Source: a virus. Taken from it: a stretch of 64,000 nt of DNA. Position numbers and translations under genes: made by a program. The notes below the pieces were generated by a model. It had not been told where the DNA came from. It saw only the letters and a program-made list of their open reading frames with translations, and made no database searches. Positions 1 to 64,000 of this stretch are shown here, one piece after another (the first letter of the stretch is position 1; each line of letters opens with the position of its first letter). The stretch lies in IMG/VR virus record IMGVR_UViG_3300043773_000921, positions 1 to 64,000 of that record; one strand, 5' to 3'.

Positions 1-1638
1 TTGACTGTGGCCAGAACCATATGTTTCTACAACTTTTGTAGGAATAGATGGCCCCCATGAATAGCCACCTGTATTTGGTTGTTGAGTTGGTACTTGTTGA
101 TATTTCTTTAAAGTTTCTCCTGCAGTACCAAGAGCGTTTAATGCATTTGCTCCTTGCGATAATCCATAGTTTAAACCTTTTTGTACATTAGAAGCTAATC
201 CAGATAAAAAAGGAGATAAAAAATCTGGATCTTCAGGATCGCCTTCTGGTTTTCCACCGGGTCTAAACTTATTAAAATATTGGTTTGTTTTTCCACCATT
301 TCCCATTTCTTGTTTCTTAATCTTTTTTTCCTGTTCAAGCATCTGTTCTGTTGGTTTTTTTCCAGAACCTTTGTTTGCTCTAATATTATCCCATAATCCG
401 CGTTCAGAATACGAACCATCGGCGCGTTTAATCATAGCTCCATTTTTAGCAGTAATTGCATATGGATTTTTGTTGTTGTTTGACATAGATTTTTGATTTT
501 GTGCAAGAATCATTAAATTTTTAAACTTTTTATATCCTTCGTTTATTTCATCTTCTGTAAAATCTCTTCCTTTTTTGACTCTATCTTCTCCATAAATAGA
601 TTTAAGCATCATGTCAGATTCTTCATTTTTAAAATCATTTGGATTATCGCTGTATTGTTGAGGATTTATAATGTATTTAAAATGATCCAAACTAACATCG
701 TCTCCATATTTCCATGCTTTATTAAAGTTTACTTTATCAATAGGAGCATTTTCTAATAAGTTTTCTACCTGTCTTTTGCCTGCTTTTACTTCAGTAGGCA
801 TAGAGTAATAAGGATGAGGTACTGTATTTTCTTTTATTGTTTGTAAAGCAAAAGGTGTATGATTCCATACTGGAGCATAAAATGGTGTACCTTTATTATC
901 TCCATAATATTCTAAAGGGCTTTTATCGTTTGGAGAAGCAACATCACCAATATGCCCACCTATTTCATGCTGCATAGCAGACCTTGCAACATTTGGAAAC
1001 TGCAATAAACTGGGGTTAATACCAGCTTTAATCTTATTTTGTTTTTCTATTGATAATGCATAACCTTTTGATGGATCGTTTGGGTCAATTATTTTACCCA
1101 TTTCAGAATACTTAAAATCAGGTTTTATTAAACCTCTTACACTTGGTTTTTCAGTAAATAAATCATTAAAATTATCGTATTGATAATCTATGTTTTCGTA
1201 GTTTGCTATTCTGTTATTTCTTTCTTGTTCTATTTCACTTTCATTCCATCCTGACATTTTGCCTTCGTATGCGAACTTATTTTTAAAAGCATCACTGCTA
1301 ACTTTATTTTTTGCTTTTTGAAGTTCTTCATTATACATTTGAAGCATTTGTGTTCTTTTTTCCGCTTCAATAGGATCAACTGGATCTACAGGATTTGTTC
1401 TAGCAATACCACCAACTGACATCATTGGTGTCTCATAAACCATTTTGCCAGGAAACTGATATTCTTTATTTGGATACATCATTTGTCCATATCCGGTTTC
1501 ATCTTGTCCATACACAGGATAGTTAACTCCTTGCATTGTTATACTACCATTAGGAGTAGGAACAATAGTATCTTGTCCTGGATAATCCCATTGTCCTCTT
1601 TTGCTAACAATAGCTTTTCTGTTTAGATATGGATTCAT
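1..1638 (-). CDS. Virion cargo/ejection-type modular protein with zincin-like domain (3' end runs off the window; absent from the ORF track)
   Basis: ATG at 1638, 3 nt after the stop of the upstream gene. Open frame to base 1: MNPYLNRKAIVSKRGQWDYPG...AMQHEIGGHIG...PYYSMPTEVKAGKR... HEIGGH lies at 952-969. Confidence 0.85.
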   Translation of the reverse strand, partial: MNPYLNRKAIVSKRGQWDYPGQDTIVPTPNGSITMQGVNYPVYGQDETGYGQMMYPNKEYQFPGKMVYETPMMSVGGIARTNPVDPVDPIEAEKRTQMLQMYNEELQKAKNKVSSDAFKNKFAYEGKMSGWNESEIEQERNNRIANYENIDYQYDNFNDLFTEKPSVRGLIKPDFKYSEMGKIIDPNDPSKGYALSIEKQNKIKAGINPSLLQFPNVARSAMQHEIGGHIGDVASPNDKSPLEYYGDNKGTPFYAPVWNHTPFALQTIKENTVPHPYYSMPTEVKAGKRQVENLLENAPIDKVNFNKAWKYGDDVSLDHFKYIINPQQYSDNPNDFKNEESDMMLKSIYGEDRVKKGRDFTEDEINEGYKKFKNLMILAQNQKSMSNNNKNPYAITAKNGAMIKRADGSYSERGLWDNIRANKGSGKKPTEQMLEQEKKIKKQEMGNGGKTNQYFNKFRPGGKPEGDPEDPDFLSPFLSGLASNVQKGLNYGLSQGANALNALGTAGETLKKYQQVPTQQPNTGGYSWGPSIPTKVVETYGSGHSQ

Positions 1639-1641
1639 TAT

Positions 1642-4600
1642 TTAAGATATTGATTTATCATCATAAAAATTTTTATTGTTTTGTGCTAAAAGTTTAGATA
1701 ACATAATAAAGTTATTTGCTCTTTTTTTTCTTGCATTTTGTATTGCTTTGCTTTGATTTTTTTCATCTAATAATGCTTTATTATATGACTCTATATCAAC
1801 TCCTTCATCTTTAGCTTCTTTACGATATTCATCAAAAATATCCCAACCTTGATTAAAACTAGGTTCTGATAAATCATAATATTGTAAAACATTATTTGGA
1901 ACAAAAGTTTTTTCACCATTAAGCCATTTATTATATTCTTTTTCTAAATAATCATAATGTTTTTGATTCATTTTTTCACCAGGCTGAAGCATGCCTTCAT
2001 TTATAAAATACACTTCAGATGCTCTTTTTTTAGCAGCAGTTTCATAAGGCAATTGCAAATAATCCCAATGTGATGTATTGTATTCTCTTATTGTTTTACT
2101 TTCAAAAGGTGTCATATTATGCATTTTACCAGGATTATTAATGTATGGACTACGATATGGTTTCATTTCATCCTTATATGGTCTAAATTGTTGATAATGT
2201 TCTATTTCTTCAACAGCTGTTGCTATGTTTTCATCCATATTATGATCGTTTACCATCATAATATCTTTTATAAAATGATATTCTGGATTGCGTTTTTTAT
2301 CATATGTATTATTTATTTGATGTGACATCATGTATCCTAAAACACCTTGTTCATCTGCTTCTTTTTGACTTAATACACCAACTTTTTTATAATCAACATT
2401 TTGATTTCTTTGTTTTTCTAAATCATAAAAAAGACCATAAGGATTGTTAAACTGATAATCATATAATGATTGTTCTTTTTCTTTTAAATAATCATTATCA
2501 ACAATACCTATATGTGGATATTTTTTGCTACCAGGAACAAACATATAATCTGAAGATATATTTTTTTGATCATCATCTAATATATATTCAGATTCATTGA
2601 TAACATTTTCTAATGTTTGTTTATATCCTTCACTATCTTTAATAGCTTTCATTGTTTCTTTTGCTCTAAAAACTGCTTCGTTTTTTTTACCTTCATCTGT
2701 TTCTAAATTAAAATTTATATTTTCTGGCCTTACTTGTGCCCATGATTTAGATGGCATTGTAGTTCCTACAGAGTAAGCATTATTATCAGTTTTTAAAACA
2801 GTTTGTTTTGGTGCGTATCCTGTACCCCAATTATATGATGGAGTGTCTGTCATTTGTGCTGTAACAACTGCTTCTTCACCTGACCATCTAATAGGTATAC
2901 CATCTTTGTCTACATTCATTAGATTGCCAGAAGCATACATATCTCTATATTCCTTACTATCTGTATTTATTTTTTTACCATCAACTATAACTTCAGTGCC
3001 ATATTGTGCTTTTAAGTATGGGTTTATTTTACCACCTTGTTTGTATGTTTTTACAGTTGGCTTAATAAGATTACCATTTTTATCATATTTATTACCCGGT
3101 CTTTCATCGTGCCATCCTATTACAGATTCAGGATTTATGCTTTTAGCTCTTAAATATGGTGATAATTTTTTTGGTCTACTAAGATTCATATGAATAAATA
3201 AATGATCCATATTTATGTCAGGAGATATTTTTGCCATTTTAACAAGTTTACGCTTAGCCTCTTCTGGTGATTTAGATGACGCTATTTGTTGATACATTTC
3301 TGGAGTAAGCGTAACAGATCCCATAAACTTATCTTTGTCTGGAGTAAGACTTCTAATAAGTTTATTGCCAGGTTCATCTAAAACTGTATTATAAGTATAT
3401 CCTTGTGGTAATAATACATTATTTATATATCTACTTTCTCTTTCATGAATATCAGCCATTTCTAATAATTCTTTTCTAGAATCATAATATTTTCCAGCAT
3501 CTCCACCTACATCATTTAGATAACCTTTTTCTTTTGATAAATCTTTTTCAAAAAAATACAAAGTCGGAATATCATTATTTTTTAAATTATCATTATAATC
3601 GTCTCCATATCTTACAGCTAAATGACCTAATATAGAAGTTCCATCATCTACAGAACCAACTCCAGTTGACATCCATGCATTATTAGGATTATATCCCATT
3701 GCAAGTCCATCTGAACTGTTGTATGGAAATGGATTTGAACCAAATGATTTTCCTCTATAATCATTTAACAAATCGTCTTCTGTATTGTATAAAACATCTT
3801 CTATAGGAGGTAAACTTGGTTGTGTTATATTTATTCCAGTAGGTACAGTACTTTGCGGCTGACTTATATAAGGATTGTTAGAACCAGAACTCCAGTTATA
3901 ATTTAACCCTTGCGCATCTCTTTCTTTTTGAATCTCTCTTTGCTTTCTAGTATTATCAGTCATTTGATCCATAACAACCACTTCTTCTGTAGTCATTGTA
4001 GGCATTCCTTCTTCATCAACTCTCATAAGATTTCCAGAATTGTATAGTCTTCTGTATTCATCACTATCAATATCCATTTTTTTTCCATCGACTATTGCTG
4101 TACCATATTGAGCTTTTAAATATGGGTTTACTTGCGTGCCACTTCTAGCATAACCAGTATAGTCAGGTTTCATATTTTCTCTTGCGTCGTCAATACTCTG
4201 CATGGTATCTGTTGCAAGCTTTTTGTTTTCGTAACGATCTTTTTGTTTGGCGTATTTAACAGCATTTTTAATTAAATCAACTCCACCGCCAACAAGTGCT
4301 GAGATTCCACCTGTAGCTGCCATAAGAGCAGGATTAAGACCTACTTGCGTAAATGTTGCATCGCCAAAAAGATTTCCACCTAAGTTAGGTTTTGACATAC
4401 CTACTCTAGGGTCGTACTTATCTTGCATCCCTGCTTTAGCAAGACCAGATACTAAACCTACTCCTGCACCAGCTATTGCTGATGTTGCCTGACCTTTATC
4501 GCTTTTAAAAAACTCTTTGCCATTAAATCCCATTTTTCCCCAATCACCTAACACATCACTTTTTAGTCCATTGTCAGCAACATTTTCTGCAACTGGCACT

Positions 4601-5241
4601 CCTTCTACGGATGGTTTATTAAACATATTTGTCAACCAGTTTCCACCTCCTGCTTGTTCTGCTGTTGATGTTGGTACTATTTCTGTTGCTCCTGTTGTTT
4701 GAGGCACTGTTACTTGTGCTTGATTTGGAGTAGTTGTATTTGACATCCATGGCGGAGTATTATTCATTAGTTGATTTTGAATAGCTAAATATGGATTTCC
4801 GTATTTAGAGCTATCCTCTTTTGCTAAATCATAAGCATTTAATGTTCTACCCTTATATGGACTTCCTATTAAAGGCATTCCACCTGTAGTCATAGCAGTG
4901 CTAGGGTAAAACTGATTGCCAGCTTTAAATCCTAAACCTTTATCTGTAAACTCATAGTTTAACTTGTCTTGTGGGTTATACTGATTTGTTGATGTTGCAT
5001 CTCCTTGTGCTATAGATACTTTTTGTTCATTACTCAATGGGCCTGCAGTAGGTGGTTTTATTACACCTTGTTGAACAGATTGCTGCTGTTGTGTAAATGT
5101 TTGTTGTGCAGATACAAATGGATTATTACCAAATTGATTGTACATCGACATTTGATTATTGTATTGCTCTTGTGTTGCCGGAACAAATACACCATTCTGA
5201 AAATATCCAGTTTGTCCGTTGTGCGTAATAAATGGAGGCAT
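1642..5241 (-). CDS. Large modular virion cargo protein (Q/N-rich N-terminus, Gly/Ala hydrophobic segments, internal duplication, degenerate zincin domain)
   Basis: 1199 aa, directly after the tail stabiliser, where crAss cargo genes lie. Contains AIAGAGVGLVSGLA and ALMAATGGISALVGGG segments, two NPYLKAQYGT repeats and EEIEH...PYETAAKKR. Confidence 0.7.
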   Translation of the reverse strand: MPPFITHNGQTGYFQNGVFVPATQEQYNNQMSMYNQFGNNPFVSAQQTFTQQQQSVQQGVIKPPTAGPLSNEQKVSIAQGDATSTNQYNPQDKLNYEFTDKGLGFKAGNQFYPSTAMTTGGMPLIGSPYKGRTLNAYDLAKEDSSKYGNPYLAIQNQLMNNTPPWMSNTTTPNQAQVTVPQTTGATEIVPTSTAEQAGGGNWLTNMFNKPSVEGVPVAENVADNGLKSDVLGDWGKMGFNGKEFFKSDKGQATSAIAGAGVGLVSGLAKAGMQDKYDPRVGMSKPNLGGNLFGDATFTQVGLNPALMAATGGISALVGGGVDLIKNAVKYAKQKDRYENKKLATDTMQSIDDARENMKPDYTGYARSGTQVNPYLKAQYGTAIVDGKKMDIDSDEYRRLYNSGNLMRVDEEGMPTMTTEEVVVMDQMTDNTRKQREIQKERDAQGLNYNWSSGSNNPYISQPQSTVPTGINITQPSLPPIEDVLYNTEDDLLNDYRGKSFGSNPFPYNSSDGLAMGYNPNNAWMSTGVGSVDDGTSILGHLAVRYGDDYNDNLKNNDIPTLYFFEKDLSKEKGYLNDVGGDAGKYYDSRKELLEMADIHERESRYINNVLLPQGYTYNTVLDEPGNKLIRSLTPDKDKFMGSVTLTPEMYQQIASSKSPEEAKRKLVKMAKISPDINMDHLFIHMNLSRPKKLSPYLRAKSINPESVIGWHDERPGNKYDKNGNLIKPTVKTYKQGGKINPYLKAQYGTEVIVDGKKINTDSKEYRDMYASGNLMNVDKDGIPIRWSGEEAVVTAQMTDTPSYNWGTGYAPKQTVLKTDNNAYSVGTTMPSKSWAQVRPENINFNLETDEGKKNEAVFRAKETMKAIKDSEGYKQTLENVINESEYILDDDQKNISSDYMFVPGSKKYPHIGIVDNDYLKEKEQSLYDYQFNNPYGLFYDLEKQRNQNVDYKKVGVLSQKEADEQGVLGYMMSHQINNTYDKKRNPEYHFIKDIMMVNDHNMDENIATAVEEIEHYQQFRPYKDEMKPYRSPYINNPGKMHNMTPFESKTIREYNTSHWDYLQLPYETAAKKRASEVYFINEGMLQPGEKMNQKHYDYLEKEYNKWLNGEKTFVPNNVLQYYDLSEPSFNQGWDIFDEYRKEAKDEGVDIESYNKALLDEKNQSKAIQNARKKRANNFIMLSKLLAQNNKNFYDDKSIS
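2845..4128 (-). repeat. Two diverged ~60-codon internal repeats (3955-4128 and 2845-3024)
   Basis: NPYLKAQYGTAIVDGKKMDIDSDEYRRLYNSGNLMRVDEEG..QMTD versus NPYLKAQYGTEVIVDGKKINTDSKEYRDMYASGNLMNVDKDG..QMTD. Confidence 0.9.
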
Positions 5242-5243
5242 AG

Positions 5244-8200
5244 CTATGCAAATGAAAGGTTAAAATAAGTCATTAGTTCTCGTACCCAAAGTTCTTTGTC
5301 GCCATCGTATTCTAGTTCTACAATAAGATAACGACCGCGCATTGGTGTTTTGTCAAATCCAAAGTCATCGTAAATGTTTAGTTCTGGTTCCTTAATATTG
5401 TCTGCTCTGCGTATCGGCAATCTCCATTCGTTTTCTCTATATGTTGGCGCGTACCAAAACTCGTTTGTTGGTTGGAAAGGTCTCTGCTCTGCTACCTGAT
5501 GTTGCGTTTCAAACTTAATAGCACTAAACACTCTATTGTTACTTGTAATAACGATATTGTCGTAATGCTTAGTAATCTCAGCTCCTTCGGCAACAGATAC
5601 TTTTATTTTCCAAATATCTTGAAGATTATAGAAGTTGTCGTACTTATCTTTAACATCATGTAACCAGGCTTTATTGTCAACAAAACTATAAAGGTCTTCC
5701 TCTACCTGTGCATACATATTTGGCTTGTACCCATGAGTACCCAAGAATGTGTCCATCTCTTCTGAAAAAGCAATAGTCTTTGTTTCTACACCAAGTTTTA
5801 ATGTCCAAATAACTTCCTTGTATTTTCTATTGTACACACCATGTATGCCTAGTCCGCACGTATGAGCGTTTGGCAATATTTCAAGCGCATCACTATATCC
5901 AGTAGAACCAAGTGCAACTATTCTTCTAAACCATGACTGTACTCCTTTTTCTACATCAAGCATTTGAACTTCTCCACCGGCAACTCTAAGCACTGCACGT
6001 TTGTTCCAGTCAATGCAATATAATGCCTGGTTAGCTTTAATGACTCCAAATCTATGCTGAGTACCATATCCTCTTTTAATAACTTGTCTGTATTCTGTAA
6101 GTCCAGTAGACTGCCCTAATATAGCTGTGCTGCCTGCTGTACTTTGCTGTGTGACACGTTCGTTGATTGGATGAAGGTTTATTGCTCTATTCTGAAAAGA
6201 ATACAAGTAATCAAACATTACGGCTAATGCTTGTATTTCTCCAGCTTCATAGTCAAAGTCTTTTGCGTCGGCTGGAACAAACTGTCTATACCCATCACGA
6301 ACGGCACCAAAGATATGTTTAAGACTAGGTCTTATTCTAGTTGGAAATCTGTTGTCACTTAACGGCTGCAACAAATCAATACCTACTCCTGCGCGCGGGC
6401 CCAAGTATTCTGACATTCCTTTGTTATAAAAGAAACTTTCTGGACTATCATATATCCAAGCAAAGTCAATACCCGGGTTTAATGGATTAGTTTTTGGATA
6501 GAAATAGTTTCTACCAAGTTCGTATCTATAGTTTGGATTATATTTGTTTTCAGTTACAACACTTACCCAGTGACCATAACCTTTTTGAAGTGCTTCTGTT
6601 GCTTCTTCTGCATTAGTTATGTCAACTGTTTGAGATCCTACACCTTCTACATTAGCAAGTACATCATAAAAAAACTGACTAATATTTTCATTACTAGCGT
6701 TTTGAAGTTTTAAATATGTTCTTGATACAACACAATCTCCACGATAATAAGTATGCTGTGCTGATGCTAAAAAATCTGTTATGTTTTGAAACTTACCTAT
6801 TGGGTAAAATTCTGTGTTTTTAAAGTCGTAAAAATCATTGTAGTTTAATGTATTTGGATTTGCTATGTAAGTATTAACTATTGATCTATTCCACGAATCT
6901 ATAAAATGATTGTATTCCGTTCCAAATGGTGCATTATATACTGGTGCGTTTGTTATAGCAACATAATCGGAAGTTGCAACTGGTAAACTTATTTCATAAT
7001 CTTTTACATTTGGATATAAATCATGACCAACTTCATAATAATATAAACCATCTTGACTTGCTATTTTTCCTTCATCAAAACGAGATACAAATCTTGTATT
7101 GGGTACTGCAGTCCAACCAACTATATTTAAACAATTAGCATTAAATCCTTCTGGTACTACTAAGTTTAATCCATTTTGGTTATATCCCAAAAATGTTTGC
7201 ACAACACCTTTGTTAGGTGCATTTGCTCCATTATACACAGGATCAAAATTTTCCCATAATGGTAATATAGGCCCAGGGTCTGTTGCGTTTTGTTTCCAGT
7301 TTCCAACTGCAGATCTATTGTTTATTGCAATAGGATTTAAAGAAGAAGATTCTCTATTCCAATGATTGGCATATTGTGTTGTAGCTAATAACTCTATATA
7401 AGAATTATCTGGAACATTTTCTCTACCTACGTAATAATCTGTTGAAAATATTGCCAAACTATTTGGTTCAATAAAGTCATTTCTTTGTTTCATATTATAT
7501 GGTCTAGCATAATGAAACCATTTATTTACAATGTCAGGTATTACTGCCGTCCATTGACTATAAAAAAAATAACTAGCTGGTTCAAACAATGGTATAATTC
7601 TATCTGTTTTCCAATCTTCTTCTGTGCTATAATTTAAAAAAGAATTATTATATTCAAATACAGTACCATTATTGTTATAAACATAAAAATTTGGTATATC
7701 ATCATATTTGCTAATATTAGGACTTATCTTTCCATTGTAACAACGAAGACTAAGTCCTTGAAATAAAAGATTTGGTTTGCGTTCTGCTCTAGTTACATAT
7801 ACACCTTCAAGATTTTCTTGCAACCATAAAGATGTGTTGTAGATTGTAGCAGCACCAGATGTATTTACATTGATACCTTTTATAAAAGTATTTGTGCCAT
7901 CATATGCCGGCGCATTGAAGTATCTTCTAAATCTAAACTTACCTTGGTTATTACTATTTGACATTAAACCAAGGTAGTTATCGTAGCCTGTTATTGGATA
8001 TGGCAGTCCAGTAAATCCACCTTTAAATACAGGAACAATGGCAAAGCAATAAGTTTCTCCAGAGAAGTAACCTACTTTTTCTTCTGTATCGTTTCCATCA
8101 ATAGAGTACGGATTATTATTTACATCAGTTCTTATTTCATCGGCCGGGCCATTGTTTTGATAGTTTTCTGATAAAGTAAGCGCACACATAAACTTACGCA

Positions 8201-9320
8201 AATCTGGATGATCTAATACCGGGCCTCTTGTGTTTGCAAGAAAAAATGTGTTAAATGCCTGTGCTATGTCTTTGCAATAAAGTGCATCGCTTGGCTTGTA
8301 TAAAACTAGTTCATCAATAGTAAGTGCTATAAGTGGTTCATTTCCAGTGATACTTACACCTACTTGCGGACTACCATTTATGCTAAATCTTTTATCAATA
8401 AGAAAACATTCAAAGGTGTCTTGACCAAAATAACGTATGTAACCAATCTCTATGAATGGTATATTTACATCAAGACCTGACACTAAAAGATTAACAGACT
8501 TATTAGACAAATCATCTGATTCACCAGTTGATGTTACAACTGCCGATCCTGCATTATTACTAACAAATAACGGAACAGGGCCAGATTGACTCAGAAAAGA
8601 TGTGGTTAGATAGTTTAAGTCTGTGTACCTGACAAAGAAAAAATAGTTTCCTACTTTTAAACTTCCAGAGCCGTAGTTTTGAAAATCAACTATTGGGTGA
8701 TTAGAGTTTTCATTAATGCCGTTTATGTAACCAGACTGTATCATACCGGCAGTTACATATCGATTATTTGGCGCACCAGTTCTTAGTACAAATCCATTAT
8801 TGATGCTACGCCATGGCAAATTGTCGTCAGTCCAATAAAGATTAACAGAACCATCAAAATCTAATCTTGCTTCAACCCGCAATGGTTTGTCGCATTTAAA
8901 TCCAAGTAATGGAGTAGTAAACTCACCAAGATTGGTAACTGTTGATACAAGGCAAGACTCATCAATGTCTGGTATGTATATTTGGGCAGTATAGTTTCTT
9001 AATGGCCTATAATCTCTGGTTATATAGTTTGTTGTTGGGTCAGGAGAAGGATAAGAACCAATCTCACAAAAACTTGTAGATGGATTGTATGAAAAAATAA
9101 AAAGGAATCCATCAAACTCGACAGACCCTATTGGAACGTAATTTTCTTTAAGTTGAAATGTTTCTTCGTTACCTTTTATGTTTGCGGCCCAAAGAGTTCC
9201 TTCTTCCCTACGAGCAAGCCTTATGTTATGACCGTCAAGATAAATATCTTGTGATCTATCGGTAAGGCTCATATCTGAGTTTAAGCCCTTATAGAATCTG
9301 TTTACAGTGGGCTGTGCCAT
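5244..9320 (-). CDS. Tail stabilisation/muzzle protein (P22 gp10-like, crAss Tstab)
   Basis: 1358 aa. N-terminal NRFYKGLNSD...NIKGN and C-terminal PMRGRYLIVEL are typical of crAss Tstab. Follows the tail tube gene. Confidence 0.8.
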   Translation of the reverse strand: MAQPTVNRFYKGLNSDMSLTDRSQDIYLDGHNIRLARREEGTLWAANIKGNEETFQLKENYVPIGSVEFDGFLFIFSYNPSTSFCEIGSYPSPDPTTNYITRDYRPLRNYTAQIYIPDIDESCLVSTVTNLGEFTTPLLGFKCDKPLRVEARLDFDGSVNLYWTDDNLPWRSINNGFVLRTGAPNNRYVTAGMIQSGYINGINENSNHPIVDFQNYGSGSLKVGNYFFFVRYTDLNYLTTSFLSQSGPVPLFVSNNAGSAVVTSTGESDDLSNKSVNLLVSGLDVNIPFIEIGYIRYFGQDTFECFLIDKRFSINGSPQVGVSITGNEPLIALTIDELVLYKPSDALYCKDIAQAFNTFFLANTRGPVLDHPDLRKFMCALTLSENYQNNGPADEIRTDVNNNPYSIDGNDTEEKVGYFSGETYCFAIVPVFKGGFTGLPYPITGYDNYLGLMSNSNNQGKFRFRRYFNAPAYDGTNTFIKGINVNTSGAATIYNTSLWLQENLEGVYVTRAERKPNLLFQGLSLRCYNGKISPNISKYDDIPNFYVYNNNGTVFEYNNSFLNYSTEEDWKTDRIIPLFEPASYFFYSQWTAVIPDIVNKWFHYARPYNMKQRNDFIEPNSLAIFSTDYYVGRENVPDNSYIELLATTQYANHWNRESSSLNPIAINNRSAVGNWKQNATDPGPILPLWENFDPVYNGANAPNKGVVQTFLGYNQNGLNLVVPEGFNANCLNIVGWTAVPNTRFVSRFDEGKIASQDGLYYYEVGHDLYPNVKDYEISLPVATSDYVAITNAPVYNAPFGTEYNHFIDSWNRSIVNTYIANPNTLNYNDFYDFKNTEFYPIGKFQNITDFLASAQHTYYRGDCVVSRTYLKLQNASNENISQFFYDVLANVEGVGSQTVDITNAEEATEALQKGYGHWVSVVTENKYNPNYRYELGRNYFYPKTNPLNPGIDFAWIYDSPESFFYNKGMSEYLGPRAGVGIDLLQPLSDNRFPTRIRPSLKHIFGAVRDGYRQFVPADAKDFDYEAGEIQALAVMFDYLYSFQNRAINLHPINERVTQQSTAGSTAILGQSTGLTEYRQVIKRGYGTQHRFGVIKANQALYCIDWNKRAVLRVAGGEVQMLDVEKGVQSWFRRIVALGSTGYSDALEILPNAHTCGLGIHGVYNRKYKEVIWTLKLGVETKTIAFSEEMDTFLGTHGYKPNMYAQVEEDLYSFVDNKAWLHDVKDKYDNFYNLQDIWKIKVSVAEGAEITKHYDNIVITSNNRVFSAIKFETQHQVAEQRPFQPTNEFWYAPTYRENEWRLPIRRADNIKEPELNIYDDFGFDKTPMRGRYLIVELEYDGDKELWVRELMTYFNLSFA

Positions 9321-9962
9321 TTATCTTAAGTTAAAAAACTGAGCATTACGCAGCATCCATGCTGTGCTTTCCATATCATCAATACTAAGTTGTCTAGTGT
9401 CGCCTATTGCTACTTGGAAATGATTAGCAGCTTCCTCTTCAAATAATCCATAAACATCAGGTCGCATCTTTCCTCTAACTAGTTCATCGCGCGCGAGTAT
9501 TCTTATTACTTCATACGCACAATAATCTAACTGGCTTGGCGATATCTGTATCTCTTGGCAACTCTGTCCATTTTCATCAGTTACCTCTACTGTTGGAACA
9601 GCATAGTAATCAATATAAATAGTTCCCTCTCTTAACCAGGATGGTTTAATATGTGTGTTTGTTTTATCGTATCGGCCGAAAGATTTTAATCTTGTTGACT
9701 CCATTGCATCACCGGTTCTGGCGCCATGACTATTATCTCCGTACGCGCGTAACAATCTGAGTAGGTCGCATGGGAGTTCGCCAATGCCATTTGTTACTTG
9801 AACAGGCACAGCAGCTTTTGTAATCATTGATATTGCAGCTCTAGAATCTATTGCACACTTATAAACCAATCTCTTAATTCTTGGGAGATTTGACGACACG
9901 TCTATAAAGTCCGCTAAGTCTGTTATGCGCTGCAATACGTTCCTGTATGTCAATACTTTCAT
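9321..9962 (-). CDS. Tail tubular/ring protein (P22 gp4-like)
   Basis: 213 aa, GELPCDL...GTIYIDYYAVP pattern. Sits between the IHF-like gene and Tstab. Confidence 0.7.
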   Translation of the reverse strand: MKVLTYRNVLQRITDLADFIDVSSNLPRIKRLVYKCAIDSRAAISMITKAAVPVQVTNGIGELPCDLLRLLRAYGDNSHGARTGDAMESTRLKSFGRYDKTNTHIKPSWLREGTIYIDYYAVPTVEVTDENGQSCQEIQISPSQLDYCAYEVIRILARDELVRGKMRPDVYGLFEEEAANHFQVAIGDTRQLSIDDMESTAWMLRNAQFFNLR

Positions 9963-10584
9963 ATTCTCTTTTTTTAAGAATGTACGCGTTCTTTAGCTTT
10001 CTTTTTAGTTCGTTTTCTAGTATTACTAATGGATAATAATCTGAAATGCGCTCTATCGTTCCTGGAACTATTGAAAGAATAAGATTCTCAAAGTTAGTAA
10101 AAATACCTTTATCTTTAAACACTCCTATTTTAAAATATCCTTCAAGTGTACGATTATTTGTTTTAGTTGCTGCAAATGTAATCTTATTGCCAGTTTCTAT
10201 CATGTCATCAATAAGCAACTTTATCAACAAATCAGCCAAGTACATTACAAACTTTTTCTTCTTTCTTTCAAACATTCCCTTTGGCTGTGTATCTGTATCT
10301 GGCAGCCATTTTCGCTTCATAAACCTACCTAACTTTCCAATGCGCACTGCTCGATGCAGGTTTCTTTTTTTGTCGTAATCCCAGTTGTTTTCGTCAAAGA
10401 ATATCCTATAGTTTATGTTATCAAAGTTGTCAATCTTTCTGTTTAACCTATATCTTTTTCTTCTTATGTTATAGTTTGTTCCGTGATTTCTATATGCTCT
10501 TTTCCTTGTTGTTAACTTCCTTTTTGAGATTCCCAAGGGTCTGTATACCACAGTCCACCCTCTCTCGGTATTGATCTTTTCCAT
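9874..10584 (-). CDS. Basic IHF/HU-like DNA-binding protein
   Basis: K/R-rich. LIKLLIDDMIETGNKITF...LEGYFKI resembles the HU/IHF core. Conserved crAss position. Start codon uncertain. Confidence 0.55.
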   Translation of the reverse strand: MEKINTERGWTVVYRPLGISKRKLTTRKRAYRNHGTNYNIRRKRYRLNRKIDNFDNINYRIFFDENNWDYDKKRNLHRAVRIGKLGRFMKRKWLPDTDTQPKGMFERKKKKFVMYLADLLIKLLIDDMIETGNKITFAATKTNNRTLEGYFKIGVFKDKGIFTNFENLILSIVPGTIERISDYYPLVILENELKRKLKNAYILKKREYESIDIQERIAAHNRLSGLYRRVVKSPKN

Positions 10585-10961
10585 GGTGGCGTAAATAAAT
10601 CTACATCCTTTCCTGATGTTTCGTCTTCGTAAGCACTTTTTACAGGTGGATATTTTAAAGAATCGGTTTCGACAAAGTATTTTGATGTTACTACAAGCAT
10701 CAGGTTAGAACCTTTTGGAGTTGGCCATAAGTATTCTCCTTCTTTGCAGGTAGCAAATGCATTGATATTGTAATGTCTTAGAACTTCTTTTGGTACTCCA
10801 CCGCATCCGCAGCCAACCTCTATGTCTTCGTATGAATCAAACTTAAACTGCATACCTTGGTAAATAATATACCTTTTACCATAAGGATCTACAGTCACAT
10901 AGTTTTTCTGCGCTTCAACGTACAAGTCATTGTACAGTTTGTTTTTTTGTATTCCTGGCAT
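10512..10961 (-). CDS. Hypothetical protein in structural operon (GCGCGG motif)
   Basis: 149 aa ORF coupled to its neighbours. Confidence 0.6.
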   Translation of the reverse strand: MPGIQKNKLYNDLYVEAQKNYVTVDPYGKRYIIYQGMQFKFDSYEDIEVGCGCGGVPKEVLRHYNINAFATCKEGEYLWPTPKGSNLMLVVTSKYFVETDSLKYPPVKSAYEDETSGKDVDLFTPPWKRSIPREGGLWYTDPWESQKGS

Positions 10962-11590
10962 TAGTTGTCGCTATTTGTATTGTTCATTTTATCGATTCTT
11001 CTTTGGATTAAGAATGTCGATAAATCTACTTTGATTTGTTGTTCTATTTCATCTATGTGATCGGCCGGAACAAACACATCATCTTCAGGGCAACCACATG
11101 CAAATGGATCTGCAAATATTCCTTTTACCATAAGTACCTTTGTGTCTACTGTTGGTAAATCATATACATCAGCTTTTTGTCCAGTAAGCACAAAGTATGG
11201 ATTTTTTCTATCACAACCGAACTGGGCATAGCTTACGAACTCTGTACTTGATTCATCGCGCCATTCAAAAGGATGCTTGCCATCTACGGTGCCAAGATAC
11301 TTTAATGCTCTTCTACCTAATTGAGCAAGAAGCTCTGGTATCTTTCCTCTAATGACAGTTACTGGAGCACCCGGGCATACAGGTTCACAATTTACCTCAA
11401 AGCAACACTGATTATAGTATTGACCCGCAATAGAACCAAGATTTTGACGAAGATACTTAGATAAAATATTTGCCCTTGCAACAAGCACTTTATCGCGTAC
11501 TATCTTTCTGTTTAATCTTGTATCGTCATAAACAGCTATCAAGTCATTCATCAATCTTGATGTTACTGCTTCAAGGCTTTGAAAACTCAT
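10961..11590 (-). CDS. Ring/neck structural protein
   Basis: 209 aa. KGIFADPF...FVPADHIDEI and C-terminal DKMNN resemble crAss ring proteins. Synteny supports the call. Confidence 0.6.
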   Translation of the reverse strand: MSFQSLEAVTSRLMNDLIAVYDDTRLNRKIVRDKVLVARANILSKYLRQNLGSIAGQYYNQCCFEVNCEPVCPGAPVTVIRGKIPELLAQLGRRALKYLGTVDGKHPFEWRDESSTEFVSYAQFGCDRKNPYFVLTGQKADVYDLPTVDTKVLMVKGIFADPFACGCPEDDVFVPADHIDEIEQQIKVDLSTFLIQRRIDKMNNTNSDN

Positions 11591-12006
11591 GTTCGTAGTT
11601 TATGGGTTAATACAGTTATTGCTGATGATATTGGAATGCCTAAAATCCAAATATATAATGGGTACTGGCTATATACAATCCAGTAAATCAATGTTCCATA
11701 AAAAGAAGACATACATACCATACATGTCAGCAATGGCTTGTGCCAAAGATTGCGGTAAAGATGTAATAGTTCAAGTTTTTGCAATGCCGGGTTAATCCAT
11801 TCTGAAGATTGGTATTGTCGTCTTCTTACTTCCTTGTAGCCAGATATTTCTATCTTTCTGTTGTCTAGTTTTTTAGACCTAGATATATTTTCCATCCACG
11901 CTTTAATCGGGTATAGAATGCCGCCGCTATTAGCAGCGGCACTCAAACCCTGTGTAAAAAGCGAAACTAAGACAGAAAAGAACAAGGTCTCGCTCAGTAT
12001 CATCAT
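11587..12006 (-). CDS. Membrane protein, DUF1360-like (CxxC before TM helices)
   Basis: N-terminal TM helix, KPLLTCMVCMSSFYG, then two TM helices. Confidence 0.55.
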   Translation of the reverse strand: MMILSETLFFSVLVSLFTQGLSAAANSGGILYPIKAWMENISRSKKLDNRKIEISGYKEVRRRQYQSSEWINPALQKLELLHLYRNLWHKPLLTCMVCMSSFYGTLIYWIVYSQYPLYIWILGIPISSAITVLTHKLRT

Positions 12007-13181
12007 TATTCGCCTACGTAGTTAACTGGATCTGTTACAATACTGATATTAACAGTAGAACCAAATGCTGAAATAGGAACACCTAATATCAAATCTGGAG
12101 CTACATACGACGCTGGCGTTGCAGGAGCAAATAGATTATTGATTTCAGAAACCAAAGACAATGCACTATCAGCTGTTACACTAAATGACAATGAACCAAC
12201 TGTAATGTTAATAAGTGATCCATTTATAGCATCAATATTATCAAGAATAGGTGTAATGTCAACTCCAGTTACATCACCTTGTACACCAGATTGGAAACCT
12301 GGAAGCAAATCAAGGTCACAAGGTGGAAACAAGTCATTTAGTGCTTCAATGAAATCAGCAAAACCAGGAGCAGAACTATCTACATAAAGCAACAAATCAA
12401 ACGGAGTTGCGCCGGTATGTAGGTGACCGCTATTCTGATTGTCAAAGAAACTACTGCAAGCATCAATACAACCTTTTAGTGTAATAACGCAAACAGTCTG
12501 ACACCACATCCATTGGTCGCGTGGAGCTTCTCCAAATACGTGACCGATTTCTTGTGGAAACTGCTGAAGTAGTTTTTCGCGGCTTAATACAGCTTCTACT
12601 GCTTCTTGCGTTTCAGTGAATACTGGAAGTTCTGCAGAAGCAAGATTGTTGTTTGGCAACTGATAGATACCAATTAAACTATATGCAATTAGGCCAGAGC
12701 ATGGAAACTTTAAAGTTAAAACATTAGTAGCTACACTTGCTTCAACCAAAAACTGATCGTGTTGATCGTTTTGATTTTGTAAATCTGTAATGTATAAATA
12801 GAACCATTGAGCTAATGCTGCTCCTGTTGTTGAAAGAGCATCTAATGGACCTTGATATACATACTGCTTACGCTGATTGTATTCAAAATACGTTTGATTG
12901 TCAAAATCAGGATTTCTGTTAAGCAACAGAGTAAATCCTACTGATTTGCCGCAAGCATTGCAATCACCAAAGTCAACATCTTCGAACTCAATAGTCCAGA
13001 TGTTTTCTTCACATGGCGATGCGCAAACTTTTTGACAACGTGTTACAGATGTAGATAGTATTGATATTTGGTCTACAATACGCACTTCATTTGCAAAATC
13101 AGGCCCCTGTAGTGCTTCAACATCCACTAGTGTACCTGCGTTTGGATTCGGGATCCAAAGTTTTTGAGCATTACTTTGCAT
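12006..13181 (-). CDS. Structural protein, possibly auxiliary capsid/decoration protein
   Basis: 391 aa, acidic, Cys-containing and beta-rich. Lies between ring genes in the head-tail operon. Confidence 0.5.
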   Translation of the reverse strand: MQSNAQKLWIPNPNAGTLVDVEALQGPDFANEVRIVDQISILSTSVTRCQKVCASPCEENIWTIEFEDVDFGDCNACGKSVGFTLLLNRNPDFDNQTYFEYNQRKQYVYQGPLDALSTTGAALAQWFYLYITDLQNQNDQHDQFLVEASVATNVLTLKFPCSGLIAYSLIGIYQLPNNNLASAELPVFTETQEAVEAVLSREKLLQQFPQEIGHVFGEAPRDQWMWCQTVCVITLKGCIDACSSFFDNQNSGHLHTGATPFDLLLYVDSSAPGFADFIEALNDLFPPCDLDLLPGFQSGVQGDVTGVDITPILDNIDAINGSLINITVGSLSFSVTADSALSLVSEINNLFAPATPASYVAPDLILGVPISAFGSTVNISIVTDPVNYVGE

Positions 13182-13200
13182 GTTATTAAATTATTTACCG

Positions 13201-13923
13201 CTACGTTGGTACGTTAGGCGGGGGTGTTTGTAAAAAGTTTCTTTCAGTTATTGGAAGCATTGACTGTACTCTTGGATCTTTAATGGTTTCAAGATAAGAG
13301 ATTACACAATGCTTTACAATCTCAAGCGTTTGAGGCCATGCAAACTCTGAGTTTACATTGTTTTGATTTGTTACATCAAAGTTTATGCGCTGTGGTAATC
13401 GTAAATATGCAATCTTTACATCTTGAACTATGCTATCCCCACATCTAAATGTAAGTCTGTTTCCTCTTTGATCGTAATAAAGATTTGGCCATTCAGCAGA
13501 CGGCTTCTTGTAGTAGTCATCTTCAATGGTAAATCTAAAATCATCTTTCAAGTGAGTAGCAGAAATATACCCGGACATAGTGTTATCAACTTCGCAAGGT
13601 TGGTTTTTATACTTTACCTTGACAGACACAGCCAGTAAGTGAAGATAGTTGGCAGGAAGTTGTACGTATTCCTGGCCGGCAACAGCAGGACCAAGGTTTA
13701 CCAATGGCGCAGGAAATCCTGCAATGCCATCCGTTACAACTTTTATGACAGACAGGTCGTCTATCTGTTTTTGATGCTGTTCGTGGGCCCAATACCTATT
13801 CTTGACATACTCGAGCGTAGCTATCCAAATGTGATAGTTAAACTCATCAGGTGTCATGCTAGTGGTATTGTAATGCTTTAGTTCAGCAAGTACCGCCTTA
13901 TATACTTCAACTACTGGGACCAT
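13201..13923 (-). CDS. Ring protein (head-tail connector, crAss gene-74-like)
   Basis: YKAVLAELKH..TPDEFNYHI..IDDL..LPANYLHLL..YLRLP pattern, plus synteny. Confidence 0.7.
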   Translation of the reverse strand: MVPVVEVYKAVLAELKHYNTTSMTPDEFNYHIWIATLEYVKNRYWAHEQHQKQIDDLSVIKVVTDGIAGFPAPLVNLGPAVAGQEYVQLPANYLHLLAVSVKVKYKNQPCEVDNTMSGYISATHLKDDFRFTIEDDYYKKPSAEWPNLYYDQRGNRLTFRCGDSIVQDVKIAYLRLPQRINFDVTNQNNVNSEFAWPQTLEIVKHCVISYLETIKDPRVQSMLPITERNFLQTPPPNVPT

Positions 13924-15122
13924 TATTGATTATCAATATAGTTAGTCAGATATTCCTTTGCTTCCTTAAGGTTTGAGTTTTCTGTGAAATCATGAACAAT
14001 ATTTTCATTATCCATGTAATCAATCAACTGCTTTACATTCATAAACTTTAAGTTTGCCGGAACTTGCTTTTTTGCTACAACTGCAACATTAGGCTGTTCT
14101 CCTTTTTCGTAAAGTCCATGTTTGGAAAGAAACGATACAGATGCTGCGTCACGAATGAATCTTTCTTTTTCGATTCTATTCTCGCCAACAACAATACCTT
14201 CAAGTTCTCTATAAGCTTTCATCAAGTCAAAATGCGTATCTATTTTAACCATCAGTTCGCTTAAGCTATCAGCAAGATGTGTTTTCTGCCCATAAACCGT
14301 TGGGTTTTTAAAATACGGACCATCAATACTATTTGCTTCAATGTGACCTGAATGTATCAATGCTTTAGCACAAATATAGTTTTCTTTCTTTTCAGTATCA
14401 TAAGCACGTAACACTTCGTAAGGCATAGAGAATGCAACCTCATCAAAGATTTCCTCAGCAATGTCCTCATTTATATAAGGATCGGCAGGATAGTCGCCAT
14501 CAAGAATAAGTATTCTTACACAGTCACGTTTCTGTTTTTTGCTAAGTTTGTCAATGAGTGCAGCAGCACCTTTTCTCTTTTTGATTTCTTTCTCTTTCTC
14601 CTGCTTCTCTTCTTCTTTAGAAAAGAAATAAAAGAATGCCCCGTGGTCCATAGCTTCTTGCTTATCTTTGCCAATTGTAGATACAACCTCAAAAAGAACA
14701 CGCACATAAGCTACATCGCGCGGATTAGAAAGGTTAAAAAGTTGCCCTTCGTTTAACGAAAGAACTGTGTCAGGGTGGTACGGCTTTCCTGTTAGTGGAT
14801 TGTTTGGTTCATTCAAATAAAAGAATGGAACACCACACTCCTCGTTGATGATTCTCTTTTCTTCCGATGTAAGACCATTTGCCCAATAGCCAGCAATCAA
14901 ACCAGAACTGTCAAAAACTGGTGATGTATTGCCTGTTGCTATGTCATCTATTTCAGGTCTTTTTTCTTCACGAAAAGTAATACCATCTTCGCTAACATTT
15001 AGCATTTTATACTTTTGTACCGCTCTAACTTCAAGATAGCCAGTTCCAAGAAGTCCTGCCTTTCTCAAAAGTTCTTCGTGTTGCTTTGGATAAAAAATTG
15101 TATTGTTCATAATCTGTTTCAC
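13923..15122 (-). CDS. Conserved structural protein downstream of MCP (crAss gene-75-like)
   Basis: 399 aa. FNLSNPRD motif and charged EEEKQEKEK linker. Immediately after MCP. Confidence 0.6.
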   Translation of the reverse strand: MKQIMNNTIFYPKQHEELLRKAGLLGTGYLEVRAVQKYKMLNVSEDGITFREEKRPEIDDIATGNTSPVFDSSGLIAGYWANGLTSEEKRIINEECGVPFFYLNEPNNPLTGKPYHPDTVLSLNEGQLFNLSNPRDVAYVRVLFEVVSTIGKDKQEAMDHGAFFYFFSKEEEKQEKEKEIKKRKGAAALIDKLSKKQKRDCVRILILDGDYPADPYINEDIAEEIFDEVAFSMPYEVLRAYDTEKKENYICAKALIHSGHIEANSIDGPYFKNPTVYGQKTHLADSLSELMVKIDTHFDLMKAYRELEGIVVGENRIEKERFIRDAASVSFLSKHGLYEKGEQPNVAVVAKKQVPANLKFMNVKQLIDYMDNENIVHDFTENSNLKEAKEYLTNYIDNQ

Positions 15123-15139
15123 TTTTAAGTTAATAAATA

Positions 15140-16702
15140 CTATCGACGACCGCGAGCAAGTTTAAGCTCTGCCATACAGTTAGGGTTGTGCAAAGCAATA
15201 CCCTGCATTGTAAGCATGTGCTCACCTTGTACGTCAGCTGTAGTTGTTAATGCACCACCGGGGCCAGGATCTGACATACCGTGTACTTTACCTACTACGT
15301 TTTGACGGCCTTGTAGAGTAACCATAGTCATTGCATCTTGACCACCACGCATTTTAGCAAGGTTAATCAAAATACCACGATGAGATTGCTCACGATTACC
15401 TTCGCTTGTACGAGTACTTGGCATACCTTTGCGGTCAAAATATGGACAGTCTGATACGATGATTTTTCCTGCAGGAGTTTCGTAGTAACGGAAGTTAGAA
15501 CGAATACCCATAGTATCATTACCAGTACCACCAGCTTGGTAGTTACCTTTGCCATCAAAATAAAGAACCTCAGGAGAACCTTTAAACTCATTACGAATCA
15601 AACGGTCAATGTCAGTTCTTAATTCAAGACCAGCACAAAGGAAAATCTCAGGCTTAACACCAGTTTCGATTGAATCATTGTACATGCCTTTGATAAGGTC
15701 ATCAAGGATAGAGAAGTCATTCATCTTGACATACTCACGCTTTAAGCGGCGATTTGCCTGATGATAGATACCCATACCAGAGTAGTAGCGGTAGCCACGC
15801 TCATCTTTTTGGAAGCGACCTTCGTTGTCGGTGTATGACATACCCCAGAACAACTGATTGTCCATATGCTCGTAAGCATTCTTCCACATTTGGTATCTCC
15901 AGGTTTCTGTCCAGTAGTTTTCGATTTCTCCTTTGTCGTTTGTGTAAACGATACCCATTGGAGATTTGTCGGTTTTAACGTGAGCGGCATGACCTGTGAT
16001 GTTCCATTCCCAACGCATAGTTGTCATCCAACCACGATGCCATTCGCCAAAAGATACACGGCTTTTGCTACCATGCTCAGATGCTTCAGGCTTCATGTTG
16101 TACAATGGAGGAGAAACCTCTTGACCTACTTCAAGTAAGTATGCAGGAATAGCTTGACCCCATTCTCCTTCTTTAGTAAGAAGTCTTGCGCGAATGCGAA
16201 GTGTTCCGTCAGCTTGTGCCTCTGGTTGTTTGGTAATGATGATTTGTGTAGTACCATCGGCAAGCAATAATACATCATCTTTGTCACCAAGTTGTTTGTT
16301 TACATTGAAGTAAAACTCACGATGAAAACGACCAACAAAACCATTGTCAAACTCAGGAGCAGTAGTAATACGATACACCCATCCTGAAGGAGCAGGAGAA
16401 CACCAAGCGTATTCAAGATTGTTAAGCATCTTGAAGTTCTTTGCCCAAGCTGATTTTTGCTGACCAAAGTTCTGTTGCTTGAATCTTTCTACAGTTGGAT
16501 CGTAGTTACTCTTCATGTAATAAAGAAGCTCGGTAATCATACCTGTTCTTTCAGAAAAATGCTTGAATAGTCCCTGAATAACGTCAGGGCGAACTGCTGC
16601 GATATTGCGGAGGTTATTGTAGTCCGTCATTTTGAAGTTAGTCAAATCACGTGGATTACCTACAACAACTCGTCCGGCTACGCCAAACTTTTCGAGTCCC
16701 AT
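15140..16702 (-). CDS. Major capsid protein (HK97 fold, crAss type)
   Basis: 520 aa with biased, highly expressed codon usage. TMRWEWNITG, LFWG, YSGMGIYHQ and QGIALHNP..MAEL match crAss MCP motifs. Third gene after TerL. Confidence 0.88.
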   Translation of the reverse strand: MGLEKFGVAGRVVVGNPRDLTNFKMTDYNNLRNIAAVRPDVIQGLFKHFSERTGMITELLYYMKSNYDPTVERFKQQNFGQQKSAWAKNFKMLNNLEYAWCSPAPSGWVYRITTAPEFDNGFVGRFHREFYFNVNKQLGDKDDVLLLADGTTQIIITKQPEAQADGTLRIRARLLTKEGEWGQAIPAYLLEVGQEVSPPLYNMKPEASEHGSKSRVSFGEWHRGWMTTMRWEWNITGHAAHVKTDKSPMGIVYTNDKGEIENYWTETWRYQMWKNAYEHMDNQLFWGMSYTDNEGRFQKDERGYRYYSGMGIYHQANRRLKREYVKMNDFSILDDLIKGMYNDSIETGVKPEIFLCAGLELRTDIDRLIRNEFKGSPEVLYFDGKGNYQAGGTGNDTMGIRSNFRYYETPAGKIIVSDCPYFDRKGMPSTRTSEGNREQSHRGILINLAKMRGGQDAMTMVTLQGRQNVVGKVHGMSDPGPGGALTTTADVQGEHMLTMQGIALHNPNCMAELKLARGRR

Positions 16703-16707
16703 TTTTT

Positions 16708-17832
16708 TTAGCGTTTAAACTTTTTAAGATAATTCGGGTCGGATGTATCTACATACTTTCCAGGTCCGCCCGTTGATTGTTGTTTAGAGTTTTTGCTCAA
16801 TACTGGTGTTACACTTAACTTTTTGAATGCAGCGTTGCGCTCCATATTTTTTAAGTCCGTGAAATAACCTTTATCGTGCATGTGCAACAACCTCATAGTA
16901 GTGGCCAAATATTCAGCGTCGTTTTGCAATCGGTGTAACAGGGGCACCACCTGCTGACCTTGATAATTGTGTATTTCAAGATTCTGTTTCATATAATTGA
17001 TAAAATCATCTTTCTCGGACTGGCCTGAGAAGTCAATGACAAGATTATCACTTTTTGAAAGCCTATCTTTAAATAAACTCGTAAGCTCTTCGACTTCGGT
17101 GTTATACCTCTGAAGTTCGGATGTATATTTCTGTTGTTGTTGCTGAATTAAGTTATCAGGAAGTCTATTTATTTCCTGCATGTAAGACTGTTGAATCTGC
17201 TGTCCTCTTTGCTTGATAGCATCGGGATTCATACCTTGTATTCTACGTTCTACTTCATTTACAAGATATTTCATACTTGCATCATCAGGATTACCATATT
17301 GGTCTACATTTATATAACCTAGTTGTGATTCTGATTTAAGCAAATGATCATACATTGATGCTTTATACAACTGTACTGGATCTTGATTGGCAATACCTTG
17401 CAAATAGTTTTTATGTTGCATGTACTCGTCAAGACTTATACCTTGCTCTGATAGTTCTGCTATGCGCGGGTCTACGCCACCAAGTTTCTTTTGGATATAG
17501 TATTCACCTACTAATTTATCCATTTCTTCGGCATCAAAGCTATCTACATCAATGCCTTGATTTCTTACATCAATGTTTCTTTCTACGGCCCATTGTAAAT
17601 AAGAATCTAATACCGGGTTTCCAGTAGTGTCGTTTGAGTCGTTGTCGTTGTTTTGATAATCATCTTCATTATCTATTGGATTATCAAACTCATCAAAGTT
17701 TTCTTGAACATCATCTTGTTCTTGTAATCCTTCGTCACCAAAGAAGTCATCCTGAAAATCCATATCAGGTGCTTTAAACTGAGTGGCAAAATCTGCACTT
17801 GATGTGTCTACAAAGTTGTTTTCGTTTTCCAT
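16708..17832 (-). CDS. Acidic scaffold-like protein (crAss gene-77-like)
   Basis: 374 aa with a D/E/N-rich N-terminus and helical Q-rich body. Lies between portal and MCP. Confidence 0.65.
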   Translation of the reverse strand: MENENNFVDTSSADFATQFKAPDMDFQDDFFGDEGLQEQDDVQENFDEFDNPIDNEDDYQNNDNDSNDTTGNPVLDSYLQWAVERNIDVRNQGIDVDSFDAEEMDKLVGEYYIQKKLGGVDPRIAELSEQGISLDEYMQHKNYLQGIANQDPVQLYKASMYDHLLKSESQLGYINVDQYGNPDDASMKYLVNEVERRIQGMNPDAIKQRGQQIQQSYMQEINRLPDNLIQQQQQKYTSELQRYNTEVEELTSLFKDRLSKSDNLVIDFSGQSEKDDFINYMKQNLEIHNYQGQQVVPLLHRLQNDAEYLATTMRLLHMHDKGYFTDLKNMERNAAFKKLSVTPVLSKNSKQQSTGGPGKYVDTSDPNYLKKFKR

Positions 17833-17836
17833 GTTC

Positions 17837-20455
17837 TTAGTCTTTTACACGTTCTTTTTTAGCGGACGATTTCATTTCCATTGCTGTTTTCGCTCTATTT
17901 ATCAGCATCTGTGCTCGTTGGTTCGTCGCATTAACCTCGAGTTCTGTATATGCAAAGTTAAGATAAGCTAACTCAACTTGTTTCTCGTTTTCTACTTTTT
18001 CTTGTTCTATTTCTAATTTTTGTTGTTCTGCTTGTTGTTGTACTTGCATTTGAGTCTGTGCGTTTTGTATTTTCATTTGCTCTTTTTGCAAGTCTATTTG
18101 TCCTTTAAGTTGTAGTAGTTGTCCTTCAACTTGACTAGACATTTGTGCTATTTGCTGTTGCATCTGCATTTTCATTTGTTCAACTTCCATCTGTGCTTGT
18201 TTCTGTTGTTCTGCAGAATCGCTTTGCATTTTTTGACTAGTTTCTAATACGCGCTGCTCGGCATCTTTTAATAGCTTACGCATTTCAAACATAGTATCAG
18301 TATCTAGCAAATCAAGAAAATCAGAAGCACCTATCTGTCCTTGTTGAAACTTCATTTGTGCCATCTGTTTTGCTGTACGCATTATCTCTCGTTCTTTGCT
18401 ACCAGAGTTTACTATAGATCTAAACTCTCCTTTTAACTGGTCTTTTTGTATGTTCAGTATCTCCTGTCTTTCTTTGCCTACTACGTACATACCACGCTTA
18501 CCTTCCGCGTATGCGTATGGAAAGATATTGCAAAGCCTAGTAAACAAAAGTTCGTTAAGTTCATCGGTTTTCATAAAGTAATACTCGGTAACAACATTAG
18601 ATTGCGCTAATGCCATTTGCGATGTACCTACTTGATCCGATGCAAGTACCTGTCCTGTCTTTTGTCTTGTTACTCCAGTAATCTCACCAGCTAATGTATT
18701 AAGGGATTCCTTAATAATCATTATTGACTGTATTGCCGGAGATACAGTCATGTCGTATGTAGCAAACTGATTGAAAGAAGTACGTACTGCTTTACCATTA
18801 GGCTTAACAGTTTCAATCAAACCAAGACCTTGCTTCATGTAGTACATTACCTCTTGTGGTGTCATACCGCTTGGCATTTGCGATAGGTCATAGATAATAC
18901 CTTTTACACCAGATAATGCAATCAAGAGTTCTTCTTGGTAATGCAGTATGTTGTACAGTTCCTGAATGTCTTTAGTTTCCCATAGCGGAGAATATGCTTT
19001 ATAGAATCTGTTGTTAGCAAATCCTATGTATGGCAGCGCAATGTCTGAAAGCCTGTCATGAGTGCGATATTGAAAATCATGTTTTTTTATTTTAATGTAA
19101 GTCATTGTTCCTATTCGCACACCCGACCATCTATCGACACGATATGCTTTAAGAATTTTTTGTCCTTTCTTTTCAAGACGTTTTCTTTTTGATTCTGTGG
19201 AAGTAAGATCTTTATACTCTTCCGGCGTGAGGAATTTAACGAAAGGCGGCTTCTCCGAGAAGTAGGGAGTGTTGTTTTTATTTTCTGAATACAATGCATA
19301 AACTTCAACTTGTTCTTTCCAATTTACTTTATAAGTGTCTACTTGGTGTGAGTACAAATAATCATTACCGCTATACCAACCAGATGGACTGCCGTCTGGA
19401 AAGTTTGTGAGATTTGTTCTGTACCACGCATCTTGTGAAAACATTGGAAACTCGCTTCTTAATGTTTCTAAGTTTTCTTCTGTTATGTCTGCTCCGTAAT
19501 ATTGAATAACTTGTCCTATTGACATTGGACTATATTCTACTATCCAGTCTAGTTCGTGTAAATACTTTGCTGCTTCGTTTGCTTGATACCATAGATATTC
19601 AGGTCTTATCAGTCTAACTTCGGGCTCAGATAATCCAGGTTCCCAGTCGCAATACCAAATAGGTTCACCAGTAATCATCATTTCTTCAAAGAAGTTATTC
19701 ATTAAGTGTCGTAACCTTTTGCTGTCTACAAACTCTTCTAATGCTTGCGAACAAAGTTTTTCTTCAAACTCTTTATGTGAATACTGATAATATTCTCTGA
19801 TTCTTCTTACTTCTTCACCTGTTATTACAATGTCATTTTGTAGTAAGTTTTGTAAATGCTCTAACTCAACTTGCATCTGAATAATCATCTGTTGCGCCTG
19901 AGGATCCTGCGCTAACTGCTGCATCATTTGCTGTTGCATCTGAAGCAAAGCTTGATTGGTAGCATTTATAAGTTGATTCTGCTTTATCTTTTGTAGTTGC
20001 TTATCTAAGATGTCATTCTTAATGTTTTCTAGTTTCTTACCAACTATTTCATCCGTCATTCCAATTACTTTGGTAACAACAGGTCTTGACATTTCCTCAG
20101 ATATAAGTGCTTGAAGCTTTGGCCTTACTATTGGAATATTACGTACCCGGGCGGGCATCTCAAGAGTAATAATATCATCTATTCCAGATTGACTATCATG
20201 CACTTGCTTGTCTATCTTATTGTATAGATAACCAAACCTTGCATCATCAAGTTCGTTATTCCAAAGAGCGCGGCAATAGGTTATTTTATCCATGCGAGAA
20301 CGAACAGAAGTGCTTTCAAGTGGAACATTCATTTGAAGCCCACCATCCCTGTGATTCTGTTCTATATAGCTATCCATTAAAGACTTAGCATATTTTTCTT
20401 GCTCGTCTTTTGGTAAGCTTTCTAATGGCACTGGATAAAACTCTCCGTATATCAT
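17837..20455 (-). CDS. Portal protein
   Basis: 872 aa. PARVRNIPIVRPKLQALISEE..RP, EITGVTRQKTGQ and a long Q-rich coiled-coil C-terminus. Follows TerL with a 4-nt overlap. Confidence 0.88.
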   Translation of the reverse strand: MIYGEFYPVPLESLPKDEQEKYAKSLMDSYIEQNHRDGGLQMNVPLESTSVRSRMDKITYCRALWNNELDDARFGYLYNKIDKQVHDSQSGIDDIITLEMPARVRNIPIVRPKLQALISEEMSRPVVTKVIGMTDEIVGKKLENIKNDILDKQLQKIKQNQLINATNQALLQMQQQMMQQLAQDPQAQQMIIQMQVELEHLQNLLQNDIVITGEEVRRIREYYQYSHKEFEEKLCSQALEEFVDSKRLRHLMNNFFEEMMITGEPIWYCDWEPGLSEPEVRLIRPEYLWYQANEAAKYLHELDWIVEYSPMSIGQVIQYYGADITEENLETLRSEFPMFSQDAWYRTNLTNFPDGSPSGWYSGNDYLYSHQVDTYKVNWKEQVEVYALYSENKNNTPYFSEKPPFVKFLTPEEYKDLTSTESKRKRLEKKGQKILKAYRVDRWSGVRIGTMTYIKIKKHDFQYRTHDRLSDIALPYIGFANNRFYKAYSPLWETKDIQELYNILHYQEELLIALSGVKGIIYDLSQMPSGMTPQEVMYYMKQGLGLIETVKPNGKAVRTSFNQFATYDMTVSPAIQSIMIIKESLNTLAGEITGVTRQKTGQVLASDQVGTSQMALAQSNVVTEYYFMKTDELNELLFTRLCNIFPYAYAEGKRGMYVVGKERQEILNIQKDQLKGEFRSIVNSGSKEREIMRTAKQMAQMKFQQGQIGASDFLDLLDTDTMFEMRKLLKDAEQRVLETSQKMQSDSAEQQKQAQMEVEQMKMQMQQQIAQMSSQVEGQLLQLKGQIDLQKEQMKIQNAQTQMQVQQQAEQQKLEIEQEKVENEKQVELAYLNFAYTELEVNATNQRAQMLINRAKTAMEMKSSAKKERVKD

Positions 20456-22593
20456 ACTCTTTGTAGTCTGCCGTTTCTTTTTATAAATCCTGTAAACATA
20501 ACACTATTTGTTGACTCTACCACCTTATCATAACCTTTTTTTATGTCATCTAGTATGCCTTCGTATGCTAACATAACTGATATGGTAATGTCGCAGTTAT
20601 GATCTCTAGAGCGAAAATCTCTTAGCTTTTGAACTATTACAAGGTCATATATATTGTCTGCATAATCTTCCACATAAGATGAAAAGTGTTCAATCCATAC
20701 TGGTTTAGTATTAGGGTCAACACCAAATCTATTATTTACTTTACTATCCTTTATTGTAGCATAAGCTATTTCGGGCCTTTCTTTTAGCAAATGATCAAAG
20801 TCATTATTTTTGTACCAATCGAAAATAGCAATGTTTGACCACTCTATCAAGTTCTCACAATCGCCATAGTACATGCAAGCCAATGCTGTCTGCTTATAAA
20901 ACTTTTCTTTTTTTACAGGTCGCCATGTTAATCTAGCAACAGGCATCATTGATGTTTTGTTTGAAGAGTGATAACCTTTCATTACAACAAATGAACCTTC
21001 AGAATCAGATGCGTTTGCTTCGTCTTTATCGTAAGAGTCAGTGCCAGCACCATACAAACCTTGAATGCTTCCAGAACCAGTGTAGTATTCATATCCAATA
21101 GAACTTACGTGTTCGGGCCTATCAGGATGTTCAACAATAATAAATGGATACATAAAGTCACCCTCATGATCTATTGCATCTTCCATACCCATTGGCGCCG
21201 CAATCCAACGCACACCAACTATTTTACCATTCTCTACTATTTCGTCAAACTTACCTTGCTGTAACTTATCTTCCCACTCTTCAGACAATAACTTTTGCAA
21301 TTGCCTTTCTAATTTTTCTGTATTAAATGGTGACAATCCAGATGAACTAAACGCCTCAGTCGGAGTTAATGGCATCTGAGTTTTGTTTTCGTGCAGATCC
21401 TTTTTATTGTTGCCAAGCTTTTTCCGTTTTTGCTTAATAAGTTCTAGTGATGGTTCTTTATAGCTATTGCCATCATTGTCCATAACATAAAAATACCACG
21501 CAGGAAAAAACGGACAACATCTTGTATTTTCTGCTCCAGGCTCATAAATGTTTTGCACTGCCAAAAGATTATACTTGTCTGGTTTGTAAAACATATCCAT
21601 AAGATCTGCTACACCTTTTTTCATTTCACCACCAGTACCAACTATGACATTAATACGCCCATTCTGCTTTCCATTTTCTTCAATAGATGGCTGTATCATA
21701 TTGTACACTCGCTTTAAAAGTGGATTGATACCAGCCTCCTCCATAAACACTAAGGTAGGAGATTTACCTGATGCTGCCTGGGCATTGTCTTTAGTAGTGA
21801 TAGCAAAAATCTCTGACAAATATCCTTTCTGTACACTTGTTGCTTCAAAGCCAAACTTAACGTACTGAGGAATATCTTTTAGCTTACGTTTAAAGAACTC
21901 TCTGCCTGATTGCTCCTGTGAATATGGCGACAAAGCATCAATACCCATAATAACTTTATTGAAACAGTTAGTAGCGTAGTCATCAAGACCGGCAACTATT
22001 AGCGTCTGCGATGATGGATATAGTAATGCTTCGAGCGCGCATAACGCTGCCATTTTTTCTGTAAAACCAATCTGACGTCGCTTAAGGCATAATAGGTTTT
22101 TGTCATTTGTTTTAGCTTGGTCTAGTAAATCAAAGAACTCTTTGTCCATGTCAACAAACCTTGGCGGTATAAGACCGGCACCTTTTTCTTTAGTCTTAAT
22201 GCGCCAAAAGTTTAAATACCAGTAGTTTGCCCCAGTAAGATAAACACCACCAGTAGTGTAACCATCGATACATCTTCTACGCTGCTCGTACCACCATTCC
22301 ATATAATGCCTTGGAAAGTTAATACGTATTAGCTTTTTCTTTTTAATATTTGGATTGTCATATACTTCCCACGCGCGATTGTATTTAGGCATAGGGTTGT
22401 CAAGGTCATAGATAACAGGCTGAAACAACTCTACGTTTTGAAACTTACACATGTGGTCGTCATAACAAGATATGTTCTCAGGCAACAAAGAAGATCGGTA
22501 ATATCTTTTGTTGACTGGTTTAGTGCCATCAAGAATAATATTTGATTGGGCATTTATTTTATATCCGGCAATGTCTATGACGTTATTTGCCAT
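20452..22593 (-). CDS. terL: Terminase large subunit
   Basis: YWYLNF adenine-binding region, Walker A LKRRQIGFT, Walker B LVFMEEAG, GTGG coupling motif, nuclease AGTDSYD. Confidence 0.93.
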   Translation of the reverse strand: MANNVIDIAGYKINAQSNIILDGTKPVNKRYYRSSLLPENISCYDDHMCKFQNVELFQPVIYDLDNPMPKYNRAWEVYDNPNIKKKKLIRINFPRHYMEWWYEQRRRCIDGYTTGGVYLTGANYWYLNFWRIKTKEKGAGLIPPRFVDMDKEFFDLLDQAKTNDKNLLCLKRRQIGFTEKMAALCALEALLYPSSQTLIVAGLDDYATNCFNKVIMGIDALSPYSQEQSGREFFKRKLKDIPQYVKFGFEATSVQKGYLSEIFAITTKDNAQAASGKSPTLVFMEEAGINPLLKRVYNMIQPSIEENGKQNGRINVIVGTGGEMKKGVADLMDMFYKPDKYNLLAVQNIYEPGAENTRCCPFFPAWYFYVMDNDGNSYKEPSLELIKQKRKKLGNNKKDLHENKTQMPLTPTEAFSSSGLSPFNTEKLERQLQKLLSEEWEDKLQQGKFDEIVENGKIVGVRWIAAPMGMEDAIDHEGDFMYPFIIVEHPDRPEHVSSIGYEYYTGSGSIQGLYGAGTDSYDKDEANASDSEGSFVVMKGYHSSNKTSMMPVARLTWRPVKKEKFYKQTALACMYYGDCENLIEWSNIAIFDWYKNNDFDHLLKERPEIAYATIKDSKVNNRFGVDPNTKPVWIEHFSSYVEDYADNIYDLVIVQKLRDFRSRDHNCDITISVMLAYEGILDDIKKGYDKVVESTNSVMFTGFIKRNGRLQRV

Positions 22594-23084
22594 TAAAGAT
22601 AAGCTATTTCTACTTGAATACTTCCAGATACTCTAGGTCCACAATCAGATTCATAAGAATAATCAAATACATAAGAACCGTCTAATGCAAGATTACCTAC
22701 TTCAATGCTATATATTGTTAATGAGCTATTTCCAGGAACAACTACTGGGTCTGAAACAATATTTATAGTAAATCCAGGATAGTTAATAGGACCTGCTATT
22801 TCACAACCAAGTTTATCAAGTTCTATTGGACAACTATCAATATTTTCAAAAATAAAATCTATTGTTTGTGGTGTACTTGTAATTACCAATGGAGCTATAA
22901 GTGGCAATGTATAACTATCACCATCAAGCTCTAAAGTAAACAATGGTTCACAATTACATATAGGTCTTGGCAAAAGATTTGCAAAATAACAACATTCTTC
23001 CACCTCTGGAGTACAGCATTTGTCATATAGCGTTTGCTTGCCAAACAAAGCAGCGCGGTTAGCGTTTTTAGAAAAGATTGCCAT
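22593..23084 (-). CDS. Cys-rich, Ig-like beta-rich virion protein
   Basis: CCTPEVEECC N-terminus followed by a beta-strand-rich domain. Confidence 0.5.
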   Translation of the reverse strand: MAIFSKNANRAALFGKQTLYDKCCTPEVEECCYFANLLPRPICNCEPLFTLELDGDSYTLPLIAPLVITSTPQTIDFIFENIDSCPIELDKLGCEIAGPINYPGFTINIVSDPVVVPGNSSLTIYSIEVGNLALDGSYVFDYSYESDCGPRVSGSIQVEIAYL

Positions 23085-23088
23085 ATTA

Positions 23089-23532
23089 TTATAATACTTT
23101 TATATCTGCGTTAAAAGAAAAATTGCCACTATTAGTAGTTACATTAACAGTAAATATTCTTTGTCCAATAGTTGCCCAGTTAGCTTCAACAATAACTTTT
23201 GTACCAGGATATGCAACTGTAGCAGGAGTTAAACCTACAAGTAAACCTGCAATGGGAGAAGGTGTTACTACTATTGATGTAACTCCAACACTACTACTTA
23301 TAGTTTCTAAATATATAGTCCATTTGGTATTTATAGGTATATTAATAGCAAAATTACTAGCGTCATTTATTTCTATAGGTAATCCACCGTCACTGTAGTA
23401 AACTTTATATCCCCTTAATCCTATTCCAGGAACGCAACATGTTGTTTCTGTGTCGCAGCAACCATCTACAAGTATTTGTTTTCTTTTTTGAAAAAAAGAA
23501 CGTACTTTATTTAAGTTAAACATTCTAGCCAT
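23089..23532 (-). CDS. Cys-rich, Ig-like beta-rich virion protein, probable paralogue of its neighbour
   Basis: GCCDTETTCC N-terminus in the same arrangement as 22593-23084. Confidence 0.5.
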   Translation of the reverse strand: MARMFNLNKVRSFFQKRKQILVDGCCDTETTCCVPGIGLRGYKVYYSDGGLPIEINDASNFAINIPINTKWTIYLETISSSVGVTSIVVTPSPIAGLLVGLTPATVAYPGTKVIVEANWATIGQRIFTVNVTTNSGNFSFNADIKVL

Positions 23533-23794
23533 TTTGTTCTATGTTTTGATTATCAAGATGAGATTTTTCTACTTTTTTTTGCTGTACTTTTCCGTAAAGC
23601 AATGTTCCGGTAAATGCTGCTAAGCTAGTCAAGAAGATTGACATGCCTGACCAGTCAATGTCTGTACATTTAACAGCGTGAATCATTAAATAAATAAAAA
23701 CACCAACAGTCAAAAGACATATACATAGTGTTCCTATAAACAATGTTACGCGCATGCTAGATACGTCGGTGCTTTCTTTAAGGAAGTTAAACAT
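23525..23794 (-). CDS. Holin-like two-TM membrane protein
   Basis: SSMRV motif, two hydrophobic helices, basic C-terminus GKVQQKKVEK. Confidence 0.65.
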   Translation of the reverse strand: MFNFLKESTDVSSMRVTLFIGTLCICLLTVGVFIYLMIHAVKCTDIDWSGMSIFLTSLAAFTGTLLYGKVQQKKVEKSHLDNQNIEQNG

Positions 23795-23799
23795 ATTAG

Positions 23800-24099
23800 T
23801 TAGTTTTTTTCAAGTCTTTCGACAAGGTGAAGAAGTTTTTTCATCATTGCTGTATTGTTTTCAATCACATTATTGTTACTATTTACTGTATCAATGAGCC
23901 TTACACGATCTTCTGTCATATATTGATCGTGTCGCTTTTCTAATTCCTGAATTCTTGCTTCGTTTTTTTTATGCAAAGCTAAAAACTGTTTTCCCATAAA
24001 ATATATGACGCCAATCATGAGAATAGCAAACACACCTAAAATGCCATAGTTAGTAAGATAAGATATTTCTTGGGGTACTTGTAACAATAAGGATTTCAT
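23800..24099 (-). CDS. Single-TM coiled-coil protein (BhlA/UviB-like holin candidate)
   Basis: YGILGVFAILMIGVIYF followed by a coiled coil. Start reassigned to ATG 24099. Confidence 0.5.
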   Translation of the reverse strand: MKSLLLQVPQEISYLTNYGILGVFAILMIGVIYFMGKQFLALHKKNEARIQELEKRHDQYMTEDRVRLIDTVNSNNNVIENNTAMMKKLLHLVERLEKN

Positions 24100-24100
24100 T

Positions 24101-24310
24101 TTAATTTTGATATTTATTATGTGATTTAAACTCAACTATTGGCAAATGTTTTACCCACCAGCAATCGTTATTTTTGTTTTCAAATATTTGATACAATGGT
24201 AATATCCAATTATCCTCTGCATCTAACATAGGAGTAAATGGCTTATATTCATCATAAAACTTATCAGACAAATATAATCTTTCTTCTTCATCTAAGATAC
24301 CGCCTAACAT
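24101..24310 (-). CDS. Small hypothetical tail-cassette protein
   Basis: 69 aa ORF in line with the operon. Confidence 0.55.
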   Translation of the reverse strand: MLGGILDEEERLYLSDKFYDEYKPFTPMLDAEDNWILPLYQIFENKNNDCWWVKHLPIVEFKSHNKYQN

Positions 24311-24320
24311 AACAGATTTT

Positions 24321-24554
24321 TTATACTTCGTATTGTTGCAACCAAATATTAACCATATCGGGAATGTCGCTATCTTCCCAAGTATTTACATATGGCATGT
24401 CTTCTGCAATTACTCCAAATTGTGCTGTGTCTGTTGTCAAAACTATATCAACAGACAATAATTTGTCCAATGCCTTGTCTTTAATTGAATTCAGGTTAAT
24501 TGATGTTACAGGATTTGTAATTTCAACTTGAAATTGTGGAAACTTGTATGTCAT
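24321..24554 (-). CDS. Small tail-fibre-associated (chaperone-like) protein
   Basis: 77 aa ORF directly after the DUF1566 gene. Confidence 0.55.
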   Translation of the reverse strand: MTYKFPQFQVEITNPVTSINLNSIKDKALDKLLSVDIVLTTDTAQFGVIAEDMPYVNTWEDSDIPDMVNIWLQQYEV

Positions 24555-24571
24555 TTTGTTATTTTTTTATG

Positions 24572-25156
24572 TTATGAAAGTGTTGTTCCTGTTACTGTAA
24601 AAGTGCGACAAACTAAATATGCATTATTTGTAGATTTTGCTGCACTTAATACAAGACTACTATTACCTGTCCATACGTAGATATTATTTGTTGTAATTGC
24701 CATATCAGTATTTGATGTATGATATTGGTTAGATGCTAAATTAAAAGGCGAATAATTTAACCTTGCTGTTAATTGCCAATTAAAAATAGATAAATACTCC
24801 ATAACATTTGGAAGCCTCCAACCCGTAGTAAATGGTGGAATACTAACTAATAATGCTCCACTAACTGCACCTGCCCAAGGGGAAGTTGATGCTGTTCTTC
24901 TCCATCCTAAAACTGTGCTTCCATTATAGGTTGACCAATCAATTACAATATTTTTTGTATAAGTTTGTCCGCCTAATTCGTCCGTAAATCTGTTTGTATT
25001 GCCAAACACATTATTTTCTGCAAGTACTGTAAAACTTACATTTCTACCTGCTTCAATATCTCCATCGTCACCTGTTGCATAAGACGTTGTTTGCCCTGTT
25101 TTCATTAGCTGTGCAGTGCTTCTACTTGGAGGAACTGCTTTTATATATGTGTCCAT
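24572..25156 (-). CDS. DUF1566/Lcl (C-type-lectin-like) domain protein, putative receptor-binding tip
   Basis: KTGQTTSY..GDDG, GWRLPNVMEYLSI and a C-terminal LVCR. Confidence 0.75.
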   Translation of the reverse strand: MDTYIKAVPPSRSTAQLMKTGQTTSYATGDDGDIEAGRNVSFTVLAENNVFGNTNRFTDELGGQTYTKNIVIDWSTYNGSTVLGWRRTASTSPWAGAVSGALLVSIPPFTTGWRLPNVMEYLSIFNWQLTARLNYSPFNLASNQYHTSNTDMAITTNNIYVWTGNSSLVLSAAKSTNNAYLVCRTFTVTGTTLS

Positions 25157-25158
25157 AG

Positions 25159-26511
25159 TTATGCTTTTGTTATGTTAAGATTTGTAACCCCTGCAACCGA
25201 TGCTGTTACCGTTATTTTACTACCTACTAAAATGGTATTAGTCAAGGTATAAGCAGCGCCATCGTCTTGAATAGTAATACTTGGAGCATTTTTGATATTT
25301 GTAGTTGTATTTATTTTTAGGTCATATGGAGCATAAAAATCCACCGTTAATGCATCCATAAGCTCAATTGTATAAACTATGCCATTGTTAACCCAAAGTG
25401 TTCCGTTATACTCTAATGTATCTCCTTTTTGTGGAGATGTAATATTTACGTCGTGAAGTTCATCGAGTTCCCACCCGTTCATCACCTTGACATATATTTT
25501 TCCATGAACAGCATGTGCATATTCAACATATCCAACGACAACAATGTGACCGGAACCGGTTGGTTTGACTTTTGTAATAGCACCAGCTGTGGTTGGACTT
25601 AAATAAAGAACATCACCATCTGCCCAAGTTTCTCCTTGAAGTGAGCCTGTAGTGTTTATTTCTTCTATTTGACCAACGCAAATGATAAATCCTTCTTGAT
25701 TAGTAGCAATTGTTTCTGTAACTAATCCGATTGTGTCAGCAGAATTTGCATCATTATTTGCCTGTGCTAACTCAACTGCTAATTTTTGACCTTGTGCTCC
25801 TGAAACTCGAACTGCTTTATATCCTGCTTTAGTCAATGTTTGGTTTGGTGTAACTTTGTTTACTACGCGAGCAACTAAATCAACGCCATTTTTAAGTACA
25901 ACAGAACCGCCTTTAAGCATAGTTTCTGAACTACCAAGTGTATTGTTCCATTGAGTAGAACCAACAGAAAGAGTACCGCTTGGAGATACGTTTAATGCAA
26001 GTTGATCTGCAATTAAATTATATGTTCCTAAATCTACGTTTGCTATAGCACCTGTATATGGAACAAAACTTGCTAATACCCAAACAGCAGCACCAGTAGT
26101 ATTATCTGTACATACATAGGTAGTTCCGTCATCTAAAGACCATCTACTTCCAGTCAGGTAACCTAATGTTACATCATCAGTTACAGAAGGAGTTATAGTA
26201 AAGTTATACAAAGACCATCTAATGTAGATGCCATTACCATCCATAACATATAGTCGCCCGGCTTCCCACTTTAACTCATAACCAACAGCACAAATCTGAG
26301 CAATACCTTTTTGACCACCAAGCATTGCATCGATTGTACCCTCTCTTAATCGTGAATAATTGCTAAACAAAAGACCTTGTGTTGCATCAAAATTTATATC
26401 ATTGGAACCTGATGTGTTACCATTTCCTAATACAGTTGATAGATCAGCAGAACCACTTCCTGCTTCGTAATAATCAAGCTTTCCAGTTACGGGGTTAAAT
26501 TTATACGGCAT
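25159..26511 (-). CDS. Tail fibre/spike protein
   Basis: N-terminal YKFNPVTGKLD, VPYTGA..VDLG, GDVLYLSPTTAG, ELDELHDV...L.YNGTLWVN fibre motifs. Confidence 0.8.
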   Translation of the reverse strand: MPYKFNPVTGKLDYYEAGSGSADLSTVLGNGNTSGSNDINFDATQGLLFSNYSRLREGTIDAMLGGQKGIAQICAVGYELKWEAGRLYVMDGNGIYIRWSLYNFTITPSVTDDVTLGYLTGSRWSLDDGTTYVCTDNTTGAAVWVLASFVPYTGAIANVDLGTYNLIADQLALNVSPSGTLSVGSTQWNNTLGSSETMLKGGSVVLKNGVDLVARVVNKVTPNQTLTKAGYKAVRVSGAQGQKLAVELAQANNDANSADTIGLVTETIATNQEGFIICVGQIEEINTTGSLQGETWADGDVLYLSPTTAGAITKVKPTGSGHIVVVGYVEYAHAVHGKIYVKVMNGWELDELHDVNITSPQKGDTLEYNGTLWVNNGIVYTIELMDALTVDFYAPYDLKINTTTNIKNAPSITIQDDGAAYTLTNTILVGSKITVTASVAGVTNLNITKA

Positions 26512-26512
26512 A

Positions 26513-27001
26513 TTAAGTTGTGATTACGCTAATAACATTATCAGCAGCATTATACGATAAGGTTTTTGTCGCTACTAAAGTCGCACCAGTTGAATAAACA
26601 ATAGTAAAAATGTTGTTAGTATTTCCACTAGGATTTCCAGCATCAACACCAGGGTAATAAGTAATATCAATATTGTTACCCGGTATCATGTCAAAGTTAG
26701 CCAACACTGAAAGTTCATCTAGCATTGACGTAGTTGACAAGATAGGATATAGTAGTTCATACACATCAGCTCTTGTTGCGCCGTATGCCGTAGAAGTAAT
26801 GTCTAATATATCATCAGCATATTCTACAGCAGCAATGTCTGTGCTATCTACTTCGCGCTCAAATAAAAAGCCTGATACTCCGTAGTTGCGTACCTTGACA
26901 GATCCTTTTGGAAATGCAGCAAATGGTGCCGGGTCTGCAGGAATTTTAAATACTATAGCGCCGTCCTGCTCGTACACCTGTATTGTTGAAAATAAACTCA
27001 T
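26513..27001 (-). CDS. Tail-fibre-associated protein
   Basis: C-terminal TIVYSTGATLVATKTLSYNAADNVISV, typical of genes preceding YKFNP-type fibres. Confidence 0.55.
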   Translation of the reverse strand: MSLFSTIQVYEQDGAIVFKIPADPAPFAAFPKGSVKVRNYGVSGFLFEREVDSTDIAAVEYADDILDITSTAYGATRADVYELLYPILSTTSMLDELSVLANFDMIPGNNIDITYYPGVDAGNPSGNTNNIFTIVYSTGATLVATKTLSYNAADNVISVITT

Positions 27002-27005
27002 ATGA

Positions 27006-27695
27006 TTATAGATTTATAACGCCCCACTGATTTGTTTTAATGTATTGAAATATCATTCCATCGCCATTTACCATACTAACAGAAGCTAAACTACCAACTA
27101 TACTTTGTCCTACATTGGCATTGACTGTTGCCGTTAAATCTGTGCAGTATATCTTATACATTTGTCCTAACACAGGAGTTGCAGGCAAAGTAAGAATAAT
27201 TGCATCAGAATTTATTACTATGATATATTCAGTTAACTGCAACGTGCCAGAAGTATCATAGTAAACTAGATTATCTTCGCAGTAACATAATGGACCACGT
27301 ACAGGAATAATTGGTGCTAAATCAACAGAAGTTATTACTTGCACTCCATCGTGTTCGCCAGTTAGTTCAAGTGTTGTTCCATTTAATATTAACTCTAAAT
27401 CATGATTATGAGTAATATCTATAGTGTTACTAAAAGGAATGCCGGCATAAGTACCGGCAAGTGTAATAATATTTGTAGTAGGATTAAAAGTAAGGCCAAT
27501 GGTTAATGGTTCTTGTAGATCTGTAAGGTTAACAGTTCTAGCTACAGTTGCATTATCGTAAATGTATGTTAATGTAAGTATGTTTGTTACGGGGTCATAC
27601 GCTAGTTGTATATCTAGCGGACAACATGTTTCACAACCCGGAGGACAAGGGTTTGGAAACATTACTGAATCATTAAACTTATCAAACAATCCCAT
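27006..27695 (-). CDS. Tail fibre/spike-like beta protein with Cys-rich N-terminus
   Basis: CPPGCETCC, repeated YDPVTNILTL/FNPTTNIITL units and a LTLPATPVLGQ C-terminal fibre domain. Confidence 0.6.
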   Translation of the reverse strand: MGLFDKFNDSVMFPNPCPPGCETCCPLDIQLAYDPVTNILTLTYIYDNATVARTVNLTDLQEPLTIGLTFNPTTNIITLAGTYAGIPFSNTIDITHNHDLELILNGTTLELTGEHDGVQVITSVDLAPIIPVRGPLCYCEDNLVYYDTSGTLQLTEYIIVINSDAIILTLPATPVLGQMYKIYCTDLTATVNANVGQSIVGSLASVSMVNGDGMIFQYIKTNQWGVINL

Positions 27696-27696
27696 A

Positions 27697-28278
27697 TTAA
27701 CTTATTTTCATTCTTGCGTGATACGGTTTTTTATTCTCAGGAATCTCAAATAAATACAATGACAATCCTTCCTGTTCCTCGTTACCAGTTTCCATTTCAG
27801 ACTTTAGTTTAAACTCTTCGCATAACCTAGTAGATACCTCTAATGCTTTAGCTATCTGAATCTCATCATCGGGAGTATTGTCAAGACTCATTAACATCTT
27901 TCTCCAGTGCTCTGCTTTAGCCTTAAACATATCGACATTCAGATCGTTTTCAGACAACTGTATTCTTTTGTAGAAATCAATCAGGTTAATAACCTGTTCC
28001 GTTTTCTCTATGTTTTTCCAGTTGGACCAGTCTTTAAACAGTCCGTAGTTTGCAGTGACCTGCTCTCTTCTTTCTACCGGTGGCAGTTGCCAGTAAGGGT
28101 TATCTTTCTTGGTATAGACAAAGTAAATGTAAGTAATCACCTGTGCAAACTTTACCTCTTTTGGAAACTCACCTTTTACAGCTATATATTCCGGTACCGT
28201 TTGCCCTGCAGGAGTAACACATACTTCTCCCATATTAAGATAAAACATAGAATCGCTTTTATAGTGCGAACATAACAA
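27697..28278 (-). CDS. Helical hypothetical protein upstream of the packaging operon (small-terminase candidate)
   Basis: YIYFVY...NPY...ER pattern recalled from crAss-like genomes. Function is inference only. Confidence 0.4.
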   Translation of the reverse strand: MLCSHYKSDSMFYLNMGEVCVTPAGQTVPEYIAVKGEFPKEVKFAQVITYIYFVYTKKDNPYWQLPPVERREQVTANYGLFKDWSNWKNIEKTEQVINLIDFYKRIQLSENDLNVDMFKAKAEHWRKMLMSLDNTPDDEIQIAKALEVSTRLCEEFKLKSEMETGNEEQEGLSLYLFEIPENKKPYHARMKIS

Positions 28279-28294
28279 TATTATTTAATACCGC

Positions 28295-28324
28295 AAAAAA
28301 AATGCCCGAGTTTTTACTCAGGCA
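28295..28324 (-). terminator. Rho-independent terminator after rusA
   Basis: Minus strand TGCCTGAGT-AAAA-ACTCGGGCA followed by T8. Confidence 0.75.
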
Positions 28325-28348
28325 AATCGAAACACTTTTAAACCAAAA

Positions 28349-28759
28349 CTATATGACAACTTTAATATGTCCATGTAAACCCCAAACTTTTGTCATTTTA
28401 CCAATGGTATGAACATGACTGTCTTCTTTCATCAAGGCATCCATAAAAGCTTTGAGCATATTGTCAATATCCGGCTTCATCTTATGCGGCATATTAATCC
28501 TTTCTAAACGCTCTTTCATTTTTGGCTTACTTAATGTAGAACTAATTGGTATTGTTACCACAAATGTGATGCTTTTTATCTCATCAAACTTAAACTCGTC
28601 TGGCTTTATTCCAAGTTTAATAAGTTCTGAGTTCCACAAGATCCTAATATCGTCTTTCCAGCCCATATATTTCTTGTATCGCTTGTCGGCATACATCTGT
28701 TTCTGTGTAGTCCTTACGGCACCCATCGGTTCAATGTCCAAATACAAATCTAGTTCCAT
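28349..28759 (-). CDS. rusA: RusA-family Holliday junction resolvase
   Basis: KPDIDNMLKAFMDAL..EDSHV catalytic signature. Confidence 0.88.
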   Translation of the reverse strand: MELDLYLDIEPMGAVRTTQKQMYADKRYKKYMGWKDDIRILWNSELIKLGIKPDEFKFDEIKSITFVVTIPISSTLSKPKMKERLERINMPHKMKPDIDNMLKAFMDALMKEDSHVHTIGKMTKVWGLHGHIKVVI

Positions 28760-28762
28760 GTT

Positions 28763-29224
28763 TCACTTTAGTAAAATAGCTGTAGTAATAATCCCTGCTG
28801 CAAATCCTCCGATAATACCCCAGGTTGTCCCTATAAAGATACCTCTTTTTCGCTCATTTTTAGCATATTTAAGGCCCTGCTGCCAAAGATTATTTAACTC
28901 AGTTATTTTATCAGAACTCATATTGTACGCACGTTGGTAAGTACCTACTCGTTCCTCTAAAGTTCGCTCTATACTCTTATGTTCTGCTATCTGGAAATCA
29001 AAAGATCTGATAGTATTTTCATTTTTATCAATGATACTCTTGTAGTCACCAATAGTTTTTTCCTTAGACTTGATAATTCCAATCACATCATTCCACTTCT
29101 TAGTAGATATAAGCACCGTATCTTTTCTTGTCATATAGGATATGCTAATATCGCCATAAACATGAACTGTATCAAACTGACTAAATGCCAGTATCGGAAG
29201 CAGTAAAAACAATATTACTTTCAT
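28763..29224 (-). CDS. Signal peptide + coiled coil + C-terminal TM protein (spanin-like candidate)
   Basis: MKVILFLLLPILAFSQ signal, heptad-rich middle, C-terminal GIFIGTTWGIIGGFAAGII. Confidence 0.5.
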   Translation of the reverse strand: MKVILFLLLPILAFSQFDTVHVYGDISISYMTRKDTVLISTKKWNDVIGIIKSKEKTIGDYKSIIDKNENTIRSFDFQIAEHKSIERTLEERVGTYQRAYNMSSDKITELNNLWQQGLKYAKNERKRGIFIGTTWGIIGGFAAGIITTAILLK

Positions 29225-30057
29225 ATCCGGACATCCTGTATTTTGTTTTCAAACTCTTTGATGTTCCAGGCTCTTGCCAATCTAGTCATTCCGATGCCAC
29301 CACCAAAACGATCAAAGAACTTATGCTGCAAAAACTTATCTAGTTCAGCAACAACTCTTTTCTCGGTAAACAACTCAAACAATTTCTCGGCATACTTGCC
29401 ACCTTCAATCGTATAAAAGTTCTCACGCATCTTCTCTGGATCACTGCTTCTCTGTGCCGAGCCAATAGTTTCCTGCCCATACATGATGACATCACACTTA
29501 GCATAAATATCAGCATACTTGCAGTACATGTTCCAGAAAGGATTAGTACGTAATGGGAAGTTTTTCAAGAATACTACATCACCCTGCTCATCTCTCAACC
29601 TTGACTCATGCTCATTCTCGATAATCTCAGTACCATAGGCAACACAAATATCGTTATAGTCAACATCAACACCAGTGCTAAACCCTAAATGCTGCAACAA
29701 ATCCTTTTCAAGCTCTAGCATCACATTCATATCCCCCTTACTCTCAAACTCAAACATAGGAAATATCAACTCATGCCGGCCAGGTATCGGATTCTTCTCC
29801 TGCCTGTAACTAGTACTAATACAATACACCCCATCCCAGTCAGGATTATTAAGCAACTCATGCTCAAGCCACATCTGTCCAGTCTGTGGTAAAGGCCAGA
29901 CATCTCTATTATAATCAAACACAGCAATACTATGCGGATTCTCACATGCCGCAAGTATCGATAACCTTGATTGAGTAGGAACTTCCTTGAACCCTCTGCC
30001 CCTAAAAAAAGCCCGCATCTTAGTTACGAGCAAATCATAAACCTTAGTTTCGTACAT
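29221..30057 (-). CDS. Stand-alone class IIb aminoacyl-tRNA-synthetase catalytic domain (truncated AsnRS / archaeal-type asparagine synthetase-like)
   Basis: Motif 1 region FF..RGFKEVPT, LPQTGQMWLE, motif 2 SYRQEKNPIPGRH..IFPMFEFE, ETIGSAQR, motif 3 GGGIGMTRL. 278 aa with no anticodon-binding OB fold. Confidence 0.85.
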   Translation of the reverse strand: MYETKVYDLLVTKMRAFFRGRGFKEVPTQSRLSILAACENPHSIAVFDYNRDVWPLPQTGQMWLEHELLNNPDWDGVYCISTSYRQEKNPIPGRHELIFPMFEFESKGDMNVMLELEKDLLQHLGFSTGVDVDYNDICVAYGTEIIENEHESRLRDEQGDVVFLKNFPLRTNPFWNMYCKYADIYAKCDVIMYGQETIGSAQRSSDPEKMRENFYTIEGGKYAEKLFELFTEKRVVAELDKFLQHKFFDRFGGGIGMTRLARAWNIKEFENKIQDVRI

Positions 30058-30088
30058 AATACATTTATTTAAAAGTGAACAATAAATA

Positions 30089-30421
30089 CTACCATCTTAA
30101 CAAGTCATCTTTCAAATCCTCTATCTCCTTAATGTCATCTAAAATAACATCATGTAAACTATCAATCTGCTTCTGGTTCATCTTACGAATCTCTGTCAGT
30201 TCCTCTATCTTCCGATAACTACTCTCAATACTCTTAACCAACATGCTATCCCTCATCCTAACCTCAGTATTTAACACAAGCAAATCAGTGTTAATCTTGT
30301 CGATTTTATCCTGTAACTGATCATTCCTTACAATGCTATATCTAGTAAAGGCTATCTGCAACATCATAAAAAATAAACTAACAGCAGTAATGCCGCCATA
30401 AACAAGCATAGACCTATTCAT
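30089..30421 (-). CDS. N-terminal TM + coiled-coil protein (i-spanin-like candidate)
   Basis: LVYGGITAVSLFFMMLQIAF followed by a coiled coil. Start reassigned to ATG 30421. Confidence 0.5.
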   Translation of the reverse strand: MNRSMLVYGGITAVSLFFMMLQIAFTRYSIVRNDQLQDKIDKINTDLLVLNTEVRMRDSMLVKSIESSYRKIEELTEIRKMNQKQIDSLHDVILDDIKEIEDLKDDLLRW

Positions 30422-30716
30422 TACAAGCCCCTCCCCTCTGACTACCAACAATCACTTCCTCATAAGACACCCCCGGCTCATTATAAACATAATGATTACT
30501 GACATTCTCAACAACAGACTTACAATAAAGCAAGTAATCTACAACCAATGCAGCAAACTTCTCATAGCGACCATCAGCACTACTACTCAACTCCCTCCAG
30601 CCATCATAACTCCTGCCCATACAATGAGCATCCTCCCAACCAATCCACCACATACGCTCCTCATGGTCATCAACATTAACACCCCGCCATTCTAAATATT
30701 CCAATATAGACATCAT
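30414..30716 (-). CDS. Hypothetical protein
   Basis: 100 aa ORF in operon. Confidence 0.55.
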   Translation of the reverse strand: MMSILEYLEWRGVNVDDHEERMWWIGWEDAHCMGRSYDGWRELSSSADGRYEKFAALVVDYLLYCKSVVENVSNHYVYNEPGVSYEEVIVGSQRGGACNE

Positions 30717-30720
30717 AATC

Positions 30721-31227
30721 CTACTTCTTTAACTTGTTAACAATCAATTCTACCAACTCTGCCTTACTTAACCTACCATCGCCATCATCACCCAACAACT
30801 CCAGCAACTCAGCCTTCTTCATCTTACTATAATCAGGCTCTTTCAACACACCAATACTCTCACTCGGAGCAGCACCAGCCTCATCCGCCTCAACAACCTC
30901 ATCCCCAATAACCGGTGCAACATACTTATACCCCCCTATCTTCGGTACAACAAACAACTTAATATCAATACTATCATCATACCTCAAACTCATAGACTGA
31001 CTAGTATGACTAACAACAAAATCATACACACTCTCACTAGGAATACCAGGGCCATCAACAACCATCTTCCCATTAACCTCATAACAGTTCCACCCATCTA
31101 CACCCAACAATCTTCCAACCTCCTCAACTACCCCCGGTACCCGACAATCTTTAGTCGTAACCAAAGTACCCAACTTTACATGACCACCAGCAGCAGTCTT
31201 TACATAATAATTTATCCTTGTCTGCAT
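30721..31227 (-). CDS. Hypothetical protein with C-terminal Rho-N/HeH-like helical domain
   Basis: DYSKMKKAELLELL...LSKAELVELI. First gene of the left arm. Confidence 0.6.
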   Translation of the reverse strand: MQTRINYYVKTAAGGHVKLGTLVTTKDCRVPGVVEEVGRLLGVDGWNCYEVNGKMVVDGPGIPSESVYDFVVSHTSQSMSLRYDDSIDIKLFVVPKIGGYKYVAPVIGDEVVEADEAGAAPSESIGVLKEPDYSKMKKAELLELLGDDGDGRLSKAELVELIVNKLKK

Positions 31228-31260
31228 AATAATATAGTTTTAATAGTGAACGAATAATGG

Positions 31261-31292
31261 CACAATATACACAGATAGTACGTTTTATGCAA
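31261..31292 (-). promoter_or_regulatory. Host sigma70-type promoter driving the left arm
   Basis: Minus strand TTGCAT-17 nt-TATATT(GTG), ending about 35 nt upstream of ATG 31227. Confidence 0.55.
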
Positions 31293-31387
31293 GTTTTTGG
31301 TAGGGGAAAAAGAAAAAAGACGGGAGGGCACTTAATGTATCGTACCCCCGCGTTAAATCATTATCTAACTTTTTAATTTCATGTATT

Positions 31388-31765
31388 ATGAGCAAAGTTT
31401 CATTGGGAAAAGTAAGTGAAATCATTGAAAGAGGTGAGAAAAACTCTCCACTTTTCATGAAAGAAGGAGAACATCTTGTTAAATTGTTGGGAAAAGGCAC
31501 TTGGGGGCAGAAAGCTTCGCAGTGTATCTTGACTGATAAGGGTACCATTGGTGCCTATCAGTTGATAGACCAAATGAGAAAGGATGGTATCCTGGAAGAT
31601 TTCCTGGACGAAGCAGAGTTTGTGTTTGAAACTGGTGAAGAGTTATTCGTCACCATAAATGCAAAAGCTGTAGTAGAAACTCGACTTCCTGACGAAGAAG
31701 AAGAGGAGGAAGAAGACGAAGAAGAAGTCGTCGTCGTCAAGAAGAAAACTTCTACAAAGAAGTAA
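31388..31765 (+). CDS. Small acidic protein with poly-Glu tract and Lys tail, first gene of the plus arm
   Basis: 125 aa ending DEEEEEEEDEEEVVVVKKKTSTKK, followed by a strong terminator. Confidence 0.75.
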   Translation: MSKVSLGKVSEIIERGEKNSPLFMKEGEHLVKLLGKGTWGQKASQCILTDKGTIGAYQLIDQMRKDGILEDFLDEAEFVFETGEELFVTINAKAVVETRLPDEEEEEEEDEEEVVVVKKKTSTKK

Positions 31766-31772
31766 GAAAGAT

Positions 31773-31801
31773 CCCTGCGCCTTCGGGCGTGGGGTTTTTT
31801 T
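31773..31801 (+). terminator. Rho-independent terminator
   Basis: CCCTGCGCC-TTCG-GGCGTGGGG followed by T7, with a cUUCGg tetraloop. Confidence 0.9.
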
Positions 31802-31887
31802 CAGATGTGCCTACTACTGTTAGTAAGAGGCACAACTATTAGATAATGATTTACATATAGCGTTGACTGTCAGACTGTTAGTGCTAT

Positions 31888-31903
31888 TGTTCCACGTGGA
31901 ACA
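31888..31903. promoter_or_regulatory. parS: parS centromere-like site (perfect 16-bp palindrome)
   Basis: TGTTCCACGTGGAACA, intergenic, matches the chromosomal parS consensus TGTTNCACGTGNAACA. Confidence 0.85.
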
Positions 31904-32060
31904 TGATAGAGGAAAGGTGTGAGTGGCTACCATCTGCTGCGCATTACTCTACTCTACATCACATCGCACAACTCTATTAGTGTTATACATACTGATACTG
32001 TGAGTGATTGCGTGGGTTTTATTATAGGTGAGATTATTAACAATCAAATATATTATTATT

Positions 32061-32354
32061 ATGGAGAGTACATTCAGTGTATATCAAGTCAGGACATATA
32101 ACTATAATAGCAGAGAGCATAGCTTAGATCTTTCTTACAGCACATTAGACAAAGCCAAAGAAAGATTATTTGAATACTGTGAGAGTAAAAATACTCACAC
32201 GGAAACTGTTGACCTGGAAGGTAGGTGTGAAACATATCCTCATAATGAGGATGTTGATAACTGGATAAGTAGAGGAAAAGCGTCAATATATTATTTTTCT
32301 AAATATGGAAACTACAAATGTGTAGTTTACGTACAGGAAATATTTGTGTATTGA
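32061..32354 (+). CDS. Hypothetical early protein
   Basis: ORF with an AT-rich leader. YSTLDKAKE is a common phage small-protein motif. Start reassigned to ATG 32061. Confidence 0.65.
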   Translation: MESTFSVYQVRTYNYNSREHSLDLSYSTLDKAKERLFEYCESKNTHTETVDLEGRCETYPHNEDVDNWISRGKASIYYFSKYGNYKCVVYVQEIFVY

Positions 32355-32361
32355 TTTCATT

Positions 32362-32430
32362 GCGGGCATGCTATTGTAGTGTGCCTGCTTATTATATTTA
32401 TTTACTGCCTCCGATATAATGTTGTAGGCA
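32362..32430 (+). promoter_or_regulatory. Two tandem intergenic hairpins (TGCCT/AGGCA family)
   Basis: GCGGGCATGCTA-TTG-TAGTGTGCCTGC and TGCCTCCGATA-TAA-TGTTGTAGGCA-TTT. Confidence 0.5.
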
Positions 32431-32458
32431 TTTCTTTAACACTTAAAAAACTTTACTA

Positions 32459-32707
32459 ATGAAAAACTTGTCAAAAAAACATTTGCTTCGCTGGCTTATG
32501 GATCAGCAGCACAAGTTCACTCAAGGCAATAACCTCGAGGAGACAGAACTTATTGTAGGATACTTTAACGGTGTATTGAGTGCAGAGTTTATATGCCGTA
32601 ATGGCTATGGCTCTGTATGGAGTACTAACAGATATTTGTCTGTTAAGTGTCCGAAATGTTTTACTCATTTGTTTGCGGACAATAGTCCAATAACATTTGA
32701 TTTATAA
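32459..32707 (+). CDS. Hypothetical early protein (CxxC)
   Basis: 82 aa ORF. Confidence 0.6.
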   Translation: MKNLSKKHLLRWLMDQQHKFTQGNNLEETELIVGYFNGVLSAEFICRNGYGSVWSTNRYLSVKCPKCFTHLFADNSPITFDL

Positions 32708-32716
32708 GATTTACAA

Positions 32717-32970
32717 CCTGAGTTTACAGGTGCGAGGATAGTATGTACTATCCGTTATTAACAATTATTTATAACCATTAAATGTAATCCCGTAAGATTA
32801 CAACTACTATGAGCTTTTAAGCAAAAGTAAAGTGCCTTTTAGTACGTTGAGTTCCTTAAGTCCTAGGCAAGGTCTATTCGATATTGAATAGTAGGGTAAG
32901 ACTCAACCAGGTATTCTCATTATCTGCCACAAAACAAGTTCCTAATCCTATAAGAGAAATGGATGGGAAC
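32717..32970 (+). ncRNA. Candidate structured non-coding RNA or cis element
   Basis: ORF-free gap with several stems: GGATAGTA/TACTATCC, TGTAATC/GATTACA, nested GTTGAGT/ACTCAAC and GTTCC/GGAAC. Confidence 0.35.
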
Positions 32971-33049
32971 ATTTTAAAACAAATATTATTATAAAACAAG
33001 TATGCGTGTAGAGCTCGAGCACGTGTAAGGATGACAAGAGTATATAGTT

Positions 33050-33289
33050 ATGTGGGTAACACAAAATCAAATGGATGATACTACATTGAACAAAATGTTT
33101 AGTCGTTGGAATCAAGCATTAGCTAATGGAGAGATAACTGACATTGATAATACTACAGAAATGTGGTATGGTGAGTTAGTTATGACACACGAAGATGGTA
33201 TAGATTATATAACAGCACCTATACAGAAATATGATAAAGAAGGGTATATAGATTTTGTTGTTAATGTTTCAATACCATTTGAAATATGA
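33050..33289 (+). CDS. Hypothetical acidic early protein
   Basis: 79 aa ORF. Confidence 0.6.
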   Translation: MWVTQNQMDDTTLNKMFSRWNQALANGEITDIDNTTEMWYGELVMTHEDGIDYITAPIQKYDKEGYIDFVVNVSIPFEI

Positions 33290-33432
33290 AGCAGTTTATT
33301 TCTAACAACTGGGGGATGCTTATGACATTAGTGTTATCAGTGTTCCTCTATTATTACTGGACTCAACTGCCTACATTAGTAGGTTTTGTACTTGGGTTCT
33401 TCGCATGCATTGGTCCGGCATGCAAGAACTAG
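33286..33432 (+). CDS. Small membrane protein (48 aa, below the ORF-track cutoff)
   Basis: ATGA overlap with the upstream stop. MKQFISNNWGMLMTLVLSVFLYYYWTQLPTLVGFVLGFFACIGPACKN. Confidence 0.6.
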   Translation: MKQFISNNWGMLMTLVLSVFLYYYWTQLPTLVGFVLGFFACIGPACKN

Positions 33433-33971
33433 ACGATATAATAAAGAAATGCTCTACATTATTCTTGGCTAGTGATGTGGAGCTATCTTTGTTGTTATTG
33501 CAATCGATTATTGATAGTAGCGATAGAAAGATACTGTATGAGTATGCTGTTACATCATACTTAAGTTTCATAGCTGATGAGTTGGTATCTCATGCAATTA
33601 AATGTAGTGAGATAACATCTGATGATGAGTATAGTCTTGAATATTTTAATGGTGATATCAAACATTTTGTTTATGATTGTATTCACTACGATATTAAAGA
33701 TGACTATGACTACTCTACAGATTTTGAAAGTGGAAGTAGAATAATAATACATGAGCGTATGTCAGTTGTACTTACCATCTGGTTTAACTCATCTTACAGA
33801 TTATTATTTTCACTTGATATAGTAAGAAGCTATGACAAATATAGGTCTGATTTGAACTTACATCAATGTTGTTATGAGATCCAAGATGGAGATATAACGA
33901 CATCAGTTACTGGCGATACGTTTATTCAAAACATTCTTTTATTTTTAAAACAAAGTTATGTTAGACATTAG
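33420..33971 (+). CDS. Hypothetical protein
   Basis: ORF with likely start MQELDD at 33420. Confidence 0.6.
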   Translation: MQELDDIIKKCSTLFLASDVELSLLLLQSIIDSSDRKILYEYAVTSYLSFIADELVSHAIKCSEITSDDEYSLEYFNGDIKHFVYDCIHYDIKDDYDYSTDFESGSRIIIHERMSVVLTIWFNSSYRLLFSLDIVRSYDKYRSDLNLHQCCYEIQDGDITTSVTGDTFIQNILLFLKQSYVRH

Positions 33972-34575
33972 TATGATTGTTGAACTTATGTTTTCTTATG
34001 ATGACAACAAAAAAGGATATGCTGAGATGCTGGCAAAAGAGCAGTTTGGTTATGAAGAAGGCACCAACAAAGGTGATTTTAATTATGACTTAACTAAATC
34101 ATTTGCTATCAAGATCATGGAGCATATGTTTGATTTATACAGCAAAGAAATACTTGTATCTTTTTATTCACTTGAAGAGTTATATAGAGATAACAGAGAG
34201 AGTGTTTTTAACTGCCCAGGTTTTCTATGCACAGCTAAACCAATAGAAAGAGGTTACACTAAATCTTTTGATGGTAGCACTGAAAAGATTGACATTAAGT
34301 TTAAAGTAAGCAAGTTTGTTAATGTATCACATTTACTTGTTGATAACATATATGAACATATGTTTAGCTTTAACTTAGTTGTTAAGAAACACACATTGTC
34401 TAATTTTATTTGTTGTGAAGCTTCTATTCCAAATCATTGGAGTGATGTTCACAACGATGAGTTGACATACAGTATAGATGACTTAAGCTACTCTAGAGGT
34501 ACATATATGATGACCTTTAAAAACAAGTACGACGTAATGGAAAAATTATTTAAGCACTTTTTAATAAATAAATAA
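33958..34575 (+). CDS. Hypothetical protein
   Basis: 205 aa ORF overlapping the upstream stop. Confidence 0.65.
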   Translation: MLDISMIVELMFSYDDNKKGYAEMLAKEQFGYEEGTNKGDFNYDLTKSFAIKIMEHMFDLYSKEILVSFYSLEELYRDNRESVFNCPGFLCTAKPIERGYTKSFDGSTEKIDIKFKVSKFVNVSHLLVDNIYEHMFSFNLVVKKHTLSNFICCEASIPNHWSDVHNDELTYSIDDLSYSRGTYMMTFKNKYDVMEKLFKHFLINK

Positions 34576-34773
34576 ATGAAAACAGAACTATTAGTAAAAA
34601 TATTCATGACTATTATGGGTATGTTCTTTGGCTATATATCATTCGTTTTTGCCACAAAATTACATGAAACTACTATCTATGTAAACTTTATAACAAAAGT
34701 ATTAGTGTTTGTTGGTTTACTTATCATGATGACATTGTGTTTTTGTGTTTCTCATCTTTATAAAGAAGATTAA
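34576..34773 (+). CDS. Small two-TM membrane protein
   Basis: 65 aa with two hydrophobic helices. Confidence 0.6.
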   Translation: MKTELLVKIFMTIMGMFFGYISFVFATKLHETTIYVNFITKVLVFVGLLIMMTLCFCVSHLYKED

Positions 34774-34775
34774 CT

Positions 34776-35117
34776 ATGAGAGCAATATTTATTGATAGTA
34801 ATGACAGAAATGTCTATGAAGCTAGAATTAAAGGCAATGACTTTCGTGAGATTTGCAGTCTTATAGGCTGTAATATTATAACTGGAGGCTATAGCTTTGA
34901 AAATGGCGACTACATGTATGTTGATGATGAAGCAATTTTTACAACAAATAGAAATGGTTTTATCATTAGTGTACCAGGTAATAGCTGGGGTGCACAACAG
35001 CTGATTGGCAATGCTCTTATCATCGGCAGTAGTAAAGACGATGATGGCAGTGATGCTGATGCAGTGAGTAGTATTGAAGAGATTAAAAATCTTATTTCAT
35101 TTAAAACATTTATCTAA
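34776..35117 (+). CDS. DUF3846-like protein (early gene common in phages and ICEs)
   Basis: EI.SLIGC...MYVDDEA...LIGNALIIG pattern. Confidence 0.6.
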   Translation: MRAIFIDSNDRNVYEARIKGNDFREICSLIGCNIITGGYSFENGDYMYVDDEAIFTTNRNGFIISVPGNSWGAQQLIGNALIIGSSKDDDGSDADAVSSIEEIKNLISFKTFI

Positions 35118-35118
35118 C

Positions 35119-35520
35119 ATGAAAAAGTTATTAGTTTTATTATTCGTAACGTCTTTTGCATTTGGTCAAGCAGAGGATCCGGAACAGTTTGACCAACAGA
35201 TAAGATATAGCAGTCTTGCTGATTTGTGTGACTGCACATCTTATGCTGAGGCATTGTCTACGTTGTATGATGTAAGGCCTAGCGATGTATTAAATGATAT
35301 GAAAAACTATGTCAATGATTACATCATTACATTTCAGCTAGCTGGTTATTCTTACGAACCAGATGAAGATGTATTAAATAAAAAAGTATACTTTAACAAG
35401 TCAGGTTATGTTATACCATACGATTGCGTGTTAAACATAATCAATGGTAACAAAACTGATGTAAAGATAATGCGTGATGATGAGTACCAGCGTGTACACC
35501 ATTACGATATTAAGGATTAG
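35119..35520 (+). CDS. Secreted protein with signal peptide
   Basis: MKKLLVLLFVTSFAFGQ is a Bacteroidota-style SPI signal with Q at +1. Start reassigned to 35119. Confidence 0.65.
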   Translation: MKKLLVLLFVTSFAFGQAEDPEQFDQQIRYSSLADLCDCTSYAEALSTLYDVRPSDVLNDMKNYVNDYIITFQLAGYSYEPDEDVLNKKVYFNKSGYVIPYDCVLNIINGNKTDVKIMRDDEYQRVHHYDIKD

Positions 35521-35542
35521 ACTAGTGTTTTATTAAGTGTTG

Positions 35543-35568
35543 GGGCAGCTGTGGTGGCTGCCCTTTTT
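35543..35568 (+). terminator. Rho-independent terminator
   Basis: GGGCAGCT-GTGGT-GGCTGCCC followed by T5. Confidence 0.7.
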
Positions 35569-35592
35569 ATTTCATCATTAAAATTCTTCATC

Positions 35593-36192
35593 GTGAACGA
35601 TATTAAAGAAACAATCGATAAGTTCTCAGCTCAGCTTATCGAGGCTAAAGAAACCTTCGAAGGTGAGCTGGCTACTAAAGAAGAGAAGCAAGTTATTGTT
35701 GATGCATGCTCTGCTATCGTTCGTAAGTTTGCCGGCTTGCAAGCAAAGCATAGGAACTTTTTCCATTACAAATGGGACTATGAGTACCAAGGAAGACAGT
35801 TTGGCTTTAGCTATCTATCTCATTATATTTCTGCACTGTTCGTTGAACTAGCACGTAAGAGATATGAACCCATCAGTAAAAAGAATATGAGCGCTGTGAT
35901 GACTATAGCACATAGTTATAAGCGTAATGGTAAAGAGCTTAGTGCTGCTATGACCAAAGCATATACTGTTGTAGATAGAACAGGTTCGTTGAAAACAGAA
36001 AGCATCCAGGAAGAATGCAATGTTATAAGTAACAGTTGTATATTAGGCCTCTGGAATACAAAGATGCCATCATATCCTTCATTAAACAAAGGATTAAATG
36101 GATTAGATGACAACGCTAGACCCAAAGCTAAAGCTGTTATGCTTGTAGCTGATATATTGGGACCTCTATGCGCAATGATTGGTTACAGATAA
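35593..36192 (+). CDS. Hypothetical protein
   Basis: Likely GTG start after the terminator. Confidence 0.65.
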   Translation: MNDIKETIDKFSAQLIEAKETFEGELATKEEKQVIVDACSAIVRKFAGLQAKHRNFFHYKWDYEYQGRQFGFSYLSHYISALFVELARKRYEPISKKNMSAVMTIAHSYKRNGKELSAAMTKAYTVVDRTGSLKTESIQEECNVISNSCILGLWNTKMPSYPSLNKGLNGLDDNARPKAKAVMLVADILGPLCAMIGYR

Positions 36193-36401
36193 TGGACAAA
36201 AGAACAGTAACAATGTTTGCAGATAATATGATTAAACAATATCCTGAATTATTTAATGATATTATAGATTTCATTTATCTTGCAATAGATGAAATAGATG
36301 AAGGCGGATCTCCTACGCATGAGTGGGAGCTTGCTTATAACTCTATTGATGAACTAGTTCAAGAACATATTAAAAACAAACAAAATGAAAGTATTAATTA
36401 G
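36192..36401 (+). CDS. Small acidic hypothetical protein
   Basis: TAATG coupling. LAIDEIDEGGS..HE..L motif. Confidence 0.65.
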   Translation: MDKRTVTMFADNMIKQYPELFNDIIDFIYLAIDEIDEGGSPTHEWELAYNSIDELVQEHIKNKQNESIN

Positions 36402-36873
36402 TATTTTTATGCTTATGTCGGCATCATTATTTGCACAAGATTGCGATATGCTAGATGTCCATTACGATAAGATGGATGACAAAAAGACAAAAACTATTAA
36501 GAAACGCATTGCAGTATCTGAATCCGGTGATAAAGGGTTTATAATAGACTTTTTAAAACCTAGTGTTATTATTTGGAGTATTGATGTTATAGGCGGGCCG
36601 AGTAAATGCATAGAGAAAGGTGCAAAGTTACAGGTATTGTTTGATGATGACACAAGACTTACCATGACCAATAACAATGATTTTAACTGCAAAGGTAGCT
36701 TTGTTATTTATTTTGGTGCTAACTTTGGCAATGAATACAATCTTATTCAGTTTAGAACTAAAAAGATAATAACCATGCGTGTGTACACAAGCAGTGGTTA
36801 CCACGAAGAAGATCTAAGCGATGAAGTTGCTACAAAGCTGATGAACACGTTTGATTGCATCAGCAAGAACTAA
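36385..36873 (+). CDS. Secreted/periplasmic protein with signal peptide
   Basis: MKVLISIFMLMSASLFAQ signal with Q at +1. Four Cys that could form disulfides. Confidence 0.7.
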   Translation: MKVLISIFMLMSASLFAQDCDMLDVHYDKMDDKKTKTIKKRIAVSESGDKGFIIDFLKPSVIIWSIDVIGGPSKCIEKGAKLQVLFDDDTRLTMTNNNDFNCKGSFVIYFGANFGNEYNLIQFRTKKIITMRVYTSSGYHEEDLSDEVATKLMNTFDCISKN

Positions 36874-36888
36874 ATTATTTTATAACCT

Positions 36889-36919
36889 ATGCCTGTAGAT
36901 CTAACGAGTCTGCAGGCAT
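36889..36919 (+). promoter_or_regulatory. Intergenic TGCCT/AGGCA-family hairpin
   Basis: ATGCCTGTAGA...TCTGCAGGCAT followed by TTT. Confidence 0.55.
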
Positions 36920-36940
36920 TTTCATTAACAATAATCAATT

Positions 36941-37282
36941 ATGGAAAAGTTTAAAGCATCGGAATTATCTGAAAGAAACTACAGAGAGGGCGATCGAGTC
37001 TTTTTGTCCTTTGAAATTAAAAGCCTTAAGATGAGTACAGATGATGAACTCTGGCTACATTCAAGTGATAACAATAACAATGTCTGGCTTAAACAGGATG
37101 CTGTTGTTTATGGTGTGCCATACAGATATCGTGATGGTGACATCGTTAATTACAATGGTAGACTTAGTAAAATTGTTAGCGGATTTAACGATGACTGGCA
37201 TGTTTTGACTTCAGATGGAACTATGTTTGATTTGAATCCAGCATTAATTAACACAGTAATCACAGAAAACAACGTACTGTAA
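36941..37282 (+). CDS. Hypothetical protein (tandem SH3/KOW-like repeats)
   Basis: YREGDRV and YRDGDIV repeats. Confidence 0.55.
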   Translation: MEKFKASELSERNYREGDRVFLSFEIKSLKMSTDDELWLHSSDNNNNVWLKQDAVVYGVPYRYRDGDIVNYNGRLSKIVSGFNDDWHVLTSDGTMFDLNPALINTVITENNVL

Positions 37283-37764
37283 TGGCAAAGAATCTTTTTA
37301 ATATCAACGAAGAAATGTTCCGATTGCATCAGCAGATCGAAGAAAATGGTGGTGATTTAACACCAGAACTTGAAGAACAACTAACAATAACTGAACATGA
37401 CAGAGAAAGTAAATGTGAGGGATATGTTAGCGTCATTAGACAGCTTAAGTCAAAGTCTGAGCTCCTTAAAAGCGAAGCAAAACGACTTCTTGATGCAGCT
37501 AGAACATATGACAAGTCAGTTGAACGACTTGAAGATAACTTACTATCATCTATTGTTCAGCTTGGAAACATTAAGACAAACTTCGTCAGCATCTCAACAA
37601 GAAGAAACAAATCCGTAGAGATTGCAGATGATGTTGAAATACCGCTGCAGTACCAACGTGTAAAAATCGAAGCAAACAAAACTGCTATTAAAGAGGCCAT
37701 AGAATCAGGCATTGATGTCCCTGGCGCTACAATAGTAGAGAAGTTTTCATTACTAATCAGATAA
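37282..37764 (+). CDS. Siphovirus Gp157-family protein
   Basis: NLFNI, coiled-coil body, SVEI, NKTAIKEAIESGIDVPGATIV...LLIR signature. Confidence 0.85.
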   Translation: MAKNLFNINEEMFRLHQQIEENGGDLTPELEEQLTITEHDRESKCEGYVSVIRQLKSKSELLKSEAKRLLDAARTYDKSVERLEDNLLSSIVQLGNIKTNFVSISTRRNKSVEIADDVEIPLQYQRVKIEANKTAIKEAIESGIDVPGATIVEKFSLLIR

Positions 37765-37766
37765 CA

Positions 37767-38600
37767 ATGAAAAAGCAAGAACAGAAAAGAATAGCTGAAG
37801 TCCTTGCATCGTTTATGGGTGATACCGAGCGCGGTGATCACTTCTCTATCAGTCAGAATCTTATTGGGTTTCAGACTGACAACGCTGCAAGACTATTAGA
37901 AACTTACATCAGCCTACAACCGGAAGAGATGCTTACTTGGGAAAACTCTCTTGCTGGTGTAGACCCAATATATTACTCACAGTCAGAGCATACAGCACAT
38001 ACAGCTAGACATCTATTAGAAACAGATGATGCAGAAAATGTATTAAGTGTTTCGGGCCAGGAGCAGCAACTGAAAGAGATGAACTTCTTACCTACGTTTG
38101 AGCTTATCGCTCGTATGGGTAACACATCAGGCAAATGCTTTCGTATGGCTATGCAACTAGAGAACTACTACGAAAAAGTAGCAACCAAGCCAGTAACACT
38201 TGGTGTGCTAAAGCTAGCAGTAAACTTGTTGTACAAGATGTCTGAGCAAACACAGAATAACATTCAGCTTATTCGTAATAGGTTGATGTATACCATGGAT
38301 ATGCAACTGAACTTCGAAGGCAAAAAGCTTGAACTATTGAAGTCTAAGAAAGCACACTTAGTGCCAAACATAGATAACTTCTTTAAGCTTCGTGAGCATA
38401 AGCAGATACGTTATTTCGACCCGCTTAACTGGTACTTCGAAATATACAAAGATACGCTGAAAGACATACCTCATAAGCTTTACCAAGATGTCAAGCATCA
38501 CAAGGAAGCGCAACAGGCTATTACAACTTATAGCAGTATCATAGAACATATCAAGTCGGCACACAATGTCGTTACGGGAGTTACTAAAACTCCTTTCTGA
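37767..38600 (+). CDS. Hypothetical protein
   Basis: 277 aa ORF. Confidence 0.65.
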   Translation: MKKQEQKRIAEVLASFMGDTERGDHFSISQNLIGFQTDNAARLLETYISLQPEEMLTWENSLAGVDPIYYSQSEHTAHTARHLLETDDAENVLSVSGQEQQLKEMNFLPTFELIARMGNTSGKCFRMAMQLENYYEKVATKPVTLGVLKLAVNLLYKMSEQTQNNIQLIRNRLMYTMDMQLNFEGKKLELLKSKKAHLVPNIDNFFKLREHKQIRYFDPLNWYFEIYKDTLKDIPHKLYQDVKHHKEAQQAITTYSSIIEHIKSAHNVVTGVTKTPF

Positions 38601-39294
38601 GAAAAACGTCATTCCATTAGACGCAGCAGAGCGGAACTCTTTGCTGCGTTCTTTTGGTTTTGATTGCATAAGAACATTTCAACAGCTTGATAATCTTATT
38701 GCTATGTTATTCTTAGAAAAGGTATATCTTATCGCTCCTTGGACTATTAAGGTAAGGTATGCAGATCCAGTATTCAAAGTAGCACTATGTGATATCTATT
38801 TCGAACCAATAGAAACTGTTGTTCCTATGTGGTTATGTATTGACAGTATCATAGAAGCAGGCAAGGCACCGTTGTTTAGCGTTGACAATAAAGAAATACA
38901 GGACATGGCTTTTATCACACCACAGCAGGAGTCTGACATACTTAGCTGTATGTTTTATCCAGCTGTCAAAGATGAAGAAGGTGAGTTGTATTATCCTGAG
39001 TTGTCATTTCATATTCAGTATGTACTTGATGTGATATATGGCATCAGAGGCTATGATAGTCCTAAAGGCCTGATATATGTAGCTACTGATCTAAAACTAG
39101 CAGACAAATGGCGGTTAGCTATCTGTGCTGAAGGCAAGCGTAAAATGAAAAAGCTTGTCGGTACACAGCGCTACACTATGTTTGTTGCCGGTATAGATAA
39201 CTTGAATACAGTAAGAAAGGAAACTTCACCAGTGTTTGCTGAAGAACGCGAGAAGAGTTCCAATTCCTTAACAGCTTTAATGGCAAAGTTATGA
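38566..39294 (+). CDS. Hypothetical protein
   Basis: 242 aa ORF. Confidence 0.65.
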   Translation: MSLRELLKLLSEKNVIPLDAAERNSLLRSFGFDCIRTFQQLDNLIAMLFLEKVYLIAPWTIKVRYADPVFKVALCDIYFEPIETVVPMWLCIDSIIEAGKAPLFSVDNKEIQDMAFITPQQESDILSCMFYPAVKDEEGELYYPELSFHIQYVLDVIYGIRGYDSPKGLIYVATDLKLADKWRLAICAEGKRKMKKLVGTQRYTMFVAGIDNLNTVRKETSPVFAEEREKSSNSLTALMAKL

Positions 39295-40151
39295 AAACAT
39301 TCAATGTGTCTTTATTTATGCTAGTAGTTACTATTGTAGCTTACTGCATAGTAGAAAGACCAAGAGAAAAAGCAATAGATTACAAGACTAGCGTATCTGA
39401 AAGAAGTCATTCCAGTGGAAAAATGATTAGCAGAGAACCTGTCGAACATAAACACATACATGCTGGGGCCGATGAGTTATATCCTGATGTTGGATATGAT
39501 GAAGATGGCTGGTCTAAACGTGGTTATATGTCAACTAGTGAATTTCAAGGCAGTCATTTAAAAGGTGATCAAGAAAAGCTAGCAAAGCTAAAAACTAGAA
39601 TAGGCAAAGAAAGACAAGCATTTGTAGATGACATATCTAAGAATGCTAAAGATTTGTCTGCTAAGTTTAATATTCCTGCTAGTATCATTGCTGCACAGGC
39701 TATTCTTGAATCAGGTTACGGCACTAGTAGACTAGCTGTTGTTGCTAATAATCTATTTGGTCACATGGGAGGCAAAACTAAAGACTCTCGCGGAATAACA
39801 GGTAGCATTAAAGCATACGATAAAAACATCAATGGACATACTATTAGTTATGGATTTAGGATATATGAATCCAAATGGTGGTCCATGTGGAATCACGTAC
39901 AGCTGCTGAATAAGACTTATGCACCAAGACTAATAAACATTCCAAACAAAAGAGAAGCCTGGCTTGCTGCTATTTGTGGATGTAGTGACAGTCGTATGCT
40001 TGCATCGGACTCCAAAAGACTTGCTGATAAAGGTGGTTATCTTTATGCAAGTGCTTGTGCTTGGCCGGCAAGCGATGGCGTTACTAGCAGATATGTAGCT
40101 GAGTTGAGGCATATTATTAACTCTTACAATCTATCAAAACTTGATGAATAG
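39291..40151 (+). CDS. Membrane-anchored glucosaminidase (GH73/FlgJ-like) peptidoglycan hydrolase
   Basis: N-terminal TM helix. IPASIIAAQAILESGYGTSRLA..ANNLFG catalytic signature, FRIYES, and a C-terminal Y..EL..II.SYNL..LD. Confidence 0.85.
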   Translation: MKTFNVSLFMLVVTIVAYCIVERPREKAIDYKTSVSERSHSSGKMISREPVEHKHIHAGADELYPDVGYDEDGWSKRGYMSTSEFQGSHLKGDQEKLAKLKTRIGKERQAFVDDISKNAKDLSAKFNIPASIIAAQAILESGYGTSRLAVVANNLFGHMGGKTKDSRGITGSIKAYDKNINGHTISYGFRIYESKWWSMWNHVQLLNKTYAPRLINIPNKREAWLAAICGCSDSRMLASDSKRLADKGGYLYASACAWPASDGVTSRYVAELRHIINSYNLSKLDE

Positions 40152-41016
40152 TATTGTTTATAGCGCAAGTAATTGTACAAAAGGGCATGTATCACTAAAA
40201 AGATATAATGCCCTTTACTTTTTTTCAATTATTGTAGATGAAAAAGCAGAGCATAAAACAGAAGATGTTGTTATGTCTATCTGCCAAAAGTTTGATGTAA
40301 AGTTTGATAATAATTATGGTACTGTAGAAAATAATCTGTACAATTATTTTATCAAAAACAAACTTGTTACCTGTCAAAAAGACCTATACTGGACATCAGA
40401 AATAGAGGGCATTGTTGATATTTACTATCAGTACATCGGACTAAAATACATACCGGAAGCCAAAGATTGTGAATACCATTACAAATATGATGAGTATGCC
40501 TATCTTGTTATCAATGAGAATACTATTGAGTTTTCTGATTGGTATCAGGATAAAATAGAAACATTTGTTGATGACATTGAAACGCTATTCAACATAAAAC
40601 CTACTAAAGATTATAGAAAGCCAGGCGAAATAGTTCGTTTGTTTGCGCTTGCTTGGTCTAGGTTTGAGAAAGGCGATAAATGGGCAACTAAAGATATTAT
40701 GATCAATGCAGCATTACGTATAAACGGAGCTACAAATAGCACTGGCAAAGAACGTGATGATGCACAGTACAATGGATTTTTATTTATCATTAAGAAATGG
40801 TTTTTGTATCTTTGGGAATGTAAAGATAGTAATACTCCTGACGAGTATATCTTGTCGTTAAAAGGTTTTATTCAGAAGAATCTAGAATCTTGGATAAATG
40901 ACAAAGAAAATATCTTAATTACTAATAAGATATACACTCCTGAACATGCCGAAATAAAGAAAATGTTTGTTAACGAACCAATAAGTTTCTATAAAGCACT
41001 ATGGGACTTGATATGA
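40144..41016 (+). CDS. Hypothetical protein
   Basis: ~290 aa ORF. Confidence 0.65.
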   Translation: MNSIVYSASNCTKGHVSLKRYNALYFFSIIVDEKAEHKTEDVVMSICQKFDVKFDNNYGTVENNLYNYFIKNKLVTCQKDLYWTSEIEGIVDIYYQYIGLKYIPEAKDCEYHYKYDEYAYLVINENTIEFSDWYQDKIETFVDDIETLFNIKPTKDYRKPGEIVRLFALAWSRFEKGDKWATKDIMINAALRINGATNSTGKERDDAQYNGFLFIIKKWFLYLWECKDSNTPDEYILSLKGFIQKNLESWINDKENILITNKIYTPEHAEIKKMFVNEPISFYKALWDLI

Positions 41017-41357
41017 TACGCCGTAGACTGGCAAGGTCTAATCATGCTGAGATGCCGGCACGCGAGTACGGAAAGTATTTGTATGCCAAGCACAAAGATA
41101 AGTTTGAAAGACTTTTCCTAAACTACGATATGCTTGTGCCTGACAAAGACATGGAAAATATATGTAGCGTTATGCTGCATGATATCTTTAAGTCTGTATC
41201 TCATTGCATCAGGAACAATGTTGAAGTGTCATTTACCGCAATGAAGAATTCTAAAATTAAATATTTCACAATTAGTTACGCAAGAAGATATGGCGAAGAC
41301 AGAAATATTGAAACAATCATCAGAAGAAGAAAAGACACCAGAGATACAACTGATTGA
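41013..41357 (+). CDS. Basic protein, possibly HU/IHF-like
   Basis: IFKSVSHCIRNNVEVSF...KYFTI loosely resembles the HU core. ATGA coupling at 41013. Confidence 0.4.
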   Translation: MIRRRLARSNHAEMPAREYGKYLYAKHKDKFERLFLNYDMLVPDKDMENICSVMLHDIFKSVSHCIRNNVEVSFTAMKNSKIKYFTISYARRYGEDRNIETIIRRRKDTRDTTD

Positions 41358-42102
41358 GGCAGTCCTCAATGTAATGTCTGAGGTAAACTATCTTCAGAAA
41401 GATGATACTGTTGGCACTGGCTCTGGTTCTTACAAGGGCATCTCAGATGAAAAAGTAAGAAATGAGATAAGAAAATCAATGATAACGCATGGTCTTATCT
41501 GTGTCCCTATTAAAATAGAAAAGGAGACCAAGCACGAGCGTTGGCAAGAACTAGATCCATATTCTAAAACTGGTGCTGTAAAGCAGAAGCAACAAATATT
41601 CTCTGATATTGTGTTTACTTTTAGGCTTTATCACACATCAGGTGCACACATTGAGGGCCAATCATCGGGCCATGGCATTGACTCGCAGGATAAATCACCG
41701 GGTAAGGCAATGACATATGCTATGAAGTATTTCTTGTTAAATATCTTTATGGTGCCAACTGGCGAAGACACCGACAAGATTCATAGCATGGACATTGAAA
41801 CGCCAAAGATATCACCAAAGACTGAGGTAGTTACATTGCCTAAGCCTACAGTTGATGTTCCAGAGCGCATTAACCCACAATATCCAACTGAAGAAGCTAT
41901 ACAAACTATGCTTTATGGAGGCGATGGTGTAATAATAGCTACTCATATGGACGGTATACTTGCTAACTGGAAAAAGAATGGTGCTACACTTCTGTATGGC
42001 AAGTACATTTATACTTACACACAAGGTAAATTCAATTATTTTGTTGTAGATGACATCAGAAGAGAGCATATTGTAAAGCAAGCCAAGTATAAGCATGGGT
42101 AG
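41290..42102 (+). CDS. ERF-family single-strand annealing protein
   Basis: YLQKD...YK, HGL, GHGIDSQDKSPGKAMTYAMKYFLLNIFMVPTGEDTD signature. Confidence 0.88.
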   Translation: MAKTEILKQSSEEEKTPEIQLIEAVLNVMSEVNYLQKDDTVGTGSGSYKGISDEKVRNEIRKSMITHGLICVPIKIEKETKHERWQELDPYSKTGAVKQKQQIFSDIVFTFRLYHTSGAHIEGQSSGHGIDSQDKSPGKAMTYAMKYFLLNIFMVPTGEDTDKIHSMDIETPKISPKTEVVTLPKPTVDVPERINPQYPTEEAIQTMLYGGDGVIIATHMDGILANWKKNGATLLYGKYIYTYTQGKFNYFVVDDIRREHIVKQAKYKHG

Positions 42103-43003
42103 AAAGCCTGCTGAAAAGCCGAAGGTAGTAAAAGAGCCAAAGCCTAAGATAGTAAAAGATTCTATGCTTAGGAGCTTCACAAAGCAATACAGACATAAGT
42201 TTATTGGAGGACATTTGTACATCGAATGTCCTCTTGTTTGTAGCTCTTACATACTTGCATGTAACTGGGTGCCAAAAGATGAGTTTATAGCGGAAACAAA
42301 TATAGAACTCAATAAGATTGGCAGAACAATTACCATGGCCTGTGTATTCTCTAAAGCTGATATGTGCTACTATGTTGTGTCACACCTTTGGCTTGCACAG
42401 ATGTACACCTGGTGTAACTACGACATGAAGTTGTATCTCGAGAAGATATTTACTACAATGCTAAAGAATGCATATCGTAAAGATATTGTAGAAACAACAG
42501 TAATAGTACCTCAGACTTATGTTGAGAAGCAGAAAGATGTTGAAGAAGATAAAGATTTGAAGAATAAAAGATCTAAACTGCTTGATAGAATACATACTGA
42601 GGTCGAAGAAGATTCATTTTACAGAGAGTACGGACTAACCATAAAGACCTACCGTGCTATGTGCGAAGACAGTAAAACTATTGTTGAGAACTTTGAAAAA
42701 GACACCCATGTGCTAGATTTTCATAAGTTCTTGTTCAATAAGTACAAAGTATTGCTGCGAGATACAATGAAAGTATTGGTAGAGCATGGCATCATTATAC
42801 AAGATATGAATGATGCAAACTACAAGAACAACTACTTTCTTGCTAAAGAGTTTGTAGCCTATGGCTTTGGCGTCAATATACATGATGCAGACAAAAACAC
42901 AACCTACCCATCATTTACAAGAAGAGGACTATTTACAGTGCTTCTTTTATTACACGATGCTGGCGTATTATCTAAACAAGTTATTCCAAATTTAATATTT
43001 TAA
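42095..43003 (+). CDS. Protein with C-terminal KilAC/ANT-like antirepressor domain
   Basis: L.EHGII...NNY...EFV..GFG...YPSFTRRGL..V resembles KilAC. Confidence 0.45.
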   Translation: MGRKPAEKPKVVKEPKPKIVKDSMLRSFTKQYRHKFIGGHLYIECPLVCSSYILACNWVPKDEFIAETNIELNKIGRTITMACVFSKADMCYYVVSHLWLAQMYTWCNYDMKLYLEKIFTTMLKNAYRKDIVETTVIVPQTYVEKQKDVEEDKDLKNKRSKLLDRIHTEVEEDSFYREYGLTIKTYRAMCEDSKTIVENFEKDTHVLDFHKFLFNKYKVLLRDTMKVLVEHGIIIQDMNDANYKNNYFLAKEFVAYGFGVNIHDADKNTTYPSFTRRGLFTVLLLLHDAGVLSKQVIPNLIF

Positions 43004-43005
43004 TC

Positions 43006-43407
43006 ATGAAAACACAGAAGTATCTCCCTGGCACACAGTTGTCGGGTAAAATTCTTGACACTAAAGTAGAAGATTTCTCAACTGAAAGAGGCCCGGGAGT
43101 AAAGTTTGTTATCCTCATCAAAGATGTCTGGAAAGACAAGGAAGGTAACAAGCAGGAAAGTGAGCCATATTATGCTAACTGCATTGCCTATGGTGAAAAG
43201 CTTGTAAGACAAGTGAAAGACATCGTAATGCAAAAGCAGATGGCTGTTGTTCGCGTATTGCCAAAGCTTGAGAAGTGGACTGACAATAATACTAAGCTTG
43301 AAAAGTCTACTGTTCGCTACAAAGCAACATGGGTTGAAGGTTGGTATTTTGAATCAGGTTCTTGGATTTGCTCACAAGAAGAACCTGTTGGCGACCTACC
43401 GTTCTAA
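43006..43407 (+). CDS. ssb: Single-stranded DNA-binding protein
   Basis: WKDKEG.KQE..YYANCIAYG, L..WTD and C-terminal GDLPF. Confidence 0.85.
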   Translation: MKTQKYLPGTQLSGKILDTKVEDFSTERGPGVKFVILIKDVWKDKEGNKQESEPYYANCIAYGEKLVRQVKDIVMQKQMAVVRVLPKLEKWTDNNTKLEKSTVRYKATWVEGWYFESGSWICSQEEPVGDLPF

Positions 43408-43420
43408 ATATTATTTCACT

Positions 43421-43450
43421 ATGCCTGCACAAGGAAACTGTGTGCAGGCT
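43421..43450 (+). promoter_or_regulatory. Intergenic TGCCT/AGGC-family hairpin upstream of parB
   Basis: GCCTGCACA-AGGAAACTG-TGTGCAGGC followed by TACTTTTT. Confidence 0.55.
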
Positions 43451-43468
43451 ACTTTTTAAACTATTTGT

Positions 43469-45508
43469 ATGGCTTCTAATATTAAAATTAAAAACGAAAT
43501 GTTAAAAGTAACTCCAGATTTGCTTGACTTTTCTATACCTAACCCTAGGTTTGCTGGCATAGATTATGACGTAAACGATGCTACTCCATATGGTGATGCT
43601 ATTGATAAAATGTATGGTTCGATGGTTGAGACCTATAAAAAGACAGGTTCTTTATTGCTGCAGCCAATCATATGCGAGCAAGTAAAAGGTAAGTATGTTG
43701 TTCGTGCCGGCTACACTAGAGCAATGACTTTTGTTACTCGTTATGAAGATTTGTGTAAGGAGATTGGCGCTACTGCAGAAATACCAGTTTATATCATGGA
43801 TGGCATTAACATTGTCGATTCATTGACTGAGAATGTATTGCGTAGTGAGCAACACTTTATTACATTGGCCCATGCAATCAGACAGGCTGTTGCTGTTAAA
43901 GGCGTGACACTACCAAAGATTGCTAGTCAGCTTGGCATTTCTGTAAATAGAGCAACATCACTTCGCAAGATAGCTGCACTGAACAAAGAAGCTATCAAGC
44001 TTTGCTTTGAAGGTGTTATCGATGAGTCTGGTGCCACTGCATTGTGCGATATGCCTGATGCTATACAGAAGATGATTATTGACGAGATTTATGATCGTGA
44101 TTTGCACACAGAAGGAGAAGCACTTGATGACAGAGAAATAGTGAGATTGTCTAACTATTGCATGCCGGAAATATCTGAAAGTGTTCCAGAAGAAAGCTTT
44201 GTTGATTTGTATGGTAATGTGCATCCAAATATCAAAGAAGAAAAATGGTACATCAACGTAGGTAATATGTTTGATAGGCCTAGAACATCTGATAGCGATG
44301 CAACAAAAGCTAGAGCAAGAGCATACTGGGAAAAGTTTATCGAAGAAAACAAACTCAAAGTTGTTGACAGATATGACATCATGGGCTATATATCATGCGA
44401 TATGGGTACTCATCCTGAAGAAGTTGCCTGCTGGGATTATGATGGCAACATCAGGTTCTTTGTTAAGCCATCTTTGATTGAAAGCGTTAAAGCAGAAGAA
44501 AGCTATGTTGAGAAAAAGCAAGATGCTGCTATTGAGCGTGTCAATCGTAAGATTACTAGCTTAAAAGAACAAGCAAGAAAAGATGTTGTATTCAGATTGA
44601 TGAAACAATTAAATCAAGATGGAGCATCACTAGATTATGCTGTACTTGCTTTCTTTAAAGGTATGCATATCAACAATGCTTTAAGGACTTGTATCGAGCA
44701 TTTACTTGGTGACAGCATTAGTAATGGCGCAGACCTTGTTGATAAAGCTGGTGCATCTTATGCAATGACTGTGTTTCTTCAGGCCAATCTGATGACTATG
44801 GCATCTTATACTCCTAATGTTCTTAGTATGTTCTTTAAAGACAATAACATTGATTTGGAGAAAGAATACGAGAATGAATACAGTTCTATAGAGCTTAAGC
44901 GTGCAGATATGACTGAGAAAGCAACAGAAAGATCTGAAGAGATTGATGATGATGCTAAAGCAAGACGCAAGTTTGTTGTAGATATGTGCTACACTAATGT
45001 CTATGAAACAGGCAAGAGTGTCTACAATTCTATCGATGAAGCTGATGAAGCATTGCTTACTTACATCTGCAAGAACATTGGTATTCCATACAAGGGTAGT
45101 GAGTTTATCATGAGAATGCGTGTTAAGAATCTAGTAAATCAGATACTAAACACTATTGACGATGATGCTGATGCTGAAAGTATGCTTGCTGGACTTAAAA
45201 TGCTAGATACTTGTAAGTCTAGATCTATTAGAATGTTTAACGACGCTACAAAAGAAGAAACTCTTAACGGTACAGACTTAAACACTGAACTAAAAGAACT
45301 TGCTTCAATCCTGCATGAATATGACTTTGTCAGTGCAAATGCAATGTTGCAGACATTTGATATCAAAGGCATCATAAAGTCTAGTGATACAGAGCAGAGA
45401 AGAAAAGCAATGTTTGTTTCGTTCTTTACGAAAGTGAAAGAATGCTTTAACTTCAAAACAGCATTTGCTTACAAAAACGATAAGAATAAATACCAAGTTA
45501 TTAGCTAA
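43469..45508 (+). CDS. Large ParB/Spo0J-like protein (ParB N domain + HTH + long C-terminal extension)
   Basis: NPR, LLQPII, YVVRAGYTRAM (degenerate GERR.RA box), ENVLR, HTH VTLPKIASQLGIS...L, G.I..SGA.AL. 679 aa. Confidence 0.8.
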   Translation: MASNIKIKNEMLKVTPDLLDFSIPNPRFAGIDYDVNDATPYGDAIDKMYGSMVETYKKTGSLLLQPIICEQVKGKYVVRAGYTRAMTFVTRYEDLCKEIGATAEIPVYIMDGINIVDSLTENVLRSEQHFITLAHAIRQAVAVKGVTLPKIASQLGISVNRATSLRKIAALNKEAIKLCFEGVIDESGATALCDMPDAIQKMIIDEIYDRDLHTEGEALDDREIVRLSNYCMPEISESVPEESFVDLYGNVHPNIKEEKWYINVGNMFDRPRTSDSDATKARARAYWEKFIEENKLKVVDRYDIMGYISCDMGTHPEEVACWDYDGNIRFFVKPSLIESVKAEESYVEKKQDAAIERVNRKITSLKEQARKDVVFRLMKQLNQDGASLDYAVLAFFKGMHINNALRTCIEHLLGDSISNGADLVDKAGASYAMTVFLQANLMTMASYTPNVLSMFFKDNNIDLEKEYENEYSSIELKRADMTEKATERSEEIDDDAKARRKFVVDMCYTNVYETGKSVYNSIDEADEALLTYICKNIGIPYKGSEFIMRMRVKNLVNQILNTIDDDADAESMLAGLKMLDTCKSRSIRMFNDATKEETLNGTDLNTELKELASILHEYDFVSANAMLQTFDIKGIIKSSDTEQRRKAMFVSFFTKVKECFNFKTAFAYKNDKNKYQVIS

Positions 45509-46134
45509 TGGACGCATTTCCTTTTAACAAGTTTCAAAATAGAAATATTGCTGTGGCTGTCGTTGTATACGGCGGCCCAGCTGTTTCTTTTGATGGCTTG
45601 TCAGTATTTCAGCAGAACTTGTTTCTCAATCAATTATTCGAAAAGAATATCAGGGATTTTGAGAACTACATTACGCAACATACAGATCCCCGGGATTGGT
45701 ATCTTCATTATGTACATCACACATCAATAGCAACTCCTGTTTACATAGTTGTTGTTAGAGGTGGTAGTATTGTAATGAGCGCACCAGTTACCAACGTGCA
45801 GGACATGGCATCTAAGTTTGCCAGTGTTACTGATGGTGTAAATGTGTTTGCGTACAGCAAAGAAGATAGCAGAAACTTTAATCGGTATGTGCTTAACAAA
45901 TGCTTTTCTGGAGAGATCATAAGCGACAATCATATCAGAACCAAACCATACGTGGAGTTGGTTCATGATGAGGCTACATTTGATACACTTGATGAGCATA
46001 TCTGTTATTTGAACATGAAAACTGGTGAATTTGTCAATTCTCCTCATTATCTTTACATTAACGCTGTTGAAAGACTAAAAGAGTCAACAGAGGAAAAAGC
46101 ATTATCATTTTGGAAGATTTCACAGGAGTTATGA
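45508..46134 (+). CDS. Hypothetical protein between parB and radC
   Basis: 208 aa, translationally coupled on both sides. Confidence 0.65.
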   Translation: MDAFPFNKFQNRNIAVAVVVYGGPAVSFDGLSVFQQNLFLNQLFEKNIRDFENYITQHTDPRDWYLHYVHHTSIATPVYIVVVRGGSIVMSAPVTNVQDMASKFASVTDGVNVFAYSKEDSRNFNRYVLNKCFSGEIISDNHIRTKPYVELVHDEATFDTLDEHICYLNMKTGEFVNSPHYLYINAVERLKESTEEKALSFWKISQEL

Positions 46135-46730
46135 TATTTAGAGAAAGCGAAGCAGACTACAAAAAGCCAAACAAAGAACTTATCCAAGAGCTTATCGGCG
46201 TCAAGGATACTGAAAAGCTATATGGCTATTTTCCTAATGAGTATGTTGCTTTGATTGCATCTGAAGAAGATTATATAAAGATTGGACTGAGTAAGACCGG
46301 TGCCAGAAAGCTACACATAGCAAAGAATATTGTGCCTGCTGATATAAATAATGCTCAGATAACTAGAAGTCAAGATTGTTATCAATACTTTAAGTTTATG
46401 GGCCTATTGAATCATGAAGAGTTTTATTTCTTACCATTAACTAGAAATAATGTTGCTCTTTGCAAACCAATACAACTTTCTAAAGGTGGTGTTTCTGCAA
46501 CAATAGTTGACACAAAGATATTGTTCAAAAAGATATTAGAACACAATCGTGTGTCTAGTTTTATCATTGCGCACAATCATCCTAGTGGTAGTTTAAATCC
46601 ATCGCAAGACGATATTACTCTTACAAGAAAGATAAAAGACGCTGCTTTATTACTTGATTTAAAGTTACTAGAACATTTGATTATTACTATTGATGGGTAT
46701 TATTCTTTTGTCGATAATAGTATTATATAA
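46131..46730 (+). CDS. radC: RadC-family JAB/MPN domain protein
   Basis: HEEF, LSKGGVSATIVD, AHNHPSGSLNPSQDD, LLEHLII. Confidence 0.9.
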   Translation: MIFRESEADYKKPNKELIQELIGVKDTEKLYGYFPNEYVALIASEEDYIKIGLSKTGARKLHIAKNIVPADINNAQITRSQDCYQYFKFMGLLNHEEFYFLPLTRNNVALCKPIQLSKGGVSATIVDTKILFKKILEHNRVSSFIIAHNHPSGSLNPSQDDITLTRKIKDAALLLDLKLLEHLIITIDGYYSFVDNSII

Positions 46731-46739
46731 TCACCTACA

Positions 46740-46826
46740 ATGAATAAAACAGCAAAAAGATTATTAATATTTGCTCTAATGATATTTTATATATTAGTCT
46801 TTTTGTATTGTATATTTGTAGGATGA
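46740..46826 (+). CDS. 28-aa single-TM peptide (below the ORF-track cutoff)
   Basis: MNKTAKRLLIFALMIFYILVFLYCIFVG. Fills the gap and overlaps the next start as ATGA. Confidence 0.5.
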   Translation: MNKTAKRLLIFALMIFYILVFLYCIFVG

Positions 46827-47098
46827 ACTTACGTCAATATAGAGATAAATGTTATAAAATAGCTAAAGCCACAGGGGTTTATCTGAAAGTCAAAGGGCAT
46901 GGCACAGGTAAACCCAAATGTGGCAGATTACTTAGAGCTTATGAAATAAATGACAACGAATGTCTGCTTGATATGTTTTTTGATAAAGGCTATGAAATGT
47001 ATGATCTCAAAGATGTTATCTGTTGGGTAAAAAATGGTAAGGAATATCCCTGGCCAGTATTCAAGCCTGAATCAAAAGACTTGTTTTCAGATGTTTAA
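46823..47098 (+). CDS. Hypothetical protein
   Basis: ATG 46823 (MNLRQYRDK). Confidence 0.6.
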   Translation: MNLRQYRDKCYKIAKATGVYLKVKGHGTGKPKCGRLLRAYEINDNECLLDMFFDKGYEMYDLKDVICWVKNGKEYPWPVFKPESKDLFSDV

Positions 47099-47109
47099 CA
47101 CAATGTTTA

Positions 47110-47559
47110 ATGCGATATATTAACTTAAAAAAATACATTGAATCGGAGAAAACTGTCGATGACTTTATCGACTTTATGTACTATGTTAAGCTTGTTGGCT
47201 ACGAAGCTGTAACAGATGAAGCCTGGGAGATAAGCTCATTTAATATTATGCGGCACGATACTCCAGATTGTGTAATCAATGAAGTAGAGATGTGGTCACA
47301 GTCTTTTACATTTGACAAAGGTTACTTTGAAGTCATGACATACAAACCAAAAGACGGTCGTGATTATATGGCATGCTGGTATATGTTACGAGCAAACAAC
47401 ACAGTTTATGGATCTGCTGATTTTGTTGAGTTTCCCGGAGAACACAAAGAATGGTTTGTTAAAAACTTTTTACATTTTATAAAAGAATATTATGAGCAAA
47501 AGCCAGATGGAAAACCACAAGATGCTACAAACTTGGAAAGAAACATTAACTTATCTTGA
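47110..47559 (+). CDS. Hypothetical protein
   Basis: 149 aa ORF. Confidence 0.6.
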   Translation: MRYINLKKYIESEKTVDDFIDFMYYVKLVGYEAVTDEAWEISSFNIMRHDTPDCVINEVEMWSQSFTFDKGYFEVMTYKPKDGRDYMACWYMLRANNTVYGSADFVEFPGEHKEWFVKNFLHFIKEYYEQKPDGKPQDATNLERNINLS

Positions 47560-47725
47560 AGGTAAAATGCGCGGATTGCAAACTTTGATTGGTTTGATTA
47601 GCGATGATGCAGATAAAGTTATAGAACTTCACAAAGAAAAAGTAAGAAGAGATATTGATTTTGCTTACGATAAAGTAGAGCAATACACACAAGAGTTATT
47701 AAAAAATGAACGTAAGGAAGGGTAA
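47492..47725 (+). CDS. Small coiled-coil hypothetical protein
   Basis: 77 aa ORF. Confidence 0.55.
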   Translation: MSKSQMENHKMLQTWKETLTYLEGKMRGLQTLIGLISDDADKVIELHKEKVRRDIDFAYDKVEQYTQELLKNERKEG

Positions 47726-48245
47726 TGTCTATTGCGTAAAAGATTCAACAAGCTCTAAACAAAAGCTTGTCATTGCCACTGGTAAGAATAAGAAAGTGAG
47801 TAAAAGCAATAAAAGCGAAACAACTACTCTCTTTGAAAGCTTTCTTATATCTTACACTTATACAGATACTTTTGATACTAATAAGATAATGATTTCTTCC
47901 GGCCAGGAACATCTGTTTTCTAAAGATGATATTTTATACGAGTGTGGCACCAAAAAAGGCATAAGTAAGTTACTTGATAATCTTAACAAGGTATTGTCGG
48001 AAAACAACGAGCAATACTTTGAAATAGGTTCTGTGGTTTATTATGTTACTGAAATGACAGAAATATTATTGTACGAGGTTAAGCGATACAAGTATGAAAT
48101 ATTGGAAGAGCAAACTGATGTTTACCTAGTAAACCCTTTGAACAATAGTGATTACATTATCCTATGTGAATCAACCTGGAGGAATCCAATGCGTCTTAAC
48201 AAATCAATCAGCAATCTTAAAAAGTTATGGGAACATACAAAGTAA
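47706..48245 (+). CDS. Hypothetical protein
   Basis: 179 aa ORF. Confidence 0.6.
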   Translation: MNVRKGNVYCVKDSTSSKQKLVIATGKNKKVSKSNKSETTTLFESFLISYTYTDTFDTNKIMISSGQEHLFSKDDILYECGTKKGISKLLDNLNKVLSENNEQYFEIGSVVYYVTEMTEILLYEVKRYKYEILEEQTDVYLVNPLNNSDYIILCESTWRNPMRLNKSISNLKKLWEHTK

Positions 48246-48439
48246 AAGTTAGGTACACTTTCAATGTAGAATACACATTTGTAGGTCCCGAGTCATTAGA
48301 CGAAGCAAAAGAATGGGCAGAAAAACATGTCGCTATGTCTTCTTCGGGCCTAACAACATCATTGCCACATGATCAATGCGATTGGAAAAATAGTGTTTAT
48401 GCAGAAAAAACTATTGTTAGAGTAATAAAAGAAAAGTAA
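48227..48439 (+). CDS. Small hypothetical phage protein
   Basis: YKVKV...ESLDEAKE.A, a common phage motif. Confidence 0.6.
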   Translation: MGTYKVKVRYTFNVEYTFVGPESLDEAKEWAEKHVAMSSSGLTTSLPHDQCDWKNSVYAEKTIVRVIKEK

Positions 48440-48708
48440 TGCTAAAAATTAAAGCTGTAGAAATAAGCCTTTTAAAACCAGCTTATTTTGACGAGAGGTC
48501 TCTAATCAACAATATATCGGCGTTTCGACGTGATATGGAAGAGTCATCCGCTAACATTGGAGTGACTATTGAGGACATTTATCTTGACGAATCTACTGGA
48601 GATTTTGTGGTGAGATTTGAAATAACAGATAGTGAAGAGTTTGTTGGGCAATATAGATTAACAGCTTGGATGGGTAGGATTGCAAAGAAACACTTAAAGT
48701 ATGAGTAA
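48439..48708 (+). CDS. Hypothetical protein
   Basis: TAATG coupling, 89 aa. Confidence 0.6.
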   Translation: MLKIKAVEISLLKPAYFDERSLINNISAFRRDMEESSANIGVTIEDIYLDESTGDFVVRFEITDSEEFVGQYRLTAWMGRIAKKHLKYE

Positions 48709-49111
48709 GTTAGTAGCAAAAAGAGTTAAAGTAAAAGTTGAGCTAACAAAAGAAGAATATCAAATAAGAAAAGAGCATTACTACATGCTACTTACATCAT
48801 TAAACACTGTTAAATATTGTATTGCACAGATTGGTGTAGATACATTAAAACATGAGCATAAAATGATGTTCAAAAACATGCAGATGAATGCTACTTATTT
48901 CCTAGATAACATTTTTGCTAAAGCAACAAAACAACAAGACATTGATATTTTGCAGGACATATCGTTTAATAACGTAGCCGCTGCAACAACGGTATTTGGT
49001 TTGATATCCAAGATGCCACAAGAACAAATAGATTGGTTCACAGAAGAATGTGTTAAGCTGTCTTATGTAGCTTATAACAGACAAAATATGCAGAAAAATG
49101 AAAAGTTATAA
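48701..49111 (+). CDS. Hypothetical protein
   Basis: 136 aa ORF. Confidence 0.6.
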   Translation: MSKLVAKRVKVKVELTKEEYQIRKEHYYMLLTSLNTVKYCIAQIGVDTLKHEHKMMFKNMQMNATYFLDNIFAKATKQQDIDILQDISFNNVAAATTVFGLISKMPQEQIDWFTEECVKLSYVAYNRQNMQKNEKL

Positions 49112-49373
49112 ATCGGAAGCAATATTCTACAAAGAAGATGTAAACGGAGTAGAAAGAAAGATTAGTTTTGATTATCAATATCATCCATTTTGTAAAGGTT
49201 ATCGCGATAGTTTAGGCGTACCTGAAGAACCAGATGAAGAAGCATACTTTGAGATTCTTGACTTCTATGTAGATGGAGAGTACAAGACAGATCAAGAAGC
49301 AGAAAACATATTCGGAATGGACTGGGAGGCTATGGATGAATGGCTACAGGAAGCATTATTAGATGAACAATAA
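49098..49373 (+). CDS. Acidic hypothetical protein
   Basis: 91 aa. GYRDSLGVPEEPDEE motif. Confidence 0.6.
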   Translation: MKSYKSEAIFYKEDVNGVERKISFDYQYHPFCKGYRDSLGVPEEPDEEAYFEILDFYVDGEYKTDQEAENIFGMDWEAMDEWLQEALLDEQ

Positions 49374-49384
49374 AACTATTAGTT

Positions 49385-49609
49385 ATGCCTAAACAAACAG
49401 CAGTAGAATGGCTAGCTGCCCATCTTAATGCAGACTCATTTATATCTACATACGTTAATCCGGAGATGATAAATAGAGCTATTGAAATGGAAAAAGAGCA
49501 GATAGAAGACGCTTTTAATGCCGGTGTTAATAGCGAAGACTATTTTTATCCACCTTTTGAACTTTCAGAAAGTGATTATTATTACAATCAAACGTATAAA
49601 AAGCCTTAA
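49385..49609 (+). CDS. Small protein of the QTAVEWL...MEKEQI family (recalled from freshwater Bacteroidota phages)
   Basis: KQTAVEWL, AIEMEKEQIEDAF, YYNQTYK. Confidence 0.65.
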   Translation: MPKQTAVEWLAAHLNADSFISTYVNPEMINRAIEMEKEQIEDAFNAGVNSEDYFYPPFELSESDYYYNQTYKKP

Positions 49610-49616
49610 CGATACT

Positions 49617-49688
49617 TGGTTTTGGTAGTTCCAGAAGGGCAGGCCGCTAAACAAAAACCACCTGACAGCTGGAAAGACAGCATTTTTT
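49617..49688 (+). ncRNA. Candidate small structured RNA (C4-antisense-like 3' hairpin)
   Basis: TGGTTTTGGT...ACAAAAACCA stem, then CTGACA-GCTG-GAAAGA-CAGC and a T tract. Intergenic. Confidence 0.4.
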
Positions 49689-49708
49689 AACTTTAAGACA
49701 AACACACA

Positions 49709-49894
49709 ATGGAAGAACTAACAATTGAAATGGCAAACCAAATGCCTTACATTGATTGGGTTAAACATTTTAGGCCCGAATGGACAGATGAGCAATGTGA
49801 GTTCTATATTTGGGAGTATACTTGTTTTCCATTTGTAATTAAAAAGGTAATTAAGCAACTTAATGAGCAACTTAATGAGCAACTTGAAGACTAA
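49709..49894 (+). CDS. Hypothetical protein
   Basis: 61 aa. DEQCEFYIWEYTCFPF motif. Confidence 0.6.
   Translation: MEELTIEMANQMPYIDWVKHFRPEWTDEQCEFYIWEYTCFPFVIKKVIKQLNEQLNEQLED
49854..49885 (+). repeat. 12-bp tandem repeat, about 2.7 copies
   Basis: AGCAACTTAATG-AGCAACTTAATG-AGCAACTT. Confidence 0.85.
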
Positions 49895-50153
49895 ATACAA
49901 AAACATTGTAGAAGCATATATGGATGCGTTCTGCGAAAAACAAGACATGATTCTAGAGTCATGGGTAGCTAATGAAATCGGTACAATAGCATGCTTTGGC
50001 GATGTTATGTATTTTGGATTTGATGACATACGTTATGACGTAGATACTAAGCAACCGGCAGGAAGAATACTTGATTGGCTTTACAATACTATTGATCATC
50101 CCGAAACTCACATGAACTACAAAAATTGGTGTAAAAGCTTTAAATACAATTAA
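49863..50153 (+). CDS. Hypothetical protein
   Basis: FCEKQD...FDDIRYD.D...I..W...NYK.W conserved phage pattern. Start is 49863 or 49875. Confidence 0.65.
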   Translation: MSNLMSNLKTKYKNIVEAYMDAFCEKQDMILESWVANEIGTIACFGDVMYFGFDDIRYDVDTKQPAGRILDWLYNTIDHPETHMNYKNWCKSFKYN

Positions 50154-50156
50154 AAT

Positions 50157-50573
50157 ATGATAGAAGTACGCAGAAAAACTTACACATTGCTACTTAGTTT
50201 TAATCCTTGTGAAATCTTTGACTACTATGGTGAAAGAGAGATGCACGGTTTGAAATATGACGAATGTGTAATGCACAAAAACAACAAACAGCAGGCATAC
50301 ATTGCAGGCTTTTCTAACTATGTTCCTGTACATTTAACAGAAGCAGAAAAAGATGATTTTGAGTACGAGCATGGTGATGATTTCTTTGTCTTTATTAATC
50401 TTAGCAGATGTAATAGTACAGTTGAAACTGTAAGACTTATCTTTCATGAACTAATGCACAGATCATTTGAACTACATGACTGGGATATTAATAAGGAAGA
50501 AGAGATTATTACTTGGGCAGACGAAGAAACAGAGGAAGTATTCAAGATTGTAAAAGAAAACCTAAAGCTATGA
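50157..50573 (+). CDS. Small zincin-like metallopeptidase
   Basis: IFHELMH (HExxH) with a downstream EEE. Confidence 0.6.
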   Translation: MIEVRRKTYTLLLSFNPCEIFDYYGEREMHGLKYDECVMHKNNKQQAYIAGFSNYVPVHLTEAEKDDFEYEHGDDFFVFINLSRCNSTVETVRLIFHELMHRSFELHDWDINKEEEIITWADEETEEVFKIVKENLKL

Positions 50574-51433
50574 TTACAAAAGTAGTTAGAAAAGCATTAG
50601 ATATAAAACCATCTGGAAGGAGTAGTGATTTCATTACTCCTTCTTTCATTCATGGGTGTTTATATAAGTGCCATTATTGTTACATGCGCCGTAATAAACC
50701 AGAAGGATTGTCTGTGGCTACCAACGTAGATGAAATACTAGATGTAATTAACAAGCATGCTTTATTTACTCCAGTTACAAAGCCTAACCAGACGCATCCA
50801 GTGTACATCACCTACGATATTTCTTGCAACGAAGACTTTGCCTTGCACTTGAAGTATCACGAATGGCAGAAGATATTTGATTTCTTTGTAGAGCATCCTA
50901 TTGCCATGGCTACATTTGCTACAAAGTATGTAAATCAAAAGCTGCTAGAATACAATCCAAATAGAAAGATACGGATTAGGTTTTCTCTAATGCCTCAATC
51001 ACTATCCAACATATTAGAGCCAGACACATCAAGGATTATAGACCGCATTAAGGCTATCAATGATTTTTATGCTGCAGGCTATGACGTTCACATTAACTTT
51101 AGCCCTATACTGGCATTGGCAGAATCAAAAGCTTTATACACAGAGCTGTTTGAACAAGTCAATGACATTGTAGATGATGAAATAAAAAAGCACGTTCTCG
51201 CAGAATGTATCATGCTAACTCATAACGAGAAAATGCATATACATAACTTAGGGAACGCGCCGGCTGACGTGGAAAATCTATTATGGAATCCAGAATGGCA
51301 AGAGAATAAAACTAGTTCTTTTGGGTCTGAGAATATCAGGTATCGTCACGACTTGAAAGCAAAACTTGTCAATCGTTTTGTATCTTTACATGATAGCATC
51401 ATCCCTTGGAACAAAATACGCTACATCTTTTAA
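50570..51433 (+). CDS. Spore photoproduct lyase-family radical SAM protein
   Basis: S.DFITPS..GCLYKCHYCY (CxxxCxxC), SCNED, FATKYVN, RIRFSLMP, LEP.TS.I..RI.AIN.F..AGY.VH.NFSP. Start reassigned to ATG 50570. Confidence 0.85.
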   Translation: MITKVVRKALDIKPSGRSSDFITPSFIHGCLYKCHYCYMRRNKPEGLSVATNVDEILDVINKHALFTPVTKPNQTHPVYITYDISCNEDFALHLKYHEWQKIFDFFVEHPIAMATFATKYVNQKLLEYNPNRKIRIRFSLMPQSLSNILEPDTSRIIDRIKAINDFYAAGYDVHINFSPILALAESKALYTELFEQVNDIVDDEIKKHVLAECIMLTHNEKMHIHNLGNAPADVENLLWNPEWQENKTSSFGSENIRYRHDLKAKLVNRFVSLHDSIIPWNKIRYIF

Positions 51434-51439
51434 ACATCA

Positions 51440-52387
51440 CTACAAAGATAGAATCATTTCAATCATACGAGGGTCCGGGTATATATCGTTTTTACCTTGA
51501 AACACATTGCCATGGGTGTATATGCCCGGCACTCTGTTTGCGTAATCGAGTATGTACCCGAATGCCTTTTCTACTCCATACTTTCTGATATGCTCGGCAA
51601 GTCCGGCTTTTACATTCATTCCATATTCATCGCGACAATGCTCTGCTATTATTCTACATTGCTCTATCTGTTTGTCGGAATACTTATGGAAATACCTATG
51701 GAATCTATATGTCCATCCCAAATCATAAACTTGTGATTCAGACACTACATTGCCATAAGCAGTATAGTAAGAGTTTGTTTGTCCTGCTATCCAAGTATGC
51801 TTTCCATTTACTATTGTATAGTACCCACCTTTTGTCAGTCCTCCCATACTACATATCTCTACACCAATAGACTCTCTGTGTAGCGGAGTATTACCTACTG
51901 ACGCATGCCAGGCATATGATCCTTTTGGCATACAACGGACAGTTATCCCATCATGTCCGTTATCTCTCCCACTAATATGAACACCACCAACTACAAACTC
52001 GGTAGCAATAGAGTTTGAATCATTACTCCAAAAATCTACTGTAGCTTTTGGATTATCCCATCCGGCAGTATGATGAAACATCAACCATTTCTTTTGGAAA
52101 GGGCCTGGATAATAGTTTGGAATCCATTTGTCTTTTTCCTGCTTACCTTTTGTTAGCATGTATTCAACAAACTCAGTTTCTTTACCAACACTAGTATCAC
52201 CTGTACCTTGTAATGCTGCCCAAGTAATAGGTCCTACAATACCATCGGCAATAAGACCGTATTGTTTTTGAAATGATATTACTGCATCGTGTGTATCAGC
52301 GCCAAAGAATCCATCTACGGCAATTTCTAGTATTTTTTGAAGCGTTATAACATCTTGTCCTTCGCTTCCTATTTTTATTGTTGTCAT
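51440..52387 (-). CDS. Endolysin: PG-binding domain + N-acetylmuramoyl-L-alanine amidase
   Basis: DGFFG..T..AV..FQ...GL.ADGIVGP.TW.AL (PG_binding_1), then FHHTAG, AWH, SIGVEIC, TH..V..GK.D. Confidence 0.9.
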   Translation of the reverse strand: MTTIKIGSEGQDVITLQKILEIAVDGFFGADTHDAVISFQKQYGLIADGIVGPITWAALQGTGDTSVGKETEFVEYMLTKGKQEKDKWIPNYYPGPFQKKWLMFHHTAGWDNPKATVDFWSNDSNSIATEFVVGGVHISGRDNGHDGITVRCMPKGSYAWHASVGNTPLHRESIGVEICSMGGLTKGGYYTIVNGKHTWIAGQTNSYYTAYGNVVSESQVYDLGWTYRFHRYFHKYSDKQIEQCRIIAEHCRDEYGMNVKAGLAEHIRKYGVEKAFGYILDYANRVPGIYTHGNVFQGKNDIYPDPRMIEMILSL

Positions 52388-53538
52388 TATTTTACGCGCA
52401 TTTTAAGAAAGAAATTAGTGTATCTAGGAGTTACTGATGTAGCAATGTTCCATACTGGATCTGGCGATATTTCTCCCCATGAATCAGTAGTTCCTGTTAC
52501 TGTATGTGTGTGAGTCCCAGCATTATTAGTGTTTGTAGTGTTTGGCGTTCCTCCATCTCCATCACTTTCAATAAAACTACCAGTTCCAGGACCTGGATAA
52601 ACATTTACAACGTGATTATGATCTCCACTTGGTAATGTAGTAGCAGAAAAAGTATGAGTATGATCTGGAATATCTAAATCTCCTAATGTTCTTGTTGCTT
52701 GACCGCCATTTAATGTAAAAAGTAATCCACCTTGTGTTTGCTTTGCTCTAAAATAGTTTTCCTGCTGTACTAAATCAGGTATCTTAAAATAGCCAGGTGC
52801 AGCAGCTCCGTAAGTATTTGTAAATAAAGCGTACAATTGTAGATGGTCTGCTATTAAAAGGTCTTGTCCTAATGGTTCTGCCCAGTTAGTTCCCCAATAA
52901 CTAGGCGGAGTAACAGTTAAAATAACATCGCCTAATGCTACTTGTGTATCTTGCGAATTACATAAAGCATCTGCAAGTTCTATTATTTTTACATTTGCAT
53001 TATGTATTGCATTTTCCAATGTTTGCAATTGTACGTTTAATGGCGTTGTTGCTGGATTATTAACTACTATTTCAGACAAATTACATATTCCTACACCATC
53101 TACTATTCTTGTATCGTAATCTTGATGTAGTTCTACGGTTTGTGTTGTTTCAACTGGATCTACTGGAAATTGTACAGTTGCTCTCCAGTCTTCAATACCT
53201 ACACCTGTATCTGTGTTAGTTGCACCGCCTCTTGGTACTTTAGTCCAGGTTATTGATGGGCTATCAAGTATTTTTGGTATCTGTGCTGGTCGAACAAATG
53301 ATGTAAATCCTAATGGAGATACACCGGCCGCATCTACATTAACACCAGTATTTATCTTTGCATCAGTTGTAGTCTTTGCAATACCGGCTCTTGTAAGCTG
53401 TGCGCGGTCTGTTATTTCTTTTATAAATGGTACTGAATCGCACCAGTCAGACATTGTTTGCTCTGTTGGTATGTCTTGAGAGTTAAACCTATCTGCGTTT
53501 CCTGCGTCGAAAAAATAAGTTCTTTGTCGTAATGCCAT
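52387..53538 (-). CDS. Tail fibre with tail-collar domain and His-x-His metal-binding needle
   Basis: GDVI...W....GQ.L.....LY....TYG....F.IPDL...F.R collar motif, plus HTH, HNH and HTHT motifs. Confidence 0.8.
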   Translation of the reverse strand: MALRQRTYFFDAGNADRFNSQDIPTEQTMSDWCDSVPFIKEITDRAQLTRAGIAKTTTDAKINTGVNVDAAGVSPLGFTSFVRPAQIPKILDSPSITWTKVPRGGATNTDTGVGIEDWRATVQFPVDPVETTQTVELHQDYDTRIVDGVGICNLSEIVVNNPATTPLNVQLQTLENAIHNANVKIIELADALCNSQDTQVALGDVILTVTPPSYWGTNWAEPLGQDLLIADHLQLYALFTNTYGAAAPGYFKIPDLVQQENYFRAKQTQGGLLFTLNGGQATRTLGDLDIPDHTHTFSATTLPSGDHNHVVNVYPGPGTGSFIESDGDGGTPNTTNTNNAGTHTHTVTGTTDSWGEISPDPVWNIATSVTPRYTNFFLKMRVK

Positions 53539-53554
53539 GGCTTTATATTTTTAG

Positions 53555-54022
53555 TTATACGAAATCAGTTCCATAAGGTTTATCAATTTGAAATAGTCTA
53601 TTGTCGCAAGGTGGATTACCACTTTCAATGTGCATGTAATCAATACCATCTGGCTTACCTTCCAATGGCAGTACACCAAACTTTCTTAGTATTGTTCTGA
53701 TGTCTATGCCTTGGCAATGAAAGTGCTTTACTATGCAGTCTACAAACTTTTCATCTACAAAGTTACCCGGGTATTTCCACTCAGGGCAATTGTTTTCATC
53801 GTATGTAAGGTTATATGTGTTATGCTCCATTGCTTTCCACTCTAACATAGCAAGAAACAAATATAGCACTCCCATATCTTGAAGCATTAGCATCTGTTTG
53901 CCATTACTGGTTATGCCCCATTTACCAAGTTCGTAGTAGGAACATGCCCAGTTTTGTGTTACTTTGTTGGCAATCTCATATACATTGCCTACTCGTCTAT
54001 CGAAGTCTGTTATTACTTGCAT
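53555..54022 (-). CDS. Tail hub/fibre-base protein (crAss type)
   Basis: C-terminal GIDYMHIE..FQI motif recalled from crAss-like tail genes. Cys-containing. Confidence 0.5.
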   Translation of the reverse strand: MQVITDFDRRVGNVYEIANKVTQNWACSYYELGKWGITSNGKQMLMLQDMGVLYLFLAMLEWKAMEHNTYNLTYDENNCPEWKYPGNFVDEKFVDCIVKHFHCQGIDIRTILRKFGVLPLEGKPDGIDYMHIESGNPPCDNRLFQIDKPYGTDFV

Positions 54023-55299
54023 CCGCAGGGAGTTGATGGGTTAGAAGGAGAAGGTGCATAGCTATATCCGTTACATGGTTGGCAGTCGCCGCAGTTATCC
54101 GGGCATCCACATCCGCAGTCAAAGCCACAGTTTTTAACATAGTCGCGCATCTTTTTGTAAAGCTCTAATATGTTATTGACATTGCATAGTCTTTGGTCCG
54201 ATATATCCCAGTTTCCAAGATACCAAAGTCTGTCTGTTGTTACTAATGGCATTAGCGCGTGAAAGAACATAGTGCTTAGTTCTACTGCCTTGCGCCTTGC
54301 TTCTTCGTAAGATTCTCCAGCGGCCGTACATTTGTCAGCGCATGGGTCTTGGCATAGCCAACGATTCATTAACCGAGATAGGCAAGCATACAAATCACAG
54401 AACTCGTAAATGTAATCGCATTGTGTTTCGCCCGGGCCTAACTCTACAGCAGTAAGTTCTATGTCGTCACAAACTATTTCAGGGCTTGGATTTGTTATAT
54501 AAATCTTTAAAGACAAAATATCTGCTACTGAATAACCATTATTTCCTAAAAATGTGTTAATAGTTGTTTCTGCCTCAGTTGTTCCTTGTACGGTTGACAT
54601 ATTCCATACAGTATTTACAGGTACTACTTCAAAACCATCTATTATAAGTGATGATACGTATTGCTTGTTTTCGTCAAATACATATTCATAAGCGCAATAC
54701 AAATTTGCATCAGATGTATTTTCAAGTTGACCTGGAGGATAGCTTTCATTTACAGATGCTAAGTAAACATCATTTGCTTGAACTACAAGTTGATATGCAT
54801 TATTATTAGCTGGAACATTTGGTAAAGAACTACCAGGAGCAAGCATTGTAACTGTTCCACCACCATTTGCCGTAACATATCCTTGCAAATCATCAACAAA
54901 ATCTTGATAGGATGCAGGCACAGAATTAAATAAACCTGGAGTAGGAATAAATACAGTATAACTTGTATCATAAAATCTTACTGAAACTAGATTTAATCCA
55001 GGTGTTGATGAAGTTAAAAATCCTATAACAGACAACCTACCATTTGTTGTTTCTAGTTCTTCTGGATTAAGTGGTAAATCAAATGCATAGGCACATAACT
55101 TAAACACACCATCGCCAGGCAAAATTATAGTGTTTATCCCATCAGGAGCAAGATTAAATGTTTCTGTATACGTACCAGTTTCATCTGTTATGACTACGTT
55201 GGCATTATAAACACTTGATATGTTTGATATGGTATACTGGTTACATTCCGTCTTGTCCCAGCGTATAGCATAGTTTTCGTTTGAGATTAAAGTTGGCAT
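54013..55299 (-). CDS. Tail hub-like structural protein with Cys-rich C-terminus
   Basis: CDLYACL...CQDPCADKC and a terminal CGFDCGCGCPDNCGDCQPC...PCGCK. Confidence 0.6.
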   Translation of the reverse strand: MPTLISNENYAIRWDKTECNQYTISNISSVYNANVVITDETGTYTETFNLAPDGINTIILPGDGVFKLCAYAFDLPLNPEELETTNGRLSVIGFLTSSTPGLNLVSVRFYDTSYTVFIPTPGLFNSVPASYQDFVDDLQGYVTANGGGTVTMLAPGSSLPNVPANNNAYQLVVQANDVYLASVNESYPPGQLENTSDANLYCAYEYVFDENKQYVSSLIIDGFEVVPVNTVWNMSTVQGTTEAETTINTFLGNNGYSVADILSLKIYITNPSPEIVCDDIELTAVELGPGETQCDYIYEFCDLYACLSRLMNRWLCQDPCADKCTAAGESYEEARRKAVELSTMFFHALMPLVTTDRLWYLGNWDISDQRLCNVNNILELYKKMRDYVKNCGFDCGCGCPDNCGDCQPCNGYSYAPSPSNPSTPCGCK

Positions 55300-55302
55300 A
55301 TT

Positions 55303-58300
55303 TTATTTTTTAGTTGATTCACCGATATAATTTAACATGTAATCGTAAGTGTCATGTACATCCCTATAACCACCACCAAGAGGCATATTCTTACTTAAAT
55401 CGTAGAAATATTCATCAAGTTCATTAGTAATGCCTTCGATATCTTGCTGTTGATATAATGTCCAAGGCAACATCAATGTAGAAACAAATGTTTGAGCTAC
55501 ATTATCAGCTTGCATAATATGAGTTGATGGCATATTGCCTATGTCTTGGAACATTCTATATGGAGATACATAAGACAACTGTTCTTCAACACCTTTTAAA
55601 AGTATGTTTTTGGCAAACATTTCAGTCATAGACAAATCACCTTTTAATGGCATATCATATTTTGTATCATACAACATAGATAGTAATCTTTCAGAAATCC
55701 AAGGCTCATCAATATCTACTCTTTTACGTTTACCTGTTTTAGGGTCTTTTTCATAACGGTATTTTTTAACTTTCTTTCTATCTTCATCATATAACATTGA
55801 ATCTGCAAGAAGATAAACACCGGCCATGATACCAGTAAACGTAGCCATTGCTATAAGATTACGCTTTTGAAAACTAGACATGTTTTTATAATCATCAAAT
55901 GTACCTGTTTTTACAAAATTTCTCAAACCTTTAGCACAATATATTAATGTGTTGATCATACCCTCTGTAAGTTCCGGTGCCCAAACAGGTTCTTTTTTAC
56001 CATCAATTTCAATTACTTTAAAATCACCAAGATGTACTGTTTGGCTAGGGTTTTTCCACCATGCTTGTGCTACATTGTACATGTAACTTCTCATTGATGA
56101 AGCAGCGCGAACAAATGAATAACTTGATGCTAAGTTTTTGTATTTAGGATCAGTTAACTCACCAACAAATCTTTGCACTTGCAATTTTACATGGTTCTCT
56201 TGTCTTTGAGTGTATGCGTGTGTCATTTTGCCATTATCAAGAACATGATATCCTTCTTTGTATTGTTGTTCAATAATAGCATTTTTGATGTACTCACCAT
56301 CTTCACCAACAAATCTTTTGTCTTTGGTTTCATCGTAGTTTCCTTCATCGTCGTGTGCATCATAAGTACCATCATTAATCATTTGAGCGATACCGCCAAT
56401 AAGTTGATTGTAATAATCACCAAACCAGTTAAGAATCATTTGAGCATCTGGCTCAGTAGCATTTGCTTTACTTATTACATGTTGAAAGTGATTGATTAAA
56501 TCTTTTTCGCTCATGTTTACAAACTGATACTTTTCATTTAATGCTCGTATTTTTTCACCATTAGAAAACATTTGCTCTACAGCGCGAGTAACATTAGCAA
56601 TATTAAAATTCTTGCCTGAAATCTGATTTATTAAAGCATTGATTAAAAGTTTAGATGTTGTAGCTACTACGTTTTTCATTGCAACACCAGGCTTAACAGC
56701 AAGGTGTGCCATATTTATAAATCTGTTACTAGCATCTAACATATAGTCAATATTTACAGATATGTTGCCAAGCATTACTTTAGGCATTTCTGGAAGATTA
56801 CCATAAATCTGTCTGTTAATATAATTTTCTACATGTTCTCTTGCATCTTTAGTATTTACACCACGCATTGCTTCTTCACCTCTAAGCATATCCATTGCAA
56901 TATTTGCAGATGCTACTGCTCTTTGCATGTACTTTGTGCGCTTAGATGCCATCATGGTATAGTTACCTATATTCTGAAGGTTATATGACAATGAGTTTTG
57001 TAGTTCAGGAGCGATTACTTCAAGAGATCTATCTTGATTTCTAACCTTTAGATCTAGTCCAAGAAGTTTCATTCTAAATGAACCGCCGTATAGTTCTGCA
57101 TTTTGGAACTGATTCCAGAATGGCGACATAAGTTTTCTGAATGATTCTTTTTGGTACTCCGCATCTTCTGTTTGTGTAAACTCTTCATACAATGCACCTC
57201 CAATAAATCTACCAGCATTTTTCATGTACATATTTAATGCATCCATCAATTTGCCTTCACTTAAAGCAGAACCTGTAGAACGTATAAATACAGGCATCAT
57301 ACCTCTTTTGTATCGTCTTGCTACTTCATTTTCTGCTGCTGCTCTAAGCTCTACCTCGGTCATATTTGCGCGCTGTGATATGTTTTTGCGTTCAACGGTC
57401 ATTACGTACTGAACAAACTCTTCATACATGCTATCGGCTAACCATTTACCAAACTCTAATTGCTCTGTAGTTATTTCTCTATTAGCTAATGCTCTTGCAG
57501 TTTCAGCATCATTTATATCACAATGTATTTCGTGAGTTGATATTGGAACTTCTTTACCATTTTGATCATAACCAGTTGCTTTTTTAAATAATGGTTTAAA
57601 TAAATCATGTGATTTGTCAAGACCATAACTTAAAATATTACCAGAAAGTGTGTTTAATGTTTTTGTTCTTTTGTTCAACTCTTTGTTAAACGGCACCATT
57701 TCATCAACACCTTTTCTAGAAGCAAGATCAACTTGGTCAAATAACCATGTTCTTATTTGTCCTGTCCAGCGATCGGCAGTCTGTATTAGCTTTTCATCAA
57801 ATGAAAGTTCGTTAAATCTTTGAGTATTAATCTCATTGTACCCAGTTAACTCTCTATACGTTTGTAGTAAAAACTGATATTCTTCGTTGGCAGCCTTTGC
57901 TACATCGCTATCTAGTTCTTCGGCTAAATGCATTATTCTACCAAATACAGCTTTTTGAATATCTTGGTAAAATGAGTTATCACCATTTTCAAATACTTTA
58001 ATACCTTGATCTATTGTGTTTTGTACACTTTTTTTATAGTTATCATTAGGCTTTAAAGTAGATATTAGCGTTCTAAAATAGTTGAGCAGTCTAGTTCCAA
58101 CAGGTACTTTGTATAAGTTCATGTTGTACAAAGTTTTATCGGATACAATATCTCTTATATCCACTTCTAGATTATCACGCAATTGCGGAACATTGTCAAC
58201 AAGCAACTCAATCTGTCTTACAGTGTCATCCACATCACGACTTCTTACAGATATGTTACTACCATTTACATGCATAGCACCTACTTTTCTAATGACTGTA

Positions 58301-61300
58301 CCAGGACTAGATTTTTTAATAGCCATAGCAATTATAGCTGTTTTAACTGCTTCAATATGGCCGTTATCATTAGATAAAGTTACGTTTTGTAATTTTTTAG
58401 CACGTTTCTTTTCTTTATTAGTCAAGTTTTCTCCAATAAATGCTGCAGCAATATTGTTTTTTTCCACACCATGATTACTAAGGTACTCTGGAGAAACATT
58501 TAATATTGATATTTCTTGTGCCGGCTTTCCAATGTTATGAACAATTACAATTGTGTTATCAAGCTTTACTCCATTTGGCAACTTTAATCCAAGTGTTTGT
58601 TCTGCTTCACTTAGCATCATTGCTTTGTCAAGATTTGGATTGTAGCCAAGTTTATTCATCATTTTTATTACGTTCTGAGTAAGTTGCTCTTTCTGTACTT
58701 CTGTAGCATTAGGCAAATCATAACGCTTATTCCAAGATGCAAATAAAGATTGTTTTGCTGCAGCTAATGGTTCAAGATCTTTAAGTTCGTCTAAGAACTG
58801 AATGATGTTTTTTTCAATACCACCATAGAACGCCATTTCATTTTCAACTATTTGAGCAATAAACTTTTCTTTACGTTTTTGATCGTAATTACCATTAGGG
58901 TCATAGAAATCTTTGTTTCTCATGGTCAAGTCATAAGTACCTGACAATCCAGAAAATGTATTACCTTGAATAGAATCCATTATTTGTCTTCTAGCCTTGT
59001 CATCCTTTGTATTGTGCGACTTTCGCTGAAATAACGTATCTATATTTGTTAAGTTTATATTCTTAACCGATGAAGCAGATGATGCCCTCATTGTATATGG
59101 CAAGAACCTGGCAATATTAAATGCTTCTTTGTTTCTGACTACAAACTCCTTGCCTTTTAGCATATCATTTAAGATAGCATCAGATATAGAGTTAAGGTCA
59201 GCAGTTTTAAAATCAACATTGTCAATACTTGATTCTGCATTTACATCACCAATTAACGCTTCTTTAAATATAGAACCAGCCTCAGCAAAAAACATTTCCC
59301 AGTTTGCTCTTTCTTCTGGTGACATTTCGTGCGCCAATCTTGCGTAATACCTAAACTGAATGTATGTTGGTATTGCTTCAAGTATCATTGCTTCTTCTGT
59401 ATCAAGATCATCCTTGTACATTTTTCTAACATAGTCCATTACACTAGATTGAGAAACCTGTTGTGCTATTGCGTTAAATAGTTCAGGTTTTTCTATCTGC
59501 ATTGCCAATGTTAATGGATGCGCAAACTCGTGAATAGCGACACCTCTATCAGCTTTATCTACATTTATGTAAACAATACCATCCTGGTAGAAAGATACGC
59601 TGTCATGTTCAGATCTTTGTATTTGACGGGCTTCTTCGTCATTAACATATCTATACTCAACATTTGGCATAATGCCGGCTATTGTTCTAACAAAACCATC
59701 AAGTGCAAACCTTGTGTTGTTTTTCTGCATGATGTTTTCTAGACTAACAACAGCTCTTTGTGCATTGAATATGTTTCTATTGTCTGTAAGCTTATGGTTA
59801 ATAACATAGTTTACATTGTTTTCTGATGTAACATTAATGACAATACCAACTATACCATCAGGAAAATGTATCATATCGCCAACTTCATATGGTGTTTCTT
59901 GATACCTTTGCAATGTTTCTACAGTTGATTTTATAGAGCCAAAAAGTTCAGTTATTTTTCCTTCTGCAATACTCTTATTGATGTTGTGATATTTAGTAGA
60001 ATGTCTTTTACTTATATCTTCATCAATATTCCTATCAACATGTTTGTAATATGTTTTAAATGCAACTTCTTTTAATAAATCTATATTGCTTGTAGATACA
60101 GTCGATAATGAGTTTATTCTATTTTTCATATTAGCTGTAGACATTCCTATAGAATCAGCTATAAGAATATTAGCAAGCAATGTATTAAGTTGATCGTTCT
60201 TTAAACTTGTATCTTGAAATATTTCTTTTGCTGCTTCGTAGAACAAGTCTTTTGTTCCTACTCCGTTTGGACCTTTCATGTTTACAGCAACAACATAACC
60301 AGAATCTCTAGCATTTTCTCTAGTAAAGTAATTGCCAAAAGTACCAAGTAAGTTTACTAACGGAGCATCTTCGTTTGATTGAACTCCATACGTATCGCTA
60401 AATATTTCTATTGATGGTATAGATTCTATTGCTCTAAGATTTTCTATAGTAAAAGGTTTGCCTTCAGCTTTAAGCATATTTAATGCAGCGTGCAATGTAT
60501 ACGATGGAGCTATATCGCTATAGTAGTATTCATCTTTTAGCATTTTACCATCTAAAGACTGCAATACAGCATCAGCATTTGGACCATGTTTCTGTAAAAT
60601 AGAGTTAACAGTAAGGTTGAAAACATTGTTTCTAATCATGTTTTCCATATCCATTGCAGTTTCTTTATCTTGCAATGCAGGAATACCTTTTTTGTTATAA
60701 ACATTGTTTAAATCCCTTGACATTACATCATTAACTATCTGCAATACATCTTGTGGAGTAAGTTCTACGCCTTCTTGTGTCTGCCTTTTAATAGCTTTTT
60801 GTATGTCATTTTCTAAATGTCCATGCAATATATTTTTGATGTAAGCATGTGGCCTTAAATTTAATGCAAATGACATTGGTATATTTAAGTTTCTTAGTAT
60901 TGTCGGAGTGTAACTAAGTGATATCGTAATAGGATTACCCATTGCATCTGTATCGTTATACATATTGATAACAGAATCAAATGGAACTACATTAGACAAT
61001 GATGTTCTAGTTGCAGAACCCTGAGTAAGTGCAACGCCATTTATACCATTGGTAGTAGCAAGAGCATAAGTTCTTATTGTTGTGCCTACTTTAGATTTTT
61101 GCGTTTGTATTGTTTTCTTATAATGCTTTGCTACGCCATACCAGGCTGATGGGGCCTGTGAAAACTCTTTACCATCTTTGTAAATGCGTTTTTCATTTTT
61201 AAGCAAATCAAGACTTGTGTTAGACAAAATCATGTCTGAAATGTTATTCAAATCCTGACTTATTTCTTTAGTAGGCAATACTTCTTTTAAAAACTTAGAG

Positions 61301-64000
61301 TAATCGATAAGAAACTTTTTAGGCAATACTTCACCAAAAAACGATCTACTTGTGTCAAACTGATTCTTAAGAATATGGTACAATGCCAACAATGTTTGTG
61401 TTTCATTTGACAACTTATTAAAGCCATCTCTAAGCATTTCATTTTCATTAGCGTTTTGCACTCTTGACTTTTGAACTTCAAGATAATCCATACGGTTGTA
61501 TGAATACTTTTCTATTCTATCTATAAACTCATACGCAGATTCAAGATCTTGTGCAGTAAACTTACTACCCATTTCTTTCAACCTTTGCATTTCTGATTGT
61601 CTTATGACTTGATCAAAAAACTCAGGGAAGTTTGAAATAAAGTTTCTTACACCAATAGGATTACCAATATTATGCATCATTCCATTTGACGTTGCCGAAC
61701 CAGATGTCATTGGAAGCGTAAGAATGTTAAACTTTTCTAATGCTTTAAATATATCTTCTTTTACTTCTGATTCAAAACCATTGTTGTTGATTTCGGAAAG
61801 ATACAAATGGACAAAATACTTACTAATCTCTTCTTTTAAAACTATGCTTTTAGCTTCTGGAAGTATATCGTAAGCAATGTTATCTGTTATGGTGTCTATC
61901 ATAGATTGTATTTCCGTAGACTCTATGTTAAATATTGAAGAGTTAATGTCTTTAAACATTTGCGATGCTCTAAAACTTTCCATTACATCTGGCCTAGAAA
62001 GCAATATAGATGCAAAATCAAATATCTTGTGGTAGTCTTCGTAGTAGTTTATTACTTCTCCGGTTACAGGCGACTCTATACTATCTCTCATATAAGAAAA
62101 ATCAACCTGAGCCATAGTATTGGCTTTTGTTTTAAAAGCTGTTTCTCTTACTGCTTCAATAGGTTTTTTCTCATTAGGGTTAGCATCAAAATAATCACCT
62201 ATTGTACTGCTTGCTCCATTGTCTTTTTTCCAACTGTTAAATCTGTCATAGATACCAATAAGTTCATCAATAGTATAACCAGTGGCAAATGTAAAATCGT
62301 TTTCAAACTTCTTTTGATCATAAGCTTTAGATTGTTTAAACTGATTGATATTAGCAACCTTAACTAAATCGCTCATAATATCACCAAGCATAGCATATTT
62401 TGTAACAAGATATACTTCATTGATATAATTAGGATCTGTTTTTCTAGAAAGGTTTCTATTTTTATCAAGATTGTCTTTATAAGATTTTAGGTCTTTGAAA
62501 AACTTCTTATACTTTTCAGACAATAACTTGCTTTCATTATTTATATTTACTAGGTTATCAGCAGGCGACATACTAGCTATACTAGTAACAATATCATATG
62601 ATGCTTGAACATCTTTAGAGTTAAGCGCTTTTTCTATTTCAGCTTTAAACTCATTATCTGTAATTTCATCAAGATTGTTTTTAATAAAGTTGTCTAGTAC
62701 GTTTTTAAGGATATTGTGTTTTTTAGAAATTTCTTTACTAATATTATTAATATTGATATTTCTAATCATAGATAACAAAACATCACCTTTGTTTTCTGTT
62801 TGAGCAGTTGCTATTGCTGTATTTATAAATGCCTCATCATATCCTACATCATTGATAAGAAATGAAACCATACTATCAAAAATATCACTATTTTTATTTA
62901 AGTTATTTTTGTATTGTTCTTCATATTCTGAACCATGAGCTTGTAGTTTTTTGTAATAGTTGTATGCCGTATTGTAGTAAGATCTTGAAAATCCACCATT
63001 GTACATACCTGAGTTTGATTTGACATAATTAAATATGTCTTTATTTGCATCAAGTTTCAAGAAGTTTAATACTGCATCCACTTCATTCATATTTTCATTA
63101 CCGGGTATTGATCTCATGTAATCATGAATATCCTTTGGCGCAAACATCATAGCAGATGCCATATCAGCATTATTCATTGTAATATTCATGGCGCCTAAAA
63201 TCAACAACTTTGGATTATCCGTAGCTGCATTTATAAGCATCTCCATATACACTGGAACTTTGCTGTATTCATCTTCTAACTGGCCGATAGCATTTTCTAC
63301 TTTGTTAATCTTAAAGTTGTAAATACTTGAATCTATGCCTCTTCTTTGGTTCATACTATAACCAGAATAAAGCAATGTTTGTAGTTTCTGAGCATTAGCA
63401 AACGGACCTACTGCTTGTCCATCCATTGCAATATTTCTATACACAAATGAATGTCCAATGTTATGAGCTAAGTCACCATCTTTAAACAATTCTCTATATG
63501 TACCATCTGCAGCTTTTTTAACCGGGTCAAGGTCAATAGCGGCCATAGTAAGCTCAGCATTTAATGGGTCTGAATAGTATCTTTGAAGGTGTCTGATTAG
63601 TCTGTTGTTAATAACCTTAGCTTCTTCATTAGATAATGCATCGTAGTTGCCATCTTTCTTTTGCTTATCTTTCCAGTTGTTGTATTCCAAAATAGACATC
63701 TTACCAGAGTCAAGCATTGTACTTGACAAATAGTAGATTGTAAACTGGTCAACGTCTTGGTCAGAACCATCAATAAGGTTTTTGATAGTATTTACATAAC
63801 CAACAGAACTAGCATCATTTATAAACCCTACAATGTTGTTAATAAAACCAGAACCTGGTCCTGATGGAGTACGCATGCCAATGTTATCTTTTAGCGTTAT
63901 GGCTACAGATGTTATAGCATCGGTATATTTGTCAACTAAGTTTGCTATTTCAGATTGAGCAAAAGCAGTAGACTCTTCAGCCAGTCTTGTTCTTAGTTCT
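55303..64000 (-). CDS. Giant virion RNA polymerase polyprotein (beta'-like catalytic region + zincin domain), 5' end beyond the window
   Basis: The frame stays open from 63999 to the listed M (ELRTRLAEE...NIGMRTPSG). R.P...S motif then GSDQDVD at 63748-63768. LINAATDN.K, and HEFAH at 59518-59532. More than 2890 aa. Confidence 0.85.
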   Translation of the reverse strand, partial: ELRTRLAEESTAFAQSEIANLVDKYTDAITSVAITLKDNIGMRTPSGPGSGFINNIVGFINDASSVGYVNTIKNLIDGSDQDVDQFTIYYLSSTMLDSGKMSILEYNNWKDKQKKDGNYDALSNEEAKVINNRLIRHLQRYYSDPLNAELTMAAIDLDPVKKAADGTYRELFKDGDLAHNIGHSFVYRNIAMDGQAVGPFANAQKLQTLLYSGYSMNQRRGIDSSIYNFKINKVENAIGQLEDEYSKVPVYMEMLINAATDNPKLLILGAMNITMNNADMASAMMFAPKDIHDYMRSIPGNENMNEVDAVLNFLKLDANKDIFNYVKSNSGMYNGGFSRSYYNTAYNYYKKLQAHGSEYEEQYKNNLNKNSDIFDSMVSFLINDVGYDEAFINTAIATAQTENKGDVLLSMIRNININNISKEISKKHNILKNVLDNFIKNNLDEITDNEFKAEIEKALNSKDVQASYDIVTSIASMSPADNLVNINNESKLLSEKYKKFFKDLKSYKDNLDKNRNLSRKTDPNYINEVYLVTKYAMLGDIMSDLVKVANINQFKQSKAYDQKKFENDFTFATGYTIDELIGIYDRFNSWKKDNGASSTIGDYFDANPNEKKPIEAVRETAFKTKANTMAQVDFSYMRDSIESPVTGEVINYYEDYHKIFDFASILLSRPDVMESFRASQMFKDINSSIFNIESTEIQSMIDTITDNIAYDILPEAKSIVLKEEISKYFVHLYLSEINNNGFESEVKEDIFKALEKFNILTLPMTSGSATSNGMMHNIGNPIGVRNFISNFPEFFDQVIRQSEMQRLKEMGSKFTAQDLESAYEFIDRIEKYSYNRMDYLEVQKSRVQNANENEMLRDGFNKLSNETQTLLALYHILKNQFDTSRSFFGEVLPKKFLIDYSKFLKEVLPTKEISQDLNNISDMILSNTSLDLLKNEKRIYKDGKEFSQAPSAWYGVAKHYKKTIQTQKSKVGTTIRTYALATTNGINGVALTQGSATRTSLSNVVPFDSVINMYNDTDAMGNPITISLSYTPTILRNLNIPMSFALNLRPHAYIKNILHGHLENDIQKAIKRQTQEGVELTPQDVLQIVNDVMSRDLNNVYNKKGIPALQDKETAMDMENMIRNNVFNLTVNSILQKHGPNADAVLQSLDGKMLKDEYYYSDIAPSYTLHAALNMLKAEGKPFTIENLRAIESIPSIEIFSDTYGVQSNEDAPLVNLLGTFGNYFTRENARDSGYVVAVNMKGPNGVGTKDLFYEAAKEIFQDTSLKNDQLNTLLANILIADSIGMSTANMKNRINSLSTVSTSNIDLLKEVAFKTYYKHVDRNIDEDISKRHSTKYHNINKSIAEGKITELFGSIKSTVETLQRYQETPYEVGDMIHFPDGIVGIVINVTSENNVNYVINHKLTDNRNIFNAQRAVVSLENIMQKNNTRFALDGFVRTIAGIMPNVEYRYVNDEEARQIQRSEHDSVSFYQDGIVYINVDKADRGVAIHEFAHPLTLAMQIEKPELFNAIAQQVSQSSVMDYVRKMYKDDLDTEEAMILEAIPTYIQFRYYARLAHEMSPEERANWEMFFAEAGSIFKEALIGDVNAESSIDNVDFKTADLNSISDAILNDMLKGKEFVVRNKEAFNIARFLPYTMRASSASSVKNINLTNIDTLFQRKSHNTKDDKARRQIMDSIQGNTFSGLSGTYDLTMRNKDFYDPNGNYDQKRKEKFIAQIVENEMAFYGGIEKNIIQFLDELKDLEPLAAAKQSLFASWNKRYDLPNATEVQKEQLTQNVIKMMNKLGYNPNLDKAMMLSEAEQTLGLKLPNGVKLDNTIVIVHNIGKPAQEISILNVSPEYLSNHGVEKNNIAAAFIGENLTNKEKKRAKKLQNVTLSNDNGHIEAVKTAIIAMAIKKSSPGTVIRKVGAMHVNGSNISVRSRDVDDTVRQIELLVDNVPQLRDNLEVDIRDIVSDKTLYNMNLYKVPVGTRLLNYFRTLISTLKPNDNYKKSVQNTIDQGIKVFENGDNSFYQDIQKAVFGRIMHLAEELDSDVAKAANEEYQFLLQTYRELTGYNEINTQRFNELSFDEKLIQTADRWTGQIRTWLFDQVDLASRKGVDEMVPFNKELNKRTKTLNTLSGNILSYGLDKSHDLFKPLFKKATGYDQNGKEVPISTHEIHCDINDAETARALANREITTEQLEFGKWLADSMYEEFVQYVMTVERKNISQRANMTEVELRAAAENEVARRYKRGMMPVFIRSTGSALSEGKLMDALNMYMKNAGRFIGGALYEEFTQTEDAEYQKESFRKLMSPFWNQFQNAELYGGSFRMKLLGLDLKVRNQDRSLEVIAPELQNSLSYNLQNIGNYTMMASKRTKYMQRAVASANIAMDMLRGEEAMRGVNTKDAREHVENYINRQIYGNLPEMPKVMLGNISVNIDYMLDASNRFINMAHLAVKPGVAMKNVVATTSKLLINALINQISGKNFNIANVTRAVEQMFSNGEKIRALNEKYQFVNMSEKDLINHFQHVISKANATEPDAQMILNWFGDYYNQLIGGIAQMINDGTYDAHDDEGNYDETKDKRFVGEDGEYIKNAIIEQQYKEGYHVLDNGKMTHAYTQRQENHVKLQVQRFVGELTDPKYKNLASSYSFVRAASSMRSYMYNVAQAWWKNPSQTVHLGDFKVIEIDGKKEPVWAPELTEGMINTLIYCAKGLRNFVKTGTFDDYKNMSSFQKRNLIAMATFTGIMAGVYLLADSMLYDEDRKKVKKYRYEKDPKTGKRKRVDIDEPWISERLLSMLYDTKYDMPLKGDLSMTEMFAKNILLKGVEEQLSYVSPYRMFQDIGNMPSTHIMQADNVAQTFVSTLMLPWTLYQQQDIEGITNELDEYFYDLSKNMPLGGGYRDVHDTYDYMLNYIGESTKK

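Follow-up and report, generated by a model that had tools for sequence, protein, structure and literature searches.

The X gene in its phage locus

The window analysed here is a stretch of 64,000 nucleotides (positions 1 to 64,000 of IMG/VR virus record IMGVR_UViG_3300043773_000921) from a crAss-like phage. On its minus strand lies a gene, hereafter X, that codes for a protein related to asparaginyl-tRNA synthetase (AsnRS) and belongs to a unit that starts near a divergent junction at about 31.3 kb, where the sign of the GC skew flips. The features of this unit, in order from its start, are as follows:

30414-31227, minus strand: two short genes, coding for 100 and 168 aa, that open the unit and have no PHROG match
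30089-30451, minus strand: upstream gene of 120 aa with a TM-like segment at residues 15-35 and no PHROG match
30058-30088, minus strand: AT-rich spacer of 31 nt separating the stop of the upstream gene from the start of X, with no hairpin and no uORF
29221-30057, minus strand: X, a stand-alone AsnRS-like class IIb catalytic core of 278 aa (P0001) with an ATG start, assigned from its ORF and translation, PF00152, phrog_29758, an AlphaFold model (AF2) and its nearest folds
28763-29224, minus strand: downstream gene of 153 aa with hydrophobic N-terminal (2-22) and C-terminal (128-147) segments
28349-28759, minus strand: RusA-like Holliday junction resolvase, the final gene of the unit (phrog_140, E 2e-12; phrog_6537, E 1.3e-07)
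28303-28324, minus strand: terminator-like hairpin of 9 pairs (5 G-C) followed by T8, closing the unit

The stop codon of X is overlapped by the ATG of the 153-aa gene (ATGA), which implies translational coupling. The resolvase gene, two genes downstream of X, gave the only clear PHROG match among nine neighbours, the 153-aa gene having one weak match of unknown function (E 0.0064). An earlier note on this DNA had described X as inserted between two TM genes in a lysis-type setting and preceded by its own conserved leader. TM-like hydrophobic segments are indeed found in the 120-aa and 153-aa genes on either side, while the lysis setting was rejected, as PHROGs revealed no lysis family among the nine neighbouring proteins and a RusA-like resolvase instead. 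As for the leader, the 31-nt spacer is all that precedes X, and an identical 31-nt gap without a terminator-like site occurs in the same-species loci L002-L004; leaders are present in related phages.

Positions 28000-32500 contain seven terminator-like sites against 2.0 expected, and a megablast search of positions 27000-33000 against the phage collection returned no near-identical DNA. Asparagine makes up 8.8-9.4% of three large virion-region ORFs (1199, 1358 and 2857 aa), in agreement with the N-rich virion proteins noted earlier. The 88.5-kb phage record, estimated to be 62% complete, gave no match to the late pyrimidine gene families PF01180, PF00215 and PF00156.

Fold, catalytic residues and nearest enzymes

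Residues 10-232 of X aligned with positions 28-269 of the 308 in PF00152 (tRNA-synt_2, class II D/K/N; E 2.7e-12, 46.8 bits against a Pfam cut-off of 25), and the Pfam search returned nothing else at E-values up to 1, including no match to the AsnA family. Because PF00152 is the sole Pfam family and covers residues 10-232, X was interpreted as a catalytic core without the N-terminal anticodon-binding domain. The AF2 model (mean pLDDT 96.3, pTM 0.92) had AsnRS and archaeal AspRS as its nearest folds, its residues 2-268 aligning with residues 244-531 of human AsnRS, that is, with the catalytic part only and with no N-terminal OB-fold domain. X has the arginines of motifs 2 and 3 as well as the acidic residues for metal and ATP (R85, E87, R94/H95, E103, E105, D189, E196, R203 and R259), R85 and R259 being conserved in 45 and 47, respectively, of the 51 sequences in the family alignment, and X retains 24 of the 25 columns of that alignment with at least 90% conservation. 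The Pfam match, the conserved residues and the model therefore agree with the earlier description of a 278-aa class IIb core with intact motifs 2 and 3 and no anticodon-binding domain, and the loss of catalytic residues on alignment, which that description had named among the outcomes that would refute it, did not occur. Judged by its residues, X is a catalytically intact and apparently AsnRS-derived protein that has lost the anticodon-binding domain.

The closeness of X to AsnRS, to the archaeal asparagine synthetase A (AS-AR) and to the EF-P lysine aminoacylase EpmA/GenX/PoxA was judged from profile E-values and structural Z-scores; a search of solved structures with the X sequence alone gave weak matches (best E 0.05), and the family profile was used instead. 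AsnRS (human 8H53/8TC8, Brugia 2XTI, P. horikoshii 1X54) was the best match in both respects, with a profile E of 8.7e-15 and Z-scores of 27.1-27.9 (rmsd 2.0-2.2 over 245-246 residues), at 20-23% identity. Both share motif 2, motif 3, the flipping-loop Glu and an 'L-E' pair following the Q-x-x-Q motif, with which L64-E65 of X is aligned and which in cytoplasmic AspRS is replaced by 'K-Q'. Furthermore, E39, R85 and E87 of X are aligned with E279, R322 and E324 of human AsnRS, which passages of PMC10831071 describe as Asn-AMP contacts, and this AsnRS-like pocket fits the reading of an asparagine-type substrate. Unlike in AsnRS, the genomic partners of X are pyrimidine enzymes; the family-conserved C38, N176, K187 and R250 correspond to other residues in the aligned AsnRS, and the score against the AsnRS equivalog TIGR00457 was 24.3 bits, compared with a cut-off of 342.6.

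AS-AR (PDB 3P8T, 3REU, 1NNH) likewise consists of a class IIb core alone, some 290 aa long and lacking an anticodon domain. It has the same fold but lies further from X than AsnRS and AspRS do (Z 23.6-24.2; profile E 4.3e-7), the match to asparagine synthetase A NF005053 being confined to residues 133-215 and reaching 19 bits where the cut-off is 322. EpmA (PDB 3A5Y, 3A5Z, 3G1Z), a class IIb paralogue derived from LysRS that has no anticodon domain and whose acceptor is not a tRNA, likewise has the same fold (Z 23.4-23.9; profile E 1.4e-5) and scored 12 bits against the EpmA/GenX cut-off of 286.9 (TIGR00462). Among the relationships proposed in the earlier note, the AsnRS-like character was retained, as that of an AsnRS/AspRS-type core, whereas a function like that of AS-AR or EpmA is less well supported, given the failed curated cut-offs and the lower Z-scores.

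Distribution of the family and its pyrimidine neighbours

The family to which X belongs is very large and uncharacterised, and X matches phrog_29758, a phage family of unknown function, almost from end to end (residues 5-263 against positions 8-264 of the 267 in the profile; E 3.8e-85, 286.4 bits). Its viral occurrences number at least 599 contig stretches, and its cellular matches 325 confirmed ones, of which 80 loci were kept. Most carriers are either phages (jumbo phages and cyanomyoviruses) or prokaryotes, the latter ultrasmall, intracellular or, in a few cases, Bacteroidota. We found no paper on its function. Cultured cyanophage records label the gene 'tRNA ligase', as does the table of sporadic host-like genes in Sullivan et al. 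2010 (T4-GC 194; PMC3037559), and the passages of PMC7824862 consulted contained nothing on an X-family gene. None of the nine phage records with an X homologue was crAss-like, though the terminase of this phage was matched by 113 records, and a terminase of its kind occurred in two of 49 X-bearing viral records, both from one species; X is thus unusual cargo for a crAss-like phage, as had been proposed. A portal search for relatives gave same-species contigs (95-99%) and, apart from these, only matches of 21-43% identity over short stretches.

Of the viral loci, the family tree took the even-numbered ones; it was limited to non-identical sequences 240-340 aa long, to which five fusions and two cyanophage proteins were added. 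It placed the phage X on a long branch within a separate, mostly viral clade, in which two Cytophagaceae genes with pyr-type neighbours are nested, the link to pyr genes being scattered across the tree.

Gene neighbourhoods were analysed with a custom ORF caller (at least 60 aa, greedy longest), which gave a hit in 157 of 161 loci and yielded listings for 76 of the 80 cellular loci. PyrD, PyrE or PyrF was located within four genes of X, in the same direction, at 18 of these 76, belonging to Bacteroidota, Gammaproteobacteria, Rickettsiales, Chlamydiota and Patescibacteria. In such operons, whose X members are 52-63% identical to the phage protein, X stands ahead of PyrD-PyrE-PyrF at the position of CarAB, PyrB (ATCase) and PyrC (dihydroorotase), and it occurs where those three entry steps are missing. 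Nine of the 11 longer relatives are fusions with PyrD (PF01180 + PF00152), in which the X part spans approximately residues 312-637 and is 49-53% identical to the phage X over 94% of its length, and one (P0160) is a fusion of X with OMP decarboxylase (PyrF).

The cellular evidence is genomic and derives mostly from MAGs; phyletic tests covered 50 of the 80 kept loci, picked for long contigs and taxonomic spread. Among these 50 carrier genomes, ATCase exceeded its cut-off in two, PyrC (TIGR00857) in two and PyrD in 33, while ATCase and PyrD were both found in all 14 control genomes. As a phylum-wide sample around one Bacteroidota carrier had X in a single genome of 301, the centre itself, complementarity was compared at the family level: ATCase was present in none of 11 Bacteroidota carriers versus 63 of the 79 members of one family that lack X (Fisher p 3e-7). 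A complete Rickettsiales chromosome contains the operon X-PyrF-PyrE-PyrD-Prs and lacks ATCase, PyrC, CarB, AsnB and AsnRS. Counting against the pyrimidine reading, some large Bacteroidota carriers code for DHOase-like proteins (200-262 bits), several of which adjoin a second DHO_dh-family match. PyrD fell below its cut-off in 17 of the 50 carriers, and one complete Patescibacteria genome with X lacks PyrD, PyrF, ATCase, PyrC and CarB, so that the role of X cannot consist just in feeding PyrD.

Gene neighbourhood, fusions and the loss of ATCase and DHOase together point to pyrimidine synthesis, which the earlier note had not considered, rather than to any of the three functions put forward there (asparagine supply, aminoacylation of a non-tRNA target, or dinucleotide signals). 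The best reading of these genomes is that the X family in cells acts alongside PyrD, PyrE and PyrF, the late enzymes of the pathway.

Candidate functions

Accounts of de novo pyrimidine synthesis usually present a single, universal pathway of six steps. Relatives of X lie within, or are fused to, pyrimidine genes in genomes without the usual first enzymes, and the probable role of X is therefore to supply nucleotide synthesis through a route not yet described, instead of charging tRNA. We lean, by a narrow balance, towards X being an AsnRS-derived adenylate-forming enzyme that provides an ATP-dependent, carbamoyl-phosphate-independent entry to dihydroorotate, and whose gene the phage uses for auxiliary pyrimidine metabolism. 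The cellular family would convert a substrate of the asparagine or aspartate type (asparagine being favoured) into dihydroorotate or the compound directly preceding it, at the expense of ATP, and would replace carbamoyl-phosphate synthetase, ATCase and dihydroorotase. In fold and chemistry X is unrelated to these enzymes, as it belongs to the class II adenylate-forming type and is neither a transcarbamoylase nor an amidohydrolase; the presumed equivalence is one of product.

As the phage has no late pyrimidine genes in its record, X would act as an auxiliary gene relying on the host PyrD-PyrE-PyrF, into which it may channel a host amino acid, bypassing the feedback-controlled entry of the pathway and gaining pyrimidines for the phage's own DNA. 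Given the separate viral clade, its long branch and the lack of phage pyr genes, this function is carried over to the phage protein by homology, at 50-63% identity.

Of 79 loci in related phages, 50 have a leader composed of a uORF and a terminator. Where the uORF ends within the hairpin, its Asn content is 22.6%, versus 5.5% in other frames. No antiterminator was found in these leaders, and in this form they fit asparagine as the substrate of X, though they could equally be classical biosynthetic attenuators; because some of the Asn codons fall inside a hairpin arm, the direction of the switch is ambiguous. A more specific version of the pyrimidine reading, which we regard as tentative, envisages X as a one-enzyme 'dihydroorotate synthetase' that replaces three enzymes for one ATP: asparagine would be bound, its alpha-amino group would carry a carbamate, or a C1 adduct of equivalent kind, which would be adenylated, and the side-chain amide would close the pyrimidine ring. 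Phages might in this way use host asparagine outside feedback control, many of them gating the gene by a leader peptide that reads the Asn-tRNA supply. Other routes within pyrimidine synthesis can be envisaged. ArgH-like, amidohydrolase and arginase neighbours of X suggest one based on citrulline or urea, but occur at few loci, and the mere cyclisation of N-carbamoyl-aspartate in replacement of PyrC is less likely because ATCase is missing too.

The main rival, that X might instead be a tRNA-independent, ammonia-dependent asparagine synthetase like AS-AR/AsnA, supplying asparagine for Asn-rich phage proteins, seems unlikely to us. The size of the stand-alone core, the fold in common with AS-AR and the weak NCBIfam match would agree with it, as would the Asn content of the virion-region proteins, the resemblance of the Asn-rich leaders to classical amino-acid biosynthetic attenuators and the tRNA-Asn gene adjoining X in two cyanophages. 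Against this stand the distance from the AS-AR cut-off, the lack of an AsnA Pfam match, the greater proximity of AsnRS/AspRS in both profile and structure, and leaders without an antiterminator; PyrD/PyrF fusions and ATCase loss would also be left unexplained. Moreover, asparagine, the product of AS-AR, would find no AsnRS to use it in many carriers. AsnRS was over its cut-off in 22 of the 50 carriers, and two complete genomes that lack AsnRS, AsnB and CarB use GatB, so that free asparagine would have no translational use there; asparagine supply, as earlier proposed, is on this account not the general role of the family.

An action on tRNA, either charging a dedicated tRNA(GUU) through its acceptor or variable arm or drawing the substrate from Asn-tRNA(Asn), appears less probable still. 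In P-SSM2 and P-SSM7 a tRNA-Asn(GUU) of 87-88 nt with a long variable arm starts at most 9 nt from the X stop, an odd pairing that hints at a tRNA-linked step and counts against the pyrimidine reading; the X core keeps all class II aminoacylation residues, X adjoins Dus and SerRS in Patescibacteria, and carriers without AsnRS or AsnB form asparagine on tRNA only. Nevertheless, a scan of 80 viral loci, 40 cellular ones and the window detected no tRNA-Asn, X has no anticodon-binding domain, and its fusion partners are PyrD and PyrF instead of translation proteins. Very improbable, finally, is that X aminoacylates a protein in the manner of EpmA or makes dinucleotide polyphosphates as signals: EpmA/GenX shares the anticodon-less core and fold, but X scores far below its cut-off, neither EF-P nor EpmB was found among the annotated recurrent neighbours, and none of the results pointed to signalling.

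Should the pyrimidine reading be correct, a widespread aaRS-derived enzyme taking over the first steps would constitute a new entry into nucleotide metabolism, and would explain the occurrence of PyrD, PyrE and PyrF without ATCase in many ultrasmall or intracellular prokaryotes and in some free-living Bacteroidota. Among the auxiliary metabolic genes of phages it would also form a new class, present in the at least 599 viral contig stretches of the family, the phage studied here being a crAss-like phage that acquired a gene otherwise typical of jumbo phages.

Family assignment and distribution of X

The class II Asp/Lys/Asn synthetase core (PF00152) was the sole Pfam match of X above the gathering score (46.8 bits vs 25), and all NCBIfam matches were sub-threshold (AsnRS 24 bits, AspRS 22, asparagine synthetase A 19, EpmA 12). 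Assignments of X as AsnRS, AS-AR, AsnA or EpmA were rejected, every curated threshold being missed. In PHROGs, X belongs over its full length to phrog_29758 (E 3.8e-85), labelled 'unknown function'. The AlphaFold model, built from an alignment of 51 sequences of diverse X relatives, had a mean pLDDT of 96.3, and both Foldseek and VIA-align ranked class IIb catalytic domains at the top: AsnRS (Z 27.1-27.9), archaeal-type AspRS (Z 26.5-27.0), archaeal asparagine synthetase A (AS-AR, Z 24.2) and EpmA/GenX (Z 23.9). The order was the same when the family profile was compared with solved structures (AsnRS 8.7e-15, AspRS 5.3e-13, AS-AR 4.3e-7, EpmA 1.4e-5).

Phage X retains 24 of the 25 columns conserved at ≥90% in the 51-sequence alignment, the remaining column showing a conservative L to M change. 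By profile alignment, E39, R85 and E87 correspond to human AsnRS E279, R322 and E324, which PMC10831071 describes as touching the asparagine moiety, phosphate and adenylate of Asn-AMP. X shares with AsnRS an L-E pair after Q-x-x-Q (L64-E65), in place of which cytoplasmic AspRS has K-Q. In AspRS, the aspartate side chain is bound by the Lys of this K-Q. Unlike X, AsnRS has other residues at the positions aligned with the family-conserved C38, N176, K187 and R250. X is a predicted AsnRS-like adenylate-forming enzyme.

A near-length search returned at least 8000 matches; among the 120 matches listed, all carried PF00152 and measured 217-302 aa. Clustering at 50% gave 601 representatives at E ≤0.001 and 154 at E ≤1e-30, and the protein-atlas clusters bear generic names only. 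At least 599 IMG/VR stretches matched X (598 confirmed), and 325 stretches were confirmed in prokaryotes (one genome per species); the 80 cellular loci kept are drawn chiefly from Patescibacteria, DPANN archaea, Chlamydiota, Babeliales, Rickettsiales, Coxiellaceae and a few Bacteroidota lineages. Only 9 of 50,697 phage records contain a homologue, including three huge uncultured phages and Prochlorococcus phages P-SSM2, P-SSM5 and P-SSM7, in which it is annotated 'tRNA ligase'. In one metagenomic protein (P0272, 614 aa), a single reading frame encodes a GIY-YIG and NUMOD3 homing-endonuclease module followed by the X domain, which suggests a mobile endonuclease inserted at the X gene in some phages.

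Phage host and local setting of X

The virus record containing the window has 88,548 bases and an estimated completeness of 62%. Its large terminase shares 25-29% identity with the terminases of crAss-like Bacteroidota phages and matches 113 phage records, and the PHROGs matched by the major head, portal and terminase proteins are 11589, 6547 and 6681; these matches identify it as a distant crAss-like phage. This terminase was common to only 2 of the 49 X-bearing viral records searched, both of the same species, and the other records imply genomes of ~250-465 kb from record size and completeness estimate. X is thus a typical jumbo-phage gene and an exception in a crAss-like phage, in agreement with the earlier note, which had considered it unusual cargo.

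Features of the X unit in the window
29221-30057 (-): X ORF, 278 residues (ORF call and translation)
divergent junction near 31.3 kb to 28324-28303 (-): minus-strand unit with X (ORFs, terminator scan)
28324-28303 (-): strong terminator-like site ending the unit (hairpin scan)

In this unit, X is preceded by three small genes and followed by a 153-aa gene, the ATG of which overlaps the X stop, and then by a RusA-like resolvase and the terminator-like site. The same note had described an AsnRS-like catalytic core, its own conserved leader, and TM genes of lysis type on either side. The core is borne out by PF00152 and by AsnRS as top structural neighbour, and TM-like segments do occur in the genes on both sides; however, a PHROGs search of these neighbours found no lysis identity, and only 31 nt separate the upstream stop from X, with no leader structure seen in the window by sequence reading and upstream scan. 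Leader and lysis label excepted, the observation is real. No tRNA genes were found in the window.

A terminator-like hairpin with T7 lies within X, at the 5' end of its coding region (30011-30031, -); since the T7 encodes a conserved Phe-Phe, this site may be a chance occurrence. GC skew shifts from -0.28 to +0.18 over the divergent junction near 31.3-32 kb (30000-34000), where the coding strand also switches. Giant ORFs of 1199, 1358 and 2857 aa, the last extending to the window edge region, contain 8.8-9.4% asparagine (1642-9320 and 55303-63876, -).

Pyrimidine genes around X and in its carriers

ORFs were called in all X loci, and neighbours within four genes of X were clustered. Recurrent cellular neighbours were dihydroorotate dehydrogenase (13 loci), PyrE/PyrF (12 loci, plus 3 in a separate PyrF cluster), DNA polymerase III delta' (12), PEPCK (11), Dus (10) and an ArgH-type lyase. 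PyrD, PyrE or PyrF adjoined X co-directionally within four genes in 18 of 76 cellular loci, spanning five phyla.

Gene arrangements around cellular X
Rickettsiales: X-PyrF-PyrE-PyrD-PRPP synthetase
Parachlamydiales: X-PyrD-PyrE-PyrF
Chitinophagales and Saprospiraceae: PyrEF, PyrD, X
Patescibacteria: Dus-PyrE-amidohydrolase (NF005365, cytosine-deaminase-like)-ArgH-like lyase-X

Eleven longer relatives of X were found, nine of which join PF01180 to a C-terminal X (PF00152) and are 49-53% identical to phage X over 94% of its length; in a further representative, P0160, OMP decarboxylase is fused to X.

In Patescibacteria and Cytophagaceae, the cytosine-deaminase-like amidohydrolase (NF005365, labelled 'hypothetical protein') and the ArgH-type lyase lie directly upstream of X (L115:5008-8837; also loci L098, L112, L082 and L083), preceded in L112 and L115 by a PyrE-type phosphoribosyltransferase; the two may supply additional steps of the pathway. 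A Woesearchaeota locus (L103:6517-7326) has an arginase-family protein and a LigT-like phosphoesterase ahead of X, and the LigT-X pairing was seen again in four DPANN loci.

Pyrimidine enzymes over cut-off in X carriers and controls
ATCase (TIGR00670): 2/50 carriers; controls 14/14
PyrC (TIGR00857): the same 2/50 carriers; controls 11/14 (matched in 14/14)
PyrD (PF01180): 33/50 carriers; controls 14/14

ATCase is thus missing from 31 of the 33 carriers with PyrD. Each of the 11 Bacteroidota carriers (2.3-6.3 Mb) scores ≥249 bits for PyrD, and none has ATCase. Among 81 genomes sampled from one carrier's family, X is present in 2, ATCase in 63 and neither in 16, and no genome with ATCase is a carrier; ATCase in 0/11 Bacteroidota carriers vs 63/79 X-less members of this family gives Fisher p 3e-7. 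The complete or near-complete chromosome of a Rickettsiales carrier lacks ATCase, PyrC, CarB, AsnB and AsnRS; that of a Chitinophagales carrier keeps CarB, AsnB and AsnRS, its only transcarbamoylase-like protein scoring 68 bits. In a gammaproteobacterial carrier (G005:C1:1468876-1472271), its genome likewise complete or near-complete, CarB is followed by a 108-aa frame that matches the first 70 ATCase positions and looks like a pyrB remnant.

PyrD was not found over cut-off in 17 of the 50 carriers. Among five PyrD-less Patescibacteria carriers, PyrF exceeds its cut-off in a single one, and the complete genome of the five has no PyrF; in PyrD-less Patescibacteria, X adjoins Dus and SerRS. The PyrD-less carriers are evidence against a purely PyrD-feeding role of X. 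A conserved Patescibacteria block, SerRS-FtsQ-like-Dus-X-DNA polymerase III delta' (L133, L134, L138, L140, L149 and others), occurs in genomes some of which lack PyrD and PyrF. Dus is a flavin enzyme and a relative of PyrD.

Asparagine signals and the role of X

Several signals at viral X loci involve asparagine. Of 79 viral loci, 50 (within L005-L081; e.g. L006, L009, L028) carry a perfect hairpin with a T-run 19-56 nt ahead of X, the stem often being a conserved AATCC, and 21 of 38 distinct leaders hold an ATG uORF with its stop inside the hairpin. Asn is the commonest uORF residue (71/314, 22.6%, vs 30/542 in other frames, p 3e-13, the leaders being mutually related), and 13 of the 21 uORFs have an Asn-Asn run. 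No antiterminator was evident in 13 representative leaders, where the 5' arm pairs upstream at only 0-4 of 7-9 positions. These leaders are most simply read as switches in which ribosomes occlude the terminator during fast Asn-codon translation, with the inferred direction being ON when Asn-tRNA is plentiful, which fits asparagine as the X substrate; the direction is ambiguous in leaders with Asn codons inside the hairpin arm. In P-SSM2 and P-SSM7, a tRNA-Asn(GUU) of 87-88 nt, its variable arm long and class-II-like, begins at most 9 nt past the X end (L162:6783-6870, L163:6796-6882); the P-SSM2 record's own tRNA feature lies ~2 kb further on than the ARAGORN call. No tRNA-Asn gene was found in the 80 viral and 40 cellular X loci scanned.

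That X is a plain asparagine synthetase is argued against by the carriers: AsnRS is over cut-off in only 22 of 50 and gives no match at E 1e-40 in 20 of 50, both complete genomes among them. GatB occurs in all five Patescibacteria carriers examined, and Asn is therefore made on tRNA there.

In a FastTree phylogeny of 117 rows, phage X has a long branch and falls in a clade (99% local support) made up of 35 viral rows plus two genes from Cytophagaceae, the latter in the amidohydrolase-ArgH-like-X arrangement with PyrD ~5.6 kb away. Rows linked to pyr operons are scattered over the remaining tree (9 changes), and the pyrimidine link therefore belongs to the whole X family, not to one clade. Neighbourhood, fusion and phyletic displacement, three independent genomic lines, tie the family to the step before PyrD, and the asparagine-related signals and AsnRS-like pocket favour an asparagine-type substrate. 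With no PyrD, PyrF or phosphoribosyltransferase in its record (88,548 bases, estimated 62% complete), the phage would rely on the late pyrimidine enzymes of its host.

Follow-up and report, generated by a model that had tools for sequence, protein, structure and literature searches.

The presence of a bacterial centromere-type site in a phage that shows no lysogeny genes raises the question of what the site is doing there and of which protein would read it. The locus analyzed here lies in the window, by which we mean the whole stretch of 64,000 bases under analysis, corresponding to the first 64,000 bases of an IMG/VR record of 88,548 bases. At 31888-31903 this window holds a 16-bp palindrome with the spelling of a chromosomal-type parS, located in non-coding DNA close to the point at which the genes diverge.

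Judging from its genes, their distant matches and the lake or freshwater metagenomes that contain it, the record appears to represent a lake phage, virulent-looking and distantly related to crAss-like phages. It encodes a terminase, together with a portal and a major head protein (the latter two recognized with PHROGs), and the terminase matches 144 GenBank phage records, all of them at less than 60% identity. The 12 matches listed of these 144 all belong to Crassvirales, at only 26-30% identity, and the hosts named among the matches listed (Bacteroides, Flavobacterium psychrophilum and Candidatus Azobacteroides) are all Bacteroidota, which makes Bacteroidota the presumed host phylum on the strength of distant relatives. 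The rightward arm encodes DUF3846 and Sipho_Gp157 proteins, a glucosaminidase, an Erf-like annealing protein, a long ParB, RadC and an SPL-like protein, together with a weak, sub-threshold match to SSB; no polymerase was found among the proteins scanned, and the 2,856 in-window residues of a giant ORF at the right end returned no sequence match in the PDB. Because one relative carries direct terminal repeats at 87,877 bases, the 88.5-kb record is probably near full length, despite a CheckV value of 62%.

A first-pass annotation of this DNA had seen neither ParA nor integrase in the window, and the observation extends to the full 88.5-kb record. The ParA-type families AAA_31 and CbiA gave no match in the record at E<=10, in a search that was positive in 14/14 control genomes, and neither Phage_integrase nor Resolvase matched anywhere in the record at the same threshold.

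The palindrome and its non-coding surroundings

The perfect 16-mer TGTTCCACGTGGAACA is present letter by letter as first described, and its intergenic position is borne out, the longest open frame across it measuring 42 codons. It is the sole match in the 64,000-base window, even allowing up to 3 mismatches, and the only perfect 16-bp palindrome of the 88,548-base record, in which the degenerate form TGTTNCACGTGNAACA likewise has a single match (0 mismatches, 31888-31903). The features on which the analysis relies are the following.

31354..31368, no strand assigned: left arm of a perfect 15-nt inverted repeat (I2) bracketing P0002
31388..31765, + strand: P0002, first gene of the + arm, 125 aa with an acidic tail, submitted to family searches
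31766..32030, no strand assigned: conserved non-coding block, bordered by the first + gene and by a region of variable gene content
31773..31800, + strand: intrinsic terminator of the gene 31388-31765, with a 9-bp stem, TTCG loop and T run
31817..31980, + strand: four direct CTRTTAG heptamers, starting at 31817, 31836, 31875 and 31974
31839..31853, no strand assigned: right arm of the inverted repeat bracketing P0002, 10 bp upstream of the predicted -35
31856..31909, + strand: longest invariant run, 54 bp, over 4 distinct sequence types, with variable columns at 31855 and 31910
31863..31890, + strand: sigma-70-like promoter match by consensus, TTGACT-16 nt-TATTGT, with TG upstream
31888..31903, no strand assigned: perfect 16-bp palindrome with the exact chromosomal-type parS spelling
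43469..45508, + strand: P0001, orphan ParB-fold protein, 679 aa, with ParB N-domain and HTH at approximately residues 60-220

The 16-mer sits in a 297-bp gap, flanked on the left by the + gene 31388-31765 with its terminator, 88 bp away from the palindrome, and on the right by the next + ORF. Leftward genes run up to 31227 and rightward genes start at 31388, and the switch from - to + strand at 31228-31387 thus lies some 500-660 bp to the left of the site, in agreement with the initial figure of about 600 bp from the divergence point. The GC-skew switch that had been noted near the site does exist, with the skew changing sign at the strand switch and changing back at ~51.4 kb, where the genes turn again. 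Since skew follows gene orientation, which accounts for the switch, it provides no separate sign of an origin. An origin of replication was considered as a candidate role for the region and found no support, the skew minimum coinciding with the strand switch and the reversal lying at 51.4 kb; no DnaA box at <=1 mismatch occurs in 31700-32100.

Within the gap, the predicted -10 hexamer runs three bases into the palindrome, which would therefore extend from about -9 to +7, in the position of an operator. The role of 31863-31890 as a promoter is a prediction from consensus only, and sigma-70-like matches number 7 in 2 kb, against 7.1 expected in shuffles. The invariant run 31856-31909 covers both the predicted promoter and the palindrome. 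A hairpin promoter for a virion RNA polymerase in the style of N4 was also considered and found no support. In phi14:2, the available text of 10.1101/2020.03.07.982082 describes middle promoters similar to -35/-10 elements, from which host RNA polymerase transcribes, and reports no common upstream motif for early transcripts. Upstream of the predicted promoter, the terminator stem is kept in relatives through a compensatory change from C:G to T:A at 31780/31787 (G001 and G002 types), and the two arms of the inverted repeat around P0002 are 100% complementary and 470 nt apart. No protein family was found for P0002. Of the 17 copies of CTRTTAG on the + strand of the record, 4 are packed into 164 bp of the block.

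Chance, conservation and relatives

The chance of about 1e-5 first assigned to an exact match is right for one window (64000/4^16 = 1.5e-5) and too low as the base rate of a large scan. We evaluated IMG/VR with a composition-matched control palindrome in which the central CG is swapped to GC: at least 120 contigs contain the exact parS 16-mer and 66 contain the control, so that the raw excess of parS is only about two-fold or more. Of the 123 parS sites among the matches listed, 41 fall in no open frame of >=100 codons, compared with 3/66 control sites (odds ratio 10.5, Fisher p 3e-6, for the 120 parS loci among the matches listed). An exact non-coding parS in a viral contig is rarely a product of chance, and some of the non-coding copies may belong to host or plasmid sequences that IMG/VR lists as viral. 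A ParB gene was found by tblastn with four queries within only 1 of the 120 viral parS loci among the matches listed; among these loci, phage-borne parS therefore stands mostly without a phage ParB nearby. Palindromes in general are depleted in the record relative to Markov-1 random genomes (1 versus 2.4 for 16-bp and 3 versus 9.2 for 14-bp palindromes), no palindrome with arms of 7 or 8 is repeated in it, and only the 12-mer TCTTTATAAAGA occurs twice. By arithmetic, 65,536 palindromes of 16 bp are possible, and only 4 of them conform to TGTTNCACGTGNAACA.

Decay or loss of the site in close relatives, which the first-pass annotation had raised as an argument against function, was not observed: the 16-mer is identical in 5/5 covering contigs (G001, G002, G003, L130 and L133). 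The window and these five contigs amount to only four distinct sequences at the site, and the site-bearing relatives are 91-94% identical to the window genome-wide (6-9% diverged). Identity over 31801-32030 is 89-93%, approximately the genome median, with 55-64% of windows at least as conserved. Because the relatives are close and the block lies at about the genome median, retention of the 16 bases is weak evidence, and 16 unchanged columns within the core are expected arithmetically about 1 time in 3. Conservation was considered as a strong argument and set aside, since the block stands only at the genome median (0.89-0.93). The local pattern is more structured. In the core, at 31850-31999, 46-50 of every 50 positions per bin are identical in three relatives. 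In G001 and G002 the DNA of P0002 retains 30-36/50 in each full bin and less in unaligned parts, with both flanks at 46-50/50, and the DNA from ~32050 to 33285 has no counterpart in either of these two contigs. Given that P0002 diverges, that ~32050-33285 has no counterpart and that the flanks are kept, we interpret the block as an island of conserved non-coding DNA amid gene turnover.

A metagenome scan contributed two more close copies and one relative at 49% identity (L134), the figure referring to the identity of its ParB with P0001; synteny between L134 and the window begins at 33405, and the 18,253 bases of L134, in which parS is absent at <=3 mismatches, do not reach the equivalent place of the block. 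More distant relatives were sought in IMG/VR with P0001, P0002 and the Erf protein (A5) as protein anchors and with two DNA patterns, and no contig beyond the same four came up. Among GenBank phages neither the DNA nor P0001 found a match, and no relative was found among bacterial genome contigs. The runs containing >=0.76 of words, possible source sample aside, come from three lake or freshwater metagenome studies (X2-X4), and none of the runs listed is an RNA run containing the stretch. Runs X10 and X14 (4 of the 24 listed runs were examined) hold G003-like and G002-like copies. Run X8 provides two short contigs that cover just the first + gene and leave the site uncovered, and run X7 a 170-nt contig whose match is confined to 31887-31932, with 7 letters different and flanks unlike, and that has no bearing on the 16-mer.

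Among eight Crassvirales genomes (phi14:2, crAss001, crAss002 and five further), 0/8 contain parS at <=1 mismatch. The site is thus lineage-specific and cannot account for the persistence of crAss-like phages in general. A literature search found no report of parS in a crAss-like phage.

The long ParB-fold protein of the phage

The 679-aa ORF annotated as ParB-like at 43469-45508 exists, and it is recovered as ParB by family profile and fold search, not by Pfam, which gives HTH_ParB at E 0.013 (16 bits against a cut-off of 22.6) and no ParB_N match at E<=10. An exhaustive search among 1.8 billion representatives yielded 17 matches at E<=0.001, 8 of them full-length at 29-84% identity, and distant phmmer matches include proteins with ParB_N, HTH_ParB and ParB_C by Pfam. 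Searched against the PDB, a profile of nine family members finds Noc at E 3.8e-6 and Helicobacter ParB-parS (4UMK) at 5.7e-5. The AlphaFold model of P0001 (pLDDT 78.6) has ParB, Noc and KorB as its top Foldseek matches (~E 1e-6, probability 1.0, ~225 columns), with the KorB structures 8QA9 and 8QA8 among them. The model and the profile together indicate that P0001 is a true, if remote, member of the ParB/Noc/KorB fold. Its C-terminus comprises ~450 aa, mostly helical, for which Atlas scores are 0.80 or less, and the PDB fold matches cover only the N-terminal 225 columns; in the viral library of BFVD models, proteins of 520-620 aa named ParB or Spo0J align over 560-660 columns at 12-14% identity. 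Long orphan ParBs are common in phages according to the available text of PMC12704722.

Within the family, Q65-P66 is invariant (QPI), as are E121, N122 and R125 in 9/9 members, and in the stretch G81-Y-T83-R84 the residues G81, T83 and R84 are invariant and Y82 is F in one member. We take QPI to be box I and E121, N122 and R125 (ENxxR) to be box III, both of them present in the family, and box II has GYTR where the usual motif has the arginine pair of GERR, with one arginine kept. The ParA-binding motif described for ParB, [LFI]G[KR]G[LFI] (PMC12704722, available text), occurs in 0/9 family members, P0001 included. With neither a match to the ParA-type families AAA_31 and CbiA nor the ParA-binding motif, the phage does not have a complete ParABS system.

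The residues that contact parS allow a closer comparison. For Caulobacter ParB, the available text of PMC7383237 gives Q162, G170, K171, S172, N178 and R204 as contacts shared with Noc and R173 and G201 as ParB-specific contacts, with R173 bonding guanine 1 of parS, and it identifies positions 173, 179, 184 and 201 as specificity positions, reading R-T-A-G in ParB and Q-K-K-R in Noc. Mapped through a HMMER alignment to Noc at ~20% identity, at which the mapping is not certain, P0001 has L, G, I, S, S and T at the six shared contacts, of which only G170 and S172 are kept, and V-L-A-S at the specificity positions. Across the nine family members, no part of the N-terminal region varies more than the recognition helix GISVNRATSLRKIA, which in the L134 ParB differs from P0001 at 4 positions. 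Arguing from this variation and from the replaced contacts, as read through a remote alignment, the members of the family would read different targets and P0001 would not read parS in the canonical manner. A role of this ParB as activator of a T-dioxygenase was also considered and dropped, there being no dioxygenase among the 28 Pfam-scanned proteins; the ParBs that activate T-dioxygenases lack a DNA-binding domain, as stated in the available text of PMC13229309.

Candidate binders and known systems

The spellings of parS in the presumed host group, which the first-pass annotation had proposed to check, turn out to include that of the phage. The exact 16-mer occurs in 10/151 sampled Bacteroidota genomes, and the reversed control in 0/151. 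Three of the 10 genomes carry two copies each, 37 bases to 1.9 kb apart. A Flagellimonas genome has two exact copies at a distance of 1.9 kb, and two Flavobacterium genomes contain clusters of TGTTYCACGTGRAACA variants. The phylum is itself deduced from distant relatives; if it is right, host ParB would be expected to recognize the phage site, because Bacteroidota chromosomes use the same spelling.

The 16-mer is very probably functional DNA and probably a docking site for a ParB protein. The binder that we tentatively put forward, at somewhat less than an even chance, is the host's own ParB, acting at a selected docking site of chromosomal type. The exact match to the spelling of Bacteroidota chromosomes supports this explanation, as do the listed terminase relatives, all Crassvirales and with named hosts all in Bacteroidota. 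It draws further support from the low likelihood of chance for a non-coding copy (at least 41 versus 3), from viral parS loci being mostly without ParB nearby, from the site lying inside the longest invariant run that the non-coding island contains, from the lack of canonical parS-reading residues in P0001, and from the precedent of phi29 (PMC2731898, available text).

Bound in this way, the palindrome would be recognized by host ParB dimers on incoming or replicating phage DNA; the dimers would close as CTP clamps and spread, and the phage DNA would thereby gain a host centromere mark and, with it, have ParA and SMC within reach. In this way phage genomes that are not integrated could be kept and shared out among daughter cells. 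The predicted core promoter for the variable early genes shares bases with the site and would also be blocked by ParB occupancy. We infer all of these binding and segregation steps. A more elaborate version, which we consider doubtful as a whole, would have host ParB, ParA and SMC treat the unintegrated genome as a mini-chromosome by virtue of the host centromere it carries, silencing the early promoter and sharing out the genome at division, with P0001 as the competitor or release factor that clears the site and starts the lytic programme. Persistence of this kind would give a carrier state a genetic foundation that needs no lysogeny genes.

Several observations weigh on the other side of host ParB binding. 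The phage has one site, compared with five in phi29. Retention in close relatives is weak, and 0/8 Crassvirales genomes have the site. In a phage showing no signs of lysogeny, segregation pays only if the phage persists as an episome.

The first-pass annotation had offered host ParB and phage ParB as alternative binders, and the second half of that proposal is the one that loses ground. P0001 might bind the palindrome as a single loading or operator site, in the manner of KorB and without ParA, and either shut off the overlapping early promoter or coat and organize the phage DNA. Its ParB N-domain and HTH fold (profile E 4e-6 to 6e-5; Foldseek ~E 1e-6), the invariance of QPI and E121/N122/R125 in the family, the location of its gene in the same arm, 11.5 kb downstream of the site, the operator position of the palindrome relative to the predicted promoter and the frequency of long orphan ParBs in phages (PMC12704722, available text) are all consistent with such a role. 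The protein, however, has I, V, S, T and L in place of K171, R173, N178, R204 and Q162, V-L-A-S at the specificity positions where ParB has R-T-A-G, and GYTR rather than GERR as box II; its recognition helix is variable in the family, with 4 differences in L134, and the genome offers no repeated palindrome family of the kind seen with KorB and its operators. We therefore regard binding by P0001 as unlikely, and host ParB as the likelier of the two binders on the residues compared.

Two further explanations dispense with ParB. The palindrome could be an operator or promoter part for another phage or host regulator, or belong to the initial transcribed region, with its match to parS coincidental. 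The 16-mer is conserved no better than the 38 bp preceding it, the invariant run 31856-31909 has the size of a promoter footprint, the four CTRTTAG copies and the 15-nt inverted repeat suggest other binders, and a random genome would be expected to contain one or more perfect 16-bp palindromes (mean 2.4). The 66 occurrences of the control palindrome in IMG/VR, of which 3 are non-coding, lead one to expect a few chance non-coding copies in a collection this large. On the other side, parS exceeds the control by at least 41 to 3 among non-coding copies in viral contigs. Moreover, a spelling that only 4/65,536 palindromes share through TGTTNCACGTGNAACA would be rare for an unrelated operator, and it is the one used by the presumed host phylum; coincidence of this kind seems to us somewhat unlikely. 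Highly improbable, by contrast, is that the block specifies an early non-coding RNA or structured leader within which the palindrome is an RNA hairpin. The + strand of 31800-32040 does fold somewhat better than shuffles (z -2.16; 4/200 as good), the palindrome forms its own 6-bp hairpin in the predicted fold, and the long intergenic regions near the early-arm start of phi14:2 are abundantly transcribed according to the available text of 10.1101/2020.03.07.982082. Set against this, 31000-33000 contains no useful Rfam match (the best, Prevotella-2, reaches 29 bits versus a cut-off of 72), compensatory changes occur at 0/54 predicted pairs over 4 sequences, the - strand has a z of 0.02, and a transcription start inside the palindrome, if the predicted promoter is real, would halve the hairpin.

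For the long coexistence of crAss-type phages with their hosts in the absence of lysogeny genes, a host centromere on phage DNA would be a concrete and testable mechanism, and the present lineage is a clean case with a single site. Non-coding host-type parS is ~7x commoner than the control palindrome in viral contigs, among the matches listed, and the borrowing of host partition proteins, so far described for phi29, may be widespread among phages. Even if P0001 does not bind the site, the locus provides a candidate DNA context for one uncharacterized long phage ParB.

The idea of a phage exploiting a host parS has a precedent in phi29. As the available text of PMC2731898 describes it, phi29 is a virulent phage with five parS sites used by host Spo0J, which takes part in segregating the phage genome into the prespore, and its early promoters are repressed by host Spo0A. 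The present phage resembles it in carrying a host-type parS without ParA and without lysogeny genes; the known use in phi29 is spore entrapment in a Firmicute. It departs from phi29 in its host phylum, its single site, the predicted promoter overlap and the added orphan ParB-fold protein, and the present case is one of sequence only. Bacteroidota do not sporulate. The identical 16-mer links the site to the chromosomal ParABS centromere of Bacteroidota (TGTTNCACGTGNAACA), from which it differs by lying on a phage without a parAB operon, as a single copy rather than a cluster, and in a regulatory block rather than an origin region.

KorB of plasmid RK2 is a ParB-fold CTP clamp that represses at promoter palindromes without needing ParA. 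P0001 shares its fold and the palindrome is in operator position here, as with KorB and OB; KorB has many operators, whereas here there is one palindrome with no repeated family, spelled as chromosomal parS and not as OB. Noc, the best PDB sequence match of P0001, is comparable to it as an orphan ParB-fold protein with a changed recognition helix, and unlike it in reading NBS via Q-K-K-R, where P0001 has V-L-A-S and ~450 extra C-terminal residues. ParABS partition cassettes reportedly maintain phage DNA in extrachromosomal mycobacteriophages. The P1 plasmid prophage, in the account given by the available text of PMC12704722, likewise combines phage DNA with a ParB-parS pair as its maintenance system, which is the point of similarity with the phage studied here. 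Unlike the cassettes of P1 and the mycobacteriophages, which belong to temperate phages and come with their own ParA and their own parS spelling, the present phage has neither ParA nor integrase and carries its site in the spelling of the host.

P0002 and the hairpins of the rightward arm

The DNA of P0002, the first rightward gene (31388-31765, 125 aa), diverges among relatives far more than its left and right flanks do, and the gene is bracketed by a perfect inverted repeat and followed by a terminator:

31354-31368 and 31839-31853, arms of a perfect 15-nt inverted repeat flanking P0002 on both sides
31773-31794, terminator stem with pairing maintained by a double change

This arrangement looks as if P0002 had undergone cassette exchange between conserved regulatory ends. 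The window and five related contigs comprise four sequence types, two of which have T:A in place of C:G at 31780/31787 with the stem still paired; because pairing survives this double change, the substitution provides direct support for the predicted hairpin being in use. Three further hairpins, similar to one another, lie 3′ of genes on the + strand of the rightward arm:

32362-32388, hairpin
36885-36915, hairpin
43420-43455, hairpin

All three follow the pattern (ATG)CCTG...CAGGC(AT) and then T runs, one sits immediately 5′ of the ParB gene (43469-45508, +), and together they look like a common terminator type. The proteins encoded in this arm (33405-51433) include Erf, Gp157, RadC and an SPL-like radical-SAM protein, together with a weak, sub-threshold SSB match; no DNA polymerase, primase or helicase was recognisable among those scanned.

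Variable and conserved sequence right of the non-coding block

To the right of the conserved non-coding block (31766-32030), positions 32050-33285 are absent or substituted in close relatives, and in one of them (G001) the block directly adjoins the homologue of 33285. Judged by these comparisons, 32050-33285 is a hypervariable region of putative early genes. It includes the following element:

32997-33045 (163-212 in the relative L134), non-coding element immediately 5′ of the ATG at 33050

Approximately 50 bases of this element are identical in L134, whose proteins show just ~30-95% identity, and the close relative G003 carries the element too. Within it lie overlapping GAGCTC/CTCGAG palindromes and a CACGTG, a hexamer with just four copies in the entire 88.5-kb record, and the element is likely to be a promoter or leader under strong constraint.

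Palindrome scarcity and parS in other viral sequences

Across the whole record, perfect palindromes of 14 bp (3 observed vs 9.2 expected) and 16 bp (1 vs 2.4) are scarce, as is CACGTG (4 vs ~9.5 expected from base composition), a pattern consistent with avoidance of restriction-type sites.

A 170-nt contig from a lake metagenome (run X7) matches solely 31887-31932, comprising the parS palindrome and the 30 bases 3′ of it, with 7 differences over the match taken as a whole. Its flanks are dissimilar to the window, the upstream one again resembling a -35/-10 pair, and the contig may derive from a more distant relative. In IMG/VR, among the matches listed, 41 of 123 exact chromosomal parS sites (L009-L128) are non-coding, the figure for the composition-matched control palindrome being 3 of 66 (L151-L216). 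A nearby ParB gene is detectable by tblastn in only 1 of these 120 listed parS loci. Carriage of host-type parS in the absence of a phage-encoded ParB may be widespread among phages.
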